Source: Obrimoposthia wandeli (taxonomy: Eukaryota). Taken from it: DNA of 64,000 nt. The notes under the pieces are model-generated. The model had not been told where the DNA came from and did not search any database. It saw only the letters and a list, made by a program, of their open reading frames with translations. Location: positions 62,001 through 126,000 of the forward strand of contig CDROCS010000186.1 in the NCBI GenBank assembly GCA_977020255.1, given 5' to 3'. Positions 1 to 64,000 of this stretch are shown here, one piece after another. A program made the translations under genes and the position numbers. How positions within the stretch are numbered: the first letter of the stretch is position 1; each line of letters starts with the position of its first letter.

Positions 1-3000
1 AAAAAACCTTTGTAACGTGAAAATGAGACTGTTCCATCGAGTTTTAGTAATCAAAATTAGTATACAACCAAGTCTGACCTTAGATCAGTTGAAGTACAAA
101 ACACGTTGAACGATAAACTATATTTTGCAGTCATACTGAAATCTGAAGGTTTTATGTATGTTGTTTTGTGATATGTTCAAGGAGTTGTGTTCAGGATAAC
201 CAGAAGAAACTTTAAAACTAATGTTGTGTAATATGAGCTTAGGGCAGTTAGCCGTTTGTGTTAGAGTTTATTTCGGAAAATGGTCTGGTGAAACCAAGAA
301 CTAAATCAATGAAAACTGAGCTGAAGTCAAACGACGCTAGTGTTGCTCCACTGAACGTACCAGAGTTTGGAACACCAGCTACGTGATTTAACTCGCGGCT
401 AACCTATAGATTTATGAATTTGCCTATTCAGTAGGGTACTTCTTACTAAGGTGAACTCGCAGTGGTTCTAAATTCGATCTTTATTCTAAACACAAATTTC
501 TACGAACAAATATGGACAGGTTACAAAATGAGTGATTACAATTTCTTTACACAATAGTGCAACACTTTTTATTTTACTACTTTAACCTACGTTATGTCAT
601 TCGCCCAAACTCAATATTATACGATTAGATTCCAACTCAATATTACAAAATAAATATCCGTTTTACGATCAATGCAATATTACAAATACCAATTTAAATA
701 TGATTACTTTTCAATTCAGTATTACACAATAACTAATTATTTTACAATTCCTCGCCGATTCCTTTCCGATAATTGATTCTGTCCGAGTCTCTTCACTGAT
801 TCCTCGTTTGTGTGTCCTCCTTAGTCAGATCTCAGTCGGATCGCCTTTATCACTCAACAATTGTTGAAGAAATAGTCGCTTCTTTTCTTAGTGTCCTTCC
901 ACACAGTTCGGAAGTCGTCCTGCTGTTTTGGTTTGCTGCTTGTTTCTCTTTACTTTCTCTTCTAATTTCGTGTTTTTAATTTTGTGCTTAATAACAATTT
1001 ACTTACTACTTTTTATACGTTTCTCCTGTAATCCAATGTTCACTGCACAGTAGTTAGAATAATCCGTAGTTATGTGTTGAGTCTCCAAAAACGGATATCA
1101 CGACGATTGACAGTAAGTGTCCGTCCGCTGTAATAATACTCCGTTCGCTGCTTAGTAGGAAATTCCGATTCAGCTGTTGCCTGAATTGGTTATATAAATC
1201 GACGCTTCTACAAATCAATAACTACCTCCTGTCGATGACTAAGCAATTCTTGCTCGACTCTTGCATTTTTATTTATATTTTATTTAGACTCTATCTTCTA
1301 TTGCGGGTGTTTTGTACATTGTTTTTTAATCTATTTATACAATTTGTCTAACCTCCAGGTCTCAATTTATTTCTAATTTCATATATTCTAATTTTATTTT
1401 TAGCGCATTTCAATTTATTTCTATATTAACATTGTTTTTCTAGGTCAAATTCCCACTATGAATAATATTTTAATTTGATATTATAAATTTAATGATATTA
1501 TAAAAGGTTTGGGTCTGTTTCAGGCTTAGGAAGTTTACCCTGAATTTTAATTCTACTCAAATAAATGGTCCGGTTTCAGGACAACTAAATGAATATGATT
1601 ATAAAATTTAGTTTAAAAAACACAATTTTACTCGCCGTTTATAATTTGGTCGTCAATTTCGTATCTCGTTGCTTTAGTCCTCCTCTCGTCGGTCTGTTCC
1701 GGCTTCTGGCTTAGTCCTCTTGATCACCGTCGGTTGTGAGTTTTCCTTCTTCTGGATTTTCTCCTCGTGGGGAAATTCCTATTTTCTGTCGTGTTTCAGT
1801 ATTCTGTCCAAATCGGATATTCCTTCTTCTTTTATAGAATTCCCGTTGTCTAATGATTGGCTAACAAATTTGGAAAATCCAAATTGTGCGTGGTACTTCC
1901 TAGTACGACTAAATCCACTTCTTGCTTCTGTATTTTTGAGCGAGTTGTGGTGCCTCATGTGATTACTTATGCTGTTGAATCAGCGGTCACATGAGGTCAA
2001 GTAATTTCTATTTCTTGGAATTTCCAAATTCCTTAAATTGTTCCCTTCATAATTTTATTTAATCTTTTAAGGTTACAAAATGTCTTTGGCCACGACTATA
2101 AATATAGCCAATTATTCTATTATTTTTTATTAAATTTATCCGATTCTGGACCTCAACATTCGTGGGGTTTCCAAAGATTTTCGTCCCATAAAATTAAATA
2201 GGTTTTTATAATATTTTAGATGTTTGTTGGACAGAGATAAAAGTGATACATAAGCATATTTGTGCGCTATGCTATGATCGTAGAATAGATCACGATAAGA
2301 TACAGATAGATATAGATATAAAGTGTAGATACAGATTCGATATGCCATACTGTGATGATGTCAGTGTTACAATGTTTAGTCTAGTAACATTATGTCAGGT
2401 TCACTGTCAAGATCATCAAGATCAATGTTCATCTCGATAGTCTGCAGCTCCGATGTTTGATTCGGCTGTCGGAATTTCTTCCTTATGGGTAGCCATGGTG
2501 GGAGGATCTGGTCAATGCTTATATATGTGAATTCTCTCACAGGGCCCCATGGTAAGTCCGGCAGAGGGTACTCGTAGTTGCGAGACAAACTCGAGTAGTC
2601 AAATCTCTCAGCATAGTTGGGCTCGAAAAATTGATGGCGGTCTCCAGTGACCGGATGGTGTGACCTCGAGTTGCTCGTAACTCGTAATGATTTGGTCGTA
2701 TGATGTTGATAGTGCGGGTGTGAGAGGTGATGGTGATGAATGTGACGCTATGGGCGTTCCACTGTCATTTTGGTGGTTTGGGACCTTCTTAGAATTTTAG
2801 GTAGGCTCAGGTGGGAACATAGTTATTGCACTTCTTAAGGAAGCCTCTAGTGCGCGAGTTCTTTAAAGGTATAGGAATTGTGTGGAAGACCTATTGTGAC
2901 TAGTCTCAATTATTTGAAGGTAAATTTTTGTCCTACTGTAACTTATGGCTGCGTTTGTAAAACTGTTTATTTAATAAATCCTTATTCGTGGTTATGTGGT

Positions 3001-6000
3001 TCATAATATTCAAAATTATGGAAGTTTATATTCTCAAAGGGTTAAATTAGTTAGTTAATACGATTTACACATGTGAATTACAAATTGATATTCATATATG
3101 TAACAAAACAAGTTGATTTCACAATGTGTAATTTATAGCAAACAAGTCAGTACAGTCAGAATAATATAATATGTAAATAGTTTAGCTTATACAAAAAAAC
3201 TCAATATATGGGTAGAGTAATTGTAATGTAAGTGAAAATCAAAATATTGTAAATCCTAGCCCTGGGGGTTTCTTGATAGTTTATTTTTTTAGAAAAGGCT
3301 ATGGTCATTATATGGCTATAATGATTTAACTTTATCTACTAAAAACATAGGGATAAATACAGGTCAGTACTACGGTATAAAATATTACAATATTTTTATA
3401 TATTACATATTTTGTGTGAGTGTTAATCAATCGTATATATTTTGAAAAGATTTGGAGAACAAATTACAATATTTAAAGTAAATAACATAATAATTCTCAC
3501 GTGCCTCGTTTCCAAAATTATTTCTGTTACTTGTTCGCCCGTAGTTTCGTATTAGAATCATTAGCTTCTTTCTATGGAAAATTGTCAAATTTTTTGTCTT
3601 CGAGTCGTAAGTAACTAACTCTCTTTACGAACTTTATTTTCATTAAACATAATATATTTATTCATAAAACATCGATAACTTTTTTAAATTGTTTTTCTAG
3701 CCACCACTTATCATTTTTGATAAGTTAAAACAACATAGTCAAAGTTAATTACGAAAAATGCATTTGTTGTAAATGAAATTAAACTTTCTACGCCTTCACA
3801 CGGAATTTATAAAGCAAGCATGAGAAACTGAAACCATTAAAATAGAATAAAAGCTACAATCAAAGAGCAAAACTGAGTATAGTATTTTGACGGTAAACAA
3901 ATGTACAAGATTGAAATACAAGAATGCATCCACAAATATATGTATATATAAAAATACTTTATTTAAATCTTCACATTTTGGGGTTTCATATTAACCAGGG
4001 ATAGAGTTGTCAAAATAATACATCGCATAGGATAAAACTTTATTTTCATAATATACGATAAAAACCTTTTAAATTCCAATCGCTAACTCGATAATATTGT
4101 TCACAAATTCAAATTCAATTTTTTTCTTAGCAATATTCCATAAACATTTCAATTCAAAAACTTCAATATATAGTTTCAAAATAAAATTTTATTTCGCAAT
4201 ATCAATAACCTTTCTTAACAACTAGTTTTTTTGTCACCATTACTTTCAAGGTCATAAGTTAAATATTAAAACAATTAATCCTTTAAAGACCTTTACCACT
4301 ATTTTCATTGCCCACCCATCATCGTCATCCTAATTATTACTATAATTATTACTATTTAATTTATTTTATTAGATAATCACATGCTTACTTTTATTATTCA
4401 GCATGTGATTATCTTCATAAATGACTTCCATTGCAAAACACTGTATATATAAACAGAATATCCTCTTCGTTCTTAACAAGTCTTCATATTTCAGAAATTT
4501 TAAAATAAACTTGATTTTGAAACTGGCAAATGTCTATATTTGTGTTGGAATTGGTTATGACAGGCTGGATAGTGATGTGACTGGCCCAACAGGGAAACAC
4601 ACATAAAATACCCGCTATGGGGGTTCAGAGGTGAAAAACCATTATAAACACACAAAGACATAAAACTAAGCTAAAGCAAGCCTCAGAACACTTTAAAGGT
4701 TTTGAACACCTCTTTGGTACTGTTGATCAATGCTCCGAATGCAGTATACCAGCTGCAGGTGTCTTGTGTTTCTTGACTCCTGGTAGGAGCGTCTGTTGGG
4801 TTCTGTTGAGTGCTGATATGGTGCACTATTAGTCTTTTCACATTTGCAAAAAGGGCATAACCTTTGAAGCTAACATTTCGAGCCTTGCATCTAATTTTAC
4901 ATCACTGAATTCGTCTGTTTATATGAACATCTAATTTCAAAAAGTGACTAAATGGATGCGATTGTTATATATTTAGTCGCTATTACATTTGAAAATTAGT
5001 GTTATTAACTCAAATAGCTATTACATAAATTTACATTTACTAGTTGTAACATGACTTAATGTTTAATTATGGGTTTTTCAAATTTTATCGAAAGTGAGTA
5101 TTGCTTACCTTCCTAGGTGTTAAATTTGTATGCCTAAACACTAACAAAATAATACAAAATAACGATAATCAGTCTGGACGAAGTCGCAAGATTAGACGCA
5201 AAAGGGAATCTTTTACTCGAGGACATGTTCCAAATACTGGAGACCCTGTTCAATAGAGCTGCCCCTTTATGATGTGGTGGCACGACTATATCAAAATATT
5301 TTTCCTATATATTTAGCGCACTATTCAATGGACTATTATCAGCCAATTTTAAGATGGCCAATTCAAAATAAAAATCTTGATGATAAAATAATTAGAGGTA
5401 ATAAAATCATACACATGATATTAAACATTTTAAATATTACTTAAGATTTTTATTTAGTTGATACAATTTATTTGCAAATTTAAATTGTTCAGAAGTTGGT
5501 TCTTGTAATTTGGAGTTTTCTTTAAAATTATTTTTATCATTCTCTTTTTGTTGCAATATTTTTTTAGCATTTCTAGAAAATCCAGTTCCAACCATAATTT
5601 TTACTTTCATAATTAATTTATTAATGGGTCTTGCAACTTTCTCAATATCAATATTTATCCAAACAGATTATGTACACAAGTAATTATATTCCAAAATTGG
5701 TAAGATGGTATTTTTTCTTTGTGAAGATGAATTATTTTTAGATCTCCTATTACTATAATGAAATTTTAAAAAAAGTATCATAAAAAATACCTTTATGTTC
5801 GAATAAATCCAAAAGTTGTTCAATAGTTAATTCTAGTGCAACATATAAGTTAAAATATTTTTCCATATATTTATTGAAAAGTTCATGTGATTAATTAGTT
5901 TTTAATGCACATAGCATGTCGACATAACTATATTTGATATTCATTTGAAATATAATGAAATCCGTTTATTTTATATCCTATACTCAATTTTGATTAGTTA

Positions 6001-6529
6001 ATGATTTTGATTGATTAAATTCAATAAAAAAGATAAAAGAAACCAAGATTTATTGTACAACTTTATATATTCTACTTGAAGTTTAAAATGAGAAGTTCTA
6101 ACTTCTCAATTTCAATTTTTAATGTACGAACATCTATTTGATAAGTAACCAATTTGCAATTTCTGAGTTCGAAATCTCAAATCCTCAGTTTCGAAACGAG
6201 TGAATCCATTTTATCATCCTAAAATATAAAGTTAGAATCATTGTTCAAAACTATTTGATTATAATAATATTACCAATTCTATATAATGAAAAAGACAGTA
6301 TAACTCATAATATGTATTATACAAATAATATCAGTAAAAATTTATATTTATAAATTTTTATATTATTTAATTAATACTGATTATTATAATGACCAAAAGT
6401 TAAACTATTGTTTCTATCTATTCATTTTCCTTTGTCATCAAAACCGAAGAGAGGTAAGCTTATTTGTGTCTATAGTGTATGGTAGGTGGTCGATAGAGCC
6501 AATTCTGATTTGATTAACGGACTCAGAGA

Positions 6530-6960
6530 TACCATCCTAGTAACACTTTAGGTAATTATTATGATTTAATTCTGTTTGTTTTAATGATATACCCTTTGCT
6601 CTCTGAGAAGTCTTTAATGAATAACATTTAAGTTTTAAGAATACCCATTCATAAAAACTTTATCTATCGCCATTTTTATCTTTAAATTTTCCACTTACAC
6701 TCTTAAATTTATCAGTATATACTGGTATCAAGCAATTCATCATCAATCATCTGCTTAAGTAATATATTTTGATTTACATTATGACCTTCCAAGACAAATA
6801 AATCGATATCCATAGCTACAATTAGATTCCATTTTTCGACAACTTCCTAATGATAAATGATAATATCTCAAAGAATACATATCTGATTTGAAAATAACTT
6901 AAGTATAATCTGTATGAATTTCTATATATTAACTTGGTTTTGTAGTGCTAAATGCTAGAT
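6530..6960 (-). pseudogene. Degenerate C-terminal fragment of a protein-primed family B DNA polymerase (Maverick type)
   Basis: Manual minus-strand translation gives VAMDIDLF..LLKQMIDDELLDTS..KFKD..EWVFLKLKCYSLKTSQRAKGISLKQTEL. This is collinear with the pPolB C-termini at 8586-9100, 52112-52700 and 62586-63052. It contains stops and frameshifts. Confidence 0.75.
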
Positions 6961-8585
6961 TTCCAATATATTGAGTAGTATGTACTTTATAATTGATATT
7001 TGAGAGTTTCAATATAAACAATATCGTATGATTCACATGTCCTTATATATAGTATTCCCACACTAACATACACACATGAACATAGTATAAACAAAATCCA
7101 TACGAACATGTACTTACACACTCATGAATACCATTGAAGTGAAACAACCAATTAAAATCTTTGACCAATCAAATGAGGTTAGGTAGAATATAAACAGCTA
7201 AATATTTATTTCATTCATTATTTCTGATTACAATGCTAACAAACTTAATAATAAAGAAGGTAACTCCGAAGGAAACCCCAGATAAGAAGAAGAGATCAAT
7301 TGCTAATACAATTCCATTAAAAAATAAATGATGAGGCTAAGGATTTTATTAAACATTTATTTTGCGATATCATCAATGATATCATCAAATTGAAGAATCC
7401 ACAATTTCAAGATCCTTATCATTACTACGGATAGGATATGTATTTACTCAAAAATCCTTGCATGTACCATTTCTCAAATATTCTCAAATATTATATCATC
7501 AAATATATCAATTATGAATATATTAAATAATTAAATGAAATCATGCAACAATTCATAGTAATTCTATCTTGATTCGAGCCGGGAATCGTATTTTTGCGGA
7601 TTATTGAAAAAAGAAAAATAAACGTGATGGAAGTTTGAAACCAATATGAAAGATTACCAGAGAATGTATAATGTTATAAACTATTGATAAGTAATGATGA
7701 TGACCTGATGATGCAGGGTGAAATATCTGCGAAAGAAGGTATCATATGACTCGAATTTAATTAATTTATTTGACATCAGTTCTGAGTTAGTACCAACACT
7801 ATAGTACCTAAATGTCTATGTAGTCATTTTTCGTTAAAATGTTTTAAAATTACACAGCAAGTCTCGAAATCACGCATACTAACTCAAGGCAATAGGTCCC
7901 TGCAAAACCATTGTTGACGTAGTATGCATGATTACAAAACCTTTTTCAAATATCGCGATATTTCTTAAGTAGTTTAAGTAAATGATTTTAAGTGACTAAA
8001 GTCTCCTTTGGGAGCCCTTCATCTGAAGACTGGGCAGCACCTTTGGCAAAGAATATATATTTAGATTACTTTTGTTTATAGTACATCTTGAGAAAAATCA
8101 AATAATAAGTAAAATCAATAAATTATTTATTTATGATTACAAATCGGCGTCTCATGATGATAGTAGTATTGAATATCTCCCATAACTATTTAATGTATAT
8201 TAAATTTTTTAATATAAAACCTTACTTTGATGATATTGAAAAAGTTCTACTATTCTTAATTTGAAAAGTTCCGGAGCACAATATATTGAAAAATATCGTT
8301 CTGTATAAAGTTTGAAAATTTCTTCTTTAAGGTTTGTCCAACATATCCAACATATCCAAAGTACTTAAAGTCATAATGATGAAATGATTTTAAAACTAAA
8401 GTGTTTCGATTATATAAAAGCCTAACTTCAATATAATTGGTCAACTAATCAAATTAATCCTATATGATAAATAAAGTGATTAAACACAAAAGTTGTATTA
8501 TTATATACAAGCGAATGAATGAATGATAATATACATTAAATAATTAATAACAAAACAAAAAACTATATATCTTATTTAAAAACTA

Positions 8586-11500
8586 TTAAGTTAAATTAAA
8601 ATTACCATAAGCAAGGGTTTTATTCTTACTAACCCATCTCATTTTATCGTCAAAACATTTTAAAGCAACTTTAGAGCTAAATGTTGTATGATGCTGATGG
8701 TTAATCGATGCTATACGTTACTGGTTAACACTCATAATTTCTTCATTTTCATAACAGTCTTGGTGTCTTAAATTAGTTTGTTTTAAAGAAATACCCTTAG
8801 CCCTTAATTTATTTTGATGTTAATAACATTTTGGTTTTAAGAAAACCCACTCATTATAATCAGTACCCTTTCGTCTTTAAATTTTCCAATTACAGCTTTA
8901 AAGTTTTCTGAATACAAGGGATGTGTTTTTAGGATAATTACTCGTATCTAAATATTCGTCCTTAATCATTTCTTTGAGTAATTTATCTTTATTAATATTC
9001 ACACAGTCAAGGAAAAAAGAATCTGTGTCCATAGCTACAATTCAAATACTATAATTAAAAGTTTGCCTATACCGTTCAAGCTCAACATATTGTAATTGAT
9101 ACATTCGTAATTTATATAGATCAAGTACAGCTTGACCGATATAGGATGCCGATCTAAACATATTTCCTATTTCTGCATAAAAACTAAATTTAAATAATCA
9201 TTTATTTGAGTATGACGTTTAAACCAAGGACTCAAACTAATTTTTCAAACCGTTTATCGTTATTACATAATCTGATATCAAGCCGATTCTTAAGATTCTC
9301 AACCGTTTTACCGTAAACGGAATTATTTTTTTAATTTAAAAAACTATTATTCAAACCTATTAACACCAGTTGCATGCTTGTTTGAATTCAAATCTATATA
9401 TTGTTTGAAAACGGGTGCTTGTGTAAACCGAATAGCCCTCTGAATCTTTAAGATTTCAGCACCAAGAAAAACATAGAATTGTAGTAAACGGAAATGTATT
9501 ACATAATGTTCTTTATCATTATGTGTTAAAAGTAATTTAGGAGTTTTTGAGTTTGGTGGACACATCTTATGTGGTCCAATAGGTAAGTCATCAACTTTAT
9601 CATGTATACGATCCGGAATATGTAAATCTTCTTCAACAAGAAAACCCCATACGGTTTTACTTAAATCCCTTTCACTTCCAATTAAATTCAAAATTATCAT
9701 GCACCCATTTAAATTCCATATGTGGTAAAGGTTGACTTAAAGCCCATCCGTATAAGTTATTCACATCTATATAGAGAAGTGATGTACTATCATCGGACTT
9801 ACAATAATGTGTATTGACAAAAGTCATACTTCCTCTAATACCTGCTTCAAAAAGATTAAACATTTCTAGATCATGAAGCAATTATACTTTATGTTTTAAT
9901 GATTTTATTGCACTACACCAACTAAGACCGGGAATACTAAAGAAATTAAGAGCCTCAAGATTATCATCAGATCTAACTTTCTGTCTAAAAGCCTCAAATA
10001 CATCACAAAGTAAGTATACATCAAGACGCATATATTCCATCATATAGTCTTTTATTTAAGTGCAACCTATTTTTGTCCACATTGTATGAGCTAAATTATA
10101 TTTATCATCTGTAATGCTATTAGGAAATTTGCATTTTGGAGGCAATCTATCTTCATACAACTTAGATTCACTGGAAATATATTCATAAGGGAAAACGCCT
10201 TTACTAGATATAAAATCAGTACTAAAATATCTTGAGATTTACGGTGAACTTGGAAGATAACTAACCAATCTTTCAAGACTAGTTGTAAAAAGATATGAAT
10301 CTAAAATTTCAATGTTCCAGTTGATAATTCTATTTTGAGAGCCATGCATTTTTCACTAGATTTGGGTATGATTGAATAACCTTTCCCTTTGCAAATTTTA
10401 AAATATGATGAATATCATAACCCATTAAGTTGTGAAAAAGTACTGGTAACATAGTTCTTTTACCGAATCTATGAGATAACTTACATTTATTAAACGCTGC
10501 ACCCAAGAATAAACCTGAAATATGATCATGATCACGTACTAAATCTCTAGTGATTTAATAACAAAGGTAACATATGCGACTCTTTTGAAAAGCTACCTGA
10601 TTTTCATTTACATTATAAGTGGTGCATGCATATTATTTCTCCAAAAAGGTGCAACAATTTCATTAAGAATTTCCGTTAATTTATCAATAAAGTATGTAAC
10701 ACAATCTAAACCGAAATACGAAAAGTATTCTATTGTGTTAGTAACATTTTTTTTAAACAACATTCCAACTGCAATGGGAGTATGTATATTAGGCCGGGTC
10801 GAAATTTTATATTTGAATTACACATTATGCCTTGAGTTCCCTTTGGGTTCCTGAACAACATACTAAAATTACATTGCCATGCGACCCACCCTACCCATCG
10901 CATACGACCCCATCATTTTTGTTAAATCGTATATATTGTATATGTTTGACAGTCACATCAGGTTCTAAAATACTTTCAAAATCAGCGTAAACTACAAAAG
11001 GAGGTTGAACTGACTTTGACCAATCTGTGAATTCCCAATATTTATTATCCGGCTTAGTGAATAAAGTTAGTGTATCAGTATTAAAATTACAATGGGTTCT
11101 ATGTTTATCATAAGCTGCCACAGTTCGAAAACCAAAAAGACATTTCTGACACCAGTAAAGGCGTAAACCATAGCTATGACAATTAAATAATACCACAATA
11201 ATGATAAGTGTTAAGGTCTTCTAACGAAAGTAAATTAACAATTTGATTACATTCCCGTAGTTTTGTTCGGTAAATTATACTAACTGCAGGACTTTTCAAT
11301 ACAATTATTTAACTTGTCTGTTCTAATAACAATAAAATCATCATCGAAAACTGCAGTCTTACAACTAATAGGCCATGTTTTAAATTAGTTTTCTATGTTT
11401 ACAAATTGAGCTTCAATACCAAATTGGATTTTGCAAGGCCCAAATGCATTAATTTTTTCATATCATTATTAATAACCAGTTTTAGCATATTTTGGTTAGA

Positions 11501-11665
11501 TGTAGTATCAAAAATAAGATTACCTTGAAGTGCGCCACCTATTTGATTATCATTTGTTATTGCTTCAAGGCCTACAGTTGCTACAAATTCATTATATAAT
11601 TTATAAAAAAAAATCATTATATAATTCATAAAAAAGTTGTTTTTCATGTGTATAAAGTAAATCAT
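8586..11665 (-). pseudogene. Protein-primed DNA polymerase B of the Maverick (copy A), fragmented
   Basis: Motifs: PFVVYADFES (ExoI), LNFFSIPGLSW, GIRGSMTF, LYIDVNNLYGWALSQ (motif A), VAMDTDSFF (motif C) and C-terminal FDDKMRWVSKNKTLAYG ending at the stop 8586-8588. ORF-track pieces are 10891-11196, 9672-9881 and 9347-9700. The N-terminal boundary is uncertain. Confidence 0.9.
10790..10936. mobile_element. 147-bp insertion with 7-bp target-site duplication inside pPolB A
   Basis: TGTATAT flanks it at 10783-10789 and 10937-10943. Removing the insert plus one copy restores the frame DVTVKHIHTPIAVG, matching HQIHLPIAAG in pPolB B. No TIR seen. Confidence 0.7.
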
Positions 11666-11974
11666 TAAAATCTAGAGATTCATTTCAATACTTATCTAAT
11701 TCATCATCATCATCATTTAAAAATGTAGCGAAATCAAAATTAGGTGAAAATGTTGGACTATCAACTATTTGGAAATCAAAACTATCAACTGGTATTATAT
11801 TATTAATTGTTTCTAGTTTTATAACTTCATTACTTCTTGATGATGGTGATGATTTACGTTTATAATTTGATTTCTTGGTATTAAAATAAGAATAAAAATC
11901 TAAATATTCTATGTTTGTGAACAATATATCACACGATGGACATATGGATTCGTTTTTAAACTTTTAATATTTTT

Positions 11975-12456
11975 TCATAACCTCATGACAATTACTAGTA
12001 TAATAGTTATAAAGTTTACATGGTGGGAAACCATTTTAGGAAAAATACTAATTAAAGCGCCATCAAACAGCACATCAGCTAACCTATCATCAAGGTTGAA
12101 TGATGTACCTAATCGATTAAAATATAATTTTCGGGTTCCATATATTGAGTAAATTTTCTCAGCTAAGTCTTTTCTCAGGGCATCTTGTGAAATTTTAATA
12201 ACTTTAAAACAATTAAGTAAACTTGTATTAATATTTATAAAACGATCATTAAAACTAGAATTAACACCAAACATTGTAGGAAAAATGGTGACAAGTGCTG
12301 CGTCATATAAGACATCGCTAACCTTGTCACAAAAATTAAAGAACTTTCCAATTTGTTTAAAATATAATTTGCATGAACCAAACGCAATATAAATTTTTCA
12401 GCAAGGTCTCTAATTAGTTTATCAGGTTCAATTTCTATTTGTTTAATGGAATGCAA
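11975..12456 (-). pseudogene. Maverick accessory ORF(s) with an internally duplicated domain, unknown function
   Basis: Two overlapping ORFs contain alignable segments: RDLAEKFILRLVHANYILNKLESSL..TRLA and KDLAEKIYSIYGTRKLYFNRLGTSF..DRLA. Confidence 0.4.
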
Positions 12457-12859
12457 TAAATCAGCATGAATTGTTAACTATTCTAGCTCTTTTTTTAGTT
12501 TCCTTCTTTTTAAAGCGTCGTTTCAGCTTATCCTTAAGGCGCTTACCCCGTTTACCTGACACTTTAACTTTGGTTATTGATTCAACATTAATATTATCTC
12601 GTACATCATTTTTATGGTTTTTTTGTCACTCACATCTACTAAAAAATGACATAAATCATTAAAAGGAGACGTATTTGGGCTGCCTATTGGTGTAACAAAA
12701 TATGGTTTATTAATCAAAAAATATTTAGTGTTGCTGTTATTATTTTTTAAGTAGATGATAACATCTCCATTGCAGAGCCGCCTAAAGCGGGGAGCCCTTT
12801 ATCCAAATCAATGTTACCATTATTAAAAAAAAATCAAATTATTCATTATAAAAAATATA

Positions 12860-13080
12860 ATAATAATACAGAGATACACAAGAGATTGTCAAGATATTCA
12901 ACTTCTCAACTTTTTAAATCAAATTCAACTTTCAATCAAATTCAAAAATACACAATAGATTGTCAAGATATTCAACTTCTCAACTTTTTAAATCAAATTC
13001 AACTTTCAATGAAATTCAACTTTTCAAATCAAATTCAACTTCTCAATTTCTAATCAAATTCAACTTCAACTTTTCAAATT
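12860..13080. repeat. Short degenerate tandem repeats (CAAATTCAACTT units; a ~90-bp duplication)
   Basis: AGATTGTCAAGATATTCAACTTCTCAACTTTTTAAATCAAATTCAACTTTCAAT occurs twice, followed by further CAAATTCAACTT units. Confidence 0.75.
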
Positions 13081-13601
13081 TCTAATAAATGAATCTAAAA
13101 TAAATAAAAATGTCTTACATCAAAAATCGTTAAACAGGGACTGCCATTAATGAAAAATGGTATTGTTTATATCAAAATAAACACCCACAACGTAGGATAA
13201 TGTAAAAAACTTACAAAAATAAAAAATTCGGTACTAAACGCTTATAACGTAGTATATTTTAAAAATTAGATTTTCAACATTTTATTTTAGATTTGTAAAA
13301 ATTATTTTTTAAATCTTTAATTTCATTTAAAATATTGATTTTTATATAAAACTCTACATAATTTAAATCTATATAAATTTCAGATTCTAAAAATGTCAAT
13401 AATTGTTTTAAAAATTTATTTTTAGTTTATTGTTTTATGTAATTTAGTATGATTATTCAGTGTTTTTAGAATTTTTAAATTTTTAAAAGGTTTTAAAACT
13501 TTTTTTATAATTTTTTGCAAACGATTGTAAAACATGTCATTTATAAATGTATTTAAAAATTTTATTGAAATTAATATTTATAATCTATATAAATCTAACT
13601 T

Positions 13602-13961
13602 TTATAAAATAAGTCGTTTAAATTCGTAAAATTTATTAAGAAACTTGATGATACAACCATAAAAGACATAATGATCACAATTAGTAGTTAATAGGTTTTG
13701 CATACGAATTTTATTTTTGAATACATGGCGTTTCACTTGAGTTTCCACATGTCTGATGAGTGCTGACGGATAATAAATTCCTAGAGGATCGAATACGTGT
13801 ACACTATCACGTCTCACGAATAGCGAAATACAGTGTTCACCAGGTAAATTACTTGTATGAGTATTTACAGCATATCCGCCAGGCTTTAGAGCCGGTATTT
13901 TATCCATGGGAAACACTCCTTTGAATTTCTGTTCCAATAATTCAATTCTGACAGCATACAA
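13602..13961 (-). CDS. Adenain-like (C5) maturation cysteine protease of the Maverick, 5'-truncated
   Basis: YAVNTHTSNLPGEHC (His), FDPLG (Asp) and RMQNLLTTNCDHY (Gln/Cys) follow the adenovirus/Polinton protease motif order. Confidence 0.85.
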   Translation of the reverse strand: MYAVRIELLEQKFKGVFPMDKIPALKPGGYAVNTHTSNLPGEHCISLFVRRDSVHVFDPLGIYYPSALIRHVETQVKRHVFKNKIRMQNLLTTNCDHYVFYGCIIKFLNKFYEFKRLIL

Positions 13962-14259
13962 TCAATACGAGTATTATTCAAGTGAATTTGTAGATCTTTA
14001 AAGTGTATGGAAAAAGAAATTTGATAGGTACGAATTTATCGGCTTCCACTATGTCAATATAACTGTTTGTTCCATTATGTTTTAAAACTTTAATTTTCAA
14101 ATATAATAGAGAATCATTCAAATCTAAATATTCTGTTTCACTCCATTGAATAATAAACTCAATTGTATTATTATTACTACCGGTAATATTATTAACAAGG
14201 TAAATATTCTCAAAACATCCATTTTCTATAGCAATTTCAGGTAGTGGACGAATAAACAA
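13962..14259 (-). pseudogene. N-terminal ~100 aa of the double-jelly-roll major capsid protein; remainder deleted
   Basis: TIEFII..ETEYLDLNDSLLYLKIKV, then after a frameshift FHTLFKDLQIHLN, matches the start of Maverick major capsid proteins. It abuts the protease directly. Confidence 0.75.
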
Positions 14260-14289
14260 ACATAATGTAGATTTTGCACAAGCAATTTC

Positions 14290-14690
14290 TTACTCAAATA
14301 TGGTTCTTATTTTTCTACGTTTGTTTATACTACCACTACCTTTTTGTACTTCTTTCATTTCAATCTGCGATTGAGATAGTGCTGGTCGTTTTCGACTTTT
14401 CTTTATTGCAGTCATTAGTTGAGTAGCAGCTTTTGTTGCTTCAAGCATCAACTCCGGTACTTCGCTAATTGTATTAGATTTTAGTTGATTCAAAATTGGT
14501 TTATCGTTCATTACTACATTTGTAAGTGTTTTTGCATCAATTTGTCCTAAACGTGATAGTATAGAAAACGCAATTTGCCCCTAAATTTTCATCCAACCTG
14601 AACCATATTGTTTTCCAACAAAGTAAGGTAGTTCACCACCCGTTTGGGTTGTACTATACACATCAAAAAGATACATTATTAACGATTAAC
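14290..14690 (-). pseudogene. Putative Maverick core-like basic protein
   Basis: QTGGELPYFVGKQYGSGW, then a basic tail (KKSRKRP..QKGSGSINKRRKIRTIFE). QxGxG sites of this kind are typical of small Maverick proteins between the capsid genes. Confidence 0.55.
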
Positions 14691-14695
14691 ATTGT

Positions 14696-15768
14696 TTAAT
14701 TTTGTTTATACATAACTTTTCGAAAATGTAGTGTTAAACTAGTTTTTGCGTTATGAGCAAAGTTTATCGGTATTCCACTATCATTACGAATATTTACTTC
14801 AATATTAGAAATATATATTGATATTATAGGAAGATACATTGGTTTAATGATTATAATATTTACGGTTTTTTTAACCAAATTGATTTTAAATTTAGAATTT
14901 ATACCGCACCAACATTTATAGACTATAAAATTAGTATACAGGTACATGTTATTAAACTCACATATTAATTGAGGTATACTTTTACCGTCACCTGTAAATT
15001 ATGTTTTATTAAGACCCAGTACAAATGCCATACGAGTGTTAAATATTATACTTGAAATATTATATTTTAACTTGATTTTGATGAATTTATCTTTTTCAAT
15101 ATAAAACATGCTAAAAATATGACTACATTTAGATATACGTTTTTAACTAATGGAGTCAAATCTGTACTATTGAAATCGTTGTCAAATACAATTTTTGATT
15201 TGATATTTTTATTTTCAATGTGATAATATTCAAATTTTGTTGATACACATTGAGGATGTATGGTCATTTGAGCAGTTAAAATACCGTTATCATCAGATGC
15301 AAAATAACTTCCAGATAATTTTATATAGAATTTCTGTTTATTTACAGATTTTATAACAAGTACATTTTTTATCTACACCTTCACCATATGTACCAAACGC
15401 ACAATAAAAATGAGCAATGTGTTTTGATGATTTTAATTATACTTTTGAAATTTTCTTTACAATACGTTTAACAGGTGCTAACTTTTCACCATAAATTTTC
15501 GATTATGTGATTATTTCCTCATCTTTAAATTCAACACCTACTGACACAGTATCGGTTTTCATAGTGCTATTCGTTTCATTATAATTAATTTCGCCATCCT
15601 ATAAGTAAATTCTGTCAATGCAACTTCCCATACACCTTGAAGTTCTATCGGATTTTCCCAATCAACAATAAAATTTGATGCGATATTTTTAGGTTGAGTG
15701 TTTGGACAACTGTTAGATGGTAATACAATATGGAAATGTTTTACTCTATCTGGTTCGCTTTTATCCAT
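14696..15768 (-). pseudogene. Minor capsid (penton-like) protein, frameshifted
   Basis: N-terminal FHIVLPSNS..NIASNFIVDWENPIELQGVWEVALTEFTY and C-terminal IEVNIRNDSGIPINF..TSLTLHFR. Confidence 0.8.
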
Positions 15769-15774
15769 GTTGGT

Positions 15775-16730
15775 GTTTTATATCCATGCCACTACGTAAT
15801 ATTGTTTATTCTTACCTCGACCTTTAGATTTAATGAATTCTTGTATCCTATATACTTTTGGTTTATCAATAACTTGTAATTCTTGCTCATAAAACTTTCC
15901 CTCTATTGGACTTTTATCCTCATCTATGATGTTATACATAATGGGGTTTGCACGTAAATTGATTTTTGCTATTTCAAATACTTCATCACTCCAATTATTA
16001 TCGAAATATTTAATAAAAGGTGTTGTACTTAGACGTGATATGCGAACAAAATCTTCAACTTTGTATTTAAGTTTCTTTATTATTTTTTATTACGAGAAAA
16101 CCAATCATCAAATGAAATATCTATAGGTTTCTTACCACTTAAACCGCGATGTGGTGGGTGATTATATGAAATTAACAGTTTAACCTTTACCCATTTCTTT
16201 GATCCAATTACAACAAATTGTTTATTTAATTTATCCCTTAATGTTCTATTAAATCGTTCCACCAAGGCCGCTTTAAAGTGTGAAAACACAGAGTAATGAT
16301 TTACTCCTAATTTATCAAAAGTTGCTTTAACATGTTTGTTATAAAACTATTTTCCAGCATCTGTTTGTACATTATCGGGTACAACATCAATCATATTTTT
16401 GATGGCAGCCTCTATATCTTTTCTGGATTTTGATTTTACCAGTTTAGCACGCCCAAATCTAGTAAATACATCAATACATGTTAAAATATATTTGTAACCG
16501 CTAATGTATCGTGTCCATCAAATCCATTTATCGTAACTTATTAGGGCCACTAGTCTTGTACGATCGTGTTGGAAACCTTTTTCGAATTGGTTTGATGAGA
16601 CTGTACTGTACGCTAGTTGATTGCTCAACCATGGTTGAATTTTCTTTTGACTTGACTTTGTGTTTGATGATAATAATCTAAGGCTGCTGTACCCAACTCG
16701 GTCTTCGGGATCGTACCATCTCGTACCATT
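15775..16730 (-). pseudogene. Retroviral-like (rve) integrase with C-terminal chromodomain
   Basis: YILTCIDVFTRF, VQTDAG, KAALVERFNRTLRDKL, YNHPPHR, WSDEVFEI and KSKGRGKNKQYYVVAW in shifting frames. Confidence 0.85.
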
Positions 16731-16769
16731 ACAACAATTTATTTTAAATCAAAATTAGGTAAGTTGTAG

Positions 16770-17040
16770 GGGACCCTATAAAGTTGCAACTATCTGTAAA
16801 GGTGCATCAATAAATCCTACTTTTTGACGCAATACTATTTTACTTCGACCAGAACTACTTTTTGTATTAACAATATCAAGTAGTACTTTCTTGTTTTTTG
16901 TAACTTTACCTTATGTTTACTGAGATTGACTTTTCCTATATTACTATACTAAACATAATTCCAATCAATTTATCGATAACAAAATCTGGGAATGACTTGA
17001 GAATTCGAGCTCTATGTGAACTAGGTGCCTTTAAAAGCGT
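16770..17040 (-). pseudogene. Small conserved basic Maverick ORF
   Basis: YFQTLLKAPSSHRARILK..GKVNLSKHKVKLQK..VLRQKVGFIDAPLQIV (reconstructed across frameshifts) resembles the small basic ORF found beside Maverick integrases. Confidence 0.45.
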
Positions 17041-17609
17041 TTGAAAGTAAGGTAAAACGTTTTAATTATTTTTTAAACTGAAAGTACATATATTGTTTAC
17101 AGTCTTATTGAGAAAATGGATTAAAACCTCCTTCTTGTTTTACTTTTTTATCAATTACAATCCAATTCTTTGTCTTTTAATAAACTTATTCTTATTTTTC
17201 TTCGTTTTAACATGTTTCCTTTTAGTACTGGAGTTTAGTATTCTTTTTTTAAATGCGAATATAATTTTGCCTGATATACAGCATTATTTTTAAGTATCAT
17301 AATAACAATAATAAGAATAAGAATATTGTTTATAAGCATTTTATTAATATATACACCATACAAGAATTAAAAATTGATACAGAAAAAGTTACATACATCA
17401 TATTTGAACGAATAATCTGAATGAAACTTTCAAAATGCAATTTCCATTTGATATCTCTGTAGACATGTGAGCGAACTATTTCTTTAAGATGATTACGACT
17501 ATCTTCATTAAAACTTGAAAAGTATTGAACTCTATTTATTGTTCCTTTTATAATTTCATCAACTAATTTATCGTATCTCTCCATTCTTGTATAAATCACC
17601 AAATTTCAA

Positions 17610-18400
17610 TTGTTTATACCATGACATTTTACATTTCTTACTCTCCTTTCAATTATATATCGACATACTGGACATGAATGTAACCTTCTGGAACATGAAA
17701 TACATGTATTTATATGTCCGCATGGTATAAATATGATTATTACTTCAATATGATTATTTAAACATACTACACATTCAGGTTCTTTTAATATCTATGAAAA
17801 TATATTTATATATTGTTTTTCAGGGTTTATTTCTAAATAAGATAAATCATTTCAAATATCCATCAACATATCGAATTTTTCTGTAGTTATAGGATATTCA
17901 ATTATACAATCTGTTTCGATTTTCTCAATAACATTAGCATCATTACAGAGTCCCAAACGTTTTGGATAACATATATGAGGTAATTTTACATTAATATCTG
18001 ATACAAATACTTTACAATCAATGTTGATGTATCAAAATCGATTTTCTTATTACTAGTTTCAATTATTGGTACATTTTAAACATTTAACTTTAAAATAAAT
18101 GGACATGTAGGAAAAGATTTCATATGTTGCTTCATTGGGTTAACATACCATTCCCATTCGGATAATGCACCTTGACAGTATATACATTTTACTTTATCGG
18201 TTGAATCATCATCATGTTTATAAAATCCGGCTCTAGCTAAATCATATGTAGATTGTTTCCCTTTAAAATTTATAAATAACGATTTCAATCTTTCACTTTC
18301 ACGTCTATATTTCACATGTAAAACTTTCATTTTAGAATAATCTACTTTTCGTCTAACTAAAACATCCTTAACAGTTTTATAATGAAGTATATAATCAACA
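17610..18400 (-). pseudogene. Inhibitor-of-apoptosis protein (single BIR + C-terminal RING), frameshifted
   Basis: BIR at 18076-18330 with LARAGFY and exact C-x2-C-x16-H-x6-C spacing. RING at ~17660-17773: CVVC..FIPCGHINTCISC..CPVCR. Confidence 0.85.
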
Positions 18401-18439
18401 AGTATTTTTTAAAAATAAAAAACATATATTTGTTCATAA

Positions 18440-18606
18440 GAAACTTTCAAGAAAAAATACAATAGACTCGACTTGACAATGATAATCAAAATCTTTAATA
18501 CCATGAATAATCACTTTTCCACTAGCAAACATAGATGATTAAACTTTAAAATTCTGAGTGCTGGAAACAATTCTGGTTCAAATATACAATTTCTTCCCAT
18601 TTTCAT
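18440..18606 (-). pseudogene. TATA-binding-protein (TBP)-like fragment
   Basis: MKMGRNCIFEPELFPALRILKFNHLC / FASGKVIIHGIKD across one frameshift, compared with TBP repeat-2 YEPELFPGL..LLIFVSGKVVLTGAK. Confidence 0.65.
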
Positions 18607-19264
18607 AGATATTTTATACTACTATAGTTATTTAAAATTAATCTAACATTTTTATTTGGTATTTATTTTGGTATTCGTTAGTGTTTCTATAATTTAATAT
18701 ATTTAAACACATTTATAAATTTATCACATAAATATTTCTTTCGATAACTTTTTATATACTGAAAACTAGCAGATAATGAAATTGTTGGGGTTTCTATACG
18801 AAACTTGGTACAGATCCTCTGAAATGCGGAGGGCCCCAACGTGAGTTCGAATAGAAGCAGGTCTTAAAGTTGGTCGTGGCCTACTTAGTGTTATGGTTGC
18901 CTATCTCTTGTACTATCTGAAGGTATTTGATTTGATGTCTCTTATTCTGAAGGGTGCAAAAACAACTTGTTCTAATGTAGGAAATTGTTTATTGGTAATT
19001 CACGAAACTAAACACAACAATACGTTTATGTACGTATTTCTAAAAAGTATGGTAAAATTCCTAAGACTTCTGTAAGTCTCTACAACAAGTGGGGATGAAC
19101 CACGTATCGATTTTACGTTCGGGGTGATCGAGATTTTAGAGTTATTCTTCTTCCTAGGTTGGTTAATTTATAACGCAACTCTCTTAAATTTCTTCGACTT
19201 AACTTAGAATGTGTGGATAAAGTTTCTTGAATCGGCAACTCTATTTGTTGTGTATTCGACCACG

Positions 19265-19703
19265 AATTGTCCACTGTGGACAATGATTCTCCTAAAAACC
19301 TAATTGTCAACGATGACAATGAAAACTTGTTCCGAATTGTCAACTAGGACAATGAGTGTTTGTTCCGAATTGTCAACTAGGGACAATGAGTGAACCGAAT
19401 TGTCAACTAGGGACAATGAGTGTTTGTTCCGAATTGTCAACTAGGGACAATGAGTGGACCGAATTGTCAGCTAGGGACAATGAATCTTATGGGCAAAAAA
19501 CTCGAACAACTCCTAATTGTCAACTGGGGACAATGAATATGATGGACAATCCTAATTGTCAACTAGGGACAATGATTTTGTTAAAGACAAGGCAAATCCT
19601 AATTGTCAGCTAGGGACAATGAATATGTTTAAAATATGTTAAACAATCCTAATTGCCAACAAGGGGCAATGAATTTATCCTAATTGCCAACTAGGGACAA
19701 TGA
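19265..19703. repeat. Array of 12 palindromic repeats (AATTGTCAACTAGGGACAATGA) with variable 8-31 bp spacers
   Basis: Copies start at about 19265, 19302, 19335, 19368, 19398, 19432, 19462, 19515, 19554, 19601, 19651 and 19682. Each has ATTGTC..GACAAT arms. Confidence 0.9.
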
Positions 19704-19738
19704 TTCTTTTAGCGAGTTTCTCACCTAGGCTGCGACAA

Positions 19739-20095
19739 TTGGACACGAAAGGATAGATTTGTAATGTTCTCAAAGTGGACTCAAATGATAACTGTAATCT
19801 TCTCAAATTTGGACACGAATGATAACTTTTATATTCTCAAATTTGTCTCAAATGATAACTTGTAATATGCTTAATTTGGACTCAAATGATAATTTGTAAT
19901 GTTCTCAAAGTGGACTCAATTGATAACTGTAATCTTCTCAAATTTGGACACGAATGATAACTTTTATATTCTCAAATTTGTCTCAAATGATAACTTGTAA
20001 TATGCTTAATTTGGACTCAAATGATAATTTGTAATGTTCTCAAAGTGGACTCAATTGATAACTGTAATCTTCTCAAATTTGGACACGAATGATAG
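19739..20095. repeat. 135-bp higher-order tandem repeat (four ~33-bp subunits), ~2.5 copies
   Basis: GTAATGTTCTCAAAGTGGACTC recurs at 19761, 19896 and 20031. The subunits share TCAAATGATAAC. Confidence 0.9.
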
Positions 20096-21359
20096 ACTTC
20101 TGATCTAAATTAATTCAATTTATGGAAACTAACAAATTTCCACTCACCAATTCTCCGATTCCTGGGATATTGATTTCCCTTCGCTTCGCTGTGTTCGTTC
20201 TGTTTTTTGCTGTCTGGTTTCTTCAATAGATTATGACTTATATAGTCAGCGATTGATTGACGTTCGGTCCAATATTGTTTGGCGGCAGCTGAATGCTAGA
20301 ACAATCGATTTTAAATTAATTGCACGTAAATGTGCTTACCTTTTTCTGCTGACGTTTTTCTTTCTGCTGACGTTAGCAGATTCTAAATTCCCGTGTTTTT
20401 GTTGCACTTTTGGGTTAATTAATCTAACCTTATATATCCCACACTATACACGACCTTCGTGGTCCTCCTAATTTTTATCCTAACTTCCACTAATTTTAAT
20501 TTTGAATCTAAAATTAATATTTAATTTAATTTTCAACCTTGCTTTCAAGGATTTTTATTTTAGTATTTAATCGACTAATTATTTTAATTTCCTAATTCCT
20601 AACCCTAACAAAATTACTTTTATATGTAGAATTCATTTCATAATTTTTATACAAATTGCGAACTCCTAATTTTTATGACACCTAAAGTACGTTTCCTTGT
20701 AAGTATAAAATTATTAAACACAGTTATGTGCATGTGTGTAGTCTCACGTCCCAATAGTGAAGTGAACTTAGATGATTCAGTTCAATCTTGTCGTCTAAAT
20801 TAGATAGTTTGGTACTATCATTTGAGTCGTTGTCCAAAGTATCAAATTATCTTAACTTGTCTCAGTTTCATCTTTTTCTGGAGTCTCATAAATGTGTCGA
20901 GTTCTACTCTACTCTTATATTTCTTAGTCGGCTAATTGTGCAATTCCACGTTGGTTTGAGTCAGAGATTCTACGATTATTCTGCAATTTTATTAAGTGTA
21001 TGTTCTTCTACAATTATTCTGTCTACTCTCCTTGACACCATTTATTATAAATACCTCAGGTAACTCTTTTAATTGCATCAGTGGTCACCTGAGATTAACT
21101 TTTCATTTATTCCCTCTCGGTTTTTTTTAATTTTATTCTATTTTTAATTTATTTCATTTGCTTCTTTGATTATGTCTACCAATATAAGTCATTCTAATTT
21201 AATATTTTAATTCAAATTTTCCCTTTTAGTACCTCAACATTATAAATGTATCTTTGAAGTTTGTTTACAAATATCAATAGAAACATTATATATATTTTTA
21301 TAAATTTTAGTTTTAGCATATATTTTATATGCAATGTATAATTGAATATTTTTATTTAG

Positions 21360-24300
21360 GAAATCAATGAAGAATGGATTAGTGACAAAACTCGTTTCTC
21401 TTACGATGGTCTGAAGCGTCAAAGATTGGTTTCTGCCATGTCCAAAGATCCCAATACGAATATCTTAACAACGGTAATATTTCATTTATTTGTATTATTT
21501 CATCTTTGATAAAGATCATTTTAGAAATCAAATTATATTTGTATTCATTTATGCTGTGAATTCCAGATTCACTTTTAAGATAAATAATTGTCATGGAGTT
21601 AAATCTAAATTTAAGCAGAACCCACGTTTAAAAATATTGCCTGTTTTGTTTAGTTACAAACTCCACATCTGTCAAATTTACTACGTTTCTTAGTTTATCG
21701 GCACATGCTATACAGCAGTGCTTTTCAAACTTTATGGTACTACGCCTCTATTTAAGAAATATATATTCTTGGTGTCCCCCTTTATTTCATCAGACACATT
21801 TTAAAATGGTAACATATTTATTAATACAAAAAAATGAGAAATAAACATCTGACGGAATAATAACATTTATATTTCATAGTTATATCTAATGCGAAGGATG
21901 TGCTTGTTTAATAGCACAAAGTTTAATAATATATTTTTTTCATTGAGGAGAGTGCTATTCGTAGCTCTTTTTCTATTACTAAATCGGCTCGACATTTGGA
22001 TCTCATTTCAGCTAGTACAGAAAACCCTGTTTTGCGTAATTATGATGTCACGAATGGCAGTAGTACTGTCGTTACTTTGCTTGAAAAAGTACTATATTCT
22101 TCATTTCCATTTAACCAAAATTGAATTAGGGTTTCAATCTTGATATAATATTGTTTGATAAAACGGGATATGTTATTTAAAAAACAAGTTAAAATGCTAT
22201 GGCCAAACTTTCTGGATGTACAACATGGTTATTAACTATATTAATGATGTCTTAATATTGAAGAATTCAGAAAAGATAAATAACTTTATGTTTAAAAAAA
22301 TATTATTGTCAATAACTCAGAGTTACAGATGTGTTACTTAATGTGTTACCCTTTGATTACTTAAAAAATTGGCTCTATATTAAATATATTTTTGTTATGT
22401 TTTTAAAAGATGAAATAATATCTAGAATAATAAATTCCAATAATTAAAATAAACAAAACATAAAACCTTTATCAAATATTATTTATGTTTCGTGTTTCAT
22501 TAGCACATTCATTATATTACTTGAGCAATTATTAAATTATAATTCTAAGTTTTAGAAAATATGAAAAATAATATCTTAGAATCTACTTTAAAAATACACA
22601 TTCTATTTGGTTTTTTCTGTTTGGACCCTTTGAATTAATTGTAAAAATAATTTATATATATATAATTTGTAGCATTAATTTATTTATTTCATACTTGCTA
22701 AAGTAGTCTATTCAATTAGTCTTTTGTTTAATTAAAATCTTTTTAAAACGTCTTCTTATTAAACATGAAATTATTACAAATATATTTAATTTTTTTTATT
22801 CATTGCTTACAAATTTTGTCAGCGCCGATTTATCCCAGATTAGGTTTTGGTGTCTGTTCGACGCAGGGCTCGATTTCAAAGTTTCAATTGAACACATGAA
22901 AACTGTCTCAAATGTAGTCTTTATATTAAACATACTTTATTTTTTGTTTTTATTTATCTTTATAACTAAGCTTATTAATGTTCTATCTTTTTTCGGTTAC
23001 ATTTGAGTAAAGGTACTTTTTCTTTGATAATTTTTCAATCGTTTCAAAAAATGAAAAATTACACAATTTTTATAAAAATATATATTACAAATCCCATGAA
23101 ATTATGTATCTATTTACAGTATACGACAAAAGTCTTGTCACCCATTGATGTATAAATATAAAAAACAATCATTTAGAAGTACAATTTATTTTTTTATAAT
23201 TCACACAGAACTTAGTATTTTGTGGGTCATCCTTATAATTTCTTTACCATTTCTTATTTCTGTAACATTGGTGAAGCCATTTCTTGATAGTTTCAAGTTT
23301 TGTAAAATACCAAGTTGAACTTCTTTCCACAACTTATCACAATTAATTTAGTTGCAATTAAGTTTTAATAATTCCCTATAAGTTTACAGTTGAATTCTTA
23401 ATCAGGAAAATTTTCCTAGCCAACTAAGAACTTTAATATTTTTATTCAGCGACATGACATGGGGTAGTGCCATATTATGTTAAAAAGTAAATTTGCAGTT
23501 TGAAAAAACTAAACATTTACCAATCGTTTCAATATCTTCTAATAGGGGTTGTTATTTTACAGCATTTATGTTTCCATTTTATAATTAAAATTCATATATT
23601 TTCACACATGAGATACATGTTTCCATTTTTTTCCTTCAAATTACGAGTTCTCATGATGTCTTGAAGTATTTGTTGTAAAATTAAAAAGATAGTACAAGAG
23701 TTTGAATTACGCAACTAAATATATTAATATTAAAATAACAATACATATACAAGAATTTTTTCACCACACTTTTCCCCTTTTCTTCTTTACTGTTTGAATC
23801 GGATTGGTTTCTGTCTCTGTCTTCTAGGATGTTTCTTTTGCGATTGTCCCATCTCGTCTTCTGTTATCAGATCAGGAAGTTCCATGGATTAGGATATTAT
23901 AGAGGTGGGTGTTTCTGATTCTGGTGTATTTTCTCCCTTCATTTTTTTTAATATGTACCATATTTCTCCTACTTTTTTATCTCCAATTTTTTCTAACTGA
24001 TAAGAGTGTTTCCCTAACATTTTTAATACTTTATACGGCCCTTCATATCTGGGTTGATCAATCCCTTTAATACCAAGCAATATTCTTATCATTACCATTT
24101 CTCCTTTCTTTAATTCGTTTGCACGTTTCATTTTCTTTGGTACAAATAACTTTGTCTCTTCTCGAATCATTTTATGAATTTCACTTAATCACTTCCTAAG
24201 TTCACCACAGTATTGAAAAATATATTCATCACTAATACAATGGAATACTCAAATTCAGTGTTAAATTAAAATTTTCATTTGGCCATGTAATTTTTCATAC

Positions 24301-27300
24301 TATTTATTTTTTTAGTAAAAAGGGGGCTGCTAATGATTTTATAGTATTTTAAGAAATATTTTATCAAAATTCTCTCAGCAATTCAGGCTGATAAAGTTCT
24401 TTCAGTATATTGATTTTCAATACTAAAATTTTGTTACAAGGGGCAATCTTTCTTTCATCTCTTGTTACGCTTGGGTTACCAAATTACTGCTTAATAATTT
24501 CAGTCTAATCTTTGGCTAGAAGGCCCTAACAAATTTATTTTATTTTTGGAGTTGTCTGGAGAGTTATTGTTAAACTTTAAATATTTTAGGGTTGATTTTG
24601 TCAATAATATTGAGTATATCAGTAGTATTTCATAAATTTATATATTTGTCTGCTTATACAATTTTGGATTGTACGAAACTCTACACTCACATCGTCTGTT
24701 CAATTGCAGAACTCGTGGGTAAACGTGCTACAGCTCATTAGTGAGCACCTCAACAACATCCAGTCCGGCAACGAAATTGGCGCCATCGTGGGAAATTTCT
24801 GTGACGCTGAGACAATGACTGCCATGAAGGACTTCCTCAACGGCTTCGACAGTGAACTGCTCTGTACCGAGGAGAAATTTCCAGATATTGGATCTGGGTA
24901 TGTCGGTATTTCCCACATTTTAATTATTCAAATATTCCATTCAAGACCTTGGTCTCATGGCGTACTTTCCCATACACCGGCACAAAATGATGAAATACAG
25001 TCAATAATTTTATCCTTTTACATCGATTCCAATCGATGTAAATTTCTTTCATAAAGTTATCAATAACATTTCAAAACAGCTTATCTGGTTGTATTTGTTG
25101 GCACAGGAAGCAGAATAACATATTTAACTTCAGAAATGTTTAGGGAATGTTTTCTTGTAAAATTTGTATGTAGCATGATGCAAATTCAAAAATACCGTCA
25201 TTTATCCCTAAATGTTCCTCATGTACCACACTTTGTGAAACATTAGTCTAGTGCAGGTGTCGGGAATATGTGGCTCTTGGTTTGAGAATATGCGGCTCTT
25301 CGTAAAAAGACAAAGGAATTTGGCCATGGAAAATATTTAAATTTTTTATATTAACTAATGTTGTTTTTTGGTTCTACATATAATTGTGAACAATTTTTCT
25401 CGTCTATGAATTTTGTTAAAAATAAATACAGAAGCAGACTAACAGACGAAAGTTTAAAAGCTGTAGTGCAGTTAAAAACTACCAAATATAATCAAAATTT
25501 TAAAAAATTTTAAAAAATTATCTGAAAAGACGCAGGTGCAAAAATTACACTAACTTTTCTGTGAAATATGAATTAATAAAATAACAATATATGAATTTAA
25601 TTAATATTGTGTTTGTTTATTTATTAAGAGAATTTTCTTTATAGTACTTTTCCCATTTAATTTTTATTGCGATTTCGCATTTGTGGCTATATGTTTTTTT
25701 TAATATGGCTCTTAGTTCCAAAAAGGTTCCCGACCCCTGGTATCGTGGTTGAATATCGATTGTTAGCTTCAATCGATTCTATTTTCTCCAGGCTAGTGTA
25801 GGAAATGGCGAGACATTTAGCTTGTGTTACTGCAGGACAGACATTCGATCAAACTACATCATGAACTCCAAGATCGAGGGCATTGAGGAGGCTGACCTGA
25901 TGTTACTGGTTGGCACCAACCCTCGGTTCGATGCCTCAATCGTCAACACCCGCATCCGCAAGGCCTGGGTTCACAATGAGCTTGATGTCGCTCTCATTGG
26001 TAGCGAGGTCGATCTCACCTACGAATACGAGGTTTGACCTCAAACTACAGATTCTGCCTTCATACTTCTAAAATTCTACGTCAGTTAAACTATACGTCCT
26101 ATATTTTTAACATATAAAATCTATCTAATTTCGATTAAATATTCAGCAAACATTAAAGGGGTTTAAAATAACAAAATGTCTAGAGTGTAGATAAATTTTA
26201 AAATTTTATAGTACAGTTTAAAATAATTTTGATTATAAACAATTTTAATTTCATGAGGAATTAGTTTAAAAGATAGATTTTCAAACTTTGGCCTGGGGAG
26301 GATGTTTGTCAGTCTGCGAATGCATTCGGGAAATATTCAGTTAAATTCTAGGGTTTTCGTGGAGTGTGAACTGAGAAATATATATTTCGTGTTTTAAAAA
26401 GATTGGAAAACTTTGATTTACAAATGTTTTAAATATTTAGAATATATTTTATCATCTGTGATATCGGTACAATAAAATAACTAACTAAAAGCGAAATCTT
26501 CAAAAAACAACAATACTAATGTTTAAATGTAAAAATTAAAAACTGAACATGTTGATTCAAAATAACTATTATTTTATATTCCTATTAATTCACGAAATAC
26601 AGTTAATTAGAAATTAATACACTCAGTCAAGCTGAATTCCATAACCTATAATAAAAAGAAATTGACGATAGACACACACTAATAAAAACTTACCAAATGA
26701 TTAAATGATTACCATAATGAAAAATAAATATATGGACGCATATATATACTAACATGCATGGGTAGAAAAAAGGTGTGATTTTAATATATAGGTCAAAGAA
26801 ACAAAATGAATACCATAACGAAAAATGAATATCAACATAGAAAACGACCAAAATGCAGTTTTTATGTGTTATCTGACGTTTTGGACGAATCTAATACCAC
26901 AGAAAGGTAATTTAAGTAATATATTTTAAAATTTTAGTCATAAATAGAGCAGAAAATGAATCAAGAGGAACGCATCTCGAGAAAAAAAATCAAATTGCTC
27001 AATTTAATGCTTGTAGGTCATCTTTAGAGGATAAACAAATACTATTTGATGTATATATAAATGGGGAGGATTATTTTATTTTTGCACGACAACAATGAAT
27101 AAATAAACGTAGCGCGAGATTTAGCGTATTCAGATTTAGATAAACACATAAGATTACAAGAGGTCCGATAGGCTGTTCAAAACCTAAAATCATGGAGTCA
27201 GCAGGAAACTTGCTAATGATTGAATTAGATAATACTCCGTTTATATCCCTTCGAGATATGGTGGACTTTCTGAAGGCTCAGACAATCCGGTGTACGCCAA

Positions 27301-30300
27301 TGATTGCCCCATTTCCTGTATGAAAAAAAGATAGGTTCAAACTATACAGGGACACTGAAAGAAAATGATCGGACATGTTATACTTGAAGAAACAACTTAA
27401 GATCGAGTAAAAAACATGGCTAAGATTGTGGAAAAGGAGCTCAAGCTTGAAGATTACAAAGATCTGCAAACTTACTACAAGCATATAAGAAAGATTTTTG
27501 AAAAACATCTAATAGAAGAAGATGTGCTTGCCGACTAATTAATAAATTACTCACTTTTTTTACTTTTAATTTGATTTGACTTGACTATATTCATAAAATA
27601 AATCCAAATTATTCTAATAATTATATATGTAATCGTATGTATTTCTTTATAGTCATCTTTTTTCTCTTAGTTCTACAGTCTATGTATGCATCCAACATTT
27701 GTTTCGTGAATTATTATAAAATTGTGACAGTTAATTTGAATTAGCCTGTAAATATTTTATAAAGTTCTAAACATTGTTTAAATTCAATAAGCGATTTCAG
27801 TGTGAAGTTATGAAGCTACTGTTATTGTGTAAGTGTTTATTACAGTATCTCGGAGACAAGGCAGAAACTATCGGCCAGATCGCAAACGGCAAGCACCCTT
27901 TTTGTGAGGTATGTACTTGACAATGCAATATTTTTAAGTGACCATAAATAAAAACATCTTTGTTCATTAGGAAATGCAACCTTATACATATTCTAGACAT
28001 ATGCATGAGTGTTTAGACAATGTATTATTGATGAGAAATAATATAATTAGGGTAGAGTATTTTCAGGCAGGCATACGTGTATATAGAGTTGCCTTATTGT
28101 TAGTCAACATTTTAGATTAAAACGACTAAATCAATTTTGAATATATGTTAAGGACCTGACAGTTTTTTTTCATGCATTACGTTTAAGAAAAATAAAACTG
28201 CTTCATTTAATTATAATTAATAATCATTTATTACTCTTACTCAGGGGTTCCGTAGACAAAATCAGCGGTTCTGAGAGCTGAAATTTAATTTTAAAAATTA
28301 ATTTACAAAAATTGCATTGACGTTACTCCCTAAGCATATGCCTACTATAACTACTTAATAAATACTTCATTAGTTAAACTTTACATTTTTTCTTCAATTT
28401 TCAATATAAATAATTTTTATTCTTCACTTTATGGTTTTAAGTTTTATTTAAATAGGTAGGGCTTCCAATATTTTTTTCGATATCAAAGAGATCGAGGCCA
28501 CAAATGTTTGGGAGCCGCTGCTCTAACTTAACTATATGTATAATTATAATGCCACATACAGTCTGACATTGTTAATAAATTAATTTGGAGTGTTAAAGTA
28601 TTCAGTAGTTAAGATCTGCTCTTACATGCAGAAACTGAAGGCAGCCAAGAAACCCATGATCATAGTGGGGTCTGAGTGTCTTGAACGGAAGGATGGTGGT
28701 ACCATTCTCGGTCATCTGCTGGTGGCCAGTGAACACCTCAAGTCTGGGGACTGGCCAGTCTTCAATGTGCTCCACAAGGTGACATCACTCATCCCTTTAT
28801 TTCGTTTTGCTACGTATATAATTGGCATTAGAAGCGTAGTTGTATCTAGGAAAGCAAATGATTAAAAATACTGGGTGTGTAACGTCCTCAACTTATTATC
28901 AATATTTAAATCGGTACGATGTATGGATTTCTTCTTAAAAGTCGCACTATTTAATACAAATTACTCGTCGGCCATTTTAGGTAAGCAGAACGGGCGATGT
29001 GTAGTGAAACAATAATAAATATCGCGTTGATCCGTACTGATATCTGCATCAGGTCTTCCAGGTGAGCAATGTAGTTGGTTCATCCCATATCACAACTTAT
29101 GCTTGTAGTGGTCAGTACAGTCCCATTCGATTTTCTTCACTGTACATTATTTCCCAAATTATATTCATGACTATATCTCTTATCTCAAAGTCGATATGTT
29201 TTTCTTTTCCAAACCATGTTCAGCCTTTCTCATTGATCTTTAGGTTAATAATAACCGTCTAATTGACATTCTTCATTGCATGTCATAGTCTTCCAGACAA
29301 TATTGATAGCCTTCTTGATGCAGAACGCTAGTCAAGTAGCTGCCCTCGATCTGGGATACAAGCCTGGACCTCAAGCAGTGCTGGCCGCCAAGCCCAAAGT
29401 TATATTCCTCCTGGGCACGGATCGAGGTACTCTGAAGCGCACCGACCTACCCAAGGACTGCTTCGTTATTTACATTGGTCAGTTGTGCATTTCACTTCAC
29501 CAAACTAAATATTTTTTAAATAAGACCAATGTGCGATAAATTGCTTCTCCATAATTTTATTAATTATTATTTTAATAAGTATTATGGATCTTATATGATA
29601 TTTTTCACTACCACCCACGATAAGCATAGTTAATGACTAAGGTTCCCTGACATGGTACATGCATGTTACAGGTCACCATGGTGACAATGGGGTGCTGTTG
29701 GCGGATGTGGTGCTGCCTGGTGCATCATACACGGAGAAGCAAGGCACCTATGCTAATACAGAGGGTCGCAGTCAAGAGACACAGATGGTGGTGAGCTCTC
29801 CCGGAGACGCCCGGGACGACTGGAAAATCATTAGGGCACTCTCTGAGATGTGTGAGGGCCGCGCGCTCCCATACGACACGGTGATGGAGTTGCGTGACCG
29901 CATCTGGGAGTTGGCGCCGCACCTGACCCAGTACGGTACATGTGAGACCTCTGCTCTCCTCGCGACAGAGGCAGCACAGCTGGCTAAAGTAAGGCACCCA
30001 TTTCATGTGATGCTATCTGAAACCCTTTCTCTAGTGTTGTCCCATGTTATCAGATCAGCTTCTTTATATTTTTTTGGAAAATCCCTGAATTTTGTGATGT
30101 TTGTATTCATTTCTTGCACCTGAAAAGTCAATTTCTGCATCTGCTCAAAAATGTCAACCAAATAGGCAAGCTGCATGCTCTATTCTTCATCATCCAATCA
30201 CACAAACAATCTATCGTACCGTGAACTCCAATAAATCATTTTATCTCACCTCTAAGCTTAAATAGTCGCTTAATTACATTTCCTCTTAATTACATTTATG

Positions 30301-32438
30301 TTAGAAAAAGGCAAATGCATATTATTAAATTCTAAATGAAGGGTGGTTTGCTGAGAGCTCCTTTGACAAAATTTCAATTTGCATTTTTTGATTCACATCC
30401 TTCGCTATTAGAACTGAAATTGATTTTGACACCAATGCCTGATGATGAATTATACAAATATTTTCACTTTTAATGCAGGATTTCTTACACAAACCTGAAT
30501 CCCATATTTTGTACCCAGCACTATAGATTAAATCCAATAAAAGTCTTTCTATTTCGCAGAAAATTTTTTATTCCAAAATATCCTTAGTACTTATTCCAAG
30601 AGGAAAGCAAAATAGAAACTCATATTTAAATGAACCTATGTGAACATGCATTGATAACACAATAGTCGATTCATCAAGAGGGATTGTAAATCCGCTAAAT
30701 GATACTAACTGGTTTTTATGTATAGCTTGATTCTGAATACTGGGATCCCAATTTGTCCTGTAACTATGAAATACCCTCTCTGGTTGAGAATATATTCTAG
30801 TATTTTAGTGATGTTTTATTTCTGATTTTAGTTAATCGCATAAAACTTTACTTTTAAAAAAATACTTTAAATTAGTACTTGTTTTATACGTTTTATTAAA
30901 ACACAAGTAGAAGTAGAATACATTTATATTACTTACAAGGAAACGTACTTTAGGTGTTATAAAAATTAGGAGTTCGGAATTTGTATAAAAATTATGAAAT
31001 AAATTCTACTTATAAAAGTAATTTCATTATCTGCTAGTTTACAGTATATAAAAAGTTATCGAATGAAATAATTATGTGATAAATTTATAAATGTGTTTAA
31101 ATATATTAAATAATAGAAACACTAACGCGATTATATGAATAAATACCAAATAAAAATTAATTACCTTAAAATATTAAATTGTTATTGGTTTAAAATAAAA
31201 CCTTACCAAATTCCTATTGGATTTTAAAATTCAAAACATTATTTCAACTAGTGCGCTTAAAATTTTGGATTTAAATTATTTAAAATTAAACCAAATCATA
31301 AAATTTATTTTATAAAAATTTAATACATATTACTTTTTTATTATAAATAAATAGCAGCTAAAACTACATTTTTAATATTGCAATATATTATGTTTATCAT
31401 ATACTAAAATTTCGCTGAGTTCATTTTATGACCGTGCGAAACGTTTCCTTGTTAGATATATTACAGAAATTGTTTCCAATATTAAAAAATTATAAAGTTT
31501 GTTATTTTCCACACATGGTTTGAGAAGTAAATTCATAAAGAAACAACCTTTCAATAATGAATTTTTGTGAAACAACAAAACGTCTCTAAATTTATCCCCG
31601 TCCTGTGTGCAATGTTGGGAGTCAAAATTAGCCGTGAACAATTTCAAGAATATGCAAAGCTTGTATTTCAAGTTGATGTTCGTTAAACAAACATTGGTCA
31701 ATTATGTGTGAAACAATATTTTGTACACAAATTTTTATTAGTTTCATTTAGTTCTTTTGTATCAGAATTCCCCATATTGAAAATAGATGATTGGTAAATG
31801 TGACGGGGCACTACAAAATGTAATGTGGGTATCCTTAAATATTTTGAGTTATCAACATGTTCAGAAAACGCATTTTATACGCAAAAAGGATTAATTCGGT
31901 CTCAGCTGTCATATTCACACCACTAACAACAGTATTTGATATGTCCTTTCTAGATTCCTAGAAGAAGCCCTTTGTTTTCAACACATTTTCCAACATTATT
32001 ATGAAAACCAATAAAATTCGCAATGAACAACAGGTACCAAATGTCAGCTTTATGAAGTAGAGTAACTTTCAAACATAGTTTCGATGAATCAATAAACAGT
32101 CTCCTCCTTTAAGAAAAAAGTAAAATGATTTTTAGAGATAAAATTATAATTATGCAATTCTTTTACAATTTTATCGCAATCAGTTTTCATAACTTATTTT
32201 TATTCATGTTGTGTTGTGTTATTTAGTGGAAAACATGTCTGATAGAATTCTTATGCAGGCAGACAAGGGCACAAAGCTGGACAGATCGGTTCCCATCTCA
32301 TCTAGTCTGAGACAGCTAGAGGACTTCTATATGACGGACAGCGTGAGCCGGGCTAGTCAGACGATGGCAAAGTGCCGGAAAGCGGTTGCCGATAGCTACG
32401 CAAAGGAAGATAGTCCGGCACAAAAAGTGGCTCTGTGA
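21360..32438 (+). CDS. NDUFS1: NADH:ubiquinone oxidoreductase 75 kDa subunit, 3' eight exons (5' exons not found in window)
   Basis: Exons 21360-21473, 24710-24897, 25836-26031, 27846-27908, 28632-28778, 29324-29477, 29672-29988 and 32259-32438. All junctions are GT-AG with consistent phases. Translation runs [67 protein letters not shown]. Confidence 0.95.
21716..22260 (-). mobile_element. hAT/Buster (ZBED5/SCAND3-like) transposon 3' remnant
   Basis: [39 protein letters not shown] is a Buster transposase C-terminus. A TIR-like CAGTGCTTTTCAAAC lies at ~21716. Confidence 0.7.
23600..24180 (-). mobile_element. Gypsy LTR retrotransposon 3' remnant: integrase GPY/F tail, PPT and start of 3' LTR
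   Basis: ORF 23889-24170 contains [19 protein letters not shown]. The polypurine tract AAAGAAGAAAAGGGGAAAAG is followed immediately by TGTGGTG at 23768 (minus strand). The LTR end was not located. Confidence 0.7.
25254..25739. mobile_element. hAT-type MITE in an NDUFS1 intron
   Basis: TIRs CAGGTGTCGGGAA / TTCCCGACCCCTG. Degenerate 8-bp TSD GTCTAGTG / GTATCGTG. Confidence 0.75.
27000..27540 (+). mobile_element. Degenerate Tc1/IS630-like transposase remnant
   Basis: [38 protein letters not shown] resembles the HTH region, and [21 protein letters not shown] resembles the C-terminus. The catalytic core is missing. Confidence 0.4.
28242..28520. mobile_element. hAT-type MITE in an NDUFS1 intron
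   Basis: Imperfect TIRs CAGGGGTTCC / GGAGCCGCTG. 8-bp TSD CTCTTACT / CTCTAACT. Confidence 0.65.
30330..31701 (-). mobile_element. Scattered hAT/Buster transposase remnants
   Basis: FTIPLDEST (~30680), [11 protein letters not shown] (~30450) and [17 protein letters not shown] (~31570) resemble the Buster LDESTD, HCxIHxEAL and LLxHTEVRWLSRG motifs. Confidence 0.55.
31850..32090 (-). mobile_element. Small DNA-transposase remnant (possibly Chapaev-like)
   Basis: [19 protein letters not shown] resembles the LLLGLQxGYTKYCCFLCEWDSR transposase motif. The superfamily assignment is from memory. Confidence 0.35.
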
Positions 32439-32905
32439 GAAGCTGCTCAAGTGGTCTAGATTCAGCAAATTAGATGATCTAAGCGACCAACCGCTTGCAG
32501 ATTATGACGATCAGTTACTTAATTAGTAGTAATATCGCTTATTTATAATGTGTTTTTGTTTTGCTTTTGTTACCAAATCCAAATTTCATAACATTTGGAA
32601 ATTCAGTTTTGTTAAATTAAAAACATAATTTCTTGGATACTGAATTTTAAAATACATATTTGTGTTACTTTTACACTTAGTAAGAATTCACAGTAATGGT
32701 AATAATTAAATTACTGTATTGTTATTTGACTTTTTGTTAATTTTATCATATTTTATGAAGGTTTTTAATATTATCTTGTTATTTTATATTAAACTCGTGA
32801 AAACTAGCTTCGACTATATTGGATTTTAGTGCATATTTTTATACTTGTATCTTGCTCGATTGAGTACTATATTTTTCTGTTAATGGGGGCCGGCAATTTC
32901 TAATA

Positions 32906-33855
32906 CAGCAGTCCCTCGATTTGCGTGGGGTTACGTTCTAAAAATAACGCGCAATTCAAACTATAATTAAGGTGATTGTTTCCTATGAACAAAAAAATAT
33001 ATACATTTTGATAAAAAAATTCAATCTGCAAATGTTTAATAATAGTAATGTTTTCTCTAAAAAATCATTGTGCTTCCTTTGTAATAGTTTTTATATAAAA
33101 TATTAATCTTTTTACTAAAACAAAACGTGAAATAAAATCAATAATTAAACTTTATTTACTTATATCTAAACTAAAATGAATTCATTTGACAATTTACCAT
33201 TCCATTTCTTCTTGTGGTGAAGTGTTTGCTATATGCTGTGGTATACGAACTCATACTGGTTTGCTTCCTTGGAATATATTGCGAGATTTCTTTATAAGGT
33301 GCCACATCTAATTCCTATTAAACTTTAATACTCTATCCATGTAACTGAGTTGGGAAGCTAATTTAAAATTCTAAATAATTTTTCAGTTTACTTTTCGTTG
33401 GATCTTTTACAACAGCTTCAGTTTCCTGTTCTCTTTCTGCTTCCAAATGCATCAAAATATATTTTGTAGACAATTCTTCATTGTGTGCCTCAAAGACTTC
33501 AATTACATCCGCTTCATTTAAATCTTGAAATCCGTCTCCTCCAATCCTGTGACTAATTTCAAAGATTTCATCTATTACAGACATTTGAATGTTGGAATTT
33601 TCTGCAAAGCTTTCCTTCCATAAGTTTTTCCTAACTGCGTTCATAGTCGATTAATTTCATCCCAAACAGCCTGAATATTTTTTTCAGCATTAGCATTAAC
33701 CTTTTTAAAAATGAAATTTTCAGGTTATGACATTGAAAAATTGAATATTTTTTAAAATCTTTTTAAAGCTTTTCGAATTTTTTTGTGCAAAATAATTTCT
33801 AGGTGGTAAATACTCAAACACGCATAACAAACCCGCGCTGTTTGAAAGACTACTG
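32906..33855 (-). mobile_element. Internally deleted Tigger/pogo DNA transposon
   Basis: TA-flanked imperfect TIRs, CAGCAGTCCCTCG.. at 32906 and ..GAAAGACTACTG ending 33855. ORF 33363-33644 (EIFEISHRIGGDGFQDLNEADVIEVFEAHNEELS) matches the Tigger transposase C-terminus. Confidence 0.75.
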
Positions 33856-35772
33856 TATTTTAAAGAGGGAGTCTGTCAATCTAAAAAGGTTGGAATCGTC
33901 GATTTAAATTTTAAAATACAGTATTAACTTTTATTTTCTAACAAAATGAATGTTAAATTCTCTAATTAAATAAGGTTTAATGTCAGAATAATATTAGAAA
34001 AACTAAGGAATTAATATAAATTAATAAAACCAATTAAATGTTTAAAGTATAATTATCATGTTTTAAATCATTCCTTAACATTATATTGGACTTCGTAAAA
34101 ACACTGATTTATTTAATGTTAATAAAATTAAATGAAAAAATGTATTTTAAAATGCATTAACTAATAAAATAATATAACTTTGGACTGAACATTGAACTTT
34201 CATAAACTGACTATCATATTAAAGTTTAATTTTATTAATTTTAAAGATTAATTTGATTGACATTATTTCAAGGATTTCGAGTTACTATATTTATATACAC
34301 AATAAGTTTCAATACTACAACTACAATACTTCAATGCCTACAACCTCAATTTTTGGGTACCGTATAAATCCATAGATTAAATGATACCATCATGTATTTT
34401 TTTCCAAGTTAAAAATACGGGCTCATTTTATCTATGACTTTTGCTTTTATACCTTATCAAATCTATAATTATGTTGGGAATTGAAATATATAGTTTAAAT
34501 TAATTTATCAAAGTGCCCACAGTTGAACAGTGATTTTTAAGACAGCGATGATCAGTTTTGATCTTCTGCGTCACGGTGAGAAAATTTCCCACGAAGTAGA
34601 AGATAACACAGATGGAATTATAGCATCATCTATCGATTTTCTGTCTGCCCAATTTTAAGTGCACAACATACACACACCTGATATTTTACTGCCTTTATCT
34701 GTGTAGTGGTGTCAATTTATGTGTGTGTGTCTGCAAATTTATATAATGTCACTTACGAAAGAAATATTAATATTAAATTGTTTAGCATAGAGAGATTGGA
34801 TACAATTTCTAAGACCAATTTTTAAATTGCAACACAAAAGAATAATTATTGCTGAACATATTTATTACTGTTATTACAGAATTCCGAAATTATTGCTTAC
34901 CATTATTATTACTGTTAATACCGAAAACATAAATGATTGCTAACCATCGCTATTAGATTTACTGATTAAAACATAATTTTTAATGATCATTATTTTTATT
35001 GTTATTGATGAAAAAAGAATTTTTGCTTAACATTTTTGTTTCTGTTATCACAGAAGACAGGAATGTTTACTAATGTATTAGTTGGAAATAATAATCTATT
35101 AAAAATATAACAATTATATAAAAACACTAATTTCTATTATAATAAAATTTTTACAATTTTAATACCCTATTTTAACTTGAAAAACATGAATTATGACATC
35201 GTCTTATCTATGGATAAATGGTATCTGCTGTTGACAAACATACAAATTCCAAACTAGATCTTAACGGCATAACTTAATTTTGTCCAAAGTATGTTTCAAC
35301 AATAAAGGGAGAACGTTAGTAATTTTAGTAAACTAAACTAAAATTAACAAAGTTAGATTAATATATATGTTTTTAAAATTCTCACATTTGATGTGCTGAA
35401 TATATTTTGTCCCTGATAATGTTTTCTTCAAAATGATTTAATCCCATATTGTATTTATTCGTTATTTAATCATAAGAAATATAATTATATCTATTTTCAG
35501 TTAATTTTCTTTTGTAAATAATAAAATCGGTTAAAACACAACAACTTCCTTCCTCGATTTTCAATAAATTATTTTAAAAGAAAAAATACTTTACCATCAT
35601 TTTTATAACAAATTTTAAATTACCACCCAAAATAATTTTATACTAGAATAACTAAATTAATTATATATCAATAACTGTTAAAATAAATATTGATAACATT
35701 CAGTTACTGACTATTTAAAGTGCATAATCCCCATTCAGAAATTCTAAGTTGGGTTATAGGGAGAGATTCCGA

Positions 35773-35845
35773 GCAGCGTTAAATCGGTGGTAGAATATGT
35801 GACTTGTAGGTAATGAAATCCGTGGTTCAATTCCCGGTCGAAGCA
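35773..35845 (+). pseudogene. tRNA-derived pseudogene or SINE head (tRNA-Gly-like)
   Basis: A-box-like TCGGTGGTAGAAT and B-box GGTTCAATTCCCGGTCGAAGCA span 73 nt. The acceptor and anticodon stems do not pair properly. Confidence 0.5.
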
Positions 35846-35977
35846 ACTAATTTTCTTTCAAACTTAGCATAATTATTTAAAGCATGCCAAAAAATTTGAC
35901 ACTTACTTTTGGTATTTAATATTTTTTTTATATTTAATCTTTAGTTAGTGCTTCACAGATTTTTATATTATATTAAG

Positions 35978-37868
35978 TGTTAGGATTAGGTTTTTAATAA
36001 AATTAAAAATAAATAATTGTTTTATAGTAAAATGAAAATCCTTGAAAGCAAGGTTGAGAATTAAATAAATTTTAATTTTAAAATCAAGTTAAATTATTAG
36101 GACTAAAATAGGAATAAATATTAAAAGGACCACGAAGGTCGTGTATAATGCGTTATATATAAGGTTAAATTAACTAGTAAAAGTGCAAAAAATAATAAAT
36201 AGCAACGTCAGCACAAAATTAAAGAAAATTAATTAAGAAGGAAATATGAACATAGCAATCAGCCAACGTCAAATTTGCCACGTAAGCACTTTTTAGTGTC
36301 AATCAACTTACCTTTCTTAGCCAGGTGCAAATTCTTCCAGATCCAGGTGCAAGAGACTATAAAAGTCTACTTACCCAACTCAAGAGTGACAGAACAGTAA
36401 TTTCCAGAGAGTCGCTAAATCCAATAAAGGTACTCAGCAGTAGACCTTCCCCCGAATCAATCACGAGAATCGAGACAACGACACCGAGAAAACAGCTGGT
36501 AAGCGCTCCTAAAAAACTGAGCTTATATTGATTTTAGAATTTCATATAGATTCTCGGAATTGCCGATCCTCGCATTAAGCAGTTAATATCGAGCCAGAAA
36601 AATAAAGGACGTGTCAACCACAAGAAGATTATCACTCTCAGCATTTGCAGCATTATCCCGAACTACGGAAAAGCAGAGACGGTTTTGCAGCCAGAAGACA
36701 GGAAAGGATTCGTGCAGAAACAGCCATCGGATATCGAGTTCTCGAGATCACCGTTCCAGAACAGCGAACTTACTGAGGGAAACCCCGGAACACTTGGACG
36801 TTATCTTTCCGGAATTGTCTACGGATTGGAAGGTGAGCCAAGGCGTGTCGCGATAAGTTTGGGATTGCTAAAAATATATTGGTTTTACATAAATTAAAAT
36901 AAATTTCTGGGATTAATAAAAGAAGTTTGAATTGCACTATTTTATATAAAGTGATTAATAAAAGAAGTTTAAATTGCACTAATTGAGATAAAGTGATTAA
37001 TAAAAGAAGTTTAAATTGCACTATTTTATATAAAGTGATTAATAAAAGAAGTTTAAATTGCACGATTTGATATAAAGTGATTAATAAAAGAAGTTTGAAT
37101 TGCACTATTTTATATAAAGTGATTAATAAAAGAAGTTTAAATTGCACTATTTGAGATAAAGTGATTAATAAAAGAAGTTTGAATTGCACTATTTGATATA
37201 AAGTGATTAATAAAAGAAGTTTAAATTGCACTATTTTATATAAAGTGATTAATAAAAGAAGTTTAAATTGCACTATTTTATATAAAGTGATTAATAAAAG
37301 AAGTTTGAATTGCACTATTTGATATAAAGTGATTAATAAAAGAAGTTTAAATTGCACTATTTTATATAAAGTGATTAATAAAAGAAGTTTGAATTGCACT
37401 ATTTTATATAAAGTGATTAATAAAAGAAGTTTGAATTGCACTATTTTATATAAAGTGATTAATAAAAGAAGGTTTACTAAATTACCTTGTCACAGCTGAG
37501 AGTACAGACTCTAGCGACCAACCCACCCTAAAGTAATATCGATACGTGGTTCATCCCCACTGGTGTAGAGACTTACAGAAGTCTTAGGAATTTTTACTAT
37601 ACTTTTTAGAAGATACGTACGTAAACGTATTGTTGTGTTTTAGTCTAGTGTGTTACCAATAAACGATTTCCTACATTAGAAAACGTTGTTTTAAACCCTT
37701 CAGATTAAGAGACATAAAAAACAAACACTTTCAGATAAGTAATTGAGACAGGCAACCATAACATTAAGTAGGCCACGACCAACTTTAAGACCTGCTTCTA
37801 TCAGAACTCACGTTGGGGCCCTCCGCACACAAGAGGATCTATACAAGTCTCGTATAGAAACCCCAACA
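35978..37868 (+). mobile_element. Long solo LTR (1891 bp), copy X2, same family as 18783-20610
   Basis: TGTTAGG...CCCCAACA with perfect TSD TAAG (35974-35977 and 37869-37872). It shares AGGACCACGAAGGTCGTGT, TATATAAGG (36156-36164) and a ~330-bp 3' block (37536-37868) with X1. AATAAA at 37658. Confidence 0.8.
36911..37470. repeat. 42-bp tandem repeat, ~13 copies, inside solo LTR X2
   Basis: Unit GATTAATAAAAGAAGTTTAAATTGCACTATTTTATATAAAGT. It explains the repetitive ORF 36770-37441. Confidence 0.95.
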
Positions 37869-38469
37869 TAAGCATCGTAAGTAACAGTACTGAAATTGTA
37901 TACAGATGTTTTTTATTATATTTTATAGTGGCATTCATGCAATACTTCATATAAGTTACTACATAGACAAATTTAATATGTATTATTATACGGATAGCTT
38001 TAGCTGAAGTAACTTAAATTTTGACTTTTTATGAGGTTTTATTCACGCATATCAAAATACAATTAATTTCTAATTATAATTATTATGTAAAGTACTTTCA
38101 TTTTCTAAATTTTTTTTAATCCTGTGTTATTGTTTTAAATACCTTGAAATATTGTATTTTTTATGCCATATAGCTATATATTGTGATTCAAAATAAGATT
38201 TTAACAAAATCTTTTTTGTGAATTAATTGTTAAATGATTTTAGTATTTATATGTTTTAACATATTACTCAAGGCAAATAATTTTAGTAGATATATAAAAT
38301 TAAAGAAACATATTTGAAGAAGTTTATATTGTAATTTATTTAAAAAATATATTTAAAATTATGTCACATGATATTAAAAATTAATTTTACACATTTAGAT
38401 TAACTTTGTTTTTGTAATATTTTGAAATTTTGAATAATTTTTACTTTTTGTGTAAAATATACCATTTGG

Positions 38470-41139
38470 ATGAATTATCCTATAAAGGCACCAATCCTTT
38501 CAGCATCGCAGAGGTAAGATTACTTTTTTTCTAATTTTTTTTACAATTAATTTAACCCTAGTGTTTGGTAATTATTCAATTTGTTACATCAACTTTTTAA
38601 ATTAATTTTTAATAAAATATATAGTCCCTACTATAGTTTTTTTTAGAATAATTTAGCACCTGAAAATAATTGTTAAAAAATTAAGATTGCACTTGAAAAG
38701 CAAAGTTATGCTTAAAAGCATTCAATGCATTAATAAGAACAAAATTGTTTTCTTTATATTGGGCTTCATGTTAGTGTTTCAACTGATTTTTAACTAATCG
38801 AGTATTCAAAAAGATTAATCTTACAACAATTCTCAGTGGTTAATGAACAAGAATGACAAAAAATATAACCTACAGATGGTATAGTCTTATTTTATAATTT
38901 TTCTTGTCAAATTGTGGTGTTATAAAGAAAATCATCCTCGGAACTGCAATTTCTACGCTATTTAATAAGTTGCTTGAATTTACTATCGTTTTTATACTAA
39001 CATTTTATTTATGTTTAACGATTTATCGAAACTCAACTAGCATTAAATATATCATGGTACTAAACTAAACAGGAGCTTAATATGTTTCTGCAAACTAAGT
39101 ATTAAATGGAAATATTCATGTTCATTATTTTAGAATTTTATGGTAATTTTAGGATCCTATCGGACTTGCAAGCTCTGAAAAACAATCCCTTGCCTAATAT
39201 AAGGTTTGATTTTGATATATTTCTATTATTATAATCGTATTTTATAAATCCTTACATGTTTTTCTCATTGTATAAAATTTTATTGTAATTTCTTATTTAC
39301 GTATAAATTAAAAACAATGTTACAATTAAATTAAAATAAACACATTTGTCACAGTGTCCTGTCCAACAGTGGAGACCTTTTCAATTTGACAGCTACTCTG
39401 GATGGTCCTGAGGGTACCGTGTACGAGGGAGGCGTATTCCAACTACTGTTACAGTTCCCATACAACTATCCCGCGGGTCCACCGACTGTCAATTTTGTCA
39501 ACCGCATCTATCACTGCAATATCAACTCCAAAGGCATGGTCTGCCTCAACATCTTGAAGGTTTGTCTTCCTAGTTTTCATTGAACCATATGATGTTTGTG
39601 CGAATTTTCAGTCTCTGTTTTCAGTAGGTATATGTACAATGTACATACTTAAGTATATTCTTAGGCCTTTAACTGTACAACTGTTAGTCGAAAATAAAAT
39701 TATAAATAACCAAATTATCACACCTTTAGAAATCCTCACAATTATACCTTAAAATCGAATGATAAAATGAGTCGTTCTTGTAAATATGTATCATTTTATT
39801 TTGAGCAAAACTATTAATAATTCCTTAAAAAGAAGGTTGGAACCGGCTGAAAATATACAAAGTCAATTACAAAAATATTTATGTATAATTAACTACTTTT
39901 ATTTATAATCTTTGCCTGTTTTAGTAAATGGGAACTGGGATTGAGTTAATATAATCGATGTATTTATAGATAAACTAAATGACCTCTATCATTAAAATAA
40001 TGAAATGATAATTAATAATCATATGGAAATAACGGGAAAAGGGAATTAAATAATAAAAACTTAAACCTTAAAGTACGGGTGTATAATATAAGGAGAAGTT
40101 GACGTCAAGGCATAGGAATTCAGATTCGCAAATAGAAATGAAGTTTTCAACTAGAAATTAAAAGACTATTGTGGGCTAGAAATCCATTAAAAATTACCAT
40201 TTCAACCAAAGTCGTATCCTTTTCTATTAAACTGCACTGCATAAGGGGATAGCTGTGTGGATAGATAAAATAGTCAAAATAATCTTTAAATATTGTTAAG
40301 TCACGCTTAGCATCAGTACTTCCAAAGTCTGTATCAAATATAAATTCTTCAACTATAACATCTTGATTAAGTCTTCAAATAAAACTTAGATATCTAGTAT
40401 TTAATTACTTTTAAAATGGTATATTTTTTTAACACTTATCTAAATAATGATGGAATGTCATTTTAATACCAAAAGTATTGTGTTCTGCTAACAATATTTC
40501 CTACATGTATAAAAACATTTAATTCAACATAGCGCTTCTGTATTTTGTTATATTTTTGTTTAGTTAATGGAAATAATTTTGATTACATAAATCATAATAC
40601 TTTTGTCTATTCACCAATAATTAAATTTGATATGTTCAATTTTGGATGTAATATGATATGGTTAAAAATGTTTTAACTGATATTGATTTGATTAACATAC
40701 TTCTGGTTACTTCTGATTCTGTTCTAATCATAAAACACAAACGATTACCAACTTATATGTCAATCGTCTTAAATGGTTTGATTGGTGATACTTCAACCAA
40801 TATTTTAAGTCTTTCTAGAGACTAATGTCAACTTAAAATAATATAAATATTACAAATTTAAGTTATTTTCAATTTTAAAATTTAATTCTAAATATGCTAT
40901 TTATAATAATTAGTAGTGAAATTGAATTAAACTGCTCCATAACAATCCAGAATGCGTGGACGCCAAAGTTGACGGTGACCGGCGTGTTGTTGTCGGTCCT
41001 ATGTCTACTTAATGAGTGCAACCCGGATGACCCTCTGGTGGGTGCCATTGCCCGAGAATTTCTCACACACCGCGCTGACCACGACGCCAAGGCTCGCAGA
41101 TGGACACGCAAGTTTGCACAAAAACTGCACGAACCTTGA
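38470..41139 (+). CDS. Ubiquitin-conjugating enzyme E2, UBE2E/UBE2D-like, divergent (162 aa, 4 exons)
   Basis: Exons 38470-38513, 39153-39203, 39355-39559 and 40951-41139, all GT-AG and in frame (489 nt). Translation: ..[75 protein letters not shown]. The catalytic Cys is present. Extra 5' exons cannot be excluded. Confidence 0.88.
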
Positions 41140-41799
41140 AAACTCTTCGAAGTCCAGATTCAGATGTTATTAACAATATATTGACTTATTTTATTATTCC
41201 CCTGTTTTTCCCTTTCACTGAAATTCAGGAGGACTAAATGTGATTTCAGTATAAATATCAATATATTATTAAGATTATATAGTGCACTCATTGTATAATG
41301 CACATTTTGTGATTTGGCGCAGACATACTTTACCGACAGGGAAGGTCACGTCATATGTGAAGGTTTCTGACCTAGATTTTGTAATTCCGTAATTACAATT
41401 AAATCAAATGTATTACATATAGAAATAAAAGCCAAAGATTTAAGGTTCTCAGAAACATTCCAAAATTAGGAATTAACCTTAAATGTATAATAGTAACATC
41501 TAAATACCTGTCAAACATTTCATTGTGCACAGTTGGTTAAATTCAATATTATTAACCTGTGACACCCAAAGACCTTTCCAATTAATAGTTGCGTATGTTG
41601 TGTATTGTGATCAGAGCTTAAATGAAAATTGTTGTGTGTGGGTATTTTTTGATTAGTCACAAGACCTTAACGTATAAGTGTAGCAATGATTTTTGTGCTT
41701 CAACTTCGACAGAGATTATAAGAATGAGCTTTCGGGAAGTTGATTGAGCTCGATGATACAGGTTAATTTATTATATTTCTTATGACATATTGGTTAGGA

Positions 41800-43424
41800 T
41801 TATACAGTTTACATTGTATAAAGATGAATACATGAGGTCTATTTATGAAGAAACATTGATAAATGTTAAAGGTACAAGAAAGTTAGACAACCATACTAAT
41901 TGCTTGTATGTTGAGACAAAAAGAGTCGATCTCACAAGAGATAGTGTTGAATTTGTTGGAACAACTTTACGTCAATATTCAGTCCTACTTTTGTTAAGTT
42001 CCAATGAGCTACAATTCTTATGACGGAATAAACGTCAATCGTTCTTCTGTTAATTCTTCGCGAAATGCAAAAATCATTGTGTAAAAACCCTTCTAACTCG
42101 CTAAATTTCTTATGCGATGTATCGATACGATTTTTCTAAGATTTGGCTAGTGCACTTGCTGGTCCTTGATGGTGTCGTCCTGATTACCTCTGTTCGATAT
42201 GAATATCTGTGACAGCGTCGATTTGGTATGGTCTCCCTCTGGGCTTCAGTGACTGTTACATGCTTGATCTGATCTGTATTGATCGGAGTCGTCACATTCT
42301 ACAGTTGAAATCCCATTAACTGGTTTATTATTGATGTCAATGATATAAAAGAATTCATAGCTTCCCTGAGTCTTTGTACTAAGGATTCGCCGTTTATCTG
42401 GCTATACTCTAATCTCTATATTGCTACATCAAATACATTATTTAATTGTTCACATTCCATCTCTTTGTACTTTAATTGATCTTTAGTGATCTTAGTTTGA
42501 ATTATATTTTTATAAGCTCTAGTTATGTATGTTGCTGCATAATCTATATGTTTTTTGATTGTTTTTTTGTATATTTATCAACTTTGATTAATGAACAAGG
42601 ACGTCAAAAAATCGTAGTTTGGTATTGTTTATATATCTTAATTTTGTCAGATCTCTATATTTACATTATTGGTTTGTTAGGAACATAAGGTAAAATTGAG
42701 TTTATCCTGTAAATGATTGTTCTGTTGTTCTGTAAGCAATTAAATCAGGTGCTATGTGTAAGTCCCAATCTGGTTAATTGTTATTTATGTATGAAGTCAT
42801 CTTATCCTCAAAAATTATATTAAATCTTTCAACTAAACCGTCTGTTTGATGGTGGTATGGTGATGTGTTCATATTTTTATTAGAAATTAGAAGAAAAAAA
42901 AGCGATTGATCCTAAAATATGATTTATAAATTCTAAAAAATCGATTATAACTTTTACACAATTAATTCACAAAATCGATTATAACTTTTACACAATTAAT
43001 TTCGTTTATATTTCTCACAAGTATTTCTGTCTGAGTGCTTCTTCGCGAACTAATGGATGCAGAGTATGCCTGTCTGAGTTCTTCTTCACGAACTAAGGGA
43101 GTTTGAGTGCTTCTAAATAATGGAGTCTGAGTTCCGCGACTAATAGGTTCCCGTTCTTTCTACTCAATTAGTTTTCAACTTCCTTTTCGAAATCCATGCA
43201 TCCTCCCCCACTAGAATTGTCTTTCTCTGTCCCTTCTTACACCGTTCCACTCATTCTACACACATTTCCCCACGGCCTCTTCACGGTCCTAATTTATTTT
43301 AATTCGATATTTTAATTTAAAATCAATTTATTTTTAATTCATTTCGACCTTTGGTTTTAAGGTTAAATTTTTAAAATATAAATAATTATTTTATTTATCT
43401 TATTCAATTTTCCTTAATCTAACA
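41800..43424 (-). mobile_element. Gypsy remnant: truncated LTR related to X1/X2 (43424 to ~42900) followed by degenerate integrase
   Basis: The minus strand starts TGTTAGATTAAGG at 43424 and has an AGGACCGTGAAGAGGCCGTG variant of the X1/X2 motif. At ~42700-42870 it reads TSPYHHQTDGLVERFN..WD..AYRTT..TG..FYLMF (Gypsy integrase core). Confidence 0.65.
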
Positions 43425-44789
43425 AAATTAAAGATTGAATTTTAAAGATTTATTACTTTGAGCACTACCTTTGGCAACTAGTGTGTAATTTTTGTTGTTG
43501 GCAGGTCTCGATTTTCTTGGAAAGCAAGACTGTTCTAGACAAAAATTAAAATTATATGATCAATATTTAAAATATAACTGATCAAGTTTATTTTATTTCA
43601 ACGTCTTTAATTGAAAGATTTACTCATATTTTCGGTTTCGAATACAATTTCAATTAAAAACTAATTCAATGAAAAATGCATTACTTTATTAGGGATTATT
43701 TATGTACTATAGACGTCAATTGATATTATTTGAGCTGTCTCTGTTGATGTTTTTAGTTTGACATACCAGTCGGCCTTTGGAACTCCGCTCGTCGATAGCT
43801 AGTGTTTAGCTTTTTGTGAACAGAACCTCAAACGTCGATAAACGGTCTTTTCTTAAAACTAAAATTAAAATAAAACGAAACACAACTCAAATTACAAAAA
43901 TTGGAGAGTTTAATTTGAATATGTTTCGCAAAACTAAGTTATAAATAGTTTGTGAGAGATCCTAACTTACTTTATCTTATGGTTGTGGAAAATGTGCAAG
44001 TAAATTGAGATATAATTGTAAAATTAAATGTATATGTACGAAAAATAAATAAATGGCTTCTATAGTAAAGAATATGTAAAGTGATGTAAATTAAAAAGTT
44101 AACTGTAATATTCGAAGAAAATAAAAATATTATAAATAAATGACTTATATATCAGAAAATTCAAAATAAAAAGTGAAAAATAAATTATTTATATCAGTAA
44201 TATGAAAAATTTAAAGGATTAAGCACAATATATCTTAAAAAAATATACAATATACAAGATAATAAGTGAATAATATATTTTTTGAACTATGTTTTCTATC
44301 GTATACCTAATTCAAAAGTTTAATTCTACAACACAATTGATGTTATATAGGTTTAAATACGAATTCATAAACAAATATTGCCAGTTGAATATATATGGTC
44401 TCAGATTACATAACTAATTACATAACTAATATAAAAAGTTAAGCATAAAATGTAACAAAATAAATGAATAATAGATTGTTTATATTAGTAATGTTGGGAA
44501 AGGAAATTTTGAAAAAAATAGTTGGTAAAAATTTACATTAATTAGAATATTTCCTTTATTAGGGTTTGATTTTTGGCTTTGAACTTATGCACTTTGGCAT
44601 TTTAATTTTAATATATATGTATAATCCATGTATGTCATAACATAATCCATATAAATATCCACTGCTACCATTGTGGGGGTTTCCAATATCAAAAATATAG
44701 AGATAACCTTTTTTAACTGTATTTAATTGTACAAACTTTCTCAATCATAATTTTTCATTAATATCGTTTTAATATCATTTCCTAATTAC

Positions 44790-47700
44790 ATTTTCCCCAC
44801 CTTGATCCAACTAGATCTAAACAACAACAAAAAACATTCTTTCATTAACACCTGAAGACTTATTCAGATAGATGGCCTAAACTTACCACTTTAAACTCCC
44901 TGCTCTCCGCTTAATCTACACAAACGTACAATCGATTTTGTCACTATCTTGTCTTCACATAACAGCTTCACCACTCTTCCTTTGTAGATCTCCAAGACCT
45001 TTCCTAGCGGCTATTTTCCTCTTTCAGTCGTCTTTTCTAGGATCATAACAATATCATTAACCTTAAGATTCTCTTTCTCTTCCAGCCATTTCTGTCTATC
45101 TGCCCACATAGGGACTACTTCTTCCATCCATCTTTTCCACAATCTTTCCACGATATCTTGCATCAATCTCTATCTAGCTCTCCAACCTTTTGCGTTGCCG
45201 AGTAGGACGTTATTTGCCACTCCATCTAATCTTAAAAAATCATTAGGCGTCGAAGCCCTAAGATCCTCTCCATTTCCGCTAACGTAACTCAACGGTCTAT
45301 TATTCATCAGGTTCTCCACTTCAAACAATATGGTGTTGAATTCTTCATCTGACATTTCGGCATTTTCCGTCACCTTCCTCATCGCTCGCTTTACGGATTT
45401 TATCATAGCCTCGAACACTCCACCAAAGTGTGGGCTATTTGGTGGATTGAATATCCATCTTATCTCTTCCTTAAGTAATTTTCTCTTCAGCGCATATCTG
45501 TCTATCTTTACATCTTCAACCTCTCTCGCGGCACCTCTGAAATTAGTGCCGTTGTCAGATATCATAACTTCCGGTCTACCTTTACGTCCCATAAACCTTT
45601 TTAGAGCTCTGATGAATCCATCCGTGTCCAATCCGTACGTCATCTCGAGATGTACTGCTCTTGTTTGTAAACAGGTAAATAAACATATATACAGTTTTTC
45701 TCTTACTTGCCTCCTTCCTTGCTTAGTCAAGAAAGAACAGGCGAAATCTACTCCCACTCTCGCCAAAACTCCGAGTGGCTCCTCAAACCTTACATTGGAG
45801 CCGTCATTTGCTGCATGCTTTGAGCCTTAGCTTTTTTACATATTATACATTCGGTTTCGACTTTTCTTATTAATTGTCGTGCTTTTATTATCCAGAAATT
45901 CTTCTGTAGCTGTTTCAATAAATGTTGAACTCCAGCATAATGATAATTTCTATCATGTAGGTTTCTAACGATTAACTTTGCCAGCCATCAATTATTATCG
46001 GAAACTTCTGATCGTAGCTTAAGTACTCTGCATTTACTAATCTAGAACTCGATCTTAATACACCTCGTTCATCCAAAAACGGGTTTAATTTTAATATCGT
46101 ACTACATCATAGAGTCTCTTTCTTGTTCACTAGATCCTTTTTTTTTTCATAAAACATCTATTTTGATGATCAATGATCAATTTTTCCATTGCATTCTTTA
46201 ATTCTTCTACCGTTAATTCTCCATAAACCCATGATTTCTTCTTCTCTTGACAGTTTCTGATAAATCGATCCATCCAAGCTCTCACCTTTCTTAGTTTCAT
46301 TAAATTCGAGTATCTTTCGATTTCTAATCTCTCTTGTTTTACTTGGTTGACAAACAACATAATTTTCAATTCTGCATCTTCCTTCTTCTCAAACTTCTTA
46401 TCTATTGGCCACCTTGTAGGTTCAGACTTTAAATACTCTGGTCCTTCTCACCACTTAATTGTAGACGCACATTCATTTGCACTCATTCCTCGTGATAACA
46501 TATCGGCTGGATTTTCCTTCGTTGGCACATATCTCCATTGACGAATATCTGTCTCTTCCTGTATTTTTCACACTATATTTGCGACGAATGGCTTATATTG
46601 TCTCCATCGCTGTTTGATCCACCATAATACATCTTCGCTAACCGTCCAAAATTGTATAACTTTAACATTTTCATTCCATGATATCGCTACTTCTTTAGCC
46701 AATTTTACTCCTTCAACTGCCGCCATTAATTCTAATCTTGGTACACTAACTGTTTTCAATGGTGCGACTTTCGCTTTTGCATCAATTAATTTTACTTCTA
46801 CCTTTTCAGCTTCCTTTGTCCTTACATATGCAACTGCACCAAAAGCTTTTATGGATGCATCTACAAAAACATGAATTTCCATTTCCTTATTCTTTGCTAT
46901 TTTTATCCATCTAGTTATTTTAACTTTCCGCAACTCTTCACATTGCATAAGCCAATCCATAACTTCTTTTTTCAAATCTCCTCCTATTTCTTGGTCCCAT
47001 TATATTCCTTCGAACCATATCTTATGCATTAGCATCTTTGCTCTTATAGGACAAATCCTAATGGATTGAAAACAGTTGATAAAATACTAAGAAACTGCTT
47101 CTTGGTTACTTCAGATCCGTATTTTTTCTCACTTTGAAAAGTAAAGTAGTCTTCACTTGAATTCCATCGTATACCCAACGTCTTTACTTGTCATATTCCA
47201 ACTTCAATCTGAAGAATTTTTGCTTGATCTGCTGTGGGGATTAACTGATTCACTTTTTCACTACTAGTGATCCATTTCCGCTTCCATCTTTGCCCCTCGC
47301 CATATTTCTTTTAATTCCTCAATGGTCTTGGTTACTTTTTCTTCTGTATCCACCGAACACAACGTGTCATCCAAATATGTATTTTCCAAGATTAGCATTG
47401 CACTAGATGGATATTTTGTCAGAAATCTTTCTGCATTTTCTCTAGTCACCATTTGTGCTAAGAAAGGTAAGGAAATTAATCCAAATACCACTCGTTGTAT
47501 TCAAATGTGGTTATTTCTCCTTTATCGTTACTCCATAAAAGTCTTAACCATTTACGGTCAGCCTTGTCCACTTTCACCTGCAAATACATTTCAGTAATGT
47601 CACAGACTAAAGCTATTTGACTCTTACGAAATTTCAACAGAATCTCCATCAAATCTCCCTGCAACTTAGGACCACAGTTTATGTAATCATTAAGACTCTC

Positions 47701-50349
47701 ACATTATTCATTGCCGCTGCATTGAACACAATTCTCACCTTTGTAGTTTTTCGATTCCATTTTACTACTGGAAAATGTGGAAAGTACCACTTGGTATTTT
47801 TATCTTCTTCTGGTTTTACCTCATGTATATAACCTTTTCCCTTCTGTTAATCGATTATTAATGCATACTTCTTAGCTAAAACCGGATATTTGTTTAATCG
47901 ATTGTGTAAACTTTGCAATCTCTTTATCGCCATTTTTATTAACTTCAAGTTTCCTAACCCCTTTTTTCCATTGAATTTTCACTGTATATCTTCCTTCTTC
48001 CATTACCATCACCTTAGCACTACTTTCATACATTCCTTTTTCATATTTCGTCATTGTATTACGTTCTTCGAGTAGATGTTCTATTTCCCAAAATTGACGT
48101 AGTTGGTCATCTAACTCGGTGTTACTTTAATAACTTCTAATGAAATTTGTTTGGTTGTTATATATTGTTTTCTGAATTAGCCTTTCCTACACATATCCAC
48201 CATAATGGTGTCTTTTGTGCAATCGGATTCTTAAACCCTCCCATTGTTCTTCTAGATATTTATGCATCTCTATCCAATCGGCACCGATCAGCATCTATAC
48301 TGCTCTCCCATTATTCGTAGATAGAAAGTGAACATTTTGTAAATACTTCCAATTCTTTCCTTCCTAATTCCAATTTACTACTCGTAAATCTCCAGTGACT
48401 TCTTTTATTGCCAATGTTTCTACATTTCGTCGAAAGGATCCACTCAAATTTTGTACCTGGAAAGTCCCTAACCTACTTTCTAAATCTTTTTTTCTTCTAC
48501 CAATCACTCCAATTGAAGTAACATTCTTCACTCCTTTTAAACCTAAATAATCAGATGCTGCCTGACTGATGTAGCTAACGGTGCTTGCATCATCCAATAA
48601 TGCATTTATTTTAATTTCTTGTTCTCTATTTTTAACGACAACCGGCACCGTTCTTGATGTCACCGTTGAATTCGTTCTACTACCCACATGTATAGACGTA
48701 TTATTGTGGATTTTGTTAATTTTAGTATCTTCTCTTGTTCTATGTAACAGCCAATGGTGCTTCATCGTACACTTATTTGTTTAAGACAGCTGTTCTCTTT
48801 TACAAAATTTTTCCCCAGTGACCTGGTTTCAAACAATTTCTACACAGCTTATTTTCTTTTACTACGTTCCATCTGTCTTCTAACGTCATTCTTCTTAACT
48901 TTTGACACTGATCTGTATAGTGTGACTCCACACAATTATTACACTTTTTCCATACTTCGACTCCCCTTTCGTTCTTTTCCATAGCTGGATTTACTGTTGT
49001 TGCATTGCTCAGGAATGCCTTTCTTATTGGTTCACGATATTTATTATTAAATATATTTTTGTCGAATCTCCGTTCTCCGACCTAGTTCTTTGCTATACTT
49101 TTATTTTGTTCATTTCTTGACATACTTCCTCTGCTTCTTGCAGATCTTCCGTTTTTTGCTGGGCTCATATCAGTATATCTTTTAGATAATCTGTTCTATC
49201 TTCTTGTCTCTTCCAACTTGTCTATTCTAACATTGCTTGTCGAGGTAACTTTCTTAAGAATGTTTGATATAAGTAGCCATTCCTCGAATCTTCTGTCTTA
49301 TTCAAATTCTTTAACTTAACTAGAGTTCTCTCTAACAACTCTGTGAACTTTTCAAATCTTGAATTTCTTCGCTTCGAATACCTTTAAATTCATTCACATC
49401 TTTTAAGATATTCCTATAGCATCTATCCTTTCCACCGTATCGTCTTTCGAGCCTTTCCAGAGCGATGTCATTAGCCTCTGATGACAACCCCAGATTATCT
49501 ATTAATCTTAGAGGCTCTGGTTCCAAATATTGTCGCAGATGGAACAGTTTACTTGTTTTTTCAGTTTTTACATTTCCTATTAATTCTTCAAATACTACTC
49601 ACCAACTCTCATACTTGTTCTGTTTTCCTTAAAATAAAGGCAGACTAAGCTTCCTAAGCCTTGTCATCCTCTCATTAGTACTGATAGGTCTTCTATAGAG
49701 AACAGACTCAACTTCTCCTGCCTCTTCCTTTTCTTCTTTCCAATCCTTCCCTTTCCGAAGCTCCATAATATTTTGACTCGTTATTTCCTATTTCTTCTCC
49801 ATCTCCTCCATCTCCTCCAATTCTTCATTTAGTATTTCTGCCTTCTGCTTATTATCATTTTGTTCTACCTTAATTTTAAGTTCTTACATGAAGCATGTAC
49901 ACACTTCATACGCCTTTTCATATTTATCTAAACATCAAACCCACTCTTCCTTTCCTGATGAACTGAAAAACATGTTCCTAGCTCTCGTCACTTTACTCTT
50001 CAGCACCTCTCCTGCACTTCTCCATTCCATCCCTCCCTCCTTTTAAAGCTAACATCAACTGAATGTTAGCACTTCCTTTTATATTGTAATCCATTAATGT
50101 ATTTCTATCTTTCAACAGCTTACCTGTAAATATCAATCTCTGTTGAACTGGGGGAATACATTCTTTCTCTTGAATTTGTATTTTTAATTTTTTGATAGTG
50201 TCGTATGATCGACTATCTATGGTTATTGTTTTTCCGGTCAAGGTTTTAATAAATATTTGAATATATTTTGACTTGAACTTCTTTTTCTTTATGGCTGAGT
50301 CCACAAAACAGTCTTCAGTCGTCTTTATTTTATTAAACCTTGCGGACAT
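44790..50349 (-). mobile_element. BEL/Pao LTR retrotransposon, degenerate gag-pol, 5' LTR not found
   Basis: Domains in order: DUF1759-like gag (KLSLPLF..KLFHLRQYL), CCHC knuckles (48750-48982), aspartic protease ALLDDASTVSYI, RT (DITEMYLQV, YLDD), RNase H (HVFVDASIKAFGAVAY..SVPRLEL), integrase (GVDFA..CLQTRAVHLE..SDNGTNF..FGGVFE) and a DUF5641-like tail. PPT AAGGTGGGGAAAA is followed by TGTAATTAGG at 44790. Confidence 0.92.
49993..50349 (-). CDS. Ubiquitin/NEDD8-like domain immediately upstream of (probably once fused to) BEL/Pao gag
   Basis: IQIFIKTLTGKTIT..EKECIPPVQQRLIFTGK..TLMDYNI..LMLALKGG has 44/76 identities to ubiquitin by manual count. A di-Gly is followed directly by gag-like sequence. 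Confidence 0.88.
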   Translation of the reverse strand: MSARFNKIKTTEDCFVDSAIKKKKFKSKYIQIFIKTLTGKTITIDSRSYDTIKKLKIQIQEKECIPPVQQRLIFTGKLLKDRNTLMDYNIKGSANIQLMLALKGGRDGMEKCRRGAEE

Positions 50350-50636
50350 AATCCGTCGACATTCTCTAATAACTTATGTCTGCTAATGTTAAAAATATTG
50401 TTATTTATCCCCAAAAAACACTGTTGATCAAAGTAGGGGTTACGGATGAAAAATATAAATTCAAGGATATATTTTAATTAAATTTATGGGTTAGAAAGGG
50501 TGGTGGTACCACTTAGGCGCCACCATTTCCCAAAAATTTATTTAATAGAAGAGGTGGTGATCCTTTGATCAAATGGGCGTCACCAGTTCCCGACGGAAAA
50601 GCAAAAAATGTAAATTAATGTACTATTCTCACTTAC

Positions 50637-51010
50637 CACATTTTCAGCTTGTTCACGATCACGCAGGTATAGTTGTAACTCCAAGCATTGGTCCAGCTGC
50701 TTTTCACGGTTCAACAGGCATCATTTAACTGTTCTCTAACATCAGCGATGCCCTGCAACTTCTCTTTGATTTCGCCTTCTGCATAGTGACCAGTTTTCAG
50801 CAATTCGTTACCGAAATCTTCAAAATTGTGAAATGTTCCAGACCTAGCTTCGATTTCAGCTTGATGCTCCCTATGTCTCTCGTGTAAAGCTTCAGCGCCA
50901 GTGACGTATTTTGCAAGTTTATCTGAGTTCACGAGACCCGTCATTGTATTTATTCATGACATTAGATCACTATAGTCGGCCAAAAACTTCTGCAAATCAA
51001 TGGAATTAGT
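50637..51010 (-). pseudogene. Isolated alpha-spectrin repeat fragment with premature stops
   Basis: DLQKFLADYSDLMS*INTMTGLVNSDKLAKYVTGAEALHERHREHQAEIEARSGTF..GHYA..KQLDQCLELQLYLRD.EQAEN follows non-erythroid alpha-spectrin. Two Trp positions are TGA. Confidence 0.85.
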
Positions 51011-51053
51011 AGATAGATGTGTCCAGTTCCGGTCACCTCCCCCCCTAGCGAAA

Positions 51054-51058
<5 letters not shown>

Positions 51059-51093
<35 letters not shown>

Positions 51094-51930
51094 TGGGTGG
51101 AAATTTTAAATACATACTATAATACTTAATTTTTCTAAGGTCAATGTGAAAAGTAGGTCAAATTTTGTTATAGTACACATGATTTTTGAGGGTTAAATTC
51201 ATATTTATGTCACTTTATACTATAATACGTCTGTTTTTAGCGGATTTTACTCTAAAATTAGATGTTTTTGTTTAAATACATCAATTTTTATGCCCGCAAA
51301 TTTCAAAACATACTATAATACCTCATTTTTCTAAGGTCAATGTGAAAAGTAGCTCGCATTTTGTTATAATACACATGATTTTGAGGGTTAAATTCATATT
51401 TATATCACTTTTTACTATAATACGTCTGTTTTTTAGGTGACTTTTTCTCTGAATGTATAAGTTTTTGTTTAAACACATCAATTTCTATGCCCACAAACTT
51501 AAAAACATACTATAACACGTATATTTTTCAAGATAATTATTAATGAAGGTCACATTTTGTTATAGTACACATGATTTTGAGGGTTAAATTCATATTTATA
51601 TCACTTTATACTATAATACGTCTGTTTTTTAGGTGATTTTACTCTGAATGTATATATTTTTGTTTAAACACATCAATTTGTATGCGTGCAAATTTAAAAC
51701 ATACTATAACACGTATATTTTTTCAAGATAATTATTAATGAAGGTCACATTTTGTTATAGTACACATGATTTTGAGGCTTAAATTCATAAGTAGATCATT
51801 ATGTGTTGTATTACGTCTGTTTTACTCTAAATGTATATCTTTTTGTTTAAACACATCAATTTTTATCCACGAAAATTTAAAAACATACTATAATAAGACT
51901 ATTTTCAAGATCATTATCAGATGTGTTACT
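51059..51930. repeat. (TA)13 microsatellite followed by a ~196-bp tandem repeat (~4 copies)
   Basis: TA run at 51059-51084. TTTTGTTATAGTACACATGATTTT recurs at about 51163, 51359, 51555 and 51750. Confidence 0.9.
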
Positions 51931-52111
51931 TTTGAATCACATCACCCTATCCCTCCATATTTCACACAAAGTGAGATGTATTCTTATGTTAGAAATATTT
52001 TATTAATATCAAAAAGACAAATCAAAATATGTAATAATATAGACATAAATCAACAGATGAAGAATATAATAAAAATATGATACAAATACGATAAAAATAT
52101 ACAATAAATAA

Positions 52112-55100
52112 TCATTCATTCATAATATACTCATCCGGATGAAGATAATGACCATATGCAACTGACCGATTCTTTTCAACCCATTTTCGCTTATCATCCG
52201 CACTACACAATGCTATTTTAGATAAATGCATAGTATATAGCTGATGATTAACGGAAGTTATAAGACTTTGTTGAACACGCTCACATATACCTGTCTCATA
52301 AACAGCTAAGTAATTCTCGTGTTTTAAATTACTCTGTTTAAGATTAATACCCTTTGCTCTCATATGTGATTCATCATTGATAGTTTTTAGGCTATAACAT
52401 TTTGGACGAAGAAATATACATTCCGTATAAGTACAAATACCCTTACTTTCATCTGTAAACTTTCCTATCGCAGTGTTAGCTGTTGAATAAAGAGGGTGAT
52501 TTTTAGGATACTTAGATGTATCTAATAATCCTTCAGAAACCATTGCTGGTAGCAATTGTGCTTCTACATCCACATTTCTACATTTCAAGAAGAAACTGTC
52601 AGTATCCCCAGCAACAATTCTAATATCACAACTAAATTCCTGACGATATTTCTCAAGTTGCACGTACTGGAGCTCATACATTCGCAATTTGCTAAGATCT
52701 AGTACTGCCTGCCCTATATAACTAGGCCTATCCAAACAAATCATGTCTTTATTCAGTAAAACAGCTATTAGATCAGAATCTATTTCTATAGTGCGTTGAA
52801 ATTGCGCCTTACTACAATAAGTAACTAGTTTTTGAGACGTATTACAAATCCTTAAATTAATTCGCTTTTTCAAATTCTCAATCAATTTTCCGAATAGCGA
52901 ATTAACTTTCAGCTTATAATAATCTCGTTCAAAATCATTAGTAGCAGCAGCCCTTTTTGTTGAATTGTCTTCTATATACTTTGCAAAAACATTGGTTTGT
53001 GCAAACCGAATTGCTCTATGCAGGAAATCTATTTTAGCCCCAAGCCTCAGATACATTTGAAGCAAACGAGAATGGACAATGTAATGCTTCTTTGGATAAG
53101 GAGTTAAAAGTAATTTAGAAGTACGACTTCCAGGCGGGCAATCCTTACGTGGAGCTAAGGGAAGATCGTCAAGTTTATCATGCAATTCATTCGGAATACT
53201 TATATCTACTTCCATTAAATGAGCATAATCACTACAGCTTAGTCTTTATATGAGAGCTCATGAATTATTACTTCTAATTCCAATCGGTCAGTTACCCAGG
53301 TAAAATCTCCAACCGGTAAAAATTGGGACATAGCCCATCCATAAAGATTGTTAACATCAATATACAAAATAGTATCACCATCAGAGTTAGTAATCTTATG
53401 TTCGTTCACAAAGGTCATTCCTCCACGAATACCTTCTTCAAACAGTCGATGCATCTCAGGATCTTGAATCAATTCCACAGTAGATCCACCTGGAACCCTC
53501 GGTCTTTCTGCGCTTGACTCAGTACCCAGTAATGACTTGAAAGCGCTTGCAAATGTTAAACCTATGTAAAATTAAATAATGAAAAATAATAATAATATCT
53601 AACCTGGGATAGAGAAGAAATTGAGTGGTTCCAATCCATCATCAGCGATAGCCTTCTCTCGAAATGTTGTAAACACATCCGCAAGTAGATATACATCCAT
53701 TTTGAGATATACCAACATATAGTCCCAAAGATATTCACACCCACTCTCGTGCCAAACTTTCTCCGCCAACTCATATTGTTCACTTTTGATCTTCCTATCC
53801 CATTTTGATGGAAGGCTTGTTATTGATCGGAGAGCACTCTCTGATACCGCCATATCGTATGGAAATATCCCTTTACCATTCACAAGATGAGGTTGAAAAA
53901 CAGAATGTGTCAATGGAATGGAAACTAAGTTTTCCACGAGTTTTTCAAGACTACTATTCAAAAACTGCAATGAATCGATGAATCGAATACAAACTCCTCC
54001 AATACGCACTATCATTACTTGGAATTTTTCTGTTGATTGAGGTATAACAGAGACATTCCAGTCAGAAAAGTTGCTCAGCGCATGTTTGAGAATGTGATGG
54101 AGATCATACCCTCTCAGGTTATGAAACACCACTGGGAGAGTACGATTCACTCGTCTAGATAAATTGCACTTACTGTGAGCAGCTCCAAGGTACTTACCCA
54201 TCATATGATCATGGTCTCGTACCTTTTTAATGCATGTCTTATTACAGAGGTAACAACTAGTAGCTGATTTAAAACTAGCTATTTGCTCAGGCGTAAGTGT
54301 TTGCATAACTTCCGCTGCATGTCTCTTATACCAAGGCAAAACAACTGTCTTTACCAGCATTTCCAGCTTGGAAAGAAAATCAACAACACAAGTTTCACCA
54401 GTGAAAAGCAAGTAATATTGAGTGTATCCTGTTGCAGCAATTGGAGACATTAACATACCGGCTGCAATCGGGAGATGAATTTGATGATGAATGCCATGGG
54501 GTGGGAGAACTGATTCAAAATCCCCGTAAACAACAAATGGTGGAGAAATCGTTTTTGAAAAATCTGTGAATGAATATATTTGTCCTCCGGCATCTGGTAT
54601 AGTGTATTATGTTCCATATTCATCATACAAAGTGGTTTATGCTTCTCAAAACTTATTGCCCGTCTAAATCCATGAAGACACCATATACATCGAATTCGTG
54701 TAGAACCTTCTTCTTTGTTATAATAGATTAGAAGCCTACTAAGATTTGGAACTGCAACGTAGTGATATTTCTCTCCTTCTTCTAACAGAATCAGATTAAC
54801 TGGATTGCCGCCAGGATTGGTGGTTCGATATAATATATCAATAAAAGGATTCTTAAAAATATCCTGATCCGGAGAAGGAATGATATTGATGTGATTGTAA
54901 GTGAATACATTTATTGATAAGGATGAATTCTCTCTTTCGAAACGAGGAATATCATCTAATCTCATAGGCATATCGTTTAAAGAGTATATCAAATCTCCTA
55001 AATATGCATCATATTGTGAGACTCTATACCTATGCTGAGATATAATATCGTACTTCAGAATAGAAAGGATGCTATAGATAAAACACAAAACACCTGTATT

Positions 55101-56005
55101 CTGAACATTCACAACCGAATTGTGAAGTTCATTTGGCGTAGAAATATATGCTTTTCCTTGAAGATAATTAATTTCCGTGGTCTTAATGATAATAAAATTT
55201 ATCTCCAGGATGCGTTTGAGTTGCCAATTACTGGCATTCTGAGAATACTTTTCAATCTTAGCATTGAGAGACTCTATACCCCGACCAACGAATTCAGGTG
55301 AAAAGAAAGTAGCCTTGTTTGAAACATTCCATTGTTTCACACCACTCTCATTCTCGAACTCCACCTGGAGACCGAATTGCACCTTACAAGATGCGAATTC
55401 TTCAACTTTTACTCTTAAAGAGTCAATAAAGTGCTGCGGCACATCTAATTCAATAACATTATCGCTAGTCAAATTCAACGATAATGTCACATAAGACCCT
55501 CTTAGTCCTTTCTTTTCTCTAACAATCCCTAATCTCACACTCTTAGCCGCAGATGCACCACTAGTTGATGGCATCGCGCTTGTCGACGGGGGCATAATCC
55601 GTTTTTGTGCAGGTATTGTACTAGTTGAAGGCATAGCTGGAGGAGAAATCGGCACAGGAGTAGATATACGATCAGGATTGAATGACATTGAGACTTTATC
55701 AGCTTCGGAAGTTGATTTAACATTTTGTATTCCCTTTTGATTGAAAACTATATTCTTCTTTCCTTTAGCTCCAAAATATCCTAGATGTGATTGATGTATG
55801 GAAACAAAAGCTCCCCATTCTTCTTCAGCCGCTTCACATTGAGGACATATATAGAAAATACGTCCATAGAACTTTGTTCCAAAATACTGCTGCATCTTGG
55901 TTTGGCAAATCAAATGGTATTGATTAAAGCAAAGATTTTTGTTAATATTGCACTAAAATTATAATTAGTGAAGTAATATAAAAATAAATTACTTACATTA
56001 GTCAT
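52112..56005 (-). pseudogene. Near-complete protein-primed DNA polymerase B (copy B) with N-terminal zinc finger, endonuclease VII-like module, two predicted short introns and two frameshifts
   Basis: Motifs: VYGDFES, CYLC..VRDHDH..CNL, VFHNLRGYD, YLKMDVYLL, LYIDVNNLYG, KLKVNSLFGK and VAGDTDS. Predicted ATG at 56005 and introns at 55953-55996 and 53562-53603. Frameshifts at ~54575 and ~53230. Stop at 52112-52114. Confidence 0.92.
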
Positions 56006-56283
56006 TTTGTAATCAATTAAACACTAATAATTCTTTTGTTTATAGACGTTGTTACATTTATAGTAATTTATTGTTTATATTTCAAGTTCTTTGTTAAAAA
56101 TAACACAGTAAAACAAACATAAATTTACTATGTAACTTTTTTAAATAATAATTTTATTCCATTTTACTTATAGTAACAACAACAAAAAGTTTTATAAGCA
56201 CAATTTTTCCCATGCTCAATATATGAACAACTAATAATTGATGGGATCTGTGAAAGCCCTTTCAATGTTTTACAGAAAATTCA

Positions 56284-56660
56284 CAAGTTTCTAATTTGTT
56301 TGAAAGAACAAGGAGAGTTGGTGAACACATCTATATTAGGACATGCATGTATGTGAATATGTGCATGTTCTGATTTTGTTGATGCAATTATATGTAAGTT
56401 TCTAATTTGTTTGAAAGAACAAGTAGAGTTGGTGAACACATCTATATTAGGACATGCATGTATGTGAATATGTGCATGTTCTGATTTTGTTGATGCAATC
56501 ATATGTAAGTTTCGTATTGGATGACAAGAACAAGGAGAGTTGGTGAACACGTCTATATTAGGACATGCATGTATGTGAATATGTGCATGTTCTGATTTTG
56601 TTGATGCAATTATATGCAAGTTTCGTATTGGATGACAAGAACAAGGAGAGTTGGTGCATG
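56284..56660. repeat. 111-bp tandem repeat, ~3.4 copies
   Basis: Unit starts recur at 56284, 56395, 56506 and 56617. Confidence 0.92.
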
Positions 56661-57399
56661 TATATATTTGGACATAAATGTATGTAAAGATATATGTGTG
56701 TGTGTTCTAATTGTGCTAGTATTTGAAAACATATGCATGTTAAGAACAGTTTACATCAAGAATCGATATATCAGTATATGTGAGAATAACGTATAGTACT
56801 AATTATTCTCATGTAATTGCATAACTATTAATCTCATATCCTAATACTTATTAAAATCAATGAAAATACTTATCAGTGACAAGTCATGAATGAGAACTTG
56901 TAAATATATTGAAATCCTTTCATTCTACTGAATTCATGAATCATAAATCGACTCAATTATATCAAATCCATGATAATTAATCAAATACATCAAATATCTG
57001 TATATTCATTGTAAAACACACATACAGTTAATCAATAAATACATGTAAATATGTTAAACCCCTAGTAAAACACAACAAATATCCGATAAGACAAATACAG
57101 TAAAAATCTATGTTAATTAATAAATAAATCATATACAAAATATCCTATAAATACATTAAAATACTCTAAATCAATATCAAATCAATATTAATATATAAAA
57201 TGTATCAATAAATCATATTAAAAATATCATATAAAGTCATTAAATTTCTATTAAAAAAAATATATATATATATATTTCATGCACAAAACGTTTTTGGTGA
57301 AAATTATGTACAAGTGATTTAAAAACTTTTTAATTTTGGCGTCAAAAAATTTTAAAAATTTAAACAAAAGTTTTTTGAAAAATTAATTTTTAAACTTTT

Positions 57400-57665
57400 T
57401 GGAAAAAATAAATTTTTGAAGGTTTTGAACCCTTGAAGGTGTACCCTCGAAGGTCTAATCAAAGTCAGATCAACGCTATTATATATAACTTTGAAAAGTA
57501 GAAAAATAAAAATTTTGAAGGGTTTGAACCCTTAAAGGTCAAGCCTCGAAGGTCCAGCCAAGTTCTGGTCAAGCCTATTATATATAACTTTGAAAAGTAT
57601 AAAAATACATTTTTTGAAGGTTTTAACCCTTAAAGGTCAGACCCTTGAGGATTAACCTTCGAAGA
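57400..57665. repeat. 99-bp tandem repeat, ~2.6 copies (after a (TA)7 at 57261-57274)
   Basis: GAAGG(T/G)TTT(G)AACCCTT recurs at 57418, 57517 and 57616. Confidence 0.85.
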
Positions 57666-60449
57666 TTCATCTGCAAAGTTCAATGGGCTATCCTTTAGTT
57701 AAGACCGCATGTCAATACGACCTTTAGATAAAAAGTTATTAAAGTTTGAAAGGATGTTACTAAGAATAGAAGGAAAAATAACATGTTTAGAGGTTTTAAC
57801 CTAATTTTAACCTAACCCTATCTCTATTTACTTGTTTAACTCATAGGTTTAAAAATGTGTAATAAATAGCTTAAGATTACAAAAAACGTTTTCTACTCAC
57901 AAATAAAAGTAGAATCAATTATACAAAATAAGTCATCACTTCTCACTACTTCTACAAGTTGTTCTTTATTTATGACTTGTTTAAAGTTTTTTACTTCTAG
58001 TAGTGCTGGGTGATTTTTGATTTTATCGTTTAGTCCATATAGAAACTGATGTAGTAGTAAGCATTCTCTTAAAGATTATATAAAATCATAATTGATTATC
58101 TGATCATGATATTGACGTAGTATAAGTTTCTTGAGAAAATAACCAATTTGGTTCACTTTATTTTCTTAAAGCTCTTAAATATACAGTAATTCTTCTATTT
58201 ATTATTACTTCACACTTAACCTCAATGGTGATTTAATTGAAGTATTTAATGACTGTGTACAACTTGATGAATAGAAAAAAAATATATGAAAAACTTGAAT
58301 ATGACTTACTATATCGAAATAATAGTAAAATATTGATAATTTAAGTACAACTTTCAATAATCACCATATGTCTTTCAAGGTTTTATATAGAACTTTAAAG
58401 CTTACGATAACTGTTATAATATTGATGAATTATATCAATATTATTACTTTGGTATCAGTTTCTTAAGAAAATTATCAATTACATGTGATATAAAATCATC
58501 TTTCAATACCTGTTATGATTGTAAATTTGATATAAGATTCTTTGACATGAGGTATTTTCATCAGGTTTGTGCATAATATTGATACAATACATACATTATT
58601 GATCATTTCGGTATAACTATCTTTGCAAATAATCAATAATATATGAGGTTATGTAAAGATTTCGTCATGCAATACATGTTATTATCGTGATGATTTGTAT
58701 GCAGTCCTTTTAGAGTTGCTTGAGGAGAAAATAACCCATCTCGCTTCTAAATTTTTCTTAATATTCCGTCATACATCACAATATCTGATTAATTCCTCAA
58801 CTTTTTTAGGGTATATTTTCTCTTCTAAAATCTCCTAAATACTTCGTAATATCTTCTTCTACTTTGCATTGCTTCATGAAATGCTACATTATAAATATCA
58901 TATCAATGATGATTCAAGGCTGGCTGATGAAATGAATGTAGATAAGATGCTTGAATATTGACTTTGGAAGTAGTCTTTGGATATTAGTTAAATCTATATA
59001 ATTTCGGTATAACTTTCTTTGAGATCTTGGGTTAAGACTATTTATGATCACGAAGCATCTTCCAGATATTTCTCTGTTATGTTTGAAGTAATTGATTGAA
59101 TCCATGAATTTGAAACGATGGATGAAATTGATAAGTAATGGATAGATATGTCTCTGTAACTATTTGATTCATTCTCACTAATACTCTTAGAAATTTTCAA
59201 TATTTTTCCTTTTGAAACATATATAAATAGTAATTAATCATTTATATTCTTGAATATTGCATACGTTTTAATTACTATCTCTTCTCATATATAACAATCC
59301 GGGTATAATTTCTTCATATATCACAAGTCCAACTTTTAGAACATAATTATAAATTTTCCTATAATTCTTAATAACTTTCCTTCCCATAAACCTCTATTAT
59401 CAACCCTAATTTTTTAAAATATTAAGCAAGAGGTTGATTATATATGTCAAACAAACCAGGTATAATTCATAATTTCCTCACATATATCAATTCTTTACCA
59501 CTATTCTTCATTATTGCATCTAAATTTCAATAAAATACTTCAAACATTATCTTTAAAAAAATAGCATACCTAGCTTTGATTTTAATTGAAGGAATGTAGA
59601 AGGAATAGATAAAATGCTTAAATATTGGCTTTGGAACGATAATATTGATGACTTCGATAAAACTCTCTTTGAAAATAACTTATTTACTATGTATTAATGA
59701 AATCGTTAATTTTCATTCAATGTCTTAATATTAATTGATAAAAGTATTTTTTAATGTCTAATGAAGATAGAATCCATTTATATGAACCAAAACTATTAAT
59801 AGTAATCATAAAGATTTCACCCGATTTTTTATAAAAATATGATGACTTTATCAATACTCAGAAGTTGTTTCTTTAAGTTTTCCTTAATACCTATTGACTT
59901 ATAAGTAGCTATTTACAACATCATTGATTATTTTCAACTATAAAATCAATAATTGAGAATATGCACACTAATCGTTATTACTCAATATCTAACCTAAACC
60001 TCTAACTTCTAATACTCTAATTCTAATATTCTAATTCTAACACTAACATCATTTTCCAAAATATATGCGAAAAATTTACAAGAAGATGGTAAAAGTTTGA
60101 ATAATATCTCTGCTTTTGTAAAAATTGTCTTCGTTATGACCGAAATATGAGTAAAATACATATATTATGATTAATTTTTGGTATAACTCGCTTTGAAGCA
60201 GTATAAAGCTGAAATTCAATATGATCGCTTATATCATAATCTTAAATGAAATGACCGGAATTTTGATAAAATACGATTTCACTACAGTTTTAGAACAGTA
60301 GTCTTATTTCCCTTCTAAACCACCTAAATATCTGCTAACTCACATTAAATTTCCTTTCAAAGTCAAATATATCCTATATTTTTTCTTCTGAATCCTACTA
60401 ACCTTATATACATCGCTTTTATTTTCATTCAATCTAGCTATCTAGGCTA

Positions 60450-61300
60450 TATTTACCAAAACCTCCTAAACAACCCTGCTAAATCTTTTTTAAACCCTTC
60501 AAAGCTTTAATCTGAACCATCTAAACATCATCGTTAAATTTCTCTCTAAATTCATCTAATTTCTTCTGAAACCTCCTGAACTCCCCGTTAAATTTCCCTC
60601 TAAATTCATCTAATTTCTTCTTCTGAAACCTCTTGAACTCCATGTTAAATCTCCCTCTAAATTCCTTTAATTTCTTTTGAAACCTCCCCATATAAATTCT
60701 CCTCTGAACCAATTTAAGTTATATTTCCTCTTCTGAAACCTCTTGAAATATCCGTTAAATCCTCCTTTTATCTCCTTTAAGGTAATATTTTCTCTTCAGA
60801 AATCTCTTGAACTCCTCAGTTAAATTCTCTTTGGAACCCTTTAATTTCCCCTATGAACCAATTTTAATTTCTTTTTTCTGAAACTTCCTAAATACTCCTT
60901 TTAAATACTTCTCTAAACGCCTTTTAAGGCTATATTTTCTGATACTTCCTAAACATTCCTGCTAAATCTTTTCTAAACCCTTCAAATCTATAATATATCT
61001 TCTGAAACCTCTTGAACACTTTTTCAATTTGTCTTTTATAACCATTCTATGCATTAATATTTCTTCTATAACCTTCTAAATACCTCGTAAATTTCCTCTT
61101 CTATGTAATAAACTTCCTAAATCTCTTAAATAAATCACATCAATTTCACTTCATAATCCAATCTAGGCTATATTTTTGATACCTCCTAAAAGTATCGTTA
61201 ATTTCTCCTCTGAACTGCTACTTATCTTTAATCTTCTATGTATTAATTACTCTTCTAGAGAACCTTTTGAACAAATCGTGAGTTTCTCTTCTAAAACTCT
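60450..61300 (-). repeat. Degenerate nested repeats that could encode a K/E/F/R-rich coiled-coil
   Basis: Recurrent TTCTGAAACCTCTTGAAC and TAAATTCCTCT motifs. ORF 60521-60712 reads RFQKKLDEFRGKFNGEFRRFQKKLDEFREKFN. Confidence 0.5.
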
Positions 61301-62585
61301 ATCCATTATTTTCTATTCTTAAACCTTATAAACACCCATGTCATATCTCATCTAAATGTAACAAATCTCATGCATCTTCTTTATTTATCTTATAGAACCT
61401 TTTATGTATAATTTCTTTACTAGACCGATTTATTTGAAGTAATAAATCGACTGGTCGTTTCCAATAAGTTTCCATAATATTGATAACATCAATGAATCAA
61501 TAAGCTTGTAGAGTTTTGCAAGAATTTTCTTGTTTGATATATCGATCAATGAAAAATTATTTTTTGAGAATATAGTTATCAATAGACTCAAGTAATATGA
61601 ATAAATTATGACTGAGATAAATACATACTCTAAACATTATTGAATAAATTATATCAATAAATGATACTTGAAAATAATTTTAGGTTTAAATGAATCGAAA
61701 GAGAGAATATAATTTAATCCCTTTCTAGTCCTGATGTAATAATTTCTAAACAAAATGTTCCAATATAGTATTGATAATTTAATTAATTATTTATTACATA
61801 GATTAATTTCCTTAAATAAGCTAATCTTCAAACAATATTCTTTGAAACTAATCATTTTTTAGTAACAAAACTTTTACAGATTCTTTTACAAAAAAACTTT
61901 TAGTAGAGAACATTTTAGATTTAATGTATCATTTTGAAATTTAATAAAATTCTTAGTTAAAGATGCAGATTAATAATATACTCTTGATCGTAAATTGACT
62001 AATTGATCAAAGTAATCTCTCTAATTATCCGTATAATTGTCCGTAATAAACTCTCACATATTATTATTTTTTTTTCTCTTCAAATTATATCTTTATTACA
62101 CGAAGAAATCCTTTAAATATGTTGAAGAGAAATCCAATTAGTGCATCTACCATATAAGAAACCATGAAAACTTTATTGACGCGCTGGCACATAAGAATCG
62201 TCAGTAAATACAACTTATTTGTTCTGAAAGTAATTTTGTCCTTAAACTAAAATCAAAGAAAATTTATAGAAATATGGGTAAATTCATTGAAAAATGATCA
62301 ATTATTTGCATTATAATTTGCATTATTCTAAAAATCCTTGGTAAATGTATCTTCTAATCTAAAAATAGACTGAAAATCGAACTTTCTAATTCGAAATTTA
62401 CATTATTCAGAAAAATTACACAGTAAATTCTTTTGTCAACTAAAATCCTTATAAATGATTTAAGATTCAACTTTGCATCTTAATTTACCTTATTCTGAAA
62501 TATACACGATAAAATGTATTCTAAAATCCATAAATATAAACATAAAATGATTAAAAATCGAACTTTTTATATCCAAATTAGAATT

Positions 62586-63052
62586 TTTTTCTAAAGTGTC
62601 ATAATGTAGACGTGCAAGCTACACTGTTGTCTGCAATGATTTCAGATGGATTATTAGACACATCAAAATTTTCTATAAACCATCCTTTAGCCAATACTGC
62701 GATATGCAAGTTTAAGGACGAGAGTAAGCAATGTAGATATAAGCAATGGGTATTTTTACGCTCCAAATCATATAGCTTAGAAACTATAGACGGAAAGTTC
62801 CAGATGAGAGCAAAGGGAATTAGTGTTAAGCAGACTGTGCTACGCCATGCGAATTATTTAGCTGCATATGAGAGTGGGGTTAGTGAACGAGTGCAACAAC
62901 AACGCATTAGTTCAATTAATCACCAGCTCTATACCGTAAATATGAGTAAGATCGCATTGAGTAGCAATGACGATGAGAAAAAATGGGTAGAGAAAAACCG
63001 GTCAGTTGTCTACGGACATCATAGATATCCAGATGATTTTTCACTTGAATAA
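62586..63052 (+). pseudogene. 5'-truncated C-terminal fragment of pPolB (copy C), closest to copy B
   Basis: FFLKCHNVDVQATLL..GLLDTSK..KFKDESK..RAKGISVKQ..INHQLYT..KWVEKNRSVVYGH is collinear with 52112-52600. Confidence 0.9.
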
Positions 63053-63398
63053 TTGTTTGAATTTGTATGTCACAAATTTATTGTACCTAATTTTCTCTTT
63101 AGTTTAATAAATATTTGTATCCAATTCGTCTTTTTCTAAGTTTAAAATTTTAAAGTATAAAAGTTCTGTGTAAAATTTTAATTCTAAAGTATAAAAGTTC
63201 TGTGTAAAATTATTTTTTAAACTATAAAAATTGTTGTAAAAAATTATGTTGGAAATTTTATTTTTAAACTATAAAAATTTTGTAAACAATGGTGTATGTT
63301 AGGGTCTTAGGTATGACACGGGTCGTTTACATGTGTAGTTGTGAGAGGTAAAGTGATACTGTAGCGCATGTTTTTGAGGTTATTTTCGCGAGAATGGA

Positions 63399-63506
63399 GC
63401 CCGCCCCTAAGGGGCGGGCGGTGGGTGGAGTGTTTCGGTGGTGTTTTTGTGGTGTGGTGTGGTGTGGTGTGGTGTAAAGAATAGAACCCGCCCCGAAGGG
63501 GCGGGT
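63399..63506. other. Two perfect GC hairpins with 3-nt loops flanking a (GTGGT)n tract
   Basis: GCCCGCCCC-TAA-GGGGCGGGC (63399-63419) and ACCCGCCCC-GAA-GGGGCGGGT (63486-63506). Confidence 0.9.
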
Positions 63507-63579
63507 GGTTGTCGGTGGGTGTTTCCATCCAACACCCATCGACTTTCACCCATCACCCGAGGTAGTCAGTGATATACAC

Positions 63580-64000
63580 GAGAGCGAGACATTCGTACAT
63601 CGCCAAGCAAGTCTGTGACCTATATCAGAGTGAGACATTCGTACATCGCCAAGCTAGTCTGTGACCTATATGAGAGCGAGACATTCGTACATCACCAAGC
63701 TAGTCTGTGACCTATATGAGAGCGAGACATCCGTACATCGCAGAGCTAGTCTGTGACCTATATGAGAGCGAGACATTCGTACACCGCCAAGCTAGTTTGT
63801 AACCTATATGAGAGCGAGACATCCGTACATCGCCAAGCTAGTCTGTGACATATATGAGAGCGAGACATTCGTACATCGCAGAGCTAGTCTGTGACCTATA
63901 TCAGAGCGAGACATTCGTACATCGCCAAGCTAGTCTGTGACCTATATGAGAGCGAGACATCCGTACATCGCAGAGCTAGTCTGTGACATATATGAGAGCG
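63580..64000. repeat. 46-bp tandem repeat, >=9 copies, running off the window
   Basis: Unit GAGAGCGAGACATTCGTACATCGCCAAGCTAGTCTGTGACCTATAT starts at 63580, 63626, 63672 and onward. Confidence 0.95.

Follow-up and report, generated by a model that had tools for sequence, protein, structure and literature searches.

The window, a stretch of 64,000 nucleotides of Obrimoposthia wandeli DNA, carries what remains of a TBP-fold gene, truncated at its 5′ end and frameshifted, within a decayed Maverick, and uninterrupted relatives of this gene in Polinton/Maverick elements encode a protein predicted by modelling to be a reduced TBP of about 145 aa with a two-lobe saddle and a ten-strand sheet. The window copy is cut and dead and unable to make the protein. 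We regard it as probable that the intact protein is the element's late-gene switch on host Pol II, acting via a box, YATAAAC(A), that lies before the virion genes.

The window copy and its decayed element

The remnant (18434..18619, minus strand), recognised by comparison with family copies, holds the C-terminal lobe only, its 5′ part being missing. In keeping with the original prediction the TBP motifs are split by a frameshift on the viral strand, with one minus-strand frame (18511-18618) carrying FEPELFPAL, a second (18434-18538) carrying FASGKVIIHGIK and the break lying near 18530. The predicted neighbourhood was also found, the motifs lying directly 5′ of, and on the same strand as, an IAP-like gene made up of a frame with a BIR domain (18076..18408, minus strand; PF00653, E 3e-14) and a RING finger frame that is likely the IAP C-terminus (17606..17791, minus strand; PF13920, E 7e-12). 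Neither of the two pieces of 34-35 aa alone gave a match to Pfam, and for this reason the window alone is no proof of TBP identity, the proof coming from the repeat family. A DNA search of the genome (1.35 Gb, judged from the IAP and the short introns of host genes to be that of an animal) with the window gene gave 3541 candidates, and among the best 40, which were scored, the 39 other copies were 92-94% identical, all of them aligning only up to window position 18619 or slightly short of it. At 18620..19012 one or more unrelated interspersed repeats, parts of which recur inverted at 31020-31127 and 37639-37844, stand in place of the gene's 5′ part. Since other copies run on upstream into the first TBP lobe and a divergent gene beyond, the gene is non-terminal in the family and the window copy is cut, such that its placement at the end of a Maverick was right for the window copy, where family similarity stops at 18619, and wrong for the family. 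Just past the cut are tandem arrays (19298-19729 and 19739-20099) of 30-34 nt units with a recurring AATTGTCAACTAGGGACAATGA core.

The remaining pieces of the element on the minus strand (ATPase start, integrase, penton-, capsid- and protease-like genes and polymerase) extend down to about 9.3 kb. The packaging ATPase is reduced to its first ten codons (17271..17300), family similarity breaking at 17271, with an ATAAACA box before its start at 17327..17333. A retroviral-type integrase lies in pieces at 15778..16748, its rve score being below the cut-off and three of its four pieces being 82-91% identical to two family copies, and inside its frame a second box (15803..15809) precedes a penton-like (minor capsid) gene that is itself in pieces (14696..15777). 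A third box (14703..14709) precedes the frame 14290-14580, which we take to be a pX-like gene, while a fourth (14322..14328), inside the preceding frame, precedes the start of a hexon-like major capsid gene (13978..14289). All four boxes were found by motif scan on the minus strand, the window element keeping one before each of ATPase, penton, pX and capsid; the penton- and capsid-like genes were identified by position and likeness to related elements, neither having a Pfam match. The minus-strand stretch 13602..13961 is presumably an adenain-like protease remnant, a label that we assign from motifs and position. A protein-primed DNA polymerase B follows in pieces (9347..12397, minus strand, span approximate) with 38-76% identity to polymerase frames of related copies, and 7783..8137 is a probable terminal inverted repeat remnant, matching in inverted orientation sequence that in other copies lies upstream of the TBP gene.

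Elsewhere in the window, pieces of another protein-primed DNA polymerase B, this one carrying an endonuclease VII-like domain, lie at 52112-55952 (minus strand), and the polymerase frames of related copies also match the PF03175-positive frames within it at 52112-54606. Pao/BEL retrotransposon pieces occupy 45170-50373 (minus strand), where 49993-50373 is a ubiquitin frame. Exons of a host gene from the molybdopterin oxidoreductase family, which we take to be NDUFS1, lie at 24626-25054 and 29641-30123 (plus strand).

The reduced TBP family and its elements

Both motif positions occur in one frame in at least 9 of 19 fetched copies, and all five family frames tested passed Pfam TBP (PF00352; E 9e-10 to 9e-7, 29-39 bits against a curated cut-off of 22.9 bits). 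One family has the gene uninterrupted at 144 codons and its uninterrupted copy scores 63.9 bits, such that the TBP identity proposed from the motifs is borne out by profile in both. A search of the genome with Pfam TBP gave 19,768 candidates, the best 150 of which were scored; the top ten rows were host TBP-type genes and the other 15 of the 25 fetched loci were element copies from several families. Used as a query, the uninterrupted copy gave 91 candidates, from which 80 homologues were retrieved. Several TBP-type genes belong to the host itself, two of them in inverted tandem and one of an uninterrupted type in two copies, as do several Brf-like genes of the TFIIB family (L021-L030, L147-L154). 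The Polinton load of the genome is very large: capsid and ATPase each yield about 30,000 candidate matches, and TBP about 20,000.

Polinton core genes lie within 10-20 kb of the gene in 8/8 own-genome copies. In the metagenome, among the best 80 of 106 relatives, a core gene was present in 39 loci, and in 30 of the 37 loci of at least 3 kb. Stretches picked in reverse, by ATPase or capsid, carry the TBP gene in 17/20 cases; the other three look shortened or rearranged, and no TBP-less family of the same class was found in the own genome. The linked elements have pPolB, an rve integrase and a packaging ATPase (PF04665, E 2e-6), with capsid and protease labelled in related elements by gene order and likeness, having neither a Pfam match nor a fold. 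Elements with the gene have capsids only 27-31% alike, and in one family the TBP gene is head to head with the polymerase. Uninterrupted homologues are thus linked to Maverick core genes in both the own genome and the metagenome, and Pfam, fold and linkage agree that an integrating virus-like element carries its own TBP-fold gene, as had been supposed. The elements share pPolB, rve integrase, packaging ATPase, protease, major and minor capsid and IAP cargo with the Polintons/Mavericks (adintoviruses) described in two studies (PMC8502044, PMC10748475).

None of 38 ORFs, of which 37 come from elements, matched TFIIB (PF00382) in a search that a very divergent TFIIB could escape, and across the whole genome Pfam TFIIB gave 29 candidates versus 19,768 for TBP. 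The viral contigs searched held no mini-TBP and one full-size giant-virus TBP; they also held no relatives of the capsid or ATPase and so offer no TBP-less comparison of the same class. The usual neighbour of the TBP gene in one clade (L075:1788-2135, L047:400-795, L065:472-1173 and relatives) has no Pfam match and folds like a T7 gp2.5/Enc34-type SSB (Z 8.3; ASFV CP312R 6.9), and on account of this fold it was dropped as a candidate TFIIB or donor of the missing helices. Cargo in related elements includes a ubiquitin-conjugating enzyme domain and KilA-N proteins (L094:225-719, L119:7136-7993, L139:6804-7889).

An AlphaFold model built from a 66-sequence alignment has a pLDDT of 95.2, and all 143 modelled residues align to TBP (Z 13.4, rmsd 2.4-2.5), the next unrelated fold reaching Z 6.5. 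Foldseek also matches the model to TBP, with giant-virus TBPs among the BFVD matches. The uninterrupted relative therefore folds in prediction as a two-lobe TBP, and the reading of the motifs as the signature of the second TBP repeat was correct as to TBP and too narrow as to the protein, which is a shrunken two-lobe TBP and not a second repeat alone. It shares with cellular TBP and its paralogues (PF00352; PDB 7o4i, 5fur, 1mp9) the two-lobe saddle, the C-lobe EPELF loop with both TFIIB glutamates and three of the four intercalating Phe, differing in the loss of the first Phe, in fixed changes on the DNA face and in being encoded by a mobile element. Cellular TBP is about 180 aa, whereas the Polinton protein at about 145 aa is modelled without N-lobe helices 1 and 2; its C-lobe is complete and its N-lobe strands are present, with no helix in residues 1-80 and the same segment deleted in the alignment. 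Thus, of the features of canonical eukaryotic TBP, the two helices per lobe, the helix-2 basic patch and the full set of four Phe are absent while the TFIIB glutamates are present. In other TBPs four Phe intercalate (PMC12529657), two C-lobe glutamates contact TFIIB and the basic patch for TFIIA, TAF1, Brf and Mot1 is mostly on N-lobe helix 2 (PMC7221094).

Across the 66 sequences, which are 41-60% identical, F38, F97, F113, E95, S68, N111 and M46 are invariant and R44 is kept at 90% or more (numbering from the second codon). E93 is kept in 65/66 and with E95 makes up both glutamates of the EPE loop. Compared with host TBP, three of the four intercalating Phe are invariant and the first is replaced, by Lys in 46/66, while S68, N111, R44 and M46 are fixed changes on DNA-contacting strands; the roles of these four positions and their mapping to yeast positions are in part our assumption. 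A subgroup of 167-173 aa keeps the helices and lacks the basic patch and the first Phe. An unrooted tree of intron-free copies and cellular-type proteins (82 rows) separates the 76 proteins of element type from the 6 full-length TBPs (100/99). Because the tree drew warnings of long branches, is unrooted and lacks archaeal and most giant-virus TBPs, we claim from it neither a donor nor an order of reduction. Outside the mini-TBP clade, a full-length (172 aa) divergent TBP lies beside an integrase (L146 and P0078), possibly a second TBP capture by such elements.

Short inserts interrupt the gene at one site, the Gly codon after the second Phe. Among 96 own-genome copies, 88 had both gene parts, 73 with an insert of at least 20 nt and 13 without. 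With automatic placement the insert starts with GT in 63/73, ends with AG in 65/73 and does both in 55/73, while with family-anchored placement GT and AG are found together in 9/15, 21/23 and 18/20, the family B ends being counted from automatic-placement rows. Four own-genome families have four unrelated insert sequences, mostly of 35-41 nt, one of which is an expanding ATT microsatellite reaching 236 nt; a fifth unrelated insert occupies the same site in one metagenome contig, 55 of 64 metagenome contigs having none (the five inserts are from L002-L020, L031-L045, L155-L214 and L111). A host TBP intron is 47 nt. Judged by their sequences the inserts are likely spliceosomal introns, which would fit nuclear transcription by host Pol II, and introns have been reported in Polinton-like elements (PMC11957031).

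That the gene is a captured host TBP fragment, functionless and passively amplified with the element, is a reading that would suit the window copy and the many other broken genomic copies. It is largely refuted, and we give it hardly any weight, by the residues held invariant across 66 divergent sequences, the separation of the clade from cellular TBP, the presence of the gene in elements with such dissimilar capsids and the splice-type ends kept around unrelated inserts.

The YATAAAC(A) box and its candidate readers

YATAAAC(A) was present in 69 of 77 regions before the starts of ATPase, small ORF, penton, pX, capsid and protease, about 7 being expected from shuffles and the regions, dereplicated at 70%, still being related by descent. 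It also preceded 12/17 integrase starts, compared with only 10/62 TBP, SSB and polymerase starts (5/15 for SSB and 5/42 for TBP), a difference from the virion genes (Fisher p 3e-19) whose independence is overstated by relatedness of the regions. The box is missing before some virion genes, being found at only 4/18 pX-like starts in stretches picked by ATPase or capsid. An ATAAAC-type 6-mer was top in an unbiased scan, on the sense strand about 35 nt before the ATG (mostly -31 to -47), often inside the preceding coding frame and with T or C preceding it in 62/68. The box spans elements whose capsids are only 27-31% alike, and its C is near-fixed (62 versus 13 for the other three bases). Across the whole window ATAAACA is not enriched (41 versus 35 expected) and is so only before virion genes. 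The promoter of the TBP gene itself has a canonical TATA in 23/42 (11.7 expected) and CCAAT in 13/42. The original suggestion that such a factor would direct Pol II to AT-rich viral promoters therefore needs narrowing, the likely target being a specific non-canonical box before virion genes and not AT-rich DNA in general; the redirection itself is something we infer. The C of the box is, we assume, the seventh TATA position, on the side read by the N-lobe, and it is in the N-lobe that a Phe has gone and R44 and M46 have appeared.

In the mechanism we favour, early transcription of the TBP gene by host Pol II likely starts from its ordinary TATA and CCAAT promoter, and the transcript is likely spliced in some families. 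The protein would then use its rewired DNA face to bind YATAAAC(A) about 35 nt ahead of the starts of ATPase, capsid, protease and integrase, with the kept C-lobe glutamates likely recruiting host TFIIB and Pol II, host factors being proposed because neither a TFIIB nor an RNA polymerase was detected in the element. Having lost its N-lobe helices, the protein would escape control by TFIIA, TAF1 and Mot1, while the missing intercalating Phe could weaken DNA bending. As a counterpoint, the prevailing view of other viral TBPs is that they do without host TFIIB (PMC7221094, PMC12529657).

The same box might be read by host TBP/TFIID or a host TBP paralogue, with the mini-TBP a decoy or repressor that binds TFIIB or TATA DNA and damps host transcription or the element's early genes. 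Host TBP does bind a TATA variant with C at the box position, through a Hoogsteen pair (PDB 1QN3), the host has TBP-like genes to spare for such a role, the kept glutamates are what a TFIIB sponge needs and the head-to-head arrangement with the polymerase in one family would be consistent with it. We nevertheless consider this unlikely, as C is near-fixed in the box yet the TBP gene's own promoter uses canonical TATA, and the DNA face, once altered, has stayed invariant. Another Polinton class of this genome, rarer at 196 candidates and marked by a PF21738 capsid and a PLA2-integrase, also speaks against a decoy in that it lacks gene and box together: ten copies had no TBP, apart from one nested insert of the first class, and the box was found in 2/52 regions versus 4.2 expected. 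This control is one distant capsid class of 10 copies from one or two families, such that the co-occurrence of TBP and box rests on two classes and not on independent losses.

Less probable still is a role for the protein in replication or packaging, in which it would bind viral DNA, for instance at the terminal repeats and together with the SSB encoded next door in one clade, leaving the box to another factor such as a Forkhead protein. The Forkhead consensus is RTAAAYA, which ATAAACA fits. GTAAACA, however, occurs 0 times against 62 for ATAAACA in the same regions, the box is strand-specific and at TATA distance, and a replication or packaging protein would have no need of TFIIB-contact glutamates.

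Comparison with other viral TBPs and implications

Herpesviruses are known to have TBP mimics that recognise late boxes (PMC12529657), and giant viruses to have paired TBP and TFIIB (PMC7221094). Like the Polinton protein, the beta/gammaherpesvirus vTBP (KSHV ORF24) mimics TBP, has a DNA face that is more polar and is matched to a non-canonical late box served by host Pol II, but ORF24 is large and multidomain, acts in a six-protein complex, has four Phe, lacks the TFIIB glutamates and reads TATTWAA (PMC12529657). Where the herpesvirus late complex has a Pol II-binding domain, five partner activators and a TATT box, the Polinton protein is a single domain of about 145 aa paired with YATAAAC; by analogy, it may work like a herpesvirus vTBP without being a member of that group. 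Giant-virus TBP-like proteins share the viral TBP fold and have also lost the eukaryotic N-lobe regulatory signature, but in giant viruses the glutamates vary and a TFIIB of viral origin is almost always encoded alongside (PMC7221094), whereas in the Polinton elements no TFIIB was detected and the glutamates are near-invariant.

A 'TBP' label has been given in MELD viruses with adintovirus-like PolB, where it appears as an abbreviation in the legend of Fig. 5 in the section on non-animal datasets (Starrett et al., 2021; PMC8502044). This is likewise a TBP-like gene in a midsize Polinton-type virus, known by label alone, and may or may not be of the same family. The available text of that paper gives no structure, distribution, promoter or mechanism for its 'TBP', and the one supplement searched was empty in this respect. 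In the literature on TBP with Polintons, only this legend and its preprint were found, the figures and preprint supplements being places that may show more; the main text of PMC10748475 contains none of 'TBP', 'TATA' and 'promoter', and the searched text of PMC8502044 does not contain 'promoter'.

As to what times and drives the virion genes of Polintons/Mavericks, no promoter was found described in the papers searched, and a small TBP of the element's own with a defined box reduces the question to one protein and one short DNA. The answer bears on whether Polintons qualify as true viruses whose cycle has early and late phases. If a TBP folds in the absence of its N-lobe helices and with an altered DNA face, it would reveal which parts of TBP can be dispensed with, and for annotation the approximately 20,000 candidate TBP-like matches in this genome distort TBP gene counts. 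We put at about even the chance that one orthogonal TBP of 145 residues, with a dedicated box (YATAAAC), drives an early-late programme throughout an entire class of animal Polintons, the protein connecting to host TFIIB and Pol II and having shed the surface that host regulators grip. If true, no DNA virus would have a smaller late-transcription system, and the arrangement would be evidence for a timed viral cycle in these Mavericks as well as a natural altered-specificity TBP-promoter pair.

Follow-up and report, generated by a model that had tools for sequence, protein, structure and literature searches.

According to the sections of PMC3485330 used here, the LTR of the rice element Retrosat2 has a TATA box near its 5' end and a 2023-bp R region, delimited from motifs, which carries tandem repeats and several AATAAA; U5 is kept among homologues, whereas U3 and R are not. 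For animal Metaviridae LTRs, the portion of PMC3601003 used gives the SIR consensus TGTTRNR..YNYAACA, AATAAA as the best conserved motif, with a G/T-rich tract downstream, a poorly conserved U3 and long R, and R lengths of 10-150 bp. Among invertebrates, the cestode ta-TRIM/lennie elements are described in part of PMC4558846 as solo LTRs with 4-bp target-site duplications (TSDs), R-only transcripts and spliced read-through RNAs. A motif-inferred R of 2 kb (PMC3485330) and R-only transcripts of solo LTRs (PMC4558846) are already known. In the foamy virus LTR, a splice donor lies upstream of the poly(A) signal and U1 binding suppresses polyadenylation (PMC3694450, in part), and the first strand transfer recombines LTRs, with R/U5 and U3 mixed between co-packaged relatives (sections of PMC6894440 and PMC5668417).

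We analysed a 64,000-nucleotide window of Obrimoposthia wandeli DNA (the whole stretch), which contains two LTRs, X1 and X2 (Table 1). For NDUFS1, the best match (67%) is from oyster, and the 120 of 440 matches listed include no close relative. They show a Retrosat2-like layout, with an early TATA, a shared poly(A) signal more than 1 kb downstream and repeats between. Retrosat2 likewise has a long LTR and a repeat-bearing kilobase R, but it belongs to a plant and has a U5 of ~1 kb within an LTR of 3.2 kb; the arrays of X1 and X2 are far larger and wholly different between sister subfamilies, and ATG depletion is not among the evidence for R reported in the sections of PMC3485330 used. X1 and X2 also resemble the animal Metaviridae model in their SIR, in an AATAAA that precedes a G/T-rich tract and in a poorly conserved U3 and long R, although the R proposed here would be about ten times longer than the model quotes (PMC3601003). 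Similar to ta-TRIM/lennie (PMC4558846), they are invertebrate solo LTRs with 4-bp TSDs; unlike TRIMs, they lack paired repeats, a PBS and a PPT, and an R-only RNA made from them would exceed 1.2 kb.

The sequence-only reading had described X1 and X2 as solo LTRs of one family with TG..CA termini, 4-bp TSDs and similar lengths, and its coordinates and all of these traits were confirmed. Both LTRs end in the short inverted repeats TGTTAGG..CCCAACA, which fit the animal Metaviridae SIR consensus (PMC3601003). X1 is an insertion, since an uninterrupted copy of its target repeat has one ATTT; such a pre-insertion site was found for X1 only, one of the two LTRs. In both, promoter, poly(A) signal and G/T tract follow each other on one strand, as judged from sequence motifs. 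The opposite orientation of X1 was rejected because that strand has 40 ATG from +397 to the end; it also lacks AATAAA and ATTAAA. No PBS- or PPT-like flank was seen by eye, no full-length element with paired LTRs of this type occurs in the 64-kb window, and an exact 33-nt probe gave no match in prokaryotic genomes. The sequences support X1 and X2 as solo LTRs belonging to a single kin group; we regard them as young members of two sister subfamilies of an apparently Gypsy-type LTR retrotransposon.

Table 1 Features of X1, X2 and related sequences in the window
Feature	Position	Strand	Remarks
X1 solo LTR	18783..20610	-	1828 bp; sense strand without any ATG
X1 TSD ATTT	3' copy 18779..18782; 5' copy 20611-20614	-	
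X1 5' block	20398..20610	-	U3 start, SIR, upstream TATA at 20436
X1 diverged promoter zone	20131..20395	-	ACGTCA motifs; donor-like sites 20339, 20147
X1 second TATA motif	20247-20235	-	in diverged promoter zone
X1 +30 motif	20214-20210	-	putative TSS
X1 array 1	19739..20099	-	33-35-bp units in 135-bp higher-order repeat, 2.7 copies, 97% matches
X1 donor-like site	19724	-	just upstream of array 2
X1 array 2	19251..19703	-	12 units, 30-53 bp, inverted-repeat (hairpin) core
X1 3' block	18783..19123	-	R end (94% to X2), AATAAA 18993-18988, CA, G/T-rich element, ~190-bp U5
Unbroken copy of repeat hit by X1 (empty site)	30930..31173	+	single ATTT at 31021-31024
X2 solo LTR	35978..37868	+	1891 bp; sense ATG only at +55, +171, +269
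X2 TSD TAAG	35974-35977 and 37869-37872	+	
X2 5' block	35978..36192	+	upstream TATA at 36156
X2 diverged promoter zone	36193..36512	+	donor-like sites 36282, 36499
X2 second TATA motif	36355-36367	+	in diverged promoter zone
X2 +30 motif	36388-36392	+	in diverged promoter zone
X2 unique segment	36550..36833	+	46% G+C, ATG-free; donor-like site 36833 at its end
X2 42-bp array	36911..37476	+	13.5 copies, 95% matches; 14 sense AATAAA
X2 3' block	37526..37868	+	AATAAA 37658-37663, U5
X3, distant LTR-like 5' end	43285..43424	-	like X1/X2 over ~120-140 bp only
Decayed Gypsy-type integrase core remnant	42672..42890	-	downstream of X3, same strand; candidate link to X3

Gypsy/Metaviridae elements make 4-bp TSDs, the length found at X1 and X2, and BEL/Pao elements 5-bp ones. 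BEL/Pao was rejected on this length and on a Pao relic at 45170-49081 that has no similarity to X1 or X2. TRIM and Cassandra elements have two terminal direct repeats with PBS/PPT, and Cassandra a 5S RNA domain in its LTR; they were rejected because the 5' and 3' blocks of X1 and X2 are not mutual repeats and Rfam gave no match. Ginger elements also have TG..CA ends and 4-bp TSDs, and the window lacks a paired-LTR element, but it is barely conceivable that X1 and X2 are Ginger-type non-autonomous DNA elements with internal cargo, moved by an integrase-like transposase. The terminal inverted repeats of Ginger-type transposons are tens of bases long, whereas the terminal inversion here covers only 8-9/10 bp, with no longer TIR in self-BLAST, and the order of TATA, donor, AATAAA and G/T is that of an LTR. 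The cestode lennie element provides a precedent for the TSD length (PMC4558846).

A third, truncated relative had been placed at 43424 beside a Gypsy integrase. The relationship stands for the first ~120-140 bp of X3 (z 7.0 and 0/300 shuffles as high against X1; z 4.8 and 2/300 against X2), and the remnant is indeed Gypsy-type, but no similarity to X1 or X2 was found beyond that part (31 and 18 of 100 shuffles as high). X3 lacks both TATA boxes. Seven of the ten scanned matches of the integrase remnant carry RT, RNase H and integrase in this order, and two more have RNase H followed by integrase.

At the 5' end, the earlier reading of a ~300-bp shared block with a TATA motif was right about the TATA and not about the length: the BLAST-alignable part covers ~213 bp at 79% identity, followed by fading homology. 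Counting substitutions, X1 and X2 are 84% identical in the 5' block, 94% in the R end, 84% in the next part and 92% thereafter. The zone from +216 to +480 is a diverged homologous promoter, where each LTR carries another TATA box, followed 30 nt later by a 5-mer that is identical in X1 and X2. By motif-chain score, this homology reaches about +480 in X1 and +535 in X2 (56 against 24.6±7.3; 0/500 shuffles), and it is weak by plain local alignment (z 2.8; 6/300 shuffles). In a test devised only after the motif had been noticed, the TATA-anchored match between X1 and X2 is 12, a value reached by none of 5000 shuffles; the remaining TATAWA sites, out of 500 in the window, give 9 at most. We rejected a tandem duplication of the promoter module: when the two TATA regions were compared, 223 and 168 of 1000 shuffles reached the observed score.

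The proposed ~330-bp common 3' block with AATAAA measures ~341 bp at 88% identity (X1 +1488-1828 against X2 +1549-1891; local score 452, shuffle maximum 32). Its edge is sharp, with identity jumping from ~10/20 to 17-20/20, and the R end just before the shared AATAAA is the most conserved stretch (126 sites). The U5 of X1 terminates in a predicted stem. Past +116, the only AATAAA/ATTAAA of X1 is the shared 3'-block signal, followed by CA and the G/T-rich tract; the lack of internal poly(A) hexamers in X1 is only marginally significant (P 0.036). In X2, 17 AATAAA lie on the sense strand from +411 to +1681. The upstream TATA lies at +175/+179 and the shared AATAAA at +1618/+1681 (X1/X2), that is 1443 and 1502 nt apart, as the ~1.45 kb first estimated.

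Each middle has its own tandem arrays, as first observed, two in X1 and one (42 bp x 13.5) in X2. The middles had been called entirely different over ~1.3 kb; their non-homology holds, over ~1.0 kb, because the homologous promoter zone runs to ~+480/+535. X1 +481-1490 and X2 +536-1550 do not align (score 25 against 23.0±1.9; 22/100 shuffles as high), and no homology was found between them in inverted orientation (87/100 as high); in the motif-chain test they score below their own shuffles because of the tandem arrays. The 115-codon Met-less frame in the unique segment of X2 has no Pfam match, and a protein search with it, which covered proteins of 203-2000 aa only, gave 195 candidates, none at E<=10. 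There is no Rfam match at the gathering threshold and no tRNA. In both middles, every 120-nt window of the sense strand folds no better than z -1.5; the strongest values are at +201 of antisense X1 (-4.2) and, in the sense direction, at the 3' end of X2 (-2.7).

Such middles could have been swapped between the shared blocks by double template switching, as functional repeat-RNA cargo that is also made from solo LTRs. The ~1.0 kb without homology, the sharp 3'-block edge and the young arrays private to each middle would agree with this, and strand-transfer recombinant LTRs are documented (PMC6894440, PMC5668417). We nevertheless find it distinctly unlikely, given the absence of coding, RNA-family or sense-fold signals and of any breakpoint on the 5' side, where homology decays gradually through a barely alignable promoter zone; neutral saturation is therefore enough. 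The exchangeable cargo of the sequence-only reading is not upheld, as there are only two copies and saturated divergence with array turnover suffices. We are equally doubtful of its most far-reaching form, an AUG-free R cassette slot of more than 1.2 kb in an animal Gypsy lineage, in which whole middles would move between subfamilies through template switching in the 5' block combined with a first-strand transfer that takes place early, in the conserved R end, each solo LTR giving a capped, polyadenylated, untranslatable repeat RNA with arrays as protein-binding or decoy platforms, while the host library diversifies.

Sense ATG is absent from the whole of X1 and from X2 after +272. The pooled middles contain none against 11.6 expected (0/5000 shuffles), and the pooled non-redundant 1428 nt none against 16.6 (shuffle minimum 6, n = 5000); none of 2000 shuffles of the latter lacked any one trimer. 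ATG is the sole trimer of 64 missing from both downstream parts, and X1 has 43 CAT and X2 has 12. Of all ATG-free runs in the window, counting both strands, X1 (1907) and X2 (1660) have the two longest, with the third at 666, and all 1120 other 1.4-kb windows have at least six ATG. X1 +1-396 is ATG-free too (P 0.025 for +1-204, 0.009 for +205-396). Because sense-strand ATG is absent, the middles behave as a ribosome-scanned 5' leader and not as U3. This suggests an unusually long untranslated leader with fast turnover, not swapped cargo, and points to a leader for an assumed downstream ORF of the element itself, not a free-standing RNA. The LTR had also been read as a self-contained unit for a repeat RNA; a solo LTR whose promoter lies upstream of its poly(A) signal would yield an R-only transcript, but the ATG signal points to the leader. 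Since none of the 556 sites one step from ATG was converted, drift since insertion is bounded under ~1.6%, if rates are equal.

The array units contain words that we take to be GATA-like and Sox-like, and an ATCGATA motif marks the abrupt start of the 3' block. Both would suit an ordinary long U3, with the arrays as enhancer repeats before a TATA-less promoter at the 3'-block start and an R of ~140 nt; in LTRs, moreover, U3 is usually the part that varies (PMC3601003). Such a U3 is highly improbable, because it is never in a 5' leader and cannot account for the strand-specific loss of ATG in two unrelated middles; it also faces the conserved TATA/+30 motif, donor-like sites upstream of the arrays and the lack of a shared TATA ahead of the 3' block.

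A promoter far upstream of the poly(A) signal is supported independently by the strand-specific ATG absence, the second TATA/+30 motif and the single late AATAAA/ATTAAA of X1. This part of the earlier claim of an exceptionally long R is backed by the ATG result, which fits a short R with a long U5 equally well: the upstream promoter and ATG-free leader would be kept, polyadenylation would occur soon after the TSS, and the arrays and 3' block would be U5. X2 has an extra AATAAA at +446 (36423), in the promoter zone, X1 has a variant CATAAA at +487, and the poly(A) signal of cestode ta-TRIMs is non-canonical (PMC4558846, in part). However, no proximal signal is common to X1 and X2, the sole shared AATAAA with CA and G/T tract sits in the 3' block after the 94% stretch, and AATAAA is the motif best conserved in animal Metaviridae (PMC3601003). 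We consider the short R unlikely, though not negligible.

We propose that X1 and X2 are probably long-R LTRs, with a promoter near the 5' end, a kilobase AUG-free leader, fixed ends and a drifting, array-rebuilt middle. Given the shared 3'-block AATAAA, R would be ~1.24-1.49 kb, between a U3 of ~200-400 bp and a U5 of ~190 bp, with transcription starting behind one of the two TATA boxes and ending at that AATAAA. In a full-length element, the 5' R-U5 copy would be a leader of at least 1.43 kb scanned by ribosomes, and selection would therefore purge every AUG and leave the rest free. With only AUG selected against, the middle would drift to saturation and be rebuilt by slippage-born tandem arrays, while integration, promoter, polyadenylation and first strand transfer would hold the ends fixed. 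Intermolecular strand transfer within the common R end may mix 3' blocks between subfamilies, and in a kilobase R the crossover could fall within R. Donor-like sites in R, predicted from 7-8/9 consensus matches (offsets 272/305, 464/522 and 887/856 in X1/X2), may bind U1 and mask internal AATAAAs, as in foamy virus, which is a retrovirus and serves as an analogy only (PMC3694450). A common intron spliced from R was set aside as no more than a lead: the donor-like offsets are similar, but the would-be introns also lack ATG, and therefore selection would act on the unspliced leader. Against the long R, the 17 sense AATAAA of X2 would need read-through, a +397 start does not account for the ATG-free X1 +1-396, and a +209 start is hard to reconcile with the X2 ATG at +269.

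If RNA mapping bears this out, R in this animal LTR would be some ten times as long as the retroviral and plant R regions quoted in PMC3601003, and the LTR would provide a test bed for the distance of ribosome scanning along a retroelement leader, for the masking of the 5' poly(A) signal and internal AATAAAs, and for whether first-strand transfer is early in R. The strand-specific absence of ATG offers an inexpensive means of orienting solo LTRs and of telling U3 from R-U5 without transcripts.

X1 and X2, two solo LTRs of one kin group, both start with TGTTAGG and end with CCCAACA, agreeing with the integrase-recognition consensus for LTR termini in an excerpt of PMC3601003. They are flanked by target-site duplications of ATTT (X1) and TAAG (X2). 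A second copy of the X1 host repeat at 30930-31173 carries a single ATTT and matches both X1 flanks contiguously (96% and 92% identity over aligned sites), demonstrating that X1 is an insertion with a 4-bp target-site duplication. The termini, the duplications and this empty site thus bear out the LTR coordinates, TG..CA ends and 4-bp duplications proposed in the sequence-only reading.

By BLAST, the two LTRs share 79% identity over the first ~213 bp and 88% over the last ~341 bp. No X1/X2 homology was detected within +481 to +1490, counted from the LTR 5' end on the sense strand (score 25 versus 23.0±1.9; 22 of 100 shuffles as high). The unrelated middles therefore stand, but their size is ~1.0 kb rather than the ~1.3 kb first proposed, because seven short words, chained in collinear order, join +216-480 of X1 to +216-535 of X2 (score 56 versus 24.6±7.3; 0/500 shuffles). 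Plain local alignment of this zone scores weakly (6/300 shuffles). The X1 middle contains 34-bp units arrayed with a higher-order period of 135 bp, as well as 12 hairpin-core units, while that of X2 combines 284 bp of unique sequence with an array of 42-bp units; where young, the arrays show 95-97% internal identity.

The sense strand of X1 lacks ATG in all 1828 nt and that of X2 beyond +272, whereas the CAT counts are 43 and 12, respectively. ATG alone of the 64 trimers is absent from both downstream parts, and no ATG-free runs in the window, whichever the strand, are longer than those of X1 and X2 (1907 and 1660; next 666). Once the arrays are trimmed to one or two units and the shared block is entered a single time, the pooled 1428 nt contain no ATG, where 16.6 are expected and 5000 shuffles never gave fewer than 6; none of 2000 shuffles of this pool missed any trimer. 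The unrelated middles alone give 0 against 11.6 expected (0/5000 shuffles), and each of 1120 other 1.4-kb windows has at least 6 ATG. Of the further tandem arrays checked, four in number, three are rich in ATG and the remaining one (242 bp) contains 0 and 1. A 5' leader that is under selection because ribosomes scan it avoids AUG in a strand-specific way, and we infer that the absence here has this cause. So read, it fixes the LTR orientation and puts the transcription start upstream of the arrays, arguing against a long U3, in which the arrays would precede that start. None of 556 sites one step from ATG has been converted, which bounds post-insertion drift at ~1.6%; thus the 6-16% divergence of the ends arose between actively replicating lineages. 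Elsewhere, window 134-1958 (minus) comprises three adjoining ATG-free runs (526, 666 and 466 nt) with only three ATG over ~1.8 kb, possibly another leader-like element.

Within the word chain, a second TATA motif shares 12 of 13 bases between X1 and X2, and exactly 30 nt past its first T, beyond a spacer that is not conserved, both have the same 5-mer. The score of the pair is 12 (0/5000 shuffles), in a test devised after the motif had been noticed; of the 500 TATAWA sites that the window contains, the two are mutual best partners (next best 9 or 8). Two observations complicate the picture: the first 396 nt of X1 also lack ATG, which favours initiation behind the upstream TATA, whereas X2 carries an ATG at +269. 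From these motifs, the upstream promoter, the inner promoter or both may be in use. The antisense of X1 +201-320 (window 20291-20410) has an unusually good predicted fold (z -4.2; X2 counterpart -2.4).

X1 has no AATAAA or ATTAAA from +116 to +1617 (shuffle mean 3.1, P 0.036). Downstream of the AATAAA common to both (X1 +1618, X2 +1681) come CA and a G/T-rich tract, the animal Metaviridae layout in the same excerpt of PMC3601003. Conservation peaks in the 126 aligned sites preceding this AATAAA (94% identity; 5' block 84%), as expected if strand transfer uses this end of R. The length of R would be ~1240 (X1) and ~1290 nt (X2) from the inner start or ~1430 and ~1490 nt from the outer, with a U5 of ~190 nt. 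The ATG result cannot separate this from a long U5, and 17 further sense AATAAA in X2 past +411 count against a long R. By analogy with foamy viruses, where U1 at donors upstream of the poly(A) signal suppresses it (PMC3694450, in part), U1 at donor-like sites (X1/X2 +272/+305, +464/+522, +887/+856) may mask the AATAAAs of the X2 array. A long R also has a precedent in rice Retrosat2, whose 2023-bp R holds repeats and several AATAAA before a conserved U5 (excerpt of PMC3485330). R-only transcripts are described for cestode ta-TRIMs, invertebrate solo LTRs (PMC4558846, in part). Ogre elements of plants and the giant Burro elements of planarians have LTRs of 1.9-6.5 kb (excerpt of PMC6431247), so the length of X1 and X2 is not in itself unusual. 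Among the papers listed in our search, none reports AUG-free LTR middles or an R of kilobase length in animals, which is weak evidence as most subscription journals lay outside the search.

The proposed truncated relative X3, an LTR-like 5' end at 43424 (minus), resembles X1 and X2 over only ~120-140 bp (0/300 and 2/300 shuffles). The integrase remnant beside it on the same strand (42672-42890), translated with X at stops, matches 3841 proteins, and seven of ten scanned matches have RT, RNase H and integrase in Gypsy order. The remnant is of Gypsy type; neither a PBS nor any further piece of pol was found to tie it to X3. The top identity among the 150 matches listed is P0132 (54%); in P0132 and P0161, both polyproteins, the reverse transcriptase is preceded by a Monjiviricetes fusion glycoprotein, recalling the env-before-pol layout of Burro in the excerpt of PMC6431247, although scores single out no such clade. 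X3 has three loose motif copies past its conserved start (43025-43160, minus); ATG occurs in it five times up to +228 and is absent from +231-430 (P 0.11), and ATTT precedes its TG, as in the X1 duplication. BEL/Pao accounts for the large relic at 45170-49081, which is unrelated to X1 and X2.

The database matches listed include no close relative of the host, which is an animal (NDUFS1 67% to oyster). Since earlier NDUFS1 exons were not found within the window, an intron of >21 kb probably holds X1 in antisense orientation; X2 is located ~3.6 kb beyond the last mapped exon. A fragment split over two frames at 40945-41140 (plus) presumably resembles the C-terminus of a ubiquitin-conjugating E2 enzyme.

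Features of the window
Feature	Position	Strand	Remarks
X1, solo LTR	18783-20610	minus	1828 bp
X2, solo LTR	35978-37868	plus	1891 bp
NDUFS1, eight exons	21360-32396	plus	residues 286-723 of oyster protein
Gypsy-like integrase C-terminal remnant, second	23889-24188	minus	SH3_Tf2-1, E 2e-4; inside NDUFS1 intron
Broken BEL/Pao pol	45170-49081	minus	Peptidase_A17, weak rve
Ubiquitin-domain frame	49993-50373	minus	just upstream of BEL/Pao pol, same strand
Decayed relic, presumably Polinton/adintovirus-like	~6500-18600	minus	
Polymerase-region repeat	8868-9634		63%; in relic ~6500-18600
Integrase	16125-16499		weak match; in relic ~6500-18600
BIR	18079-18408	minus	in relic ~6500-18600
Decayed relic, presumably Polinton/adintovirus-like	52112-55952	minus	
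DNA_pol_B_2	52115-54606	minus	in relic 52112-55952
Decayed relic, presumably Polinton/adintovirus-like	62582-63052	plus	
Tandem array	51106-51893		period 196 bp
Tandem array	56285-56685		period 111 bp
Tandem array	57404-57645		period 99 bp
Tandem array	63580-64000		period 46 bp

We then propose a model for the evolution of these LTRs. The ends would be kept by the needs of integration, promoter, poly(A) and strand transfer; the last ~60 nt of both form the same predicted stem. The middle would need only to be AUG-free and weakly structured, and could thus saturate while slippage rebuilds its arrays. Intermolecular first-strand transfer, which can join R/U5 of one RNA to the upstream part of another (excerpt of PMC6894440; recombinant LTRs, PMC5668417, in part), could account for the sharp-edged, better-conserved 3' block. 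No cargo emerged from Pfam and protein searches with the X2 frame or from Rfam and tRNA searches, and divergence to saturation with slippage suffices, so the exchangeable cargo suggested in the sequence-only reading is not needed. X1 and X2 are best described as long-leader solo LTRs with fast-turnover middles and, probably, a long R.

What the first reader, a model, noticed from the sequence alone, without database searches (positions are those of the whole stretch)
49330..50349. BEL/Pao retrotransposon with a ubiquitin/NEDD8-like domain fused to the N-terminus of Gag
Seen: an intronless Ub-fold ORF ends LALKGG, and within ~25 nt gag-like sequence begins (KSKVTRARN.., coiled coil, then DUF1759 motifs) on the same strand with the same A/G-rich bias. 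The two are now separated by a frameshift in a generally decayed element. It keeps K48, lacks K63, and has Ala72, the NEDD8-type determinant. Established: Ub fusions are cleaved after GG by host DUBs, and pestiviruses use captured Ub/NEDD8 as processing signals. Inference: the element captured a Ub-like module as a host-cleaved leader that sets the Gag N-terminus or stability, or as a decoy. I know of no described BEL/Pao family with this architecture.
Basis: partly seen in the sequence, partly recalled or inferred. Interest (0 to 1): 0.8.

Follow-up and report, generated by a model that had tools for sequence, protein, structure and literature searches.

The report
Ubiquitin built into a retrotransposon's Gag
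A family of BEL/Pao jumping genes, and distant relatives of it, carry a real ubiquitin domain ending in Gly-Gly directly in front of their capsid protein Gag and behind a leader made partly of stolen host gene pieces, which suggests that host deubiquitinases cut Gag free.

Summary
A 76-residue ubiquitin domain (window 50262-50035, Pfam 3e-22) ends LKGG. BEL/Pao Gag follows, after a frameshift private to this decayed, 5'-truncated copy.

It is not a stray retrocopy. All 40 scored copies in the genome (291 candidates) carry ubiquitin joined to gag, and eight of the 30 copies fetched keep one open frame across GG into Gag. Other families in this genome show ubiquitin plus Gag in open frames of 614-1108 codons.

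Among Gag relatives at about 30% identity from metagenomes, 7 of the 12 that include the Gag N-terminus have ubiquitin, or its LxLKGG tail, directly upstream. The residues after GG align with the native 'MSD.E' start of ubiquitin-less relatives.

The domain derives from ubiquitin, not NEDD8; Ala72 is confined to this family.

New here: ubiquitin is internal. Upstream, in the same frame from an ATG at the LTR/primer-binding-site junction, lies a leader holding host-derived pieces: spectrin repeats or a PTB RRM here, HSP90 and RPB10 in relatives.

Best reading: host deubiquitinases cut after GG and free Gag from a disposable leader. Cleavage is untested.

I found no publication. The scan noted ubiquitin-Gag elements elsewhere in this genome (s1-208418, s1-244740, s1-232361).

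The parts
44620..51007 (-). One decayed, 5'-truncated copy (leader type A) of a BEL/Pao LTR retrotransposon. The 5' LTR, PBS and first third of the leader are missing.
   Evidence: Aligns at 89.7% to positions 561-6777 of a full copy, L033, which has 254-bp LTRs with TG..CA ends and a CTTAC target duplication. Homology of 18 other copies starts at 51007.
50650..51007 (-). Spectrin-repeat-derived part of the element's leader. It is not a host exon.
   Evidence: Pfam Spectrin 4.5e-13 for 50944-50711, and 3e-23 in copy L033. The same stretch is present in type-A copies at many loci. The 'GTAAGT' at 50647 is not a splice donor: type-B copies read straight through it.
50263..50649 (-). Leader/linker between the spectrin piece and ubiquitin. 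It holds two in-frame stops shared by type-A copies (50486-50484 and 50480-50478) and the palindromes TTTGATCAAA and GGTGGTACCACC.
   Evidence: The frame is open for 170 codons upstream of ubiquitin in copy L020. RNA folding is not better than shuffles.
50035..50262 (-). Ubiquitin domain, 76 residues (IQIFIKTLTGK...LMLALKGG). GG codons at 50040-50035.
   Evidence: Pfam PF00240 3.2e-22. PDB ubiquitin about 1e-23 and 58% identity.
49990..50034 (-). Ub-Gag junction with this copy's private frameshifting indel. Other copies read GG-MDGMEKKYSQKRVLKSK in one frame.
48803..50034 (-). Gag: coiled-coil N-terminal part, DUF1759 (49598-49335) and CCHC zinc knuckles (49081-48803). Several frameshifts.
   Evidence: Copy L023 shows a 554-codon open frame over the same region.
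48367..48780 (-). Aspartic protease region (..ALLDDASTVSYIS..).
   Evidence: motif read directly. The same motif occurs in relative P0002.
46571..48126 (-). Reverse transcriptase and the Pao-type 'Peptidase_A17' Pfam region.
   Evidence: Pfam PF05380 5.2e-29 for 46999-46571. RT motifs read.
44894..46567 (-). Integrase and C-terminal DUF5641.
   Evidence: Pfam PF18701 3.5e-10 for 45169-45014..
44644..44738 (-). Remnant of the 3' LTR.
   Evidence: 83% match to LTR positions 143-231 of L033.

Best explanation
This is a dead copy of a BEL/Pao LTR retrotransposon family with an unusual polyprotein layout.

Layout of the polyprotein:
- It starts at an ATG straddling the LTR/primer-binding-site junction (MVAESVVISTE...).
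- It runs through a translated leader containing host-derived coding fragments.
- It then passes through a ubiquitin domain that ends in Gly-Gly exactly where ubiquitin-less relatives have their initiator Met.
- It continues into Gag-PR-RT-RH-IN.

Proposed mechanism (inferred, not shown): host deubiquitinases cut after GG, as they do for natural ubiquitin fusion precursors. This releases Gag with a native-like N-terminus and discards 'leader-ubiquitin'.

Why this would matter to the element: ubiquitin insulates Gag from whatever the leader RNA happens to encode. That would explain why the leader can carry the PBS and other RNA signals, vary by indels and duplications, and pick up host gene fragments without harming Gag.

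The architecture is old and shared by a deep BEL/Pao lineage, not a one-off capture in this copy.

The confidence given is for the whole statement, cleavage included. For the architecture alone (ubiquitin as an integral, conserved, in-frame part of the family and its clade) I would say about 0.95.
For: SHOWN: ubiquitin belongs to the family.
- All 40 scored copies (291 first-look candidates, 88-92% identical) carry ubiquitin contiguous with gag.
- Eight copies keep an uninterrupted frame across ...LKGG-MDGMEKK... into Gag, up to 554 codons.

SHOWN: the trait is deeply conserved.
- A Gag-only HMMER search of 1.84 billion representatives gave 12 hits that include the Gag N-terminus.
- Seven of them have ubiquitin, or its LxL[KR]GG tail, immediately upstream: P0002, P0003, P0013, P0017, P0022, P0025, P0033. 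P0272 is a further case.
- Their Gag is only about 30% identical to ours.
- On a Gag tree the ubiquitin label needs only 2 changes. None of 500 shuffles is as clustered, and a single origin is not excluded.

SHOWN: other families in this genome have it too.
- Matches span ubiquitin plus Gag inside open frames of 614-1108 codons without stops.

SHOWN: the junction is conserved.
- After GG come S/M-D-x-E..., which align with the 'MSD.E' N-terminus of ubiquitin-less relatives. Their Met sits at the position of the second Gly.

SHOWN: the leader looks translated.
- The distance from the ATG at the PBS to the first ubiquitin codon is a multiple of three in two leader types (1056 and 591 nt).
- Stops in that frame occur at 2% per codon, against 5-13% in the other two frames.
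- One copy has 170 open codons upstream of ubiquitin with no ATG.
- Ubiquitin's own Met1 is replaced by Ile in this family, P0003, P0017 and P0272.

SHOWN: the host fragments are in sense and in frame on both sides.
- Spectrin repeats (Pfam 3e-23) and a PTB RRM1-like piece (PDB PTBP1, 2e-4) in this family.
- HSP90 in P0003 (1e-11).
- HSP90 (9e-29) plus the RPB10 N-terminus (1e-14) in P0272.

ESTABLISHED KNOWLEDGE (mine): ubiquitin precursors and engineered Ub-X fusions are cleaved after Gly76 by cellular DUBs unless X is Pro. Cytopathogenic pestiviruses use captured ubiquitin in this way (PMC13517609, PMC8310069).
Against: - No cleavage, protein or RNA data exist: no RNA-seq run was found for this organism.
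- Type-A copies, which include the window copy and are the majority of those sampled, share five in-frame stops in the leader (codons 49, 50, 56, 280, 282). They also have no conserved ATG between those stops and ubiquitin. Either type A was mobilised in trans, or translation starts in some other way.
- Ala72 and Lys74 in this family differ from ubiquitin's Arg72 and Arg74, which some DUBs contact. Efficient cleavage cannot be assumed.
- Within-family dN/dS has no power. Net divergence between subfamilies in ubiquitin is pS 0.021 against pN 0.005, which is only about 1 substitution each.
- All related proteins come from short, unnamed metagenome contigs, and their start codons were set by a prokaryotic gene caller.
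Confidence: 0.6

Rival explanations
1. Ubiquitin is a permanent, uncleaved domain of Gag. It would act through its hydrophobic patch, for example by recruiting ESCRT or ubiquitin receptors, the proteasome or trafficking factors to particles. This would resemble UBL domains in DDI1 or RAD23, or the ubiquitin-Gag fusions that rescue retroviral budding.
For: L8, I44 and K48 are kept, and V70 is conservatively replaced by Met. The domain is conserved while Gag diverges to about 30% identity.
Against: Integral UBL domains normally lose the C-terminal GG. Here GG is kept in 8 of 9 lineages examined, the exception being the decayed P0033. The next residues reproduce the native Gag N-terminus. The sequence upstream of ubiquitin is highly variable and partly made of host fragments, an odd thing to keep attached to a capsid protein.
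Confidence: 0.2
2. In this family the ubiquitin stretch is an untranslated or no-longer-translated relic of the leader. Gag would start at the Met right after GG (GG-MDGMEKK). The open frames would be leftovers of a recent ancestor.
For: Most copies have no ATG between the leader and ubiquitin. Type-A copies share stops upstream. The first in-frame Met after the domain is the residue after GG. Within-family selection tests are powerless.
Against: Relatives with other residues after GG (Ser, Gly) have no Met there and still keep Ub-GG-Gag in one frame. Other families in the genome have 614-1108-codon open frames covering ubiquitin and Gag. Three to four independent host fragments are in frame on both sides.
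Confidence: 0.12
3. The released leader-ubiquitin is itself the point. It would be a ubiquitin tagged with a host-derived module (spectrin, PTB, HSP90) that acts as a decoy or is conjugated to targets.
For: Host-derived modules recur upstream of ubiquitin in several lineages. The HSP90-Ub junction is shared by P0003 and P0272.
Against: The modules are fragments (partial repeats, a partial RRM) and differ between subfamilies. Type A carries stops in them. Residue 72, the E1-specificity determinant, is not conserved (A, R, K, N), which argues against a conserved conjugation role.
Confidence: 0.07
4. An independent ubiquitin retrocopy or a host exon happens to lie next to a BEL/Pao gag in this window.
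For: None beyond the adjacency in a single decayed copy.
Against: The same junction is present in every scored copy at unrelated loci and in distant relatives.
Confidence: 0.01

Closest known systems
BEL/Pao (Belpaoviridae) LTR retrotransposons such as Pao, BEL and Sinbad
   Same: LTRs with TG..CA ends and a 5-bp target duplication; a PBS; Gag with DUF1759 and CCHC knuckles; the Pao-type Peptidase_A17 region; RT; integrase with DUF5641.
   Different: Described members start Gag at its own Met. The 2011 survey of BEL/Pao in 62 genomes never mentions ubiquitin (PMC3118150). Here a translated leader with host fragments and a ubiquitin domain precede Gag.
Ubiquitin insertions in cytopathogenic pestiviruses (BVDV)
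   Same: A host ubiquitin coding sequence is captured in frame in a polyprotein, with GG abutting the N-terminus of a viral protein that host ubiquitin hydrolases then release (PMC13517609, PMC8310069; mechanism from my own knowledge).
   Different: Those are sporadic RNA recombinants arising within infected animals. Here the fusion is an inherited, lineage-wide feature of a retrotransposon clade, and cleavage is only inferred.
2A 'ribosome-skipping' peptides at the N-terminus of non-LTR retrotransposon ORFs (L1Tc, Ingi and others)
   Same: A retroelement uses a device that needs no element-encoded protease to separate an N-terminal leader peptide from its functional protein (PMC3708506, PMC3894237).
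   Different: That mechanism is co-translational skipping at an 18-aa motif. Here it would be a folded 76-aa host-derived domain cut by host enzymes.
Cellular ubiquitin fusion precursors (polyubiquitin, Ub-eL40, Ub-eS31)
   Same: Ubiquitin sits N-terminal to another protein, a GG is followed by the partner's first residue, and DUBs process the fusion (my own knowledge). The PDB matches include these fusions.
   Different: In those precursors ubiquitin begins the protein. Here it is internal, its Met1 is replaced by Ile, and it has diverged to 58% identity.
DDI1/Ddi1-type proteins (UBL plus retropepsin-like protease)
   Same: A ubiquitin-fold domain is combined with retroelement-type protein domains.
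   Different: The DDI1 UBL lacks a cleavable GG and is a permanent domain. It is a host gene, not a mobile element (my own knowledge; not tested here).

Membership tests
BEL/Pao LTR retrotransposon | Gag with DUF1759 (PF03564) | tested here: met
   Window 49598-49335(-), E=3.1e-6. Stronger matches in relatives.
BEL/Pao LTR retrotransposon | Pao-type Peptidase_A17 region (PF05380) and C-terminal DUF5641 | tested here: met
   PF05380 at 5.2e-29 (46999-46571) and PF18701 at 3.5e-10 (45169-45014).
BEL/Pao LTR retrotransposon | Long terminal repeats with TG..CA ends, a PBS and a target-site duplication | tested here: met
   Met in the full copy L033: 254-bp LTRs 94% identical, TG..CA ends, PBS TGGTAGCAG..., TSD CTTAC. 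The window copy lacks the 5' LTR and keeps only a 3' LTR remnant.
Ubiquitin family (PF00240), ubiquitin proper | Beta-grasp sequence signature with high similarity to ubiquitin | tested here: met
   Pfam 3.2e-22. 58% identity to ubiquitin, and the best 60 PDB matches are all ubiquitin. The AF2 single-sequence model was too poor to add anything.
Ubiquitin family (PF00240), ubiquitin proper | C-terminal Leu-Arg-Gly-Gly, with Arg72 for the ubiquitin E1 | tested here: not met
   GG is present, but the tail is A72-L73-K74-G75-G76 in this family. It is a ubiquitin-derived domain, not functional free ubiquitin.
NEDD8 | Closer to NEDD8 than to ubiquitin, with Ala72 as a conserved determinant | tested here: not met
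   All top PDB matches are ubiquitin. Ala72 is absent from the related elements, which have R, K or N. No direct alignment to a NEDD8 sequence was run, because no tool supplied one.
DUB-processed ubiquitin fusion (works like pestivirus Ub-NS3 or Ub-ribosomal protein precursors) | GG directly followed by the mature N-terminus of the downstream protein, with a non-Pro residue after GG | tested here: met
   GG is followed by M, S or G. The post-GG residues align with the native N-terminus of ubiquitin-less Gags.
DUB-processed ubiquitin fusion (works like pestivirus Ub-NS3 or Ub-ribosomal protein precursors) | Actual cleavage after Gly76 by cellular hydrolases | not testable with these tools
   Needs expression or biochemistry. 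No RNA or protein data were found.

The most novel reading that the evidence does not exclude
A deep lineage of BEL/Pao retrotransposons has outsourced the N-terminal maturation cut of Gag to host deubiquitinases. Because everything upstream of the ubiquitin is cut away, the translated leader, which also carries the primer-binding site, has become a free zone. It repeatedly captures in-frame pieces of host mRNAs: spectrin, PTB, HSP90, RPB10. This would be a retroelement counterpart of both pestivirus ubiquitin capture and 2A leaders, and a natural record of template switching onto host transcripts.
Probability: 0.45. Interest if true: 0.85.

Novelty: new variant of a known kind. Interest (0 to 1): 0.74.

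Why it matters
LTR retrotransposons and retroviruses are thought to mature their structural proteins with their own aspartic protease. An inherited, lineage-wide dependence on host deubiquitinases for the Gag N-terminus would be a new processing strategy for this class.

It would be directly testable with a short tagged fragment. It would also give a natural example of the 'ubiquitin fusion' trick outside pestiviruses.

The variable leader holds in-frame fragments of unrelated host genes. It offers a way to study host-mRNA capture during reverse transcription.

For annotators, it shows that ubiquitin, spectrin, HSP90 or RRM hits next to DUF1759 can be transposon parts rather than host exons.

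Tried and rejected
- Host exon plus intron reading of the spectrin ORF and the 'GTAAGT' at 50647: rejected. The spectrin piece belongs to the element in many copies, and type-B copies read through the supposed donor.
- LTR search in the window itself: none found, because the copy is 5'-truncated.
- NEDD8 origin: rejected.
- Independent retrocopy: rejected.
- Within-family dN/dS by net pairwise divergence: the numbers are too small to mean anything.
- AlphaFold2 on a single sequence of pre-Ub, Ub and the junction: mean pLDDT 38.6, unusable, and no fold search was run.
- RNA folding of the leader: z = -1.7 and -0.2, not better than shuffles.
- Expression: two run searches found only DNA-type holders from one study and no RNA.
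- Word-based protein searches found almost nothing (apart from P0272).
- The metagenome DNA scan returned three ubiquitin-less BEL/Pao Gags only.
Leader statistics therefore rest on 30 copies.
- Literature: full-text searches for ubiquitin with DUF1759, Belpaoviridae, or Pao plus gag gave no report of this architecture.
- The organism could not be named; run and organism names are coded.
Full report
WHAT IS IN THE WINDOW

The finding lies on the minus strand.

The stop-to-stop frame 50373-49996 holds a 76-residue ubiquitin domain at 50262-50035. It reads IQIFIKTLTGKTITIDSRSYDTIKKLKIQIQEKECIPPVQQRLIFTGKLLKDRNTLMDYNIKGSANIQLMLALKGG. It matches Pfam ubiquitin at 3.2e-22, and the best 60 PDB sequence matches are all ubiquitin, at 58% identity.

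Downstream on the same strand come the parts of a BEL/Pao element:
- a coiled-coil stretch;
- DUF1759 at 49598-49335;
- CCHC knuckles;
- a DDAS-type protease motif;
- reverse transcriptase;
- the Pao 'Peptidase_A17' region (5e-29);
- integrase and DUF5641.

So this is a BEL/Pao element running from 51007 down to about 44620.

The copy is decayed. It has many frame changes, its 5' LTR is missing and only a remnant of the 3' LTR is left. An (AT)n run and a 196-bp satellite abut the truncation point.

IS UBIQUITIN PART OF THE ELEMENT?

Yes. A search of the window's own genome (1.35 Gb, 30% G+C) with 49300-50500 gave 291 first-look candidates. All 40 scored ones cover ubiquitin and gag contiguously at 88-92% identity.

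I read 30 copies in their own frames. Eight keep a single open frame from before ubiquitin across ...LMLALKGG-MDGMEKKYSQKRVLKSKVTRARN... into Gag, the longest for 554 codons. Projected on one natural copy, nearly all copies show the same junction. The window copy has a private indel, not a multiple of three, a few codons after GG. The ATG of its 118-aa ORF is a substitution found in only 2 of 30 copies.

A full copy (L033) has 254-bp LTRs that are 94% identical, TG..CA ends, a CTTAC target duplication and the PBS TGGTAGCAG.... From memory, this PBS matches the 3' end of initiator tRNA-Met; I did not test that.

WHAT LIES UPSTREAM OF UBIQUITIN

The 77-aa ORF at 50944-50711 is a spectrin repeat (Pfam 4.5e-13). 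It looks like a host exon ending in GTAAGT, but it is part of the element. Eighteen other copies at unrelated loci share it up to the window's truncation point, and type-B copies read straight through the supposed splice donor.

Three leader types exist between the PBS and ubiquitin:
- Type A has about two spectrin repeats (Pfam 3e-23).
- Type B has a short spectrin remnant.
- Type C has a PTB RRM1-like piece instead (PDB PTBP1, 2e-4).

All three begin with the same ATG straddling the LTR/PBS junction (MVAESVVISTE). The distance from that ATG to ubiquitin's first codon is a multiple of three in both references (1056 and 591 nt). Stops in that frame run at about 2% per codon, against 5-13% in the other two frames. 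One copy has 170 open codons upstream of ubiquitin without any ATG.

The leader therefore looks translated, and ubiquitin looks internal to the ORF.

One thing is unexplained. Type-A copies, including the window's, share in-frame stops at leader codons 49, 50, 56, 280 and 282. The last two lie at window 50486-50478. Type A was either carried in trans or starts translation in some other way.

RELATIVES ELSEWHERE

I searched 1.84 billion representative proteins with HMMER, using the Gag part alone. There were 1216 hits. Twelve of the best 150 include the Gag N-terminus.

Seven of those twelve have a ubiquitin domain, or its LxL[KR]GG tail, immediately upstream: P0002, P0003, P0013, P0017, P0022, P0025 and P0033. 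A further search added P0272. All come from short metagenome contigs.

- Their Gag is about 30% identical to ours.
- Their ubiquitins are 50-80% identical to ubiquitin.
- They keep GG, except the decayed P0033.
- Residue 72 is R, K or N. Ala72 is therefore a family quirk, not a NEDD8 signature.

After GG they read S/M-D-x-E... This aligns residue for residue with the 'MSD.E' N-terminus of ubiquitin-less relatives such as a Mya arenaria protein, whose Met sits at the position of the second Gly.

On a Gag tree the ubiquitin-less sequences form one clade supported at 100/99. The ubiquitin label needs only two changes, none of 500 shuffles is as clustered, and a single origin is not excluded.

Host fragments upstream of ubiquitin recur in these relatives:
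- P0003 carries an HSP90 piece (1e-11).
- P0272 carries an RPB10 N-terminus (1e-14) and an HSP90 piece (9e-29), all in one ORF with ubiquitin and Gag.
- In contigs L037 and L039 the same TGGTAGCAGAG PBS lies inside or at the head of the ubiquitin frame.

Within the window's genome, other families match ubiquitin plus Gag of P0022 at 35-38% identity, inside open frames of 614-1108 codons without stops. I describe them only as evidence of the architecture.

HOW IT MOST LIKELY WORKS

Shown: the architecture, its conservation, the kept GG, the junction that reproduces the native Gag N-terminus, and a leader that stays in frame despite swapping its contents.

Inferred: cellular deubiquitinases cut after Gly76, as they do for polyubiquitin, ubiquitin-ribosomal protein precursors and the ubiquitin insertions of cytopathogenic pestiviruses (my own knowledge; PMC13517609, PMC8310069). 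That would release Gag and discard leader-ubiquitin.

This reading explains why a region that must serve RNA functions (PBS, and probably packaging) can be translated. It also explains why that region tolerates duplications, indels and captured host fragments.

The chance that a captured fragment is in sense and in frame at both ends is about 1/18. Three or more independent cases argue for selection on ORF continuity.

The functional analogue among retroelements is the N-terminal 2A peptide of some non-LTR retrotransposons (PMC3708506).

Rivals:
- a permanent ubiquitin domain on Gag;
- an untranslated relic, with Gag starting at the post-GG Met;
- a functional leader-ubiquitin product.

They are weighed in their own sections of this report.

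LIMITS

- No RNA runs were found.
- Within-family dN/dS is powerless.
- The single-sequence AlphaFold model was unusable.
- Leader RNA folding is not better than shuffles.

NOVELTY

Full-text searches found no report of ubiquitin in BEL/Pao Gag. The main BEL/Pao survey does not contain the word.

The scan itself has noted ubiquitin-Gag elements on other pieces of this genome (s1-208418, s1-244740, s1-232361). partly confirms those notes.

I rate this a new variant of a known kind. It is an ordinary BEL/Pao backbone with an unreported, conserved, host-dependent processing module and a capture-prone translated leader.

Noticed in passing
window 51038-51921: A tandem array of about 196-bp units, 4-5 copies at 64-86% identity, preceded by an (AT)n run at about 51060-51085. 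It sits exactly where the element copy is truncated.
   Followed up: no
window 52112-55913 (-): Three consecutive long ORFs (367, 285 and 487 aa) of a protein-primed type-B DNA polymerase (PF03175 in the hits). Relatives at 50-62% identity occur in many metagenome contigs. This is probably a Polinton/Maverick-like element next to the retrotransposon.
   Followed up: partly
window 56281-56619 (-): An ORF made of three near-identical units of about 37 aa (..HIIASTKSEHAHIHIHACPNIDVFTNSPCS..), that is, a coding-looking tandem repeat.
   Followed up: no
window 42937-43001: Two exact 31-nt direct repeats, 34 nt apart.
   Followed up: no
window 50500-50590 (-) and the same place in other copies: The leader contains the perfect palindromes TTTGATCAAA and GGTGGTACCACC, inside a duplicated unit of about 60 nt. 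Copy L030 has further tandem duplications of this unit. These might be dimerisation or packaging signals, but the folding z-scores were not significant.
   Followed up: partly
G000 C2410, about 102400-109071 (-) (not fetched): A multi-repeat spectrin gene with a 990-codon open frame. One stretch is 79% identical over 81 residues to the element's spectrin piece, so this is the likely source of the captured fragment.
   Followed up: partly
G000 C2160:264817-265452 (-) (not fetched): A host polyubiquitin gene: a 715-codon open frame with repeats 78-82% identical to the ubiquitin of P0022.
   Followed up: no
P0272 (metagenome protein, 616 aa): One ORF contains the N-terminus of RNA polymerase subunit RPB10 (residues 3-40), an HSP90 middle-domain piece (226-324), ubiquitin (330-399, ending LCGG) and BEL/Pao Gag. 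The HSP90-ubiquitin junction resembles that of P0003.
   Followed up: partly
L041 (metagenome contig Ga0187219_1041413), Gag frame: A ubiquitin-less BEL/Pao Gag whose N-terminal part contains a stretch that, by eye, looks like an AMPK-beta/glycogen-binding CBM domain (..FLWNGRADKVFITGSYDNWEK..YKYIVDGVW..). This would be another host-like insert in a Gag leader. No family search was run.
   Followed up: no
P0025 (metagenome protein, 1016 aa): After Gag, two CCCH zinc fingers and the protease motif, the ORF runs into a CFAP58-type coiled coil (Pfam 1.7e-18). This is either a chimeric contig or another host capture.
   Followed up: no
L025 (G000 C1289), leader: This copy's leader holds yet another host-like stretch (..NSVVLVTNLNAEK..), partly duplicated. 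By eye it resembles a later RRM of PTB. No search was run on it.
   Followed up: no

What the first reader, a model, noticed from the sequence alone, without database searches (positions are those of the whole stretch)
51018..57700. Stand-alone pPolB unit framed by tandem arrays and TA tracts: candidate polymerase-only element or virus segment
Seen: a ~3.9-kb pPolB is the only recognisable gene between (TA)13 at 51059 and (TA)7 at 57261. It has a 196-bp array downstream and 111-bp and 99-bp arrays upstream. No integrase, capsid, protease or ATPase was recognised nearby. The inner edges of the two TA tracts show weak inverted similarity (T8-9..GAAATTT). Copy C is also followed by hairpins and an array. 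Established: Mavericks carry pPolB with capsid and integrase genes, whereas bidna-like segmented viruses and linear plasmids have pPolB-dominated replicons. Inference: a distinct capsid-less self-synthesising element or an endogenised segment.
Basis: partly seen in the sequence, partly recalled or inferred. Interest (0 to 1): 0.7.

Follow-up and report, generated by a model that had tools for sequence, protein, structure and literature searches.

The report
Intron-bearing Maverick polymerase end fragment
This is most likely the broken-off polymerase end of a Maverick (Polinton), a known virus-like jumping element of animals, and is ordinary except that its polymerase gene seems to carry short introns and a self-contained 6-kb element cannot be fully excluded.

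Summary
The pPolB, TA tracts and arrays are real, but the TA tracts are not the ends. The unit starts at 51008 with a Polinton-type end motif (AGTAGA...) that abuts a broken spectrin exon. No long inverted partner exists in the window, and the inner-edge similarity is explained by AT-richness. The gene is a Polinton-type pPolB: terminal protein, OTU with both catalytic residues (bidnavirids lose one), exonuclease, palm. It is young (0 stops in 1,255 codons, two frameshifts). It shares a clade with copy A, which lies beside capsid and integrase remnants. Best reading (0.66): a one-ended Maverick remnant, as reported in C. elegans (PMC11414722). First, two 42-44-nt GT-AG introns sit exactly where homologs demand them. 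Second, a possible right end at 56929 has a 6-bp inverted motif and a 5-bp duplication (13 of 1,547 null sites), which keeps a complete 5.9-kb polymerase-only element alive (about 0.14). A bidna-like segment or linear plasmid is unlikely.

The parts
51003..51007 (+). Left flank GAATT, last bases of a broken alpha-spectrin exon (about 50638-51007); candidate 5-bp target duplication
   Evidence: Spectrin match runs to the junction; same 5 bp at 56930-56934
51008..51057 (+). Left terminus: Polinton-like end motif AGTAGATAGATG, then a GC-rich stretch
   Evidence: Only AGTAGATAG in the window, 0.29 expected; 5 of 6 bases of the (AGT)2 end motif in PMC8097293; terminus inferred
51058..51094 (.). (AT)14 microsatellite plus T9, inside the terminus, not the boundary
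51106..51893 (.). Subterminal tandem array, 196 bp x about 4, units 78-88% alike
51999..52004 (-). AATAAA 109 nt after the stop codon, possible polyadenylation signal
   Evidence: function inferred
52112..56005 (-). Polinton-type protein-primed DNA polymerase gene (zinc fingers, terminal protein, vOTU, exonuclease with endonuclease-VII-like insert, palm); frameshifts near 54570 and 53245; no in-frame stop in 1,255 homologous codons
55176..55532 (-). Terminal-protein-like domain (little-finger fold)
   Evidence: VIA Z 8.8, rmsd 2.2, 91 aligned to 4ir1; the same fold is the best hit of Polinton TPs in PMC11161782
54735..55136 (-). vOTU protease domain with catalytic Cys (55085) and His (54764)
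   Evidence: Many OTU hits, Z 7.0-7.4; Cys in 73 of 75 and His in 74 of 75 aligned rows
55953..55996 (-). Candidate intron 1, 44 nt, GTAAGT..CTAAT..TTTTAG, after a three-codon first exon (56005-55997)
   Evidence: 4 of 35 full-length homologs start with the matching Met-Cys spacing; splicing inferred
53562..53603 (-). Candidate intron 2, 42 nt, GTTAG..CATAG, 88% AT, two in-frame stops
   Evidence: absent from all 114 spanning homologs and from copy A
53488..53529 (-). In-frame 42-nt insertion without stops; no 42-nt GT-AG, so a coding insert or a 36-nt intron
56285..56685 (.). Tandem array, 111 bp x3.6, upstream of the gene
56924..56934 (+). Candidate right end TCTACT followed by GAATT; no inverted similarity beyond about 6 bp; unproven
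57253..57275 (.). A7 plus (AT)8; probably not part of the unit
57404..57645 (.). 99-bp array outside the right TA tract; probably belongs to neighbouring repeat DNA
   Evidence: assignment inferred
8592..12030 (-). Context: copy A, decayed pPolB of the same clade (50% to B; 14 stops in 554 aligned codons)
13605..16748 (-). Context: decayed Maverick module beside copy A: protease-like piece, N-terminal about 95 codons of a double-jelly-roll capsid protein (14011-14295), penton-like pieces, rve integrase
   Evidence: Capsid. Integrase: Pfam rve E=0.001, below the curated cut-off, IS481 E=0.003 in two pieces. Protease and penton labels are recalled from motifs; one search found no PDB match
62582..63052 (+). 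Context: copy C, 3' fragment of B's sister polymerase (65%), followed by hairpins and a 46-bp array

Best explanation
B is the young, one-ended polymerase end of a Polinton/Maverick: left terminus, subterminal 196-bp array, pPolB gene pointing at the terminus, and its upstream array. The integrase, capsid genes and right terminal repeat are missing, most simply lost by deletion or recombination after insertion into a decayed spectrin exon. Shown: domain order, intact catalytic motifs, clade membership, absence of other genes and of an inverted partner. From established Polinton biology: the host transcribes the gene, the OTU releases the terminal protein, which primes end-initiated strand-displacement copying of a linear DNA, and an rve integrase inserts it. 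Inferred: the gene of this family is spliced (two short GT-AG introns), which implies nuclear transcription. This copy is now non-functional or mis-assembled at two frameshifts and cannot move with one end.
For: TP-vOTU-EXO-PALM order with intact OTU pair. Best viral fold match is an adintovirus protein, E 8.8e-21, ahead of bidna-like viruses at 1.6e-9. A, B, C and D share one 30-row clade, SH-aLRT 99, and A adjoins capsid and integrase remnants on the same strand. Copies C and D are plain 3' fragments, so truncation is the norm here. 0 stops in 1,255 codons bounds neutral decay at about 1.6-1.8%, so a terminal-repeat pair would still be visible, yet none is. Spectrin does not resume to the right. 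Precedent: pPolB plus TIR without integrase at 10 C. elegans loci; 96% of vertebrate copies are defective.
Against: TCTACT at 56924-56929 is followed by the same 5 bp that precede 51008: the only such pair among 70, and 13 of 1,547 null sites give one within 5-13 kb, 0 within 5-6.3 kb. No remnant of a neighbouring gene upstream, although the copy is young, while arrays lie on both sides. B is only 50% identical to A, and the A/D+B/C node is unsupported (47), so A does not prove that B's own family had capsids. A's link to its capsid module rests on adjacency, and no ATPase was found. The 70 closest homologs sit on shorter contigs (median 4,855) than the next 50 (8,340; p 0.002), only 8 of 70 at 13-35 kb. 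Intact vertebrate Mavericks have no introns.
Confidence: 0.66

Rival explanations
1. B is a complete 5,922-bp polymerase-only element (51008-56929) with 6-bp inverted end motifs, a 5-bp target duplication and arrays near both ends. It copies itself by protein priming and borrows integrase, perhaps capsids, from resident Mavericks.
For: End motif plus duplication, nominal chance about 0.8%. Symmetric layout with arrays 100 and 240 bp inside the ends. No other gene despite youth. Short homolog contigs. Introns set it apart from A and from 114 homologs.
Against: No inverted similarity beyond about 6 bp (score 12, typical of the 20 TCTACT sites), against 100-1,500-bp repeats in Polintons. The right flank neither continues spectrin nor offers a splice acceptor. 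This was one of two right ends tested. pPolBs are reported as consistently paired with DDE integrases (passages of 10.64898/2026.10.13.758929). Short contigs are also expected if assemblies break at flanking arrays.
Confidence: 0.14
2. B is the left arm of a longer Maverick whose remainder lies beyond 64000, behind nested insertions or an assembly misjoin near the 111-bp array or TA tract.
For: A 13-25-kb element starting at 51008 would end at or past the window edge. Arrays and microsatellites are common misjoin points (general knowledge). Two single frameshifts with no stops resemble read errors.
Against: 56.0-62.6 kb has no frame over 141 codons and no Maverick gene. C and its end belong to a different family (65%, other array).
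Confidence: 0.11
3. B is a host-domesticated polymerase that gained introns while serving the host.
For: Introns, a polyadenylation signal, no in-frame stops.
Against: It keeps a mobile-element terminus, has two frameshifts, sits among nested repeats, and has a fragmentary sister copy. Host introns seen in this window are longer than 150 nt (one gene, read by eye).
Confidence: 0.05
4. One reading: a unit framed by the TA tracts that is an endogenised bidna-like virus segment or linear plasmid.
For: Both tracts have a T-run inward in inverted orientation; 0 of 54 poly-T sites match as well. Bidna-like PolB models appear at ranks 3-5.
Against: Similarity vanishes under composition controls. Outer edges are unrelated. 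The OTU pair is intact, unlike all known bidnavirids. No NS1, capsid or RNA polymerase family found. Spliceosomal introns do not fit cytoplasmic or mitochondrial replicons.
Confidence: 0.03

Closest known systems
Polintons/Mavericks (adintoviruses, eupolintoviruses)
   Same: pPolB with terminal protein, active-type vOTU, exonuclease and palm; AG-type end motif; polymerase next to a terminus; clade member A beside capsid and integrase
   Different: No integrase, capsid, ATPase or protease in this unit; no long terminal repeat pair; two candidate introns, where intact vertebrate elements have none (PMC8097293 passages)
One-ended Polinton-1_CB remnants of C. elegans (PMC11414722 passages)
   Same: pPolB end plus terminal repeat without integrase
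   Different: There the full parent elements are known; here B's parent family is unseen, and no introns are mentioned in the passages read
Introner-bearing eupolintovirus elements of dinoflagellates (PMC12166617 abstract and passages)
   Same: Introns inside polinton-like elements
   Different: There transposon-generated introners, mostly gained after integration, in protists; here two short AT-rich introns with no other copy seen, in an animal
Bidnaviridae and bidnaparvoviruses
   Same: Polinton-derived pPolB with TP and OTU fold; about 6-kb size
   Different: Their OTU is inactivated, ends are matching inverted repeats, and they carry parvovirus-like genes; none of this is seen here
Cytoplasmic linear plasmids and transpovirons
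   Same: Capsid-less, protein-primed, active vOTU
   Different: No long repeats, RNA polymerase, helicase or integrase here; exonuclease retained; spliceosomal introns; integrated in nuclear DNA

Membership tests
Polinton pPolB (gene family) | TP-vOTU-exonuclease-palm domain order | tested here: met
   definition in PMC11161782. Z values of 7-9 are middling alone, but order and repeated OTU hits agree
Polinton pPolB (gene family) | Catalytic Cys and His of vOTU intact | tested here: met
   C290 and H397 inside the OTU-aligned range, 73 and 74 of 75 rows
Polinton/Maverick (whole element) | rve integrase within the element | tested here: not met
   None in 51.0-62.6 kb; hence filed as Polinton-derived, not as a complete Polinton
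Polinton/Maverick (whole element) | Capsid, penton, protease, ATPase genes | tested here: not met
   Capsid profile hits only 14011-14295; A's pieces find nothing near B; no ATPase motif
Polinton/Maverick (whole element) | Terminal inverted repeats of 100-1,500 bp | tested here: not met
   No inverted partner within the window; DNA beyond 64000 unseen
Polinton/Maverick (whole element) | (AGT)2 or (AG)3 end motif | tested here: inconclusive
   AGTAGA, 5 of 6, at a junction where spectrin homology stops; AGTAGA alone occurs 37 times in the window
Polinton/Maverick (whole element) | 5-8-bp target site duplication | tested here: inconclusive
   5-bp match at 56930, no 6-8-bp match at a plausible end
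Alpha versus Beta adintovirus PolB; pPolB1 versus pPolB2 | Placement against reference sequences | not tested
   No named references were among the hits; weak PF03175 scores only hint at the divergent class
Bidnaviridae | Inactivated vOTU | tested here: not met
Bidnaviridae | Matching terminal repeats, parvovirus-like NS1 or capsid | tested here: not met
Bidnaviridae / linear plasmids | Free linear DNA with protein-linked ends | not testable with these tools
   Needs reads or bench work
Transpoviron / Tlr1 | Helicase fused in place of the exonuclease | tested here: not met
   Exonuclease motifs present, no helicase family
Spliceosomal intron | GT-AG ends at positions absent from homologs | tested here: met
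Spliceosomal intron | Removed from the transcript | not testable with these tools
   No RNA data

The most novel reading that the evidence does not exclude
B and C represent a family of about 6-kb, intron-containing, polymerase-only nuclear replicons of animals with ends reduced to a 6-bp inverted motif. They self-replicate by protein priming and hitch-hike on the integrase and capsids of resident Mavericks: a satellite of Polintons, possibly widespread among the roughly 70 unnamed close homologs on 4-7-kb contigs.
Probability: 0.14. Interest if true: 0.75.

Novelty: new variant of a known kind. Interest (0 to 1): 0.35.

Why it matters
If the best reading holds, the locus is an ordinary remnant. 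Its one useful feature is the introns: intact vertebrate Mavericks are reported as intronless, and my searches found introns in polinton-like elements only in protists. A spliced Polinton polymerase would show nuclear, host-dependent expression, give a marker for when this lineage gained introns, and explain why single-ORF screens miss such elements. If the 5.9-kb reading holds, it would be a polymerase-only satellite of Mavericks, a replicon type for which searches found no animal example.

Tried and rejected
TA tracts as termini: rejected, reported as the one test in favour. A terminus at 12750 splitting A into a polymerase segment and a capsid segment: 24 of 101 AGTAG sites resemble B's end as well, and no inverted partner was found, so a bipartite reading is unsupported. 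Upstream exons of C on the plus strand: none among 120 homolog searches. Capsid homolog search by shared words found nothing; the full scan did. PDB sequence search with the protease-like piece: 0 hits. NCBIfam gave only weak IS481 hits. Rfam: 0 matches in 50-64 kb. Relatives in prokaryotic genome contigs: 0 of 91 and 0 of 29 pattern matches confirmed. Host placement: an NDUFS1 exon is only 52-69% identical to the 120 listed hits, so no close named relative. The paper search with 'endonuclease VII' gave 0 papers. Left open: the gene neighbourhoods, names and cluster members of the database homologs, metagenome and viral contigs, language-model look-alikes, the rest of the host genome, and all paper supplements (not read; those of the bioRxiv preprint are closed), which may list intron-bearing or polymerase-only elements.
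Full report
Setting. The window is AT-rich animal DNA: intron-containing NDUFS1 and ubiquitin-conjugating genes, a spectrin exon, and a decayed BEL/Pao retrotransposon at 45-50.4 kb. An NDUFS1 exon has no close named relative (52-69% to 120 listed hits). Four pPolB copies are present: A (8.6-12.0 kb), D (6.4-6.9 kb), B (the finding) and C (62.6-63.05 kb).

Observation. No other gene lies near B. Pfam found nothing in six read-through frames of 55.9-62.6 kb. The longest stop-free frame there is 141 codons, from the 111-bp array. A profile of 33 capsid homologs hits only 14011-14295. The inverted similarity at the inner edges gave mixed tests. Global alignment was negative (49 of 54 poly-T sites score as well at 25 nt). 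Local alignment was positive against poly-T sites (0 of 54). It was negative once composition was controlled (279 of 1,000 shuffles; 147 of 675 AT-rich 40-mers; no extension at 60-200 nt). I treat it as chance. The 99-bp array lies outside the right tract.

The gene. It occupies four open frames on the minus strand with PF03175 in three (E 5e-11, 2e-7, 1.5e-4) and a sub-threshold Endonuclease_7. Exonuclease and palm motifs are intact. A model of the first frame (75-row alignment, mean pLDDT 76.6) shows a little-finger fold at residues 141-259 (Z 8.8, rmsd 2.2, 91 aligned) and an OTU fold at 273-406 (Z 7.0-7.4, many entries). [quoted passage not shown] B keeps both (73 and 74 of 75 rows). The best viral structure match is a Drosophila-associated adintovirus protein (E 8.8e-21), ahead of a MELD PolB and bidna-like viruses. 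There are two frameshifts, near 54570 and 53245, and no stop in 1,255 homologous codons. About 4.4-5% of substitutions would make a stop, so neutral decay is under about 1.8%. A has 14 stops in 554 aligned codons.

Of 120 homologs, 114 align across 53450-53640. All 114 show a gap of 24-30 residues, 98 exactly 28, made of two 14-codon inserts. The first is a 42-nt, 88% AT GT-AG segment with two stops; the second is open and has no 42-nt GT-AG. Copy A has neither. At the 5' end, a 44-nt GT-AG segment with a textbook donor and branch site separates an ATG from the first frame, whose first Cys aligns with residue 5 of two homologs; 4 of 35 full-length homologs begin with that Met-Cys-His-Cys pattern. 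A scan for such segments found 6 sites in 128 kb of both strands, 2 of them these; its criteria were set after I had seen the candidates. The homolog set consists of predicted single frames and is biased against introns. Splicing is inferred, not shown. PMC8097293 (passages) states that intact vertebrate Mavericks have no introns; PMC12166617 (abstract and passages) reports introners in dinoflagellate polinton-like elements. Searches turned up no animal example.

Ends. Spectrin homology stops at 51007, and AGTAGATAGATG begins at 51008, close to the (AGT)2 end motif. No inverted copy exists in the window, though Polintons have 100-1,500-bp repeats and 5-8-bp duplications (PMC10748475, first part and section 8 read) and B is young enough to show them. 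Against simple truncation, TCTACT at 56924-56929 is followed by the 5 bp that precede 51008: 1 of 70 such pairs, null 13 of 1,547. But similarity stops after about 6 bp, and the right flank does not continue spectrin or give an acceptor, which a true duplication would normally require. These two improbabilities roughly cancel, leaving the prior for remnants dominant.

Relatives. A first tree used 106 of 124 rows, dropping those under 400 columns; a second used 72 of the 106. B groups with C (98), A with D (95), and all four lie in one 30-row clade (99); their joint node is unsupported (47). C and D fill only a quarter of the columns. B is 50% identical to A and up to 58% to database proteins. 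Next to A, on the same strand, 13981-14289 matches the N-termini of 82 proteins (best E 1.6e-16). The best one folds (pLDDT 92.1) as a double-jelly-roll capsid protein. An rve integrase is weakly detected; protease and penton labels are recalled from motifs. So this polymerase clade includes a probable capsid-linked Maverick in the same window, by adjacency. Homolog contigs are short (median 4,855 for the top 70, 8 of 70 at 13-35 kb), which fits either small units or assembly breaks at arrays; their neighbours could not be seen.

Mechanism. Shown: a Polinton-type polymerase with priming and processing domains beside one Polinton-like end. Known biology: terminal-protein-primed copying and insertion by an rve integrase. 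Inferred: B entered as part of a Maverick with a spliced polymerase gene and then lost its right part (0.66). PMC11414722 (passages) reports pPolB plus terminal repeat without integrase at 10 C. elegans loci. Rivals: complete 5.9-kb polymerase-only element (0.14), longer or misassembled element (0.11), domesticated gene (0.05), TA-framed bidna segment or plasmid (0.03).

Other papers seen only as passages: PMC8502044 (also section 3.1), PMC6431247, PMC11296320, PMC12220804, 10.64898/2026.10.13.758929. No supplements were read.

Verdict. The gene belongs to the Polinton pPolB family. The unit fails the whole-element tests (integrase, capsid, repeats) and is filed as a Polinton-derived fragment. 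It is a variant of a known kind because of the introns. Interest 0.35.

Noticed in passing
window 45170-50373 (-): Decayed BEL/Pao retrotransposon with a ubiquitin domain (Pfam E 3e-22) at the start of the gag region, apparently in the same coding stretch; long terminal repeats not found.
   Followed up: partly
window 50638-51007 (-): Isolated alpha-spectrin exon with a stop, a frameshift and a splice donor; no other spectrin exon found in the window.
   Followed up: partly
window 17609-18408 (-): BIR and RING pieces (inhibitor-of-apoptosis-like cargo) at the right of the decayed Maverick module.
   Followed up: no
window 13605-14295 (-): The capsid gene's first 95 codons abut a protease-like piece, so most of the capsid gene is deleted; no ATPase remnant found.
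   Followed up: partly
window 11978-12650 (-): Unknown gene with an internal repeat directly upstream of copy A; no Pfam family.
   Followed up: no
window 12635-12800: Back-to-back end-like motifs (TCTACT near 12635, AGTAGATGAT at 12750) with a small GC hairpin and arrays inside A; not above chance.
   Followed up: partly
window 6386-6840 and 62582-63052: Fragments D and C both begin within about 15 codons of the palm DTDS motif, though they belong to different subfamilies.
   Followed up: no
window 10785-10950 (-): About 150-nt insertion with a GC-rich stretch in copy A's exonuclease region.
   Followed up: no
window 18629-19123, 20398-20705, 30930-31173, 35978-36192, 37526-37868: Dispersed repeat pieces in inverted orientation, 79-96% alike.
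   Followed up: no
window 50495-50600: Two similar GGTGGTG..CACCA hairpin-like motifs between the retrotransposon and the spectrin exon, faintly like B's terminal GC stretch.
   Followed up: no
window 36911-37476, 19302-20099, 60444-61400: Further arrays: 42 bp x13.5, 30/47/34-bp arrays, and a degenerate 57-64-bp pyrimidine-skewed repeat.
   Followed up: no
BFVD entry A0A7D4VFN9: The best structural match is a 560-residue adintovirus protein covering only the zinc-finger, terminal-protein and OTU half, about where B's first frame ends; a natural split there was not examined.
   Followed up: no

Follow-up and report, generated by a model that had tools for sequence, protein, structure and literature searches.

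The pPolB gene of Maverick/Polinton elements in the genome of Obrimoposthia wandeli is interrupted by short segments which, with a probability that we put at roughly 0.88, are true spliceosomal introns, of the shortest size class known from this host. The introns of these core genes are probably real and functional, are conserved across element families and across genomes, and do not point to domestication. The window analyzed here is a stretch of 64,000 nucleotides of contig CDROCS010000186.1, in which the polymerase gene of one element family, termed family B, was read as follows:

55997..56005, minus strand: pPolB exon 1, start codon and two further codons, from sequence reading
55953..55996, minus strand: intron 1, 44 nt, phase 0, GTAAGT..TTTTAG, 86% AT
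53604..55952, minus strand: pPolB exon 2, N-terminal region, with a frame change near 54570 in the window copy
53562..53603, minus strand: intron 2, 42 nt, phase 1, GTTAGA..ACATAG, 88% AT, two in-frame stops
52112..53561, minus strand: pPolB exon 3, polymerase motifs, with a frame change near 53243 in the window copy
53490..53525, minus strand: 36-nt in-frame segment, earlier put forward as a third intron and now read as a probable variable coding loop

The first two segments had been described in an earlier note on this DNA, and both were recovered in full: segment 1 with its GT-AG ends behind the three-codon exon that starts at 56005, and segment 2 in its AG|GT context, in which two in-frame stops were found. 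The reading frame that follows segment 1 had been given as 487 aa and measures 500 codons from stop to stop. Intron 2 splits the Gly codon of the S-I-P-G motif. AG|GT surroundings are a property of family B only, the context common to the families being G|G. When the B coding region was scanned for donor, acceptor and AT content, segment 2 was the sole match, and none of the 3714 other 42-nt windows reached 88% AT (maximum 81%). A clear branch-point motif was not seen in intron 2. Exon 2 gave a weak endonuclease VII-like match and contains the start of DNA_pol_B_2, and in a profile search PF03175 was matched by three pieces of the window gene, two of them above the cut-off. The proposed third intron was rejected, as the segment is 53% GC and its acceptor is AG in just 19/30 copies and TG in 11/30, making it probably a coding loop; loops rich in Ser and Pro, differing in length, occupy this place in families C, F and G. 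The frame breaks near 54570 and 53243, which the earlier note did not mention, show that the window copy is decayed; broken twice, it is non-coding as it stands.

The polymerase gene is surrounded by remnants of several elements:

51008..51045, plus strand: Maverick-type terminus AGTAG... of the family-B element; the same end occurs in 12 other places in the 20 stretches searched
51008..57801, no strand assigned: surviving part of the family-B element, polymerase gene between tandem-repeat arms, far terminus missing
8598..18615, minus strand: decayed family-A Maverick with a pPolB lacking intron 2, protease, candidate capsid genes, integrase, PZ and a TBP-like gene
62582..63250, plus strand: 3' fragment of a third pPolB, its DNA 82% identical to family C

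The arms of the family-B element consist of 196-, 111- and 99-bp units. Polymerase A occupies about 8600-11460, and protease, capsid, integrase and TBP-like remnants of that Maverick lie at 13677-18615, the protease with its 5' end deleted. As had been claimed, polymerase A is uninterrupted at the intron 2 site and reads through at about 9930. The two polymerases are, however, not paralogues of a single element, since A represents a Maverick family of its own, badly decayed and with a protein identity of about 45-50%. A BIR-domain ORF was noted within the family-A region (18076-18408), and just left of the family-B terminus lie a ubiquitin ORF (49993-50373) and a BEL/Pao retroelement remnant (45170-46999).

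Intron 2 was then followed through copies and families. A 601-nt family-B probe yielded 2813 candidates in the 1.35-Gb genome, and the best 40 of these, which were scored, are 98-100% identical. In the 30 closest loci, window included, intron 2 is always present with a length of 42-48 nt and has GT..AG ends in 29. The upstream frame is open to the locus edge in 7 of these 30 fetched loci, and 6 retain the downstream frame in its full length of 486 codons. Family C, the DNA of which is about 70% identical to that of B, harbors at exactly the same position a GT-AG segment of 133 nt with unrelated sequence; it was found in 30/30 loci, 12 of them from one tandem array, and its length is not a multiple of 3. 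At the same site family F has 174-181 nt (10/10 copies), and the old, decayed family G has 76-77 nt, with the donor kept in 8/10 copies and lost in 2/10 and the acceptor read in 4/10. The intron 2 sequences of B, C, F and G, of about 42, 133, 179 and 76 nt, respectively, are unrelated to each other. Family B escaped the automatic intron scan, which also put acceptors of C and F at wrong places; the lengths given here were read separately. Intron 2 is absent from families A (20/20), D (4/4) and E (1/1), and from 39/39 metagenome contigs covering the site (of 53), three of these being distant and decayed.

B, C, F and G group together on a single branch in a tree of 90 rows (SH 100), and again in a 76-row tree of the polymerase part (SH 100); both were built with FastTree and carry SH support only. 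The sister of this clade differs, being E in the 90-row tree and D or P0026 in the 76-row tree. Between B and C, dN/dS is 0.069 before intron 2 and 0.060 after it, ratios that are rough because dS (2.8 upstream, 2.3 downstream) is near saturation; the downstream pieces of C and F were aligned just in part. One clade and dN/dS near 0.06 on both sides fit a single gain, and a one-time gain of intron 2 in the common ancestor of the four families is probable. The intron gain at this site postulated earlier is therefore supported by both trees. Subsequently, intron 2 would have changed length by local slippage with its ends kept; such growth is suggested by repeats that the introns of C and F contain.

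Intron 1 was detected in 19/19 of the B copies found, always with 44 nt and the same ends. In families C and F an intron of 39-43 nt follows the start codon immediately, its position being one codon upstream of that in B; GT..AG is present in 10/12 C copies. As the positions are one codon apart, a common origin of these introns is likely, though not exact. In uninterrupted relatives the polymerase begins 2-4 residues ahead of the first conserved Cys, at the point where exon 2 sets in, so that the small exon 1 supplies the expected start. Leader introns are also present in contigs L186 and L204. Further AT-rich GT-AG or GC-AG segments were observed just upstream of the polymerase start (L104:5115-5165; L200:270-315) and are possibly 5'-untranslated introns.

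To what kind of element these genes belong was read from copies with both ends. Among four two-ended family-B elements, two are 7.0-7.1 kb long and hold pPolB only, and the other two are 12.4-kb mirror-image doubles; a 6-bp target-site duplication is perfect in three and agrees in 5 of 6 bases in the fourth. The family-B termini are related but unequal, and the window copy retains one of them. The rve integrase, packaging ATPase and adenain-like protease are absent inside the family-B ends. Two-ended elements with just pPolB and target-site duplications identify family B as a mobile, polymerase-only 7-kb Maverick derivative, which would probably be integrated in trans by complete families. Family B would have lost all other genes after intron 2 was gained. 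The 12.4-kb elements (L031:5982-L032:8405; L034:7294-L035:9650), in which a polymerase gene is present twice and the target-site duplication is perfect, resemble snap-back products of protein-primed replication.

Family C, in contrast to B, has a TBP-like gene, ATPase, integrase, capsid candidates, protease and pPolB. Two elements of 13.1 and 14.1 kb have identical ends (34 nt printed) and perfect 6-bp duplications, and profile matches were obtained to rve (2.8e-13), Pox_A32 (4.5e-7) and Peptidase_C5 (3e-4, just under its cut-off). By its ends, duplication, polymerase, integrase, ATPase and protease, family C is a Maverick. The capsid candidates had no Pfam or PDB sequence match, PDB sequence searches in general returning nothing useful; the Atlas gave a first match of 0.98, to a cluster with 30% PF21738 DJR-like members, at a recognition value below the tool's mark, and it is on this lead and on gene order that the candidate capsid identity rests. 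The labels mCP, PZ and PW in family C are presumed from gene order. Over 601 nt, 16 places in the genome are 100% identical (query counted), indicating a recent amplification of family C with the frame-breaking segment in place.

Several unusual arrangements of these elements were observed. Two-polymerase chimeras are present in 8/14 family-C loci with flanks (L042, L110, L116, L119, L145-L148), a family-B polymerase being joined head to head to the right arm of family C, which comprises capsid, protease and polymerase. One chimera of 10.8 kb (L119:1991-L120:2824) has one B end, one C end and a perfect 6-bp duplication, and thus moved as a unit. One contig (L067-L078) carries a tandem array of about 3.1-kb units, each with part of a family-C polymerase. 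Mavericks are often inserted in capsid or polymerase genes of other Mavericks (L043/L044, L037/L038, L108, L031), which suggests a target preference.

A wider pattern, missed by the earlier note, which had dealt with the polymerase, comprises introns in the protease and TBP-like genes and more polymerase introns outside this genome. The protease has a phase-2 intron of 36-42 nt two bases past the start codon, and this position is kept across families and hosts. It was found in all five protease-bearing families (A, C, D, E and F), the proteins of which are about 50% identical; in family A it has a GC donor and is known from one decayed copy. In family C it is present in 30/30 fetched copies, and 29/30 protease frames contain no Met at all. 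Among metagenome contigs, four of six have it (L184, L186, L198, L215), L204 and the distant L224 being without it. A search for homologues of the protease returned 5 predicted proteins, each of which begins with Met; as protein sequences they are uninformative on introns. The other core genes of L184 have long frames free of interruptions, so that this contig is not a decayed copy. The protease start-codon intron is probably older and would lie near the base of the wider clade.

An intron of 37-42 nt in the TBP-like gene was found in C, D and F and is absent in E, L184 and L186. Two other polymerase introns, of 43-45 nt, are common to contigs L197, L201 and L205, and several independent phase-1 gains of this length were seen in relatives. 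All introns of the wider clade fall within one 41-row branch (SH 99), and the distant L228 shows intron-like breaks too. This patchy pattern indicates that introns were gained several times and lost in some cases. L184, L186 and L198 showed no terminal repeats and may thus be incomplete, and scans of viral contigs revealed no relative. The TBP-like gene (PF00352, 1e-11 to 1e-18) adjoins the ATPase (L107:1478-1987; L184:11330-11806; window 18448-18615). L184 has two minor-capsid-like genes in tandem and, at its end, a ubiquitin-conjugating enzyme gene (PF00179, 1.7e-12; L184:13477-13977).

Host introns had been described as at least 150 nt long. This holds within the window, where the host gene, encoding the NADH dehydrogenase 75-kDa subunit, has long introns only, but not genome-wide: six introns of 43-50 nt were found in three myosin genes, among 17 gaps chosen for shortness. 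Hence the Maverick introns belong to the short class of the host, the 36-42 nt protease introns lying slightly below the sampled host sizes. The host is probably a planarian, as judged from three features. One animal protein of the host is divergent, with 49-70% identity to molluscs, insects and nematodes. The host genome was also seen to contain about 20 intronless, divergent CCT/TCP-1 paralogues (G000, L126-L132 and others) and gypsy elements with a mononegavirus-type fusion domain, like the Burro elements described in the accessible part of PMC6431247. Polinton transcripts of planarians increase upon PIWI knock-down, according to the accessible part of PMC8532177.

Several features of U2-type introns were found: conserved GT/AG, a fixed position with drifting sequence and length, selection on the flanks and a size compatible with the host. 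As a frame-shifting segment was carried through recent amplification with strong selection downstream of it, splicing is the best explanation. In contigs from four sequencing runs of one sample of unstated type, none of the 7 listed joints jumps exactly over intron 2, and none of the 15 joints displayed out of 60 lies at either intron; neither result bears on splicing. How the introns arose is a separate matter. Delivery by an introner, which would leave them real introns and concerns their origin alone, is quite unlikely: introners in Maverick-like elements have been published (PMC11957031, accessible part), and the independent 43-45 nt gains in relatives would suit such a source, but by eye the Maverick introns compared have no sequence in common, show neither terminal repeats nor duplications that they share, and are simply rich in AT.

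The segments might instead be inactivating insertions, with B, C, F and G being copied in trans by the uninterrupted A, D or E polymerases. Family B is indeed reduced, and uninterrupted polymerases exist in the genome; yet the dN/dS of about 0.06 downstream of the segment and the retention of its ends, while the interior diverged beyond recognition in four families, make this very improbable. Moreover, the protease segment is common to every protease-bearing family, so that no intron-free helper was seen. We give hardly any credence to expression of the unspliced gene, whether through stop read-through, through frameshifting or in the form of two separate polypeptides. The length of intron 2, a multiple of 3 in 29/30 B loci, would accommodate it, but the two in-frame stops in B, the 133 nt in C and the mixed lengths in F fit no single recoding rule, and most C protease frames are without a start codon. 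The suggestion that real introns mark domestication of the polymerase as a host gene, for which the host-type intron size and the lack of capsid genes in B could be cited, is just as implausible and largely refuted, since a single fixed copy without mobile ends was not what was found: the introns sit in high-copy mobile families with 6-bp target-site duplications, the window copy is broken, and the same introns occur in complete 13-14 kb Mavericks with candidate capsid genes.

Genuine introns in active Mavericks thus remain the preferred reading. In the mechanism that we propose, host Pol II would transcribe the element, a U2-type spliceosome would remove the introns, and the full-length enzyme would be made from spliced message only. 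Unspliced intron 1 would yield a 31-residue peptide. Retention of intron 2 would lead to a stop within 0-8 codons in all four families, before the polymerase motifs; this stop falls between positions 160 and 203 of the PF03175 profile. Without splicing, the family-C protease would have no start codon. Taken together, the gene structures strongly suggest that this Maverick lineage would depend on host nuclear splicing for its polymerase and its capsid protease. As for the proposed step toward transposon-like life, the polymerase-only family B is in keeping with it, but the intron predates this reduction and is carried by complete elements with candidate capsid genes.

Adenovirus Pol and pTP probably have a three-codon leader exon, although none is described in the accessible part of PMC9499273. 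In common with adenovirus E2B, a protein-primed polymerase would here be produced from a spliced message. Unlike the long alternative introns of adenovirus, which belong to one transcription unit, the introns described here measure 36-180 nt and lie inside single genes of an integrating element. According to the accessible parts of the respective sources, adenoviruses descend from polintons (PMC11161782) and the polymerase message of the E2B unit is spliced (PMC9499273).

With vertebrate and nematode Mavericks, family C shares AGT-type ends, the 6-bp duplication, pPolB, integrase, ATPase, protease, two candidate capsid genes and PZ/PW candidates. It differs from them in the conserved GT-AG introns in pPolB and protease, and the present elements further differ in the TBP-like gene and the amplified polymerase-only 7-kb derivative. 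As far as the accessible text of each source goes, vertebrate core genes are reported to be intronless (PMC8097293) and nematode core genes likewise, with introns in cargo genes only (bioRxiv 10.1101/2022.07.12.499685). Intronless core genes, part of the description in PMC8097293 and not a defining trait, were not what was found here. The nearest published case, in the part of PMC11957031 that is accessible, are dinoflagellate Maverick-like elements, which also contain spliceosomal-type introns; there, introners were mostly inserted after integration. The dinoflagellate introns are transposon copies, whereas here intron positions were inherited through element evolution (dS >2) and across genomes. 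Conserved spliceosomal introns in core genes of animal Mavericks are not reported in the accessible portions of PMC8097293, PMC10748475, PMC8502044, PMC11161782, PMC6431247, PMC8532177, PMC10120064, PMC12220804 and bioRxiv 10.1101/2022.07.12.499685; supplements or Repbase entries may already annotate them.

For the study of these elements, this has direct consequences. In the sections at hand, intact Mavericks are recognized by ORFs free of introns (PMC8097293), and in a large survey of protists genes were called with a prokaryotic finder, since endogenous viruses 'do not contain introns' (PMC10120064). An intron-bearing clade would be scored as dead or protease-less in intron-free pipelines, and active Mavericks may therefore be undercounted. 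From the findings, several gains and losses of introns also become datable on a virus-like tree, and splicing is placed inside the group from which, according to the available part of PMC11161782, adenoviruses arose. We consider it a speculative and somewhat unlikely idea that splicing is a control layer in the Maverick clade, foreshadowing adenoviruses, in which the protease intron would gate capsid maturation and regulated retention of intron 2 would give rise to an N-terminal priming/exonuclease product that lacks the polymerase palm. A Maverick with candidate capsid genes would be tied in its expression to the host nucleus, the junctions can be assayed directly, and the time at which the replication and capsid genes of Mavericks are expressed becomes testable.
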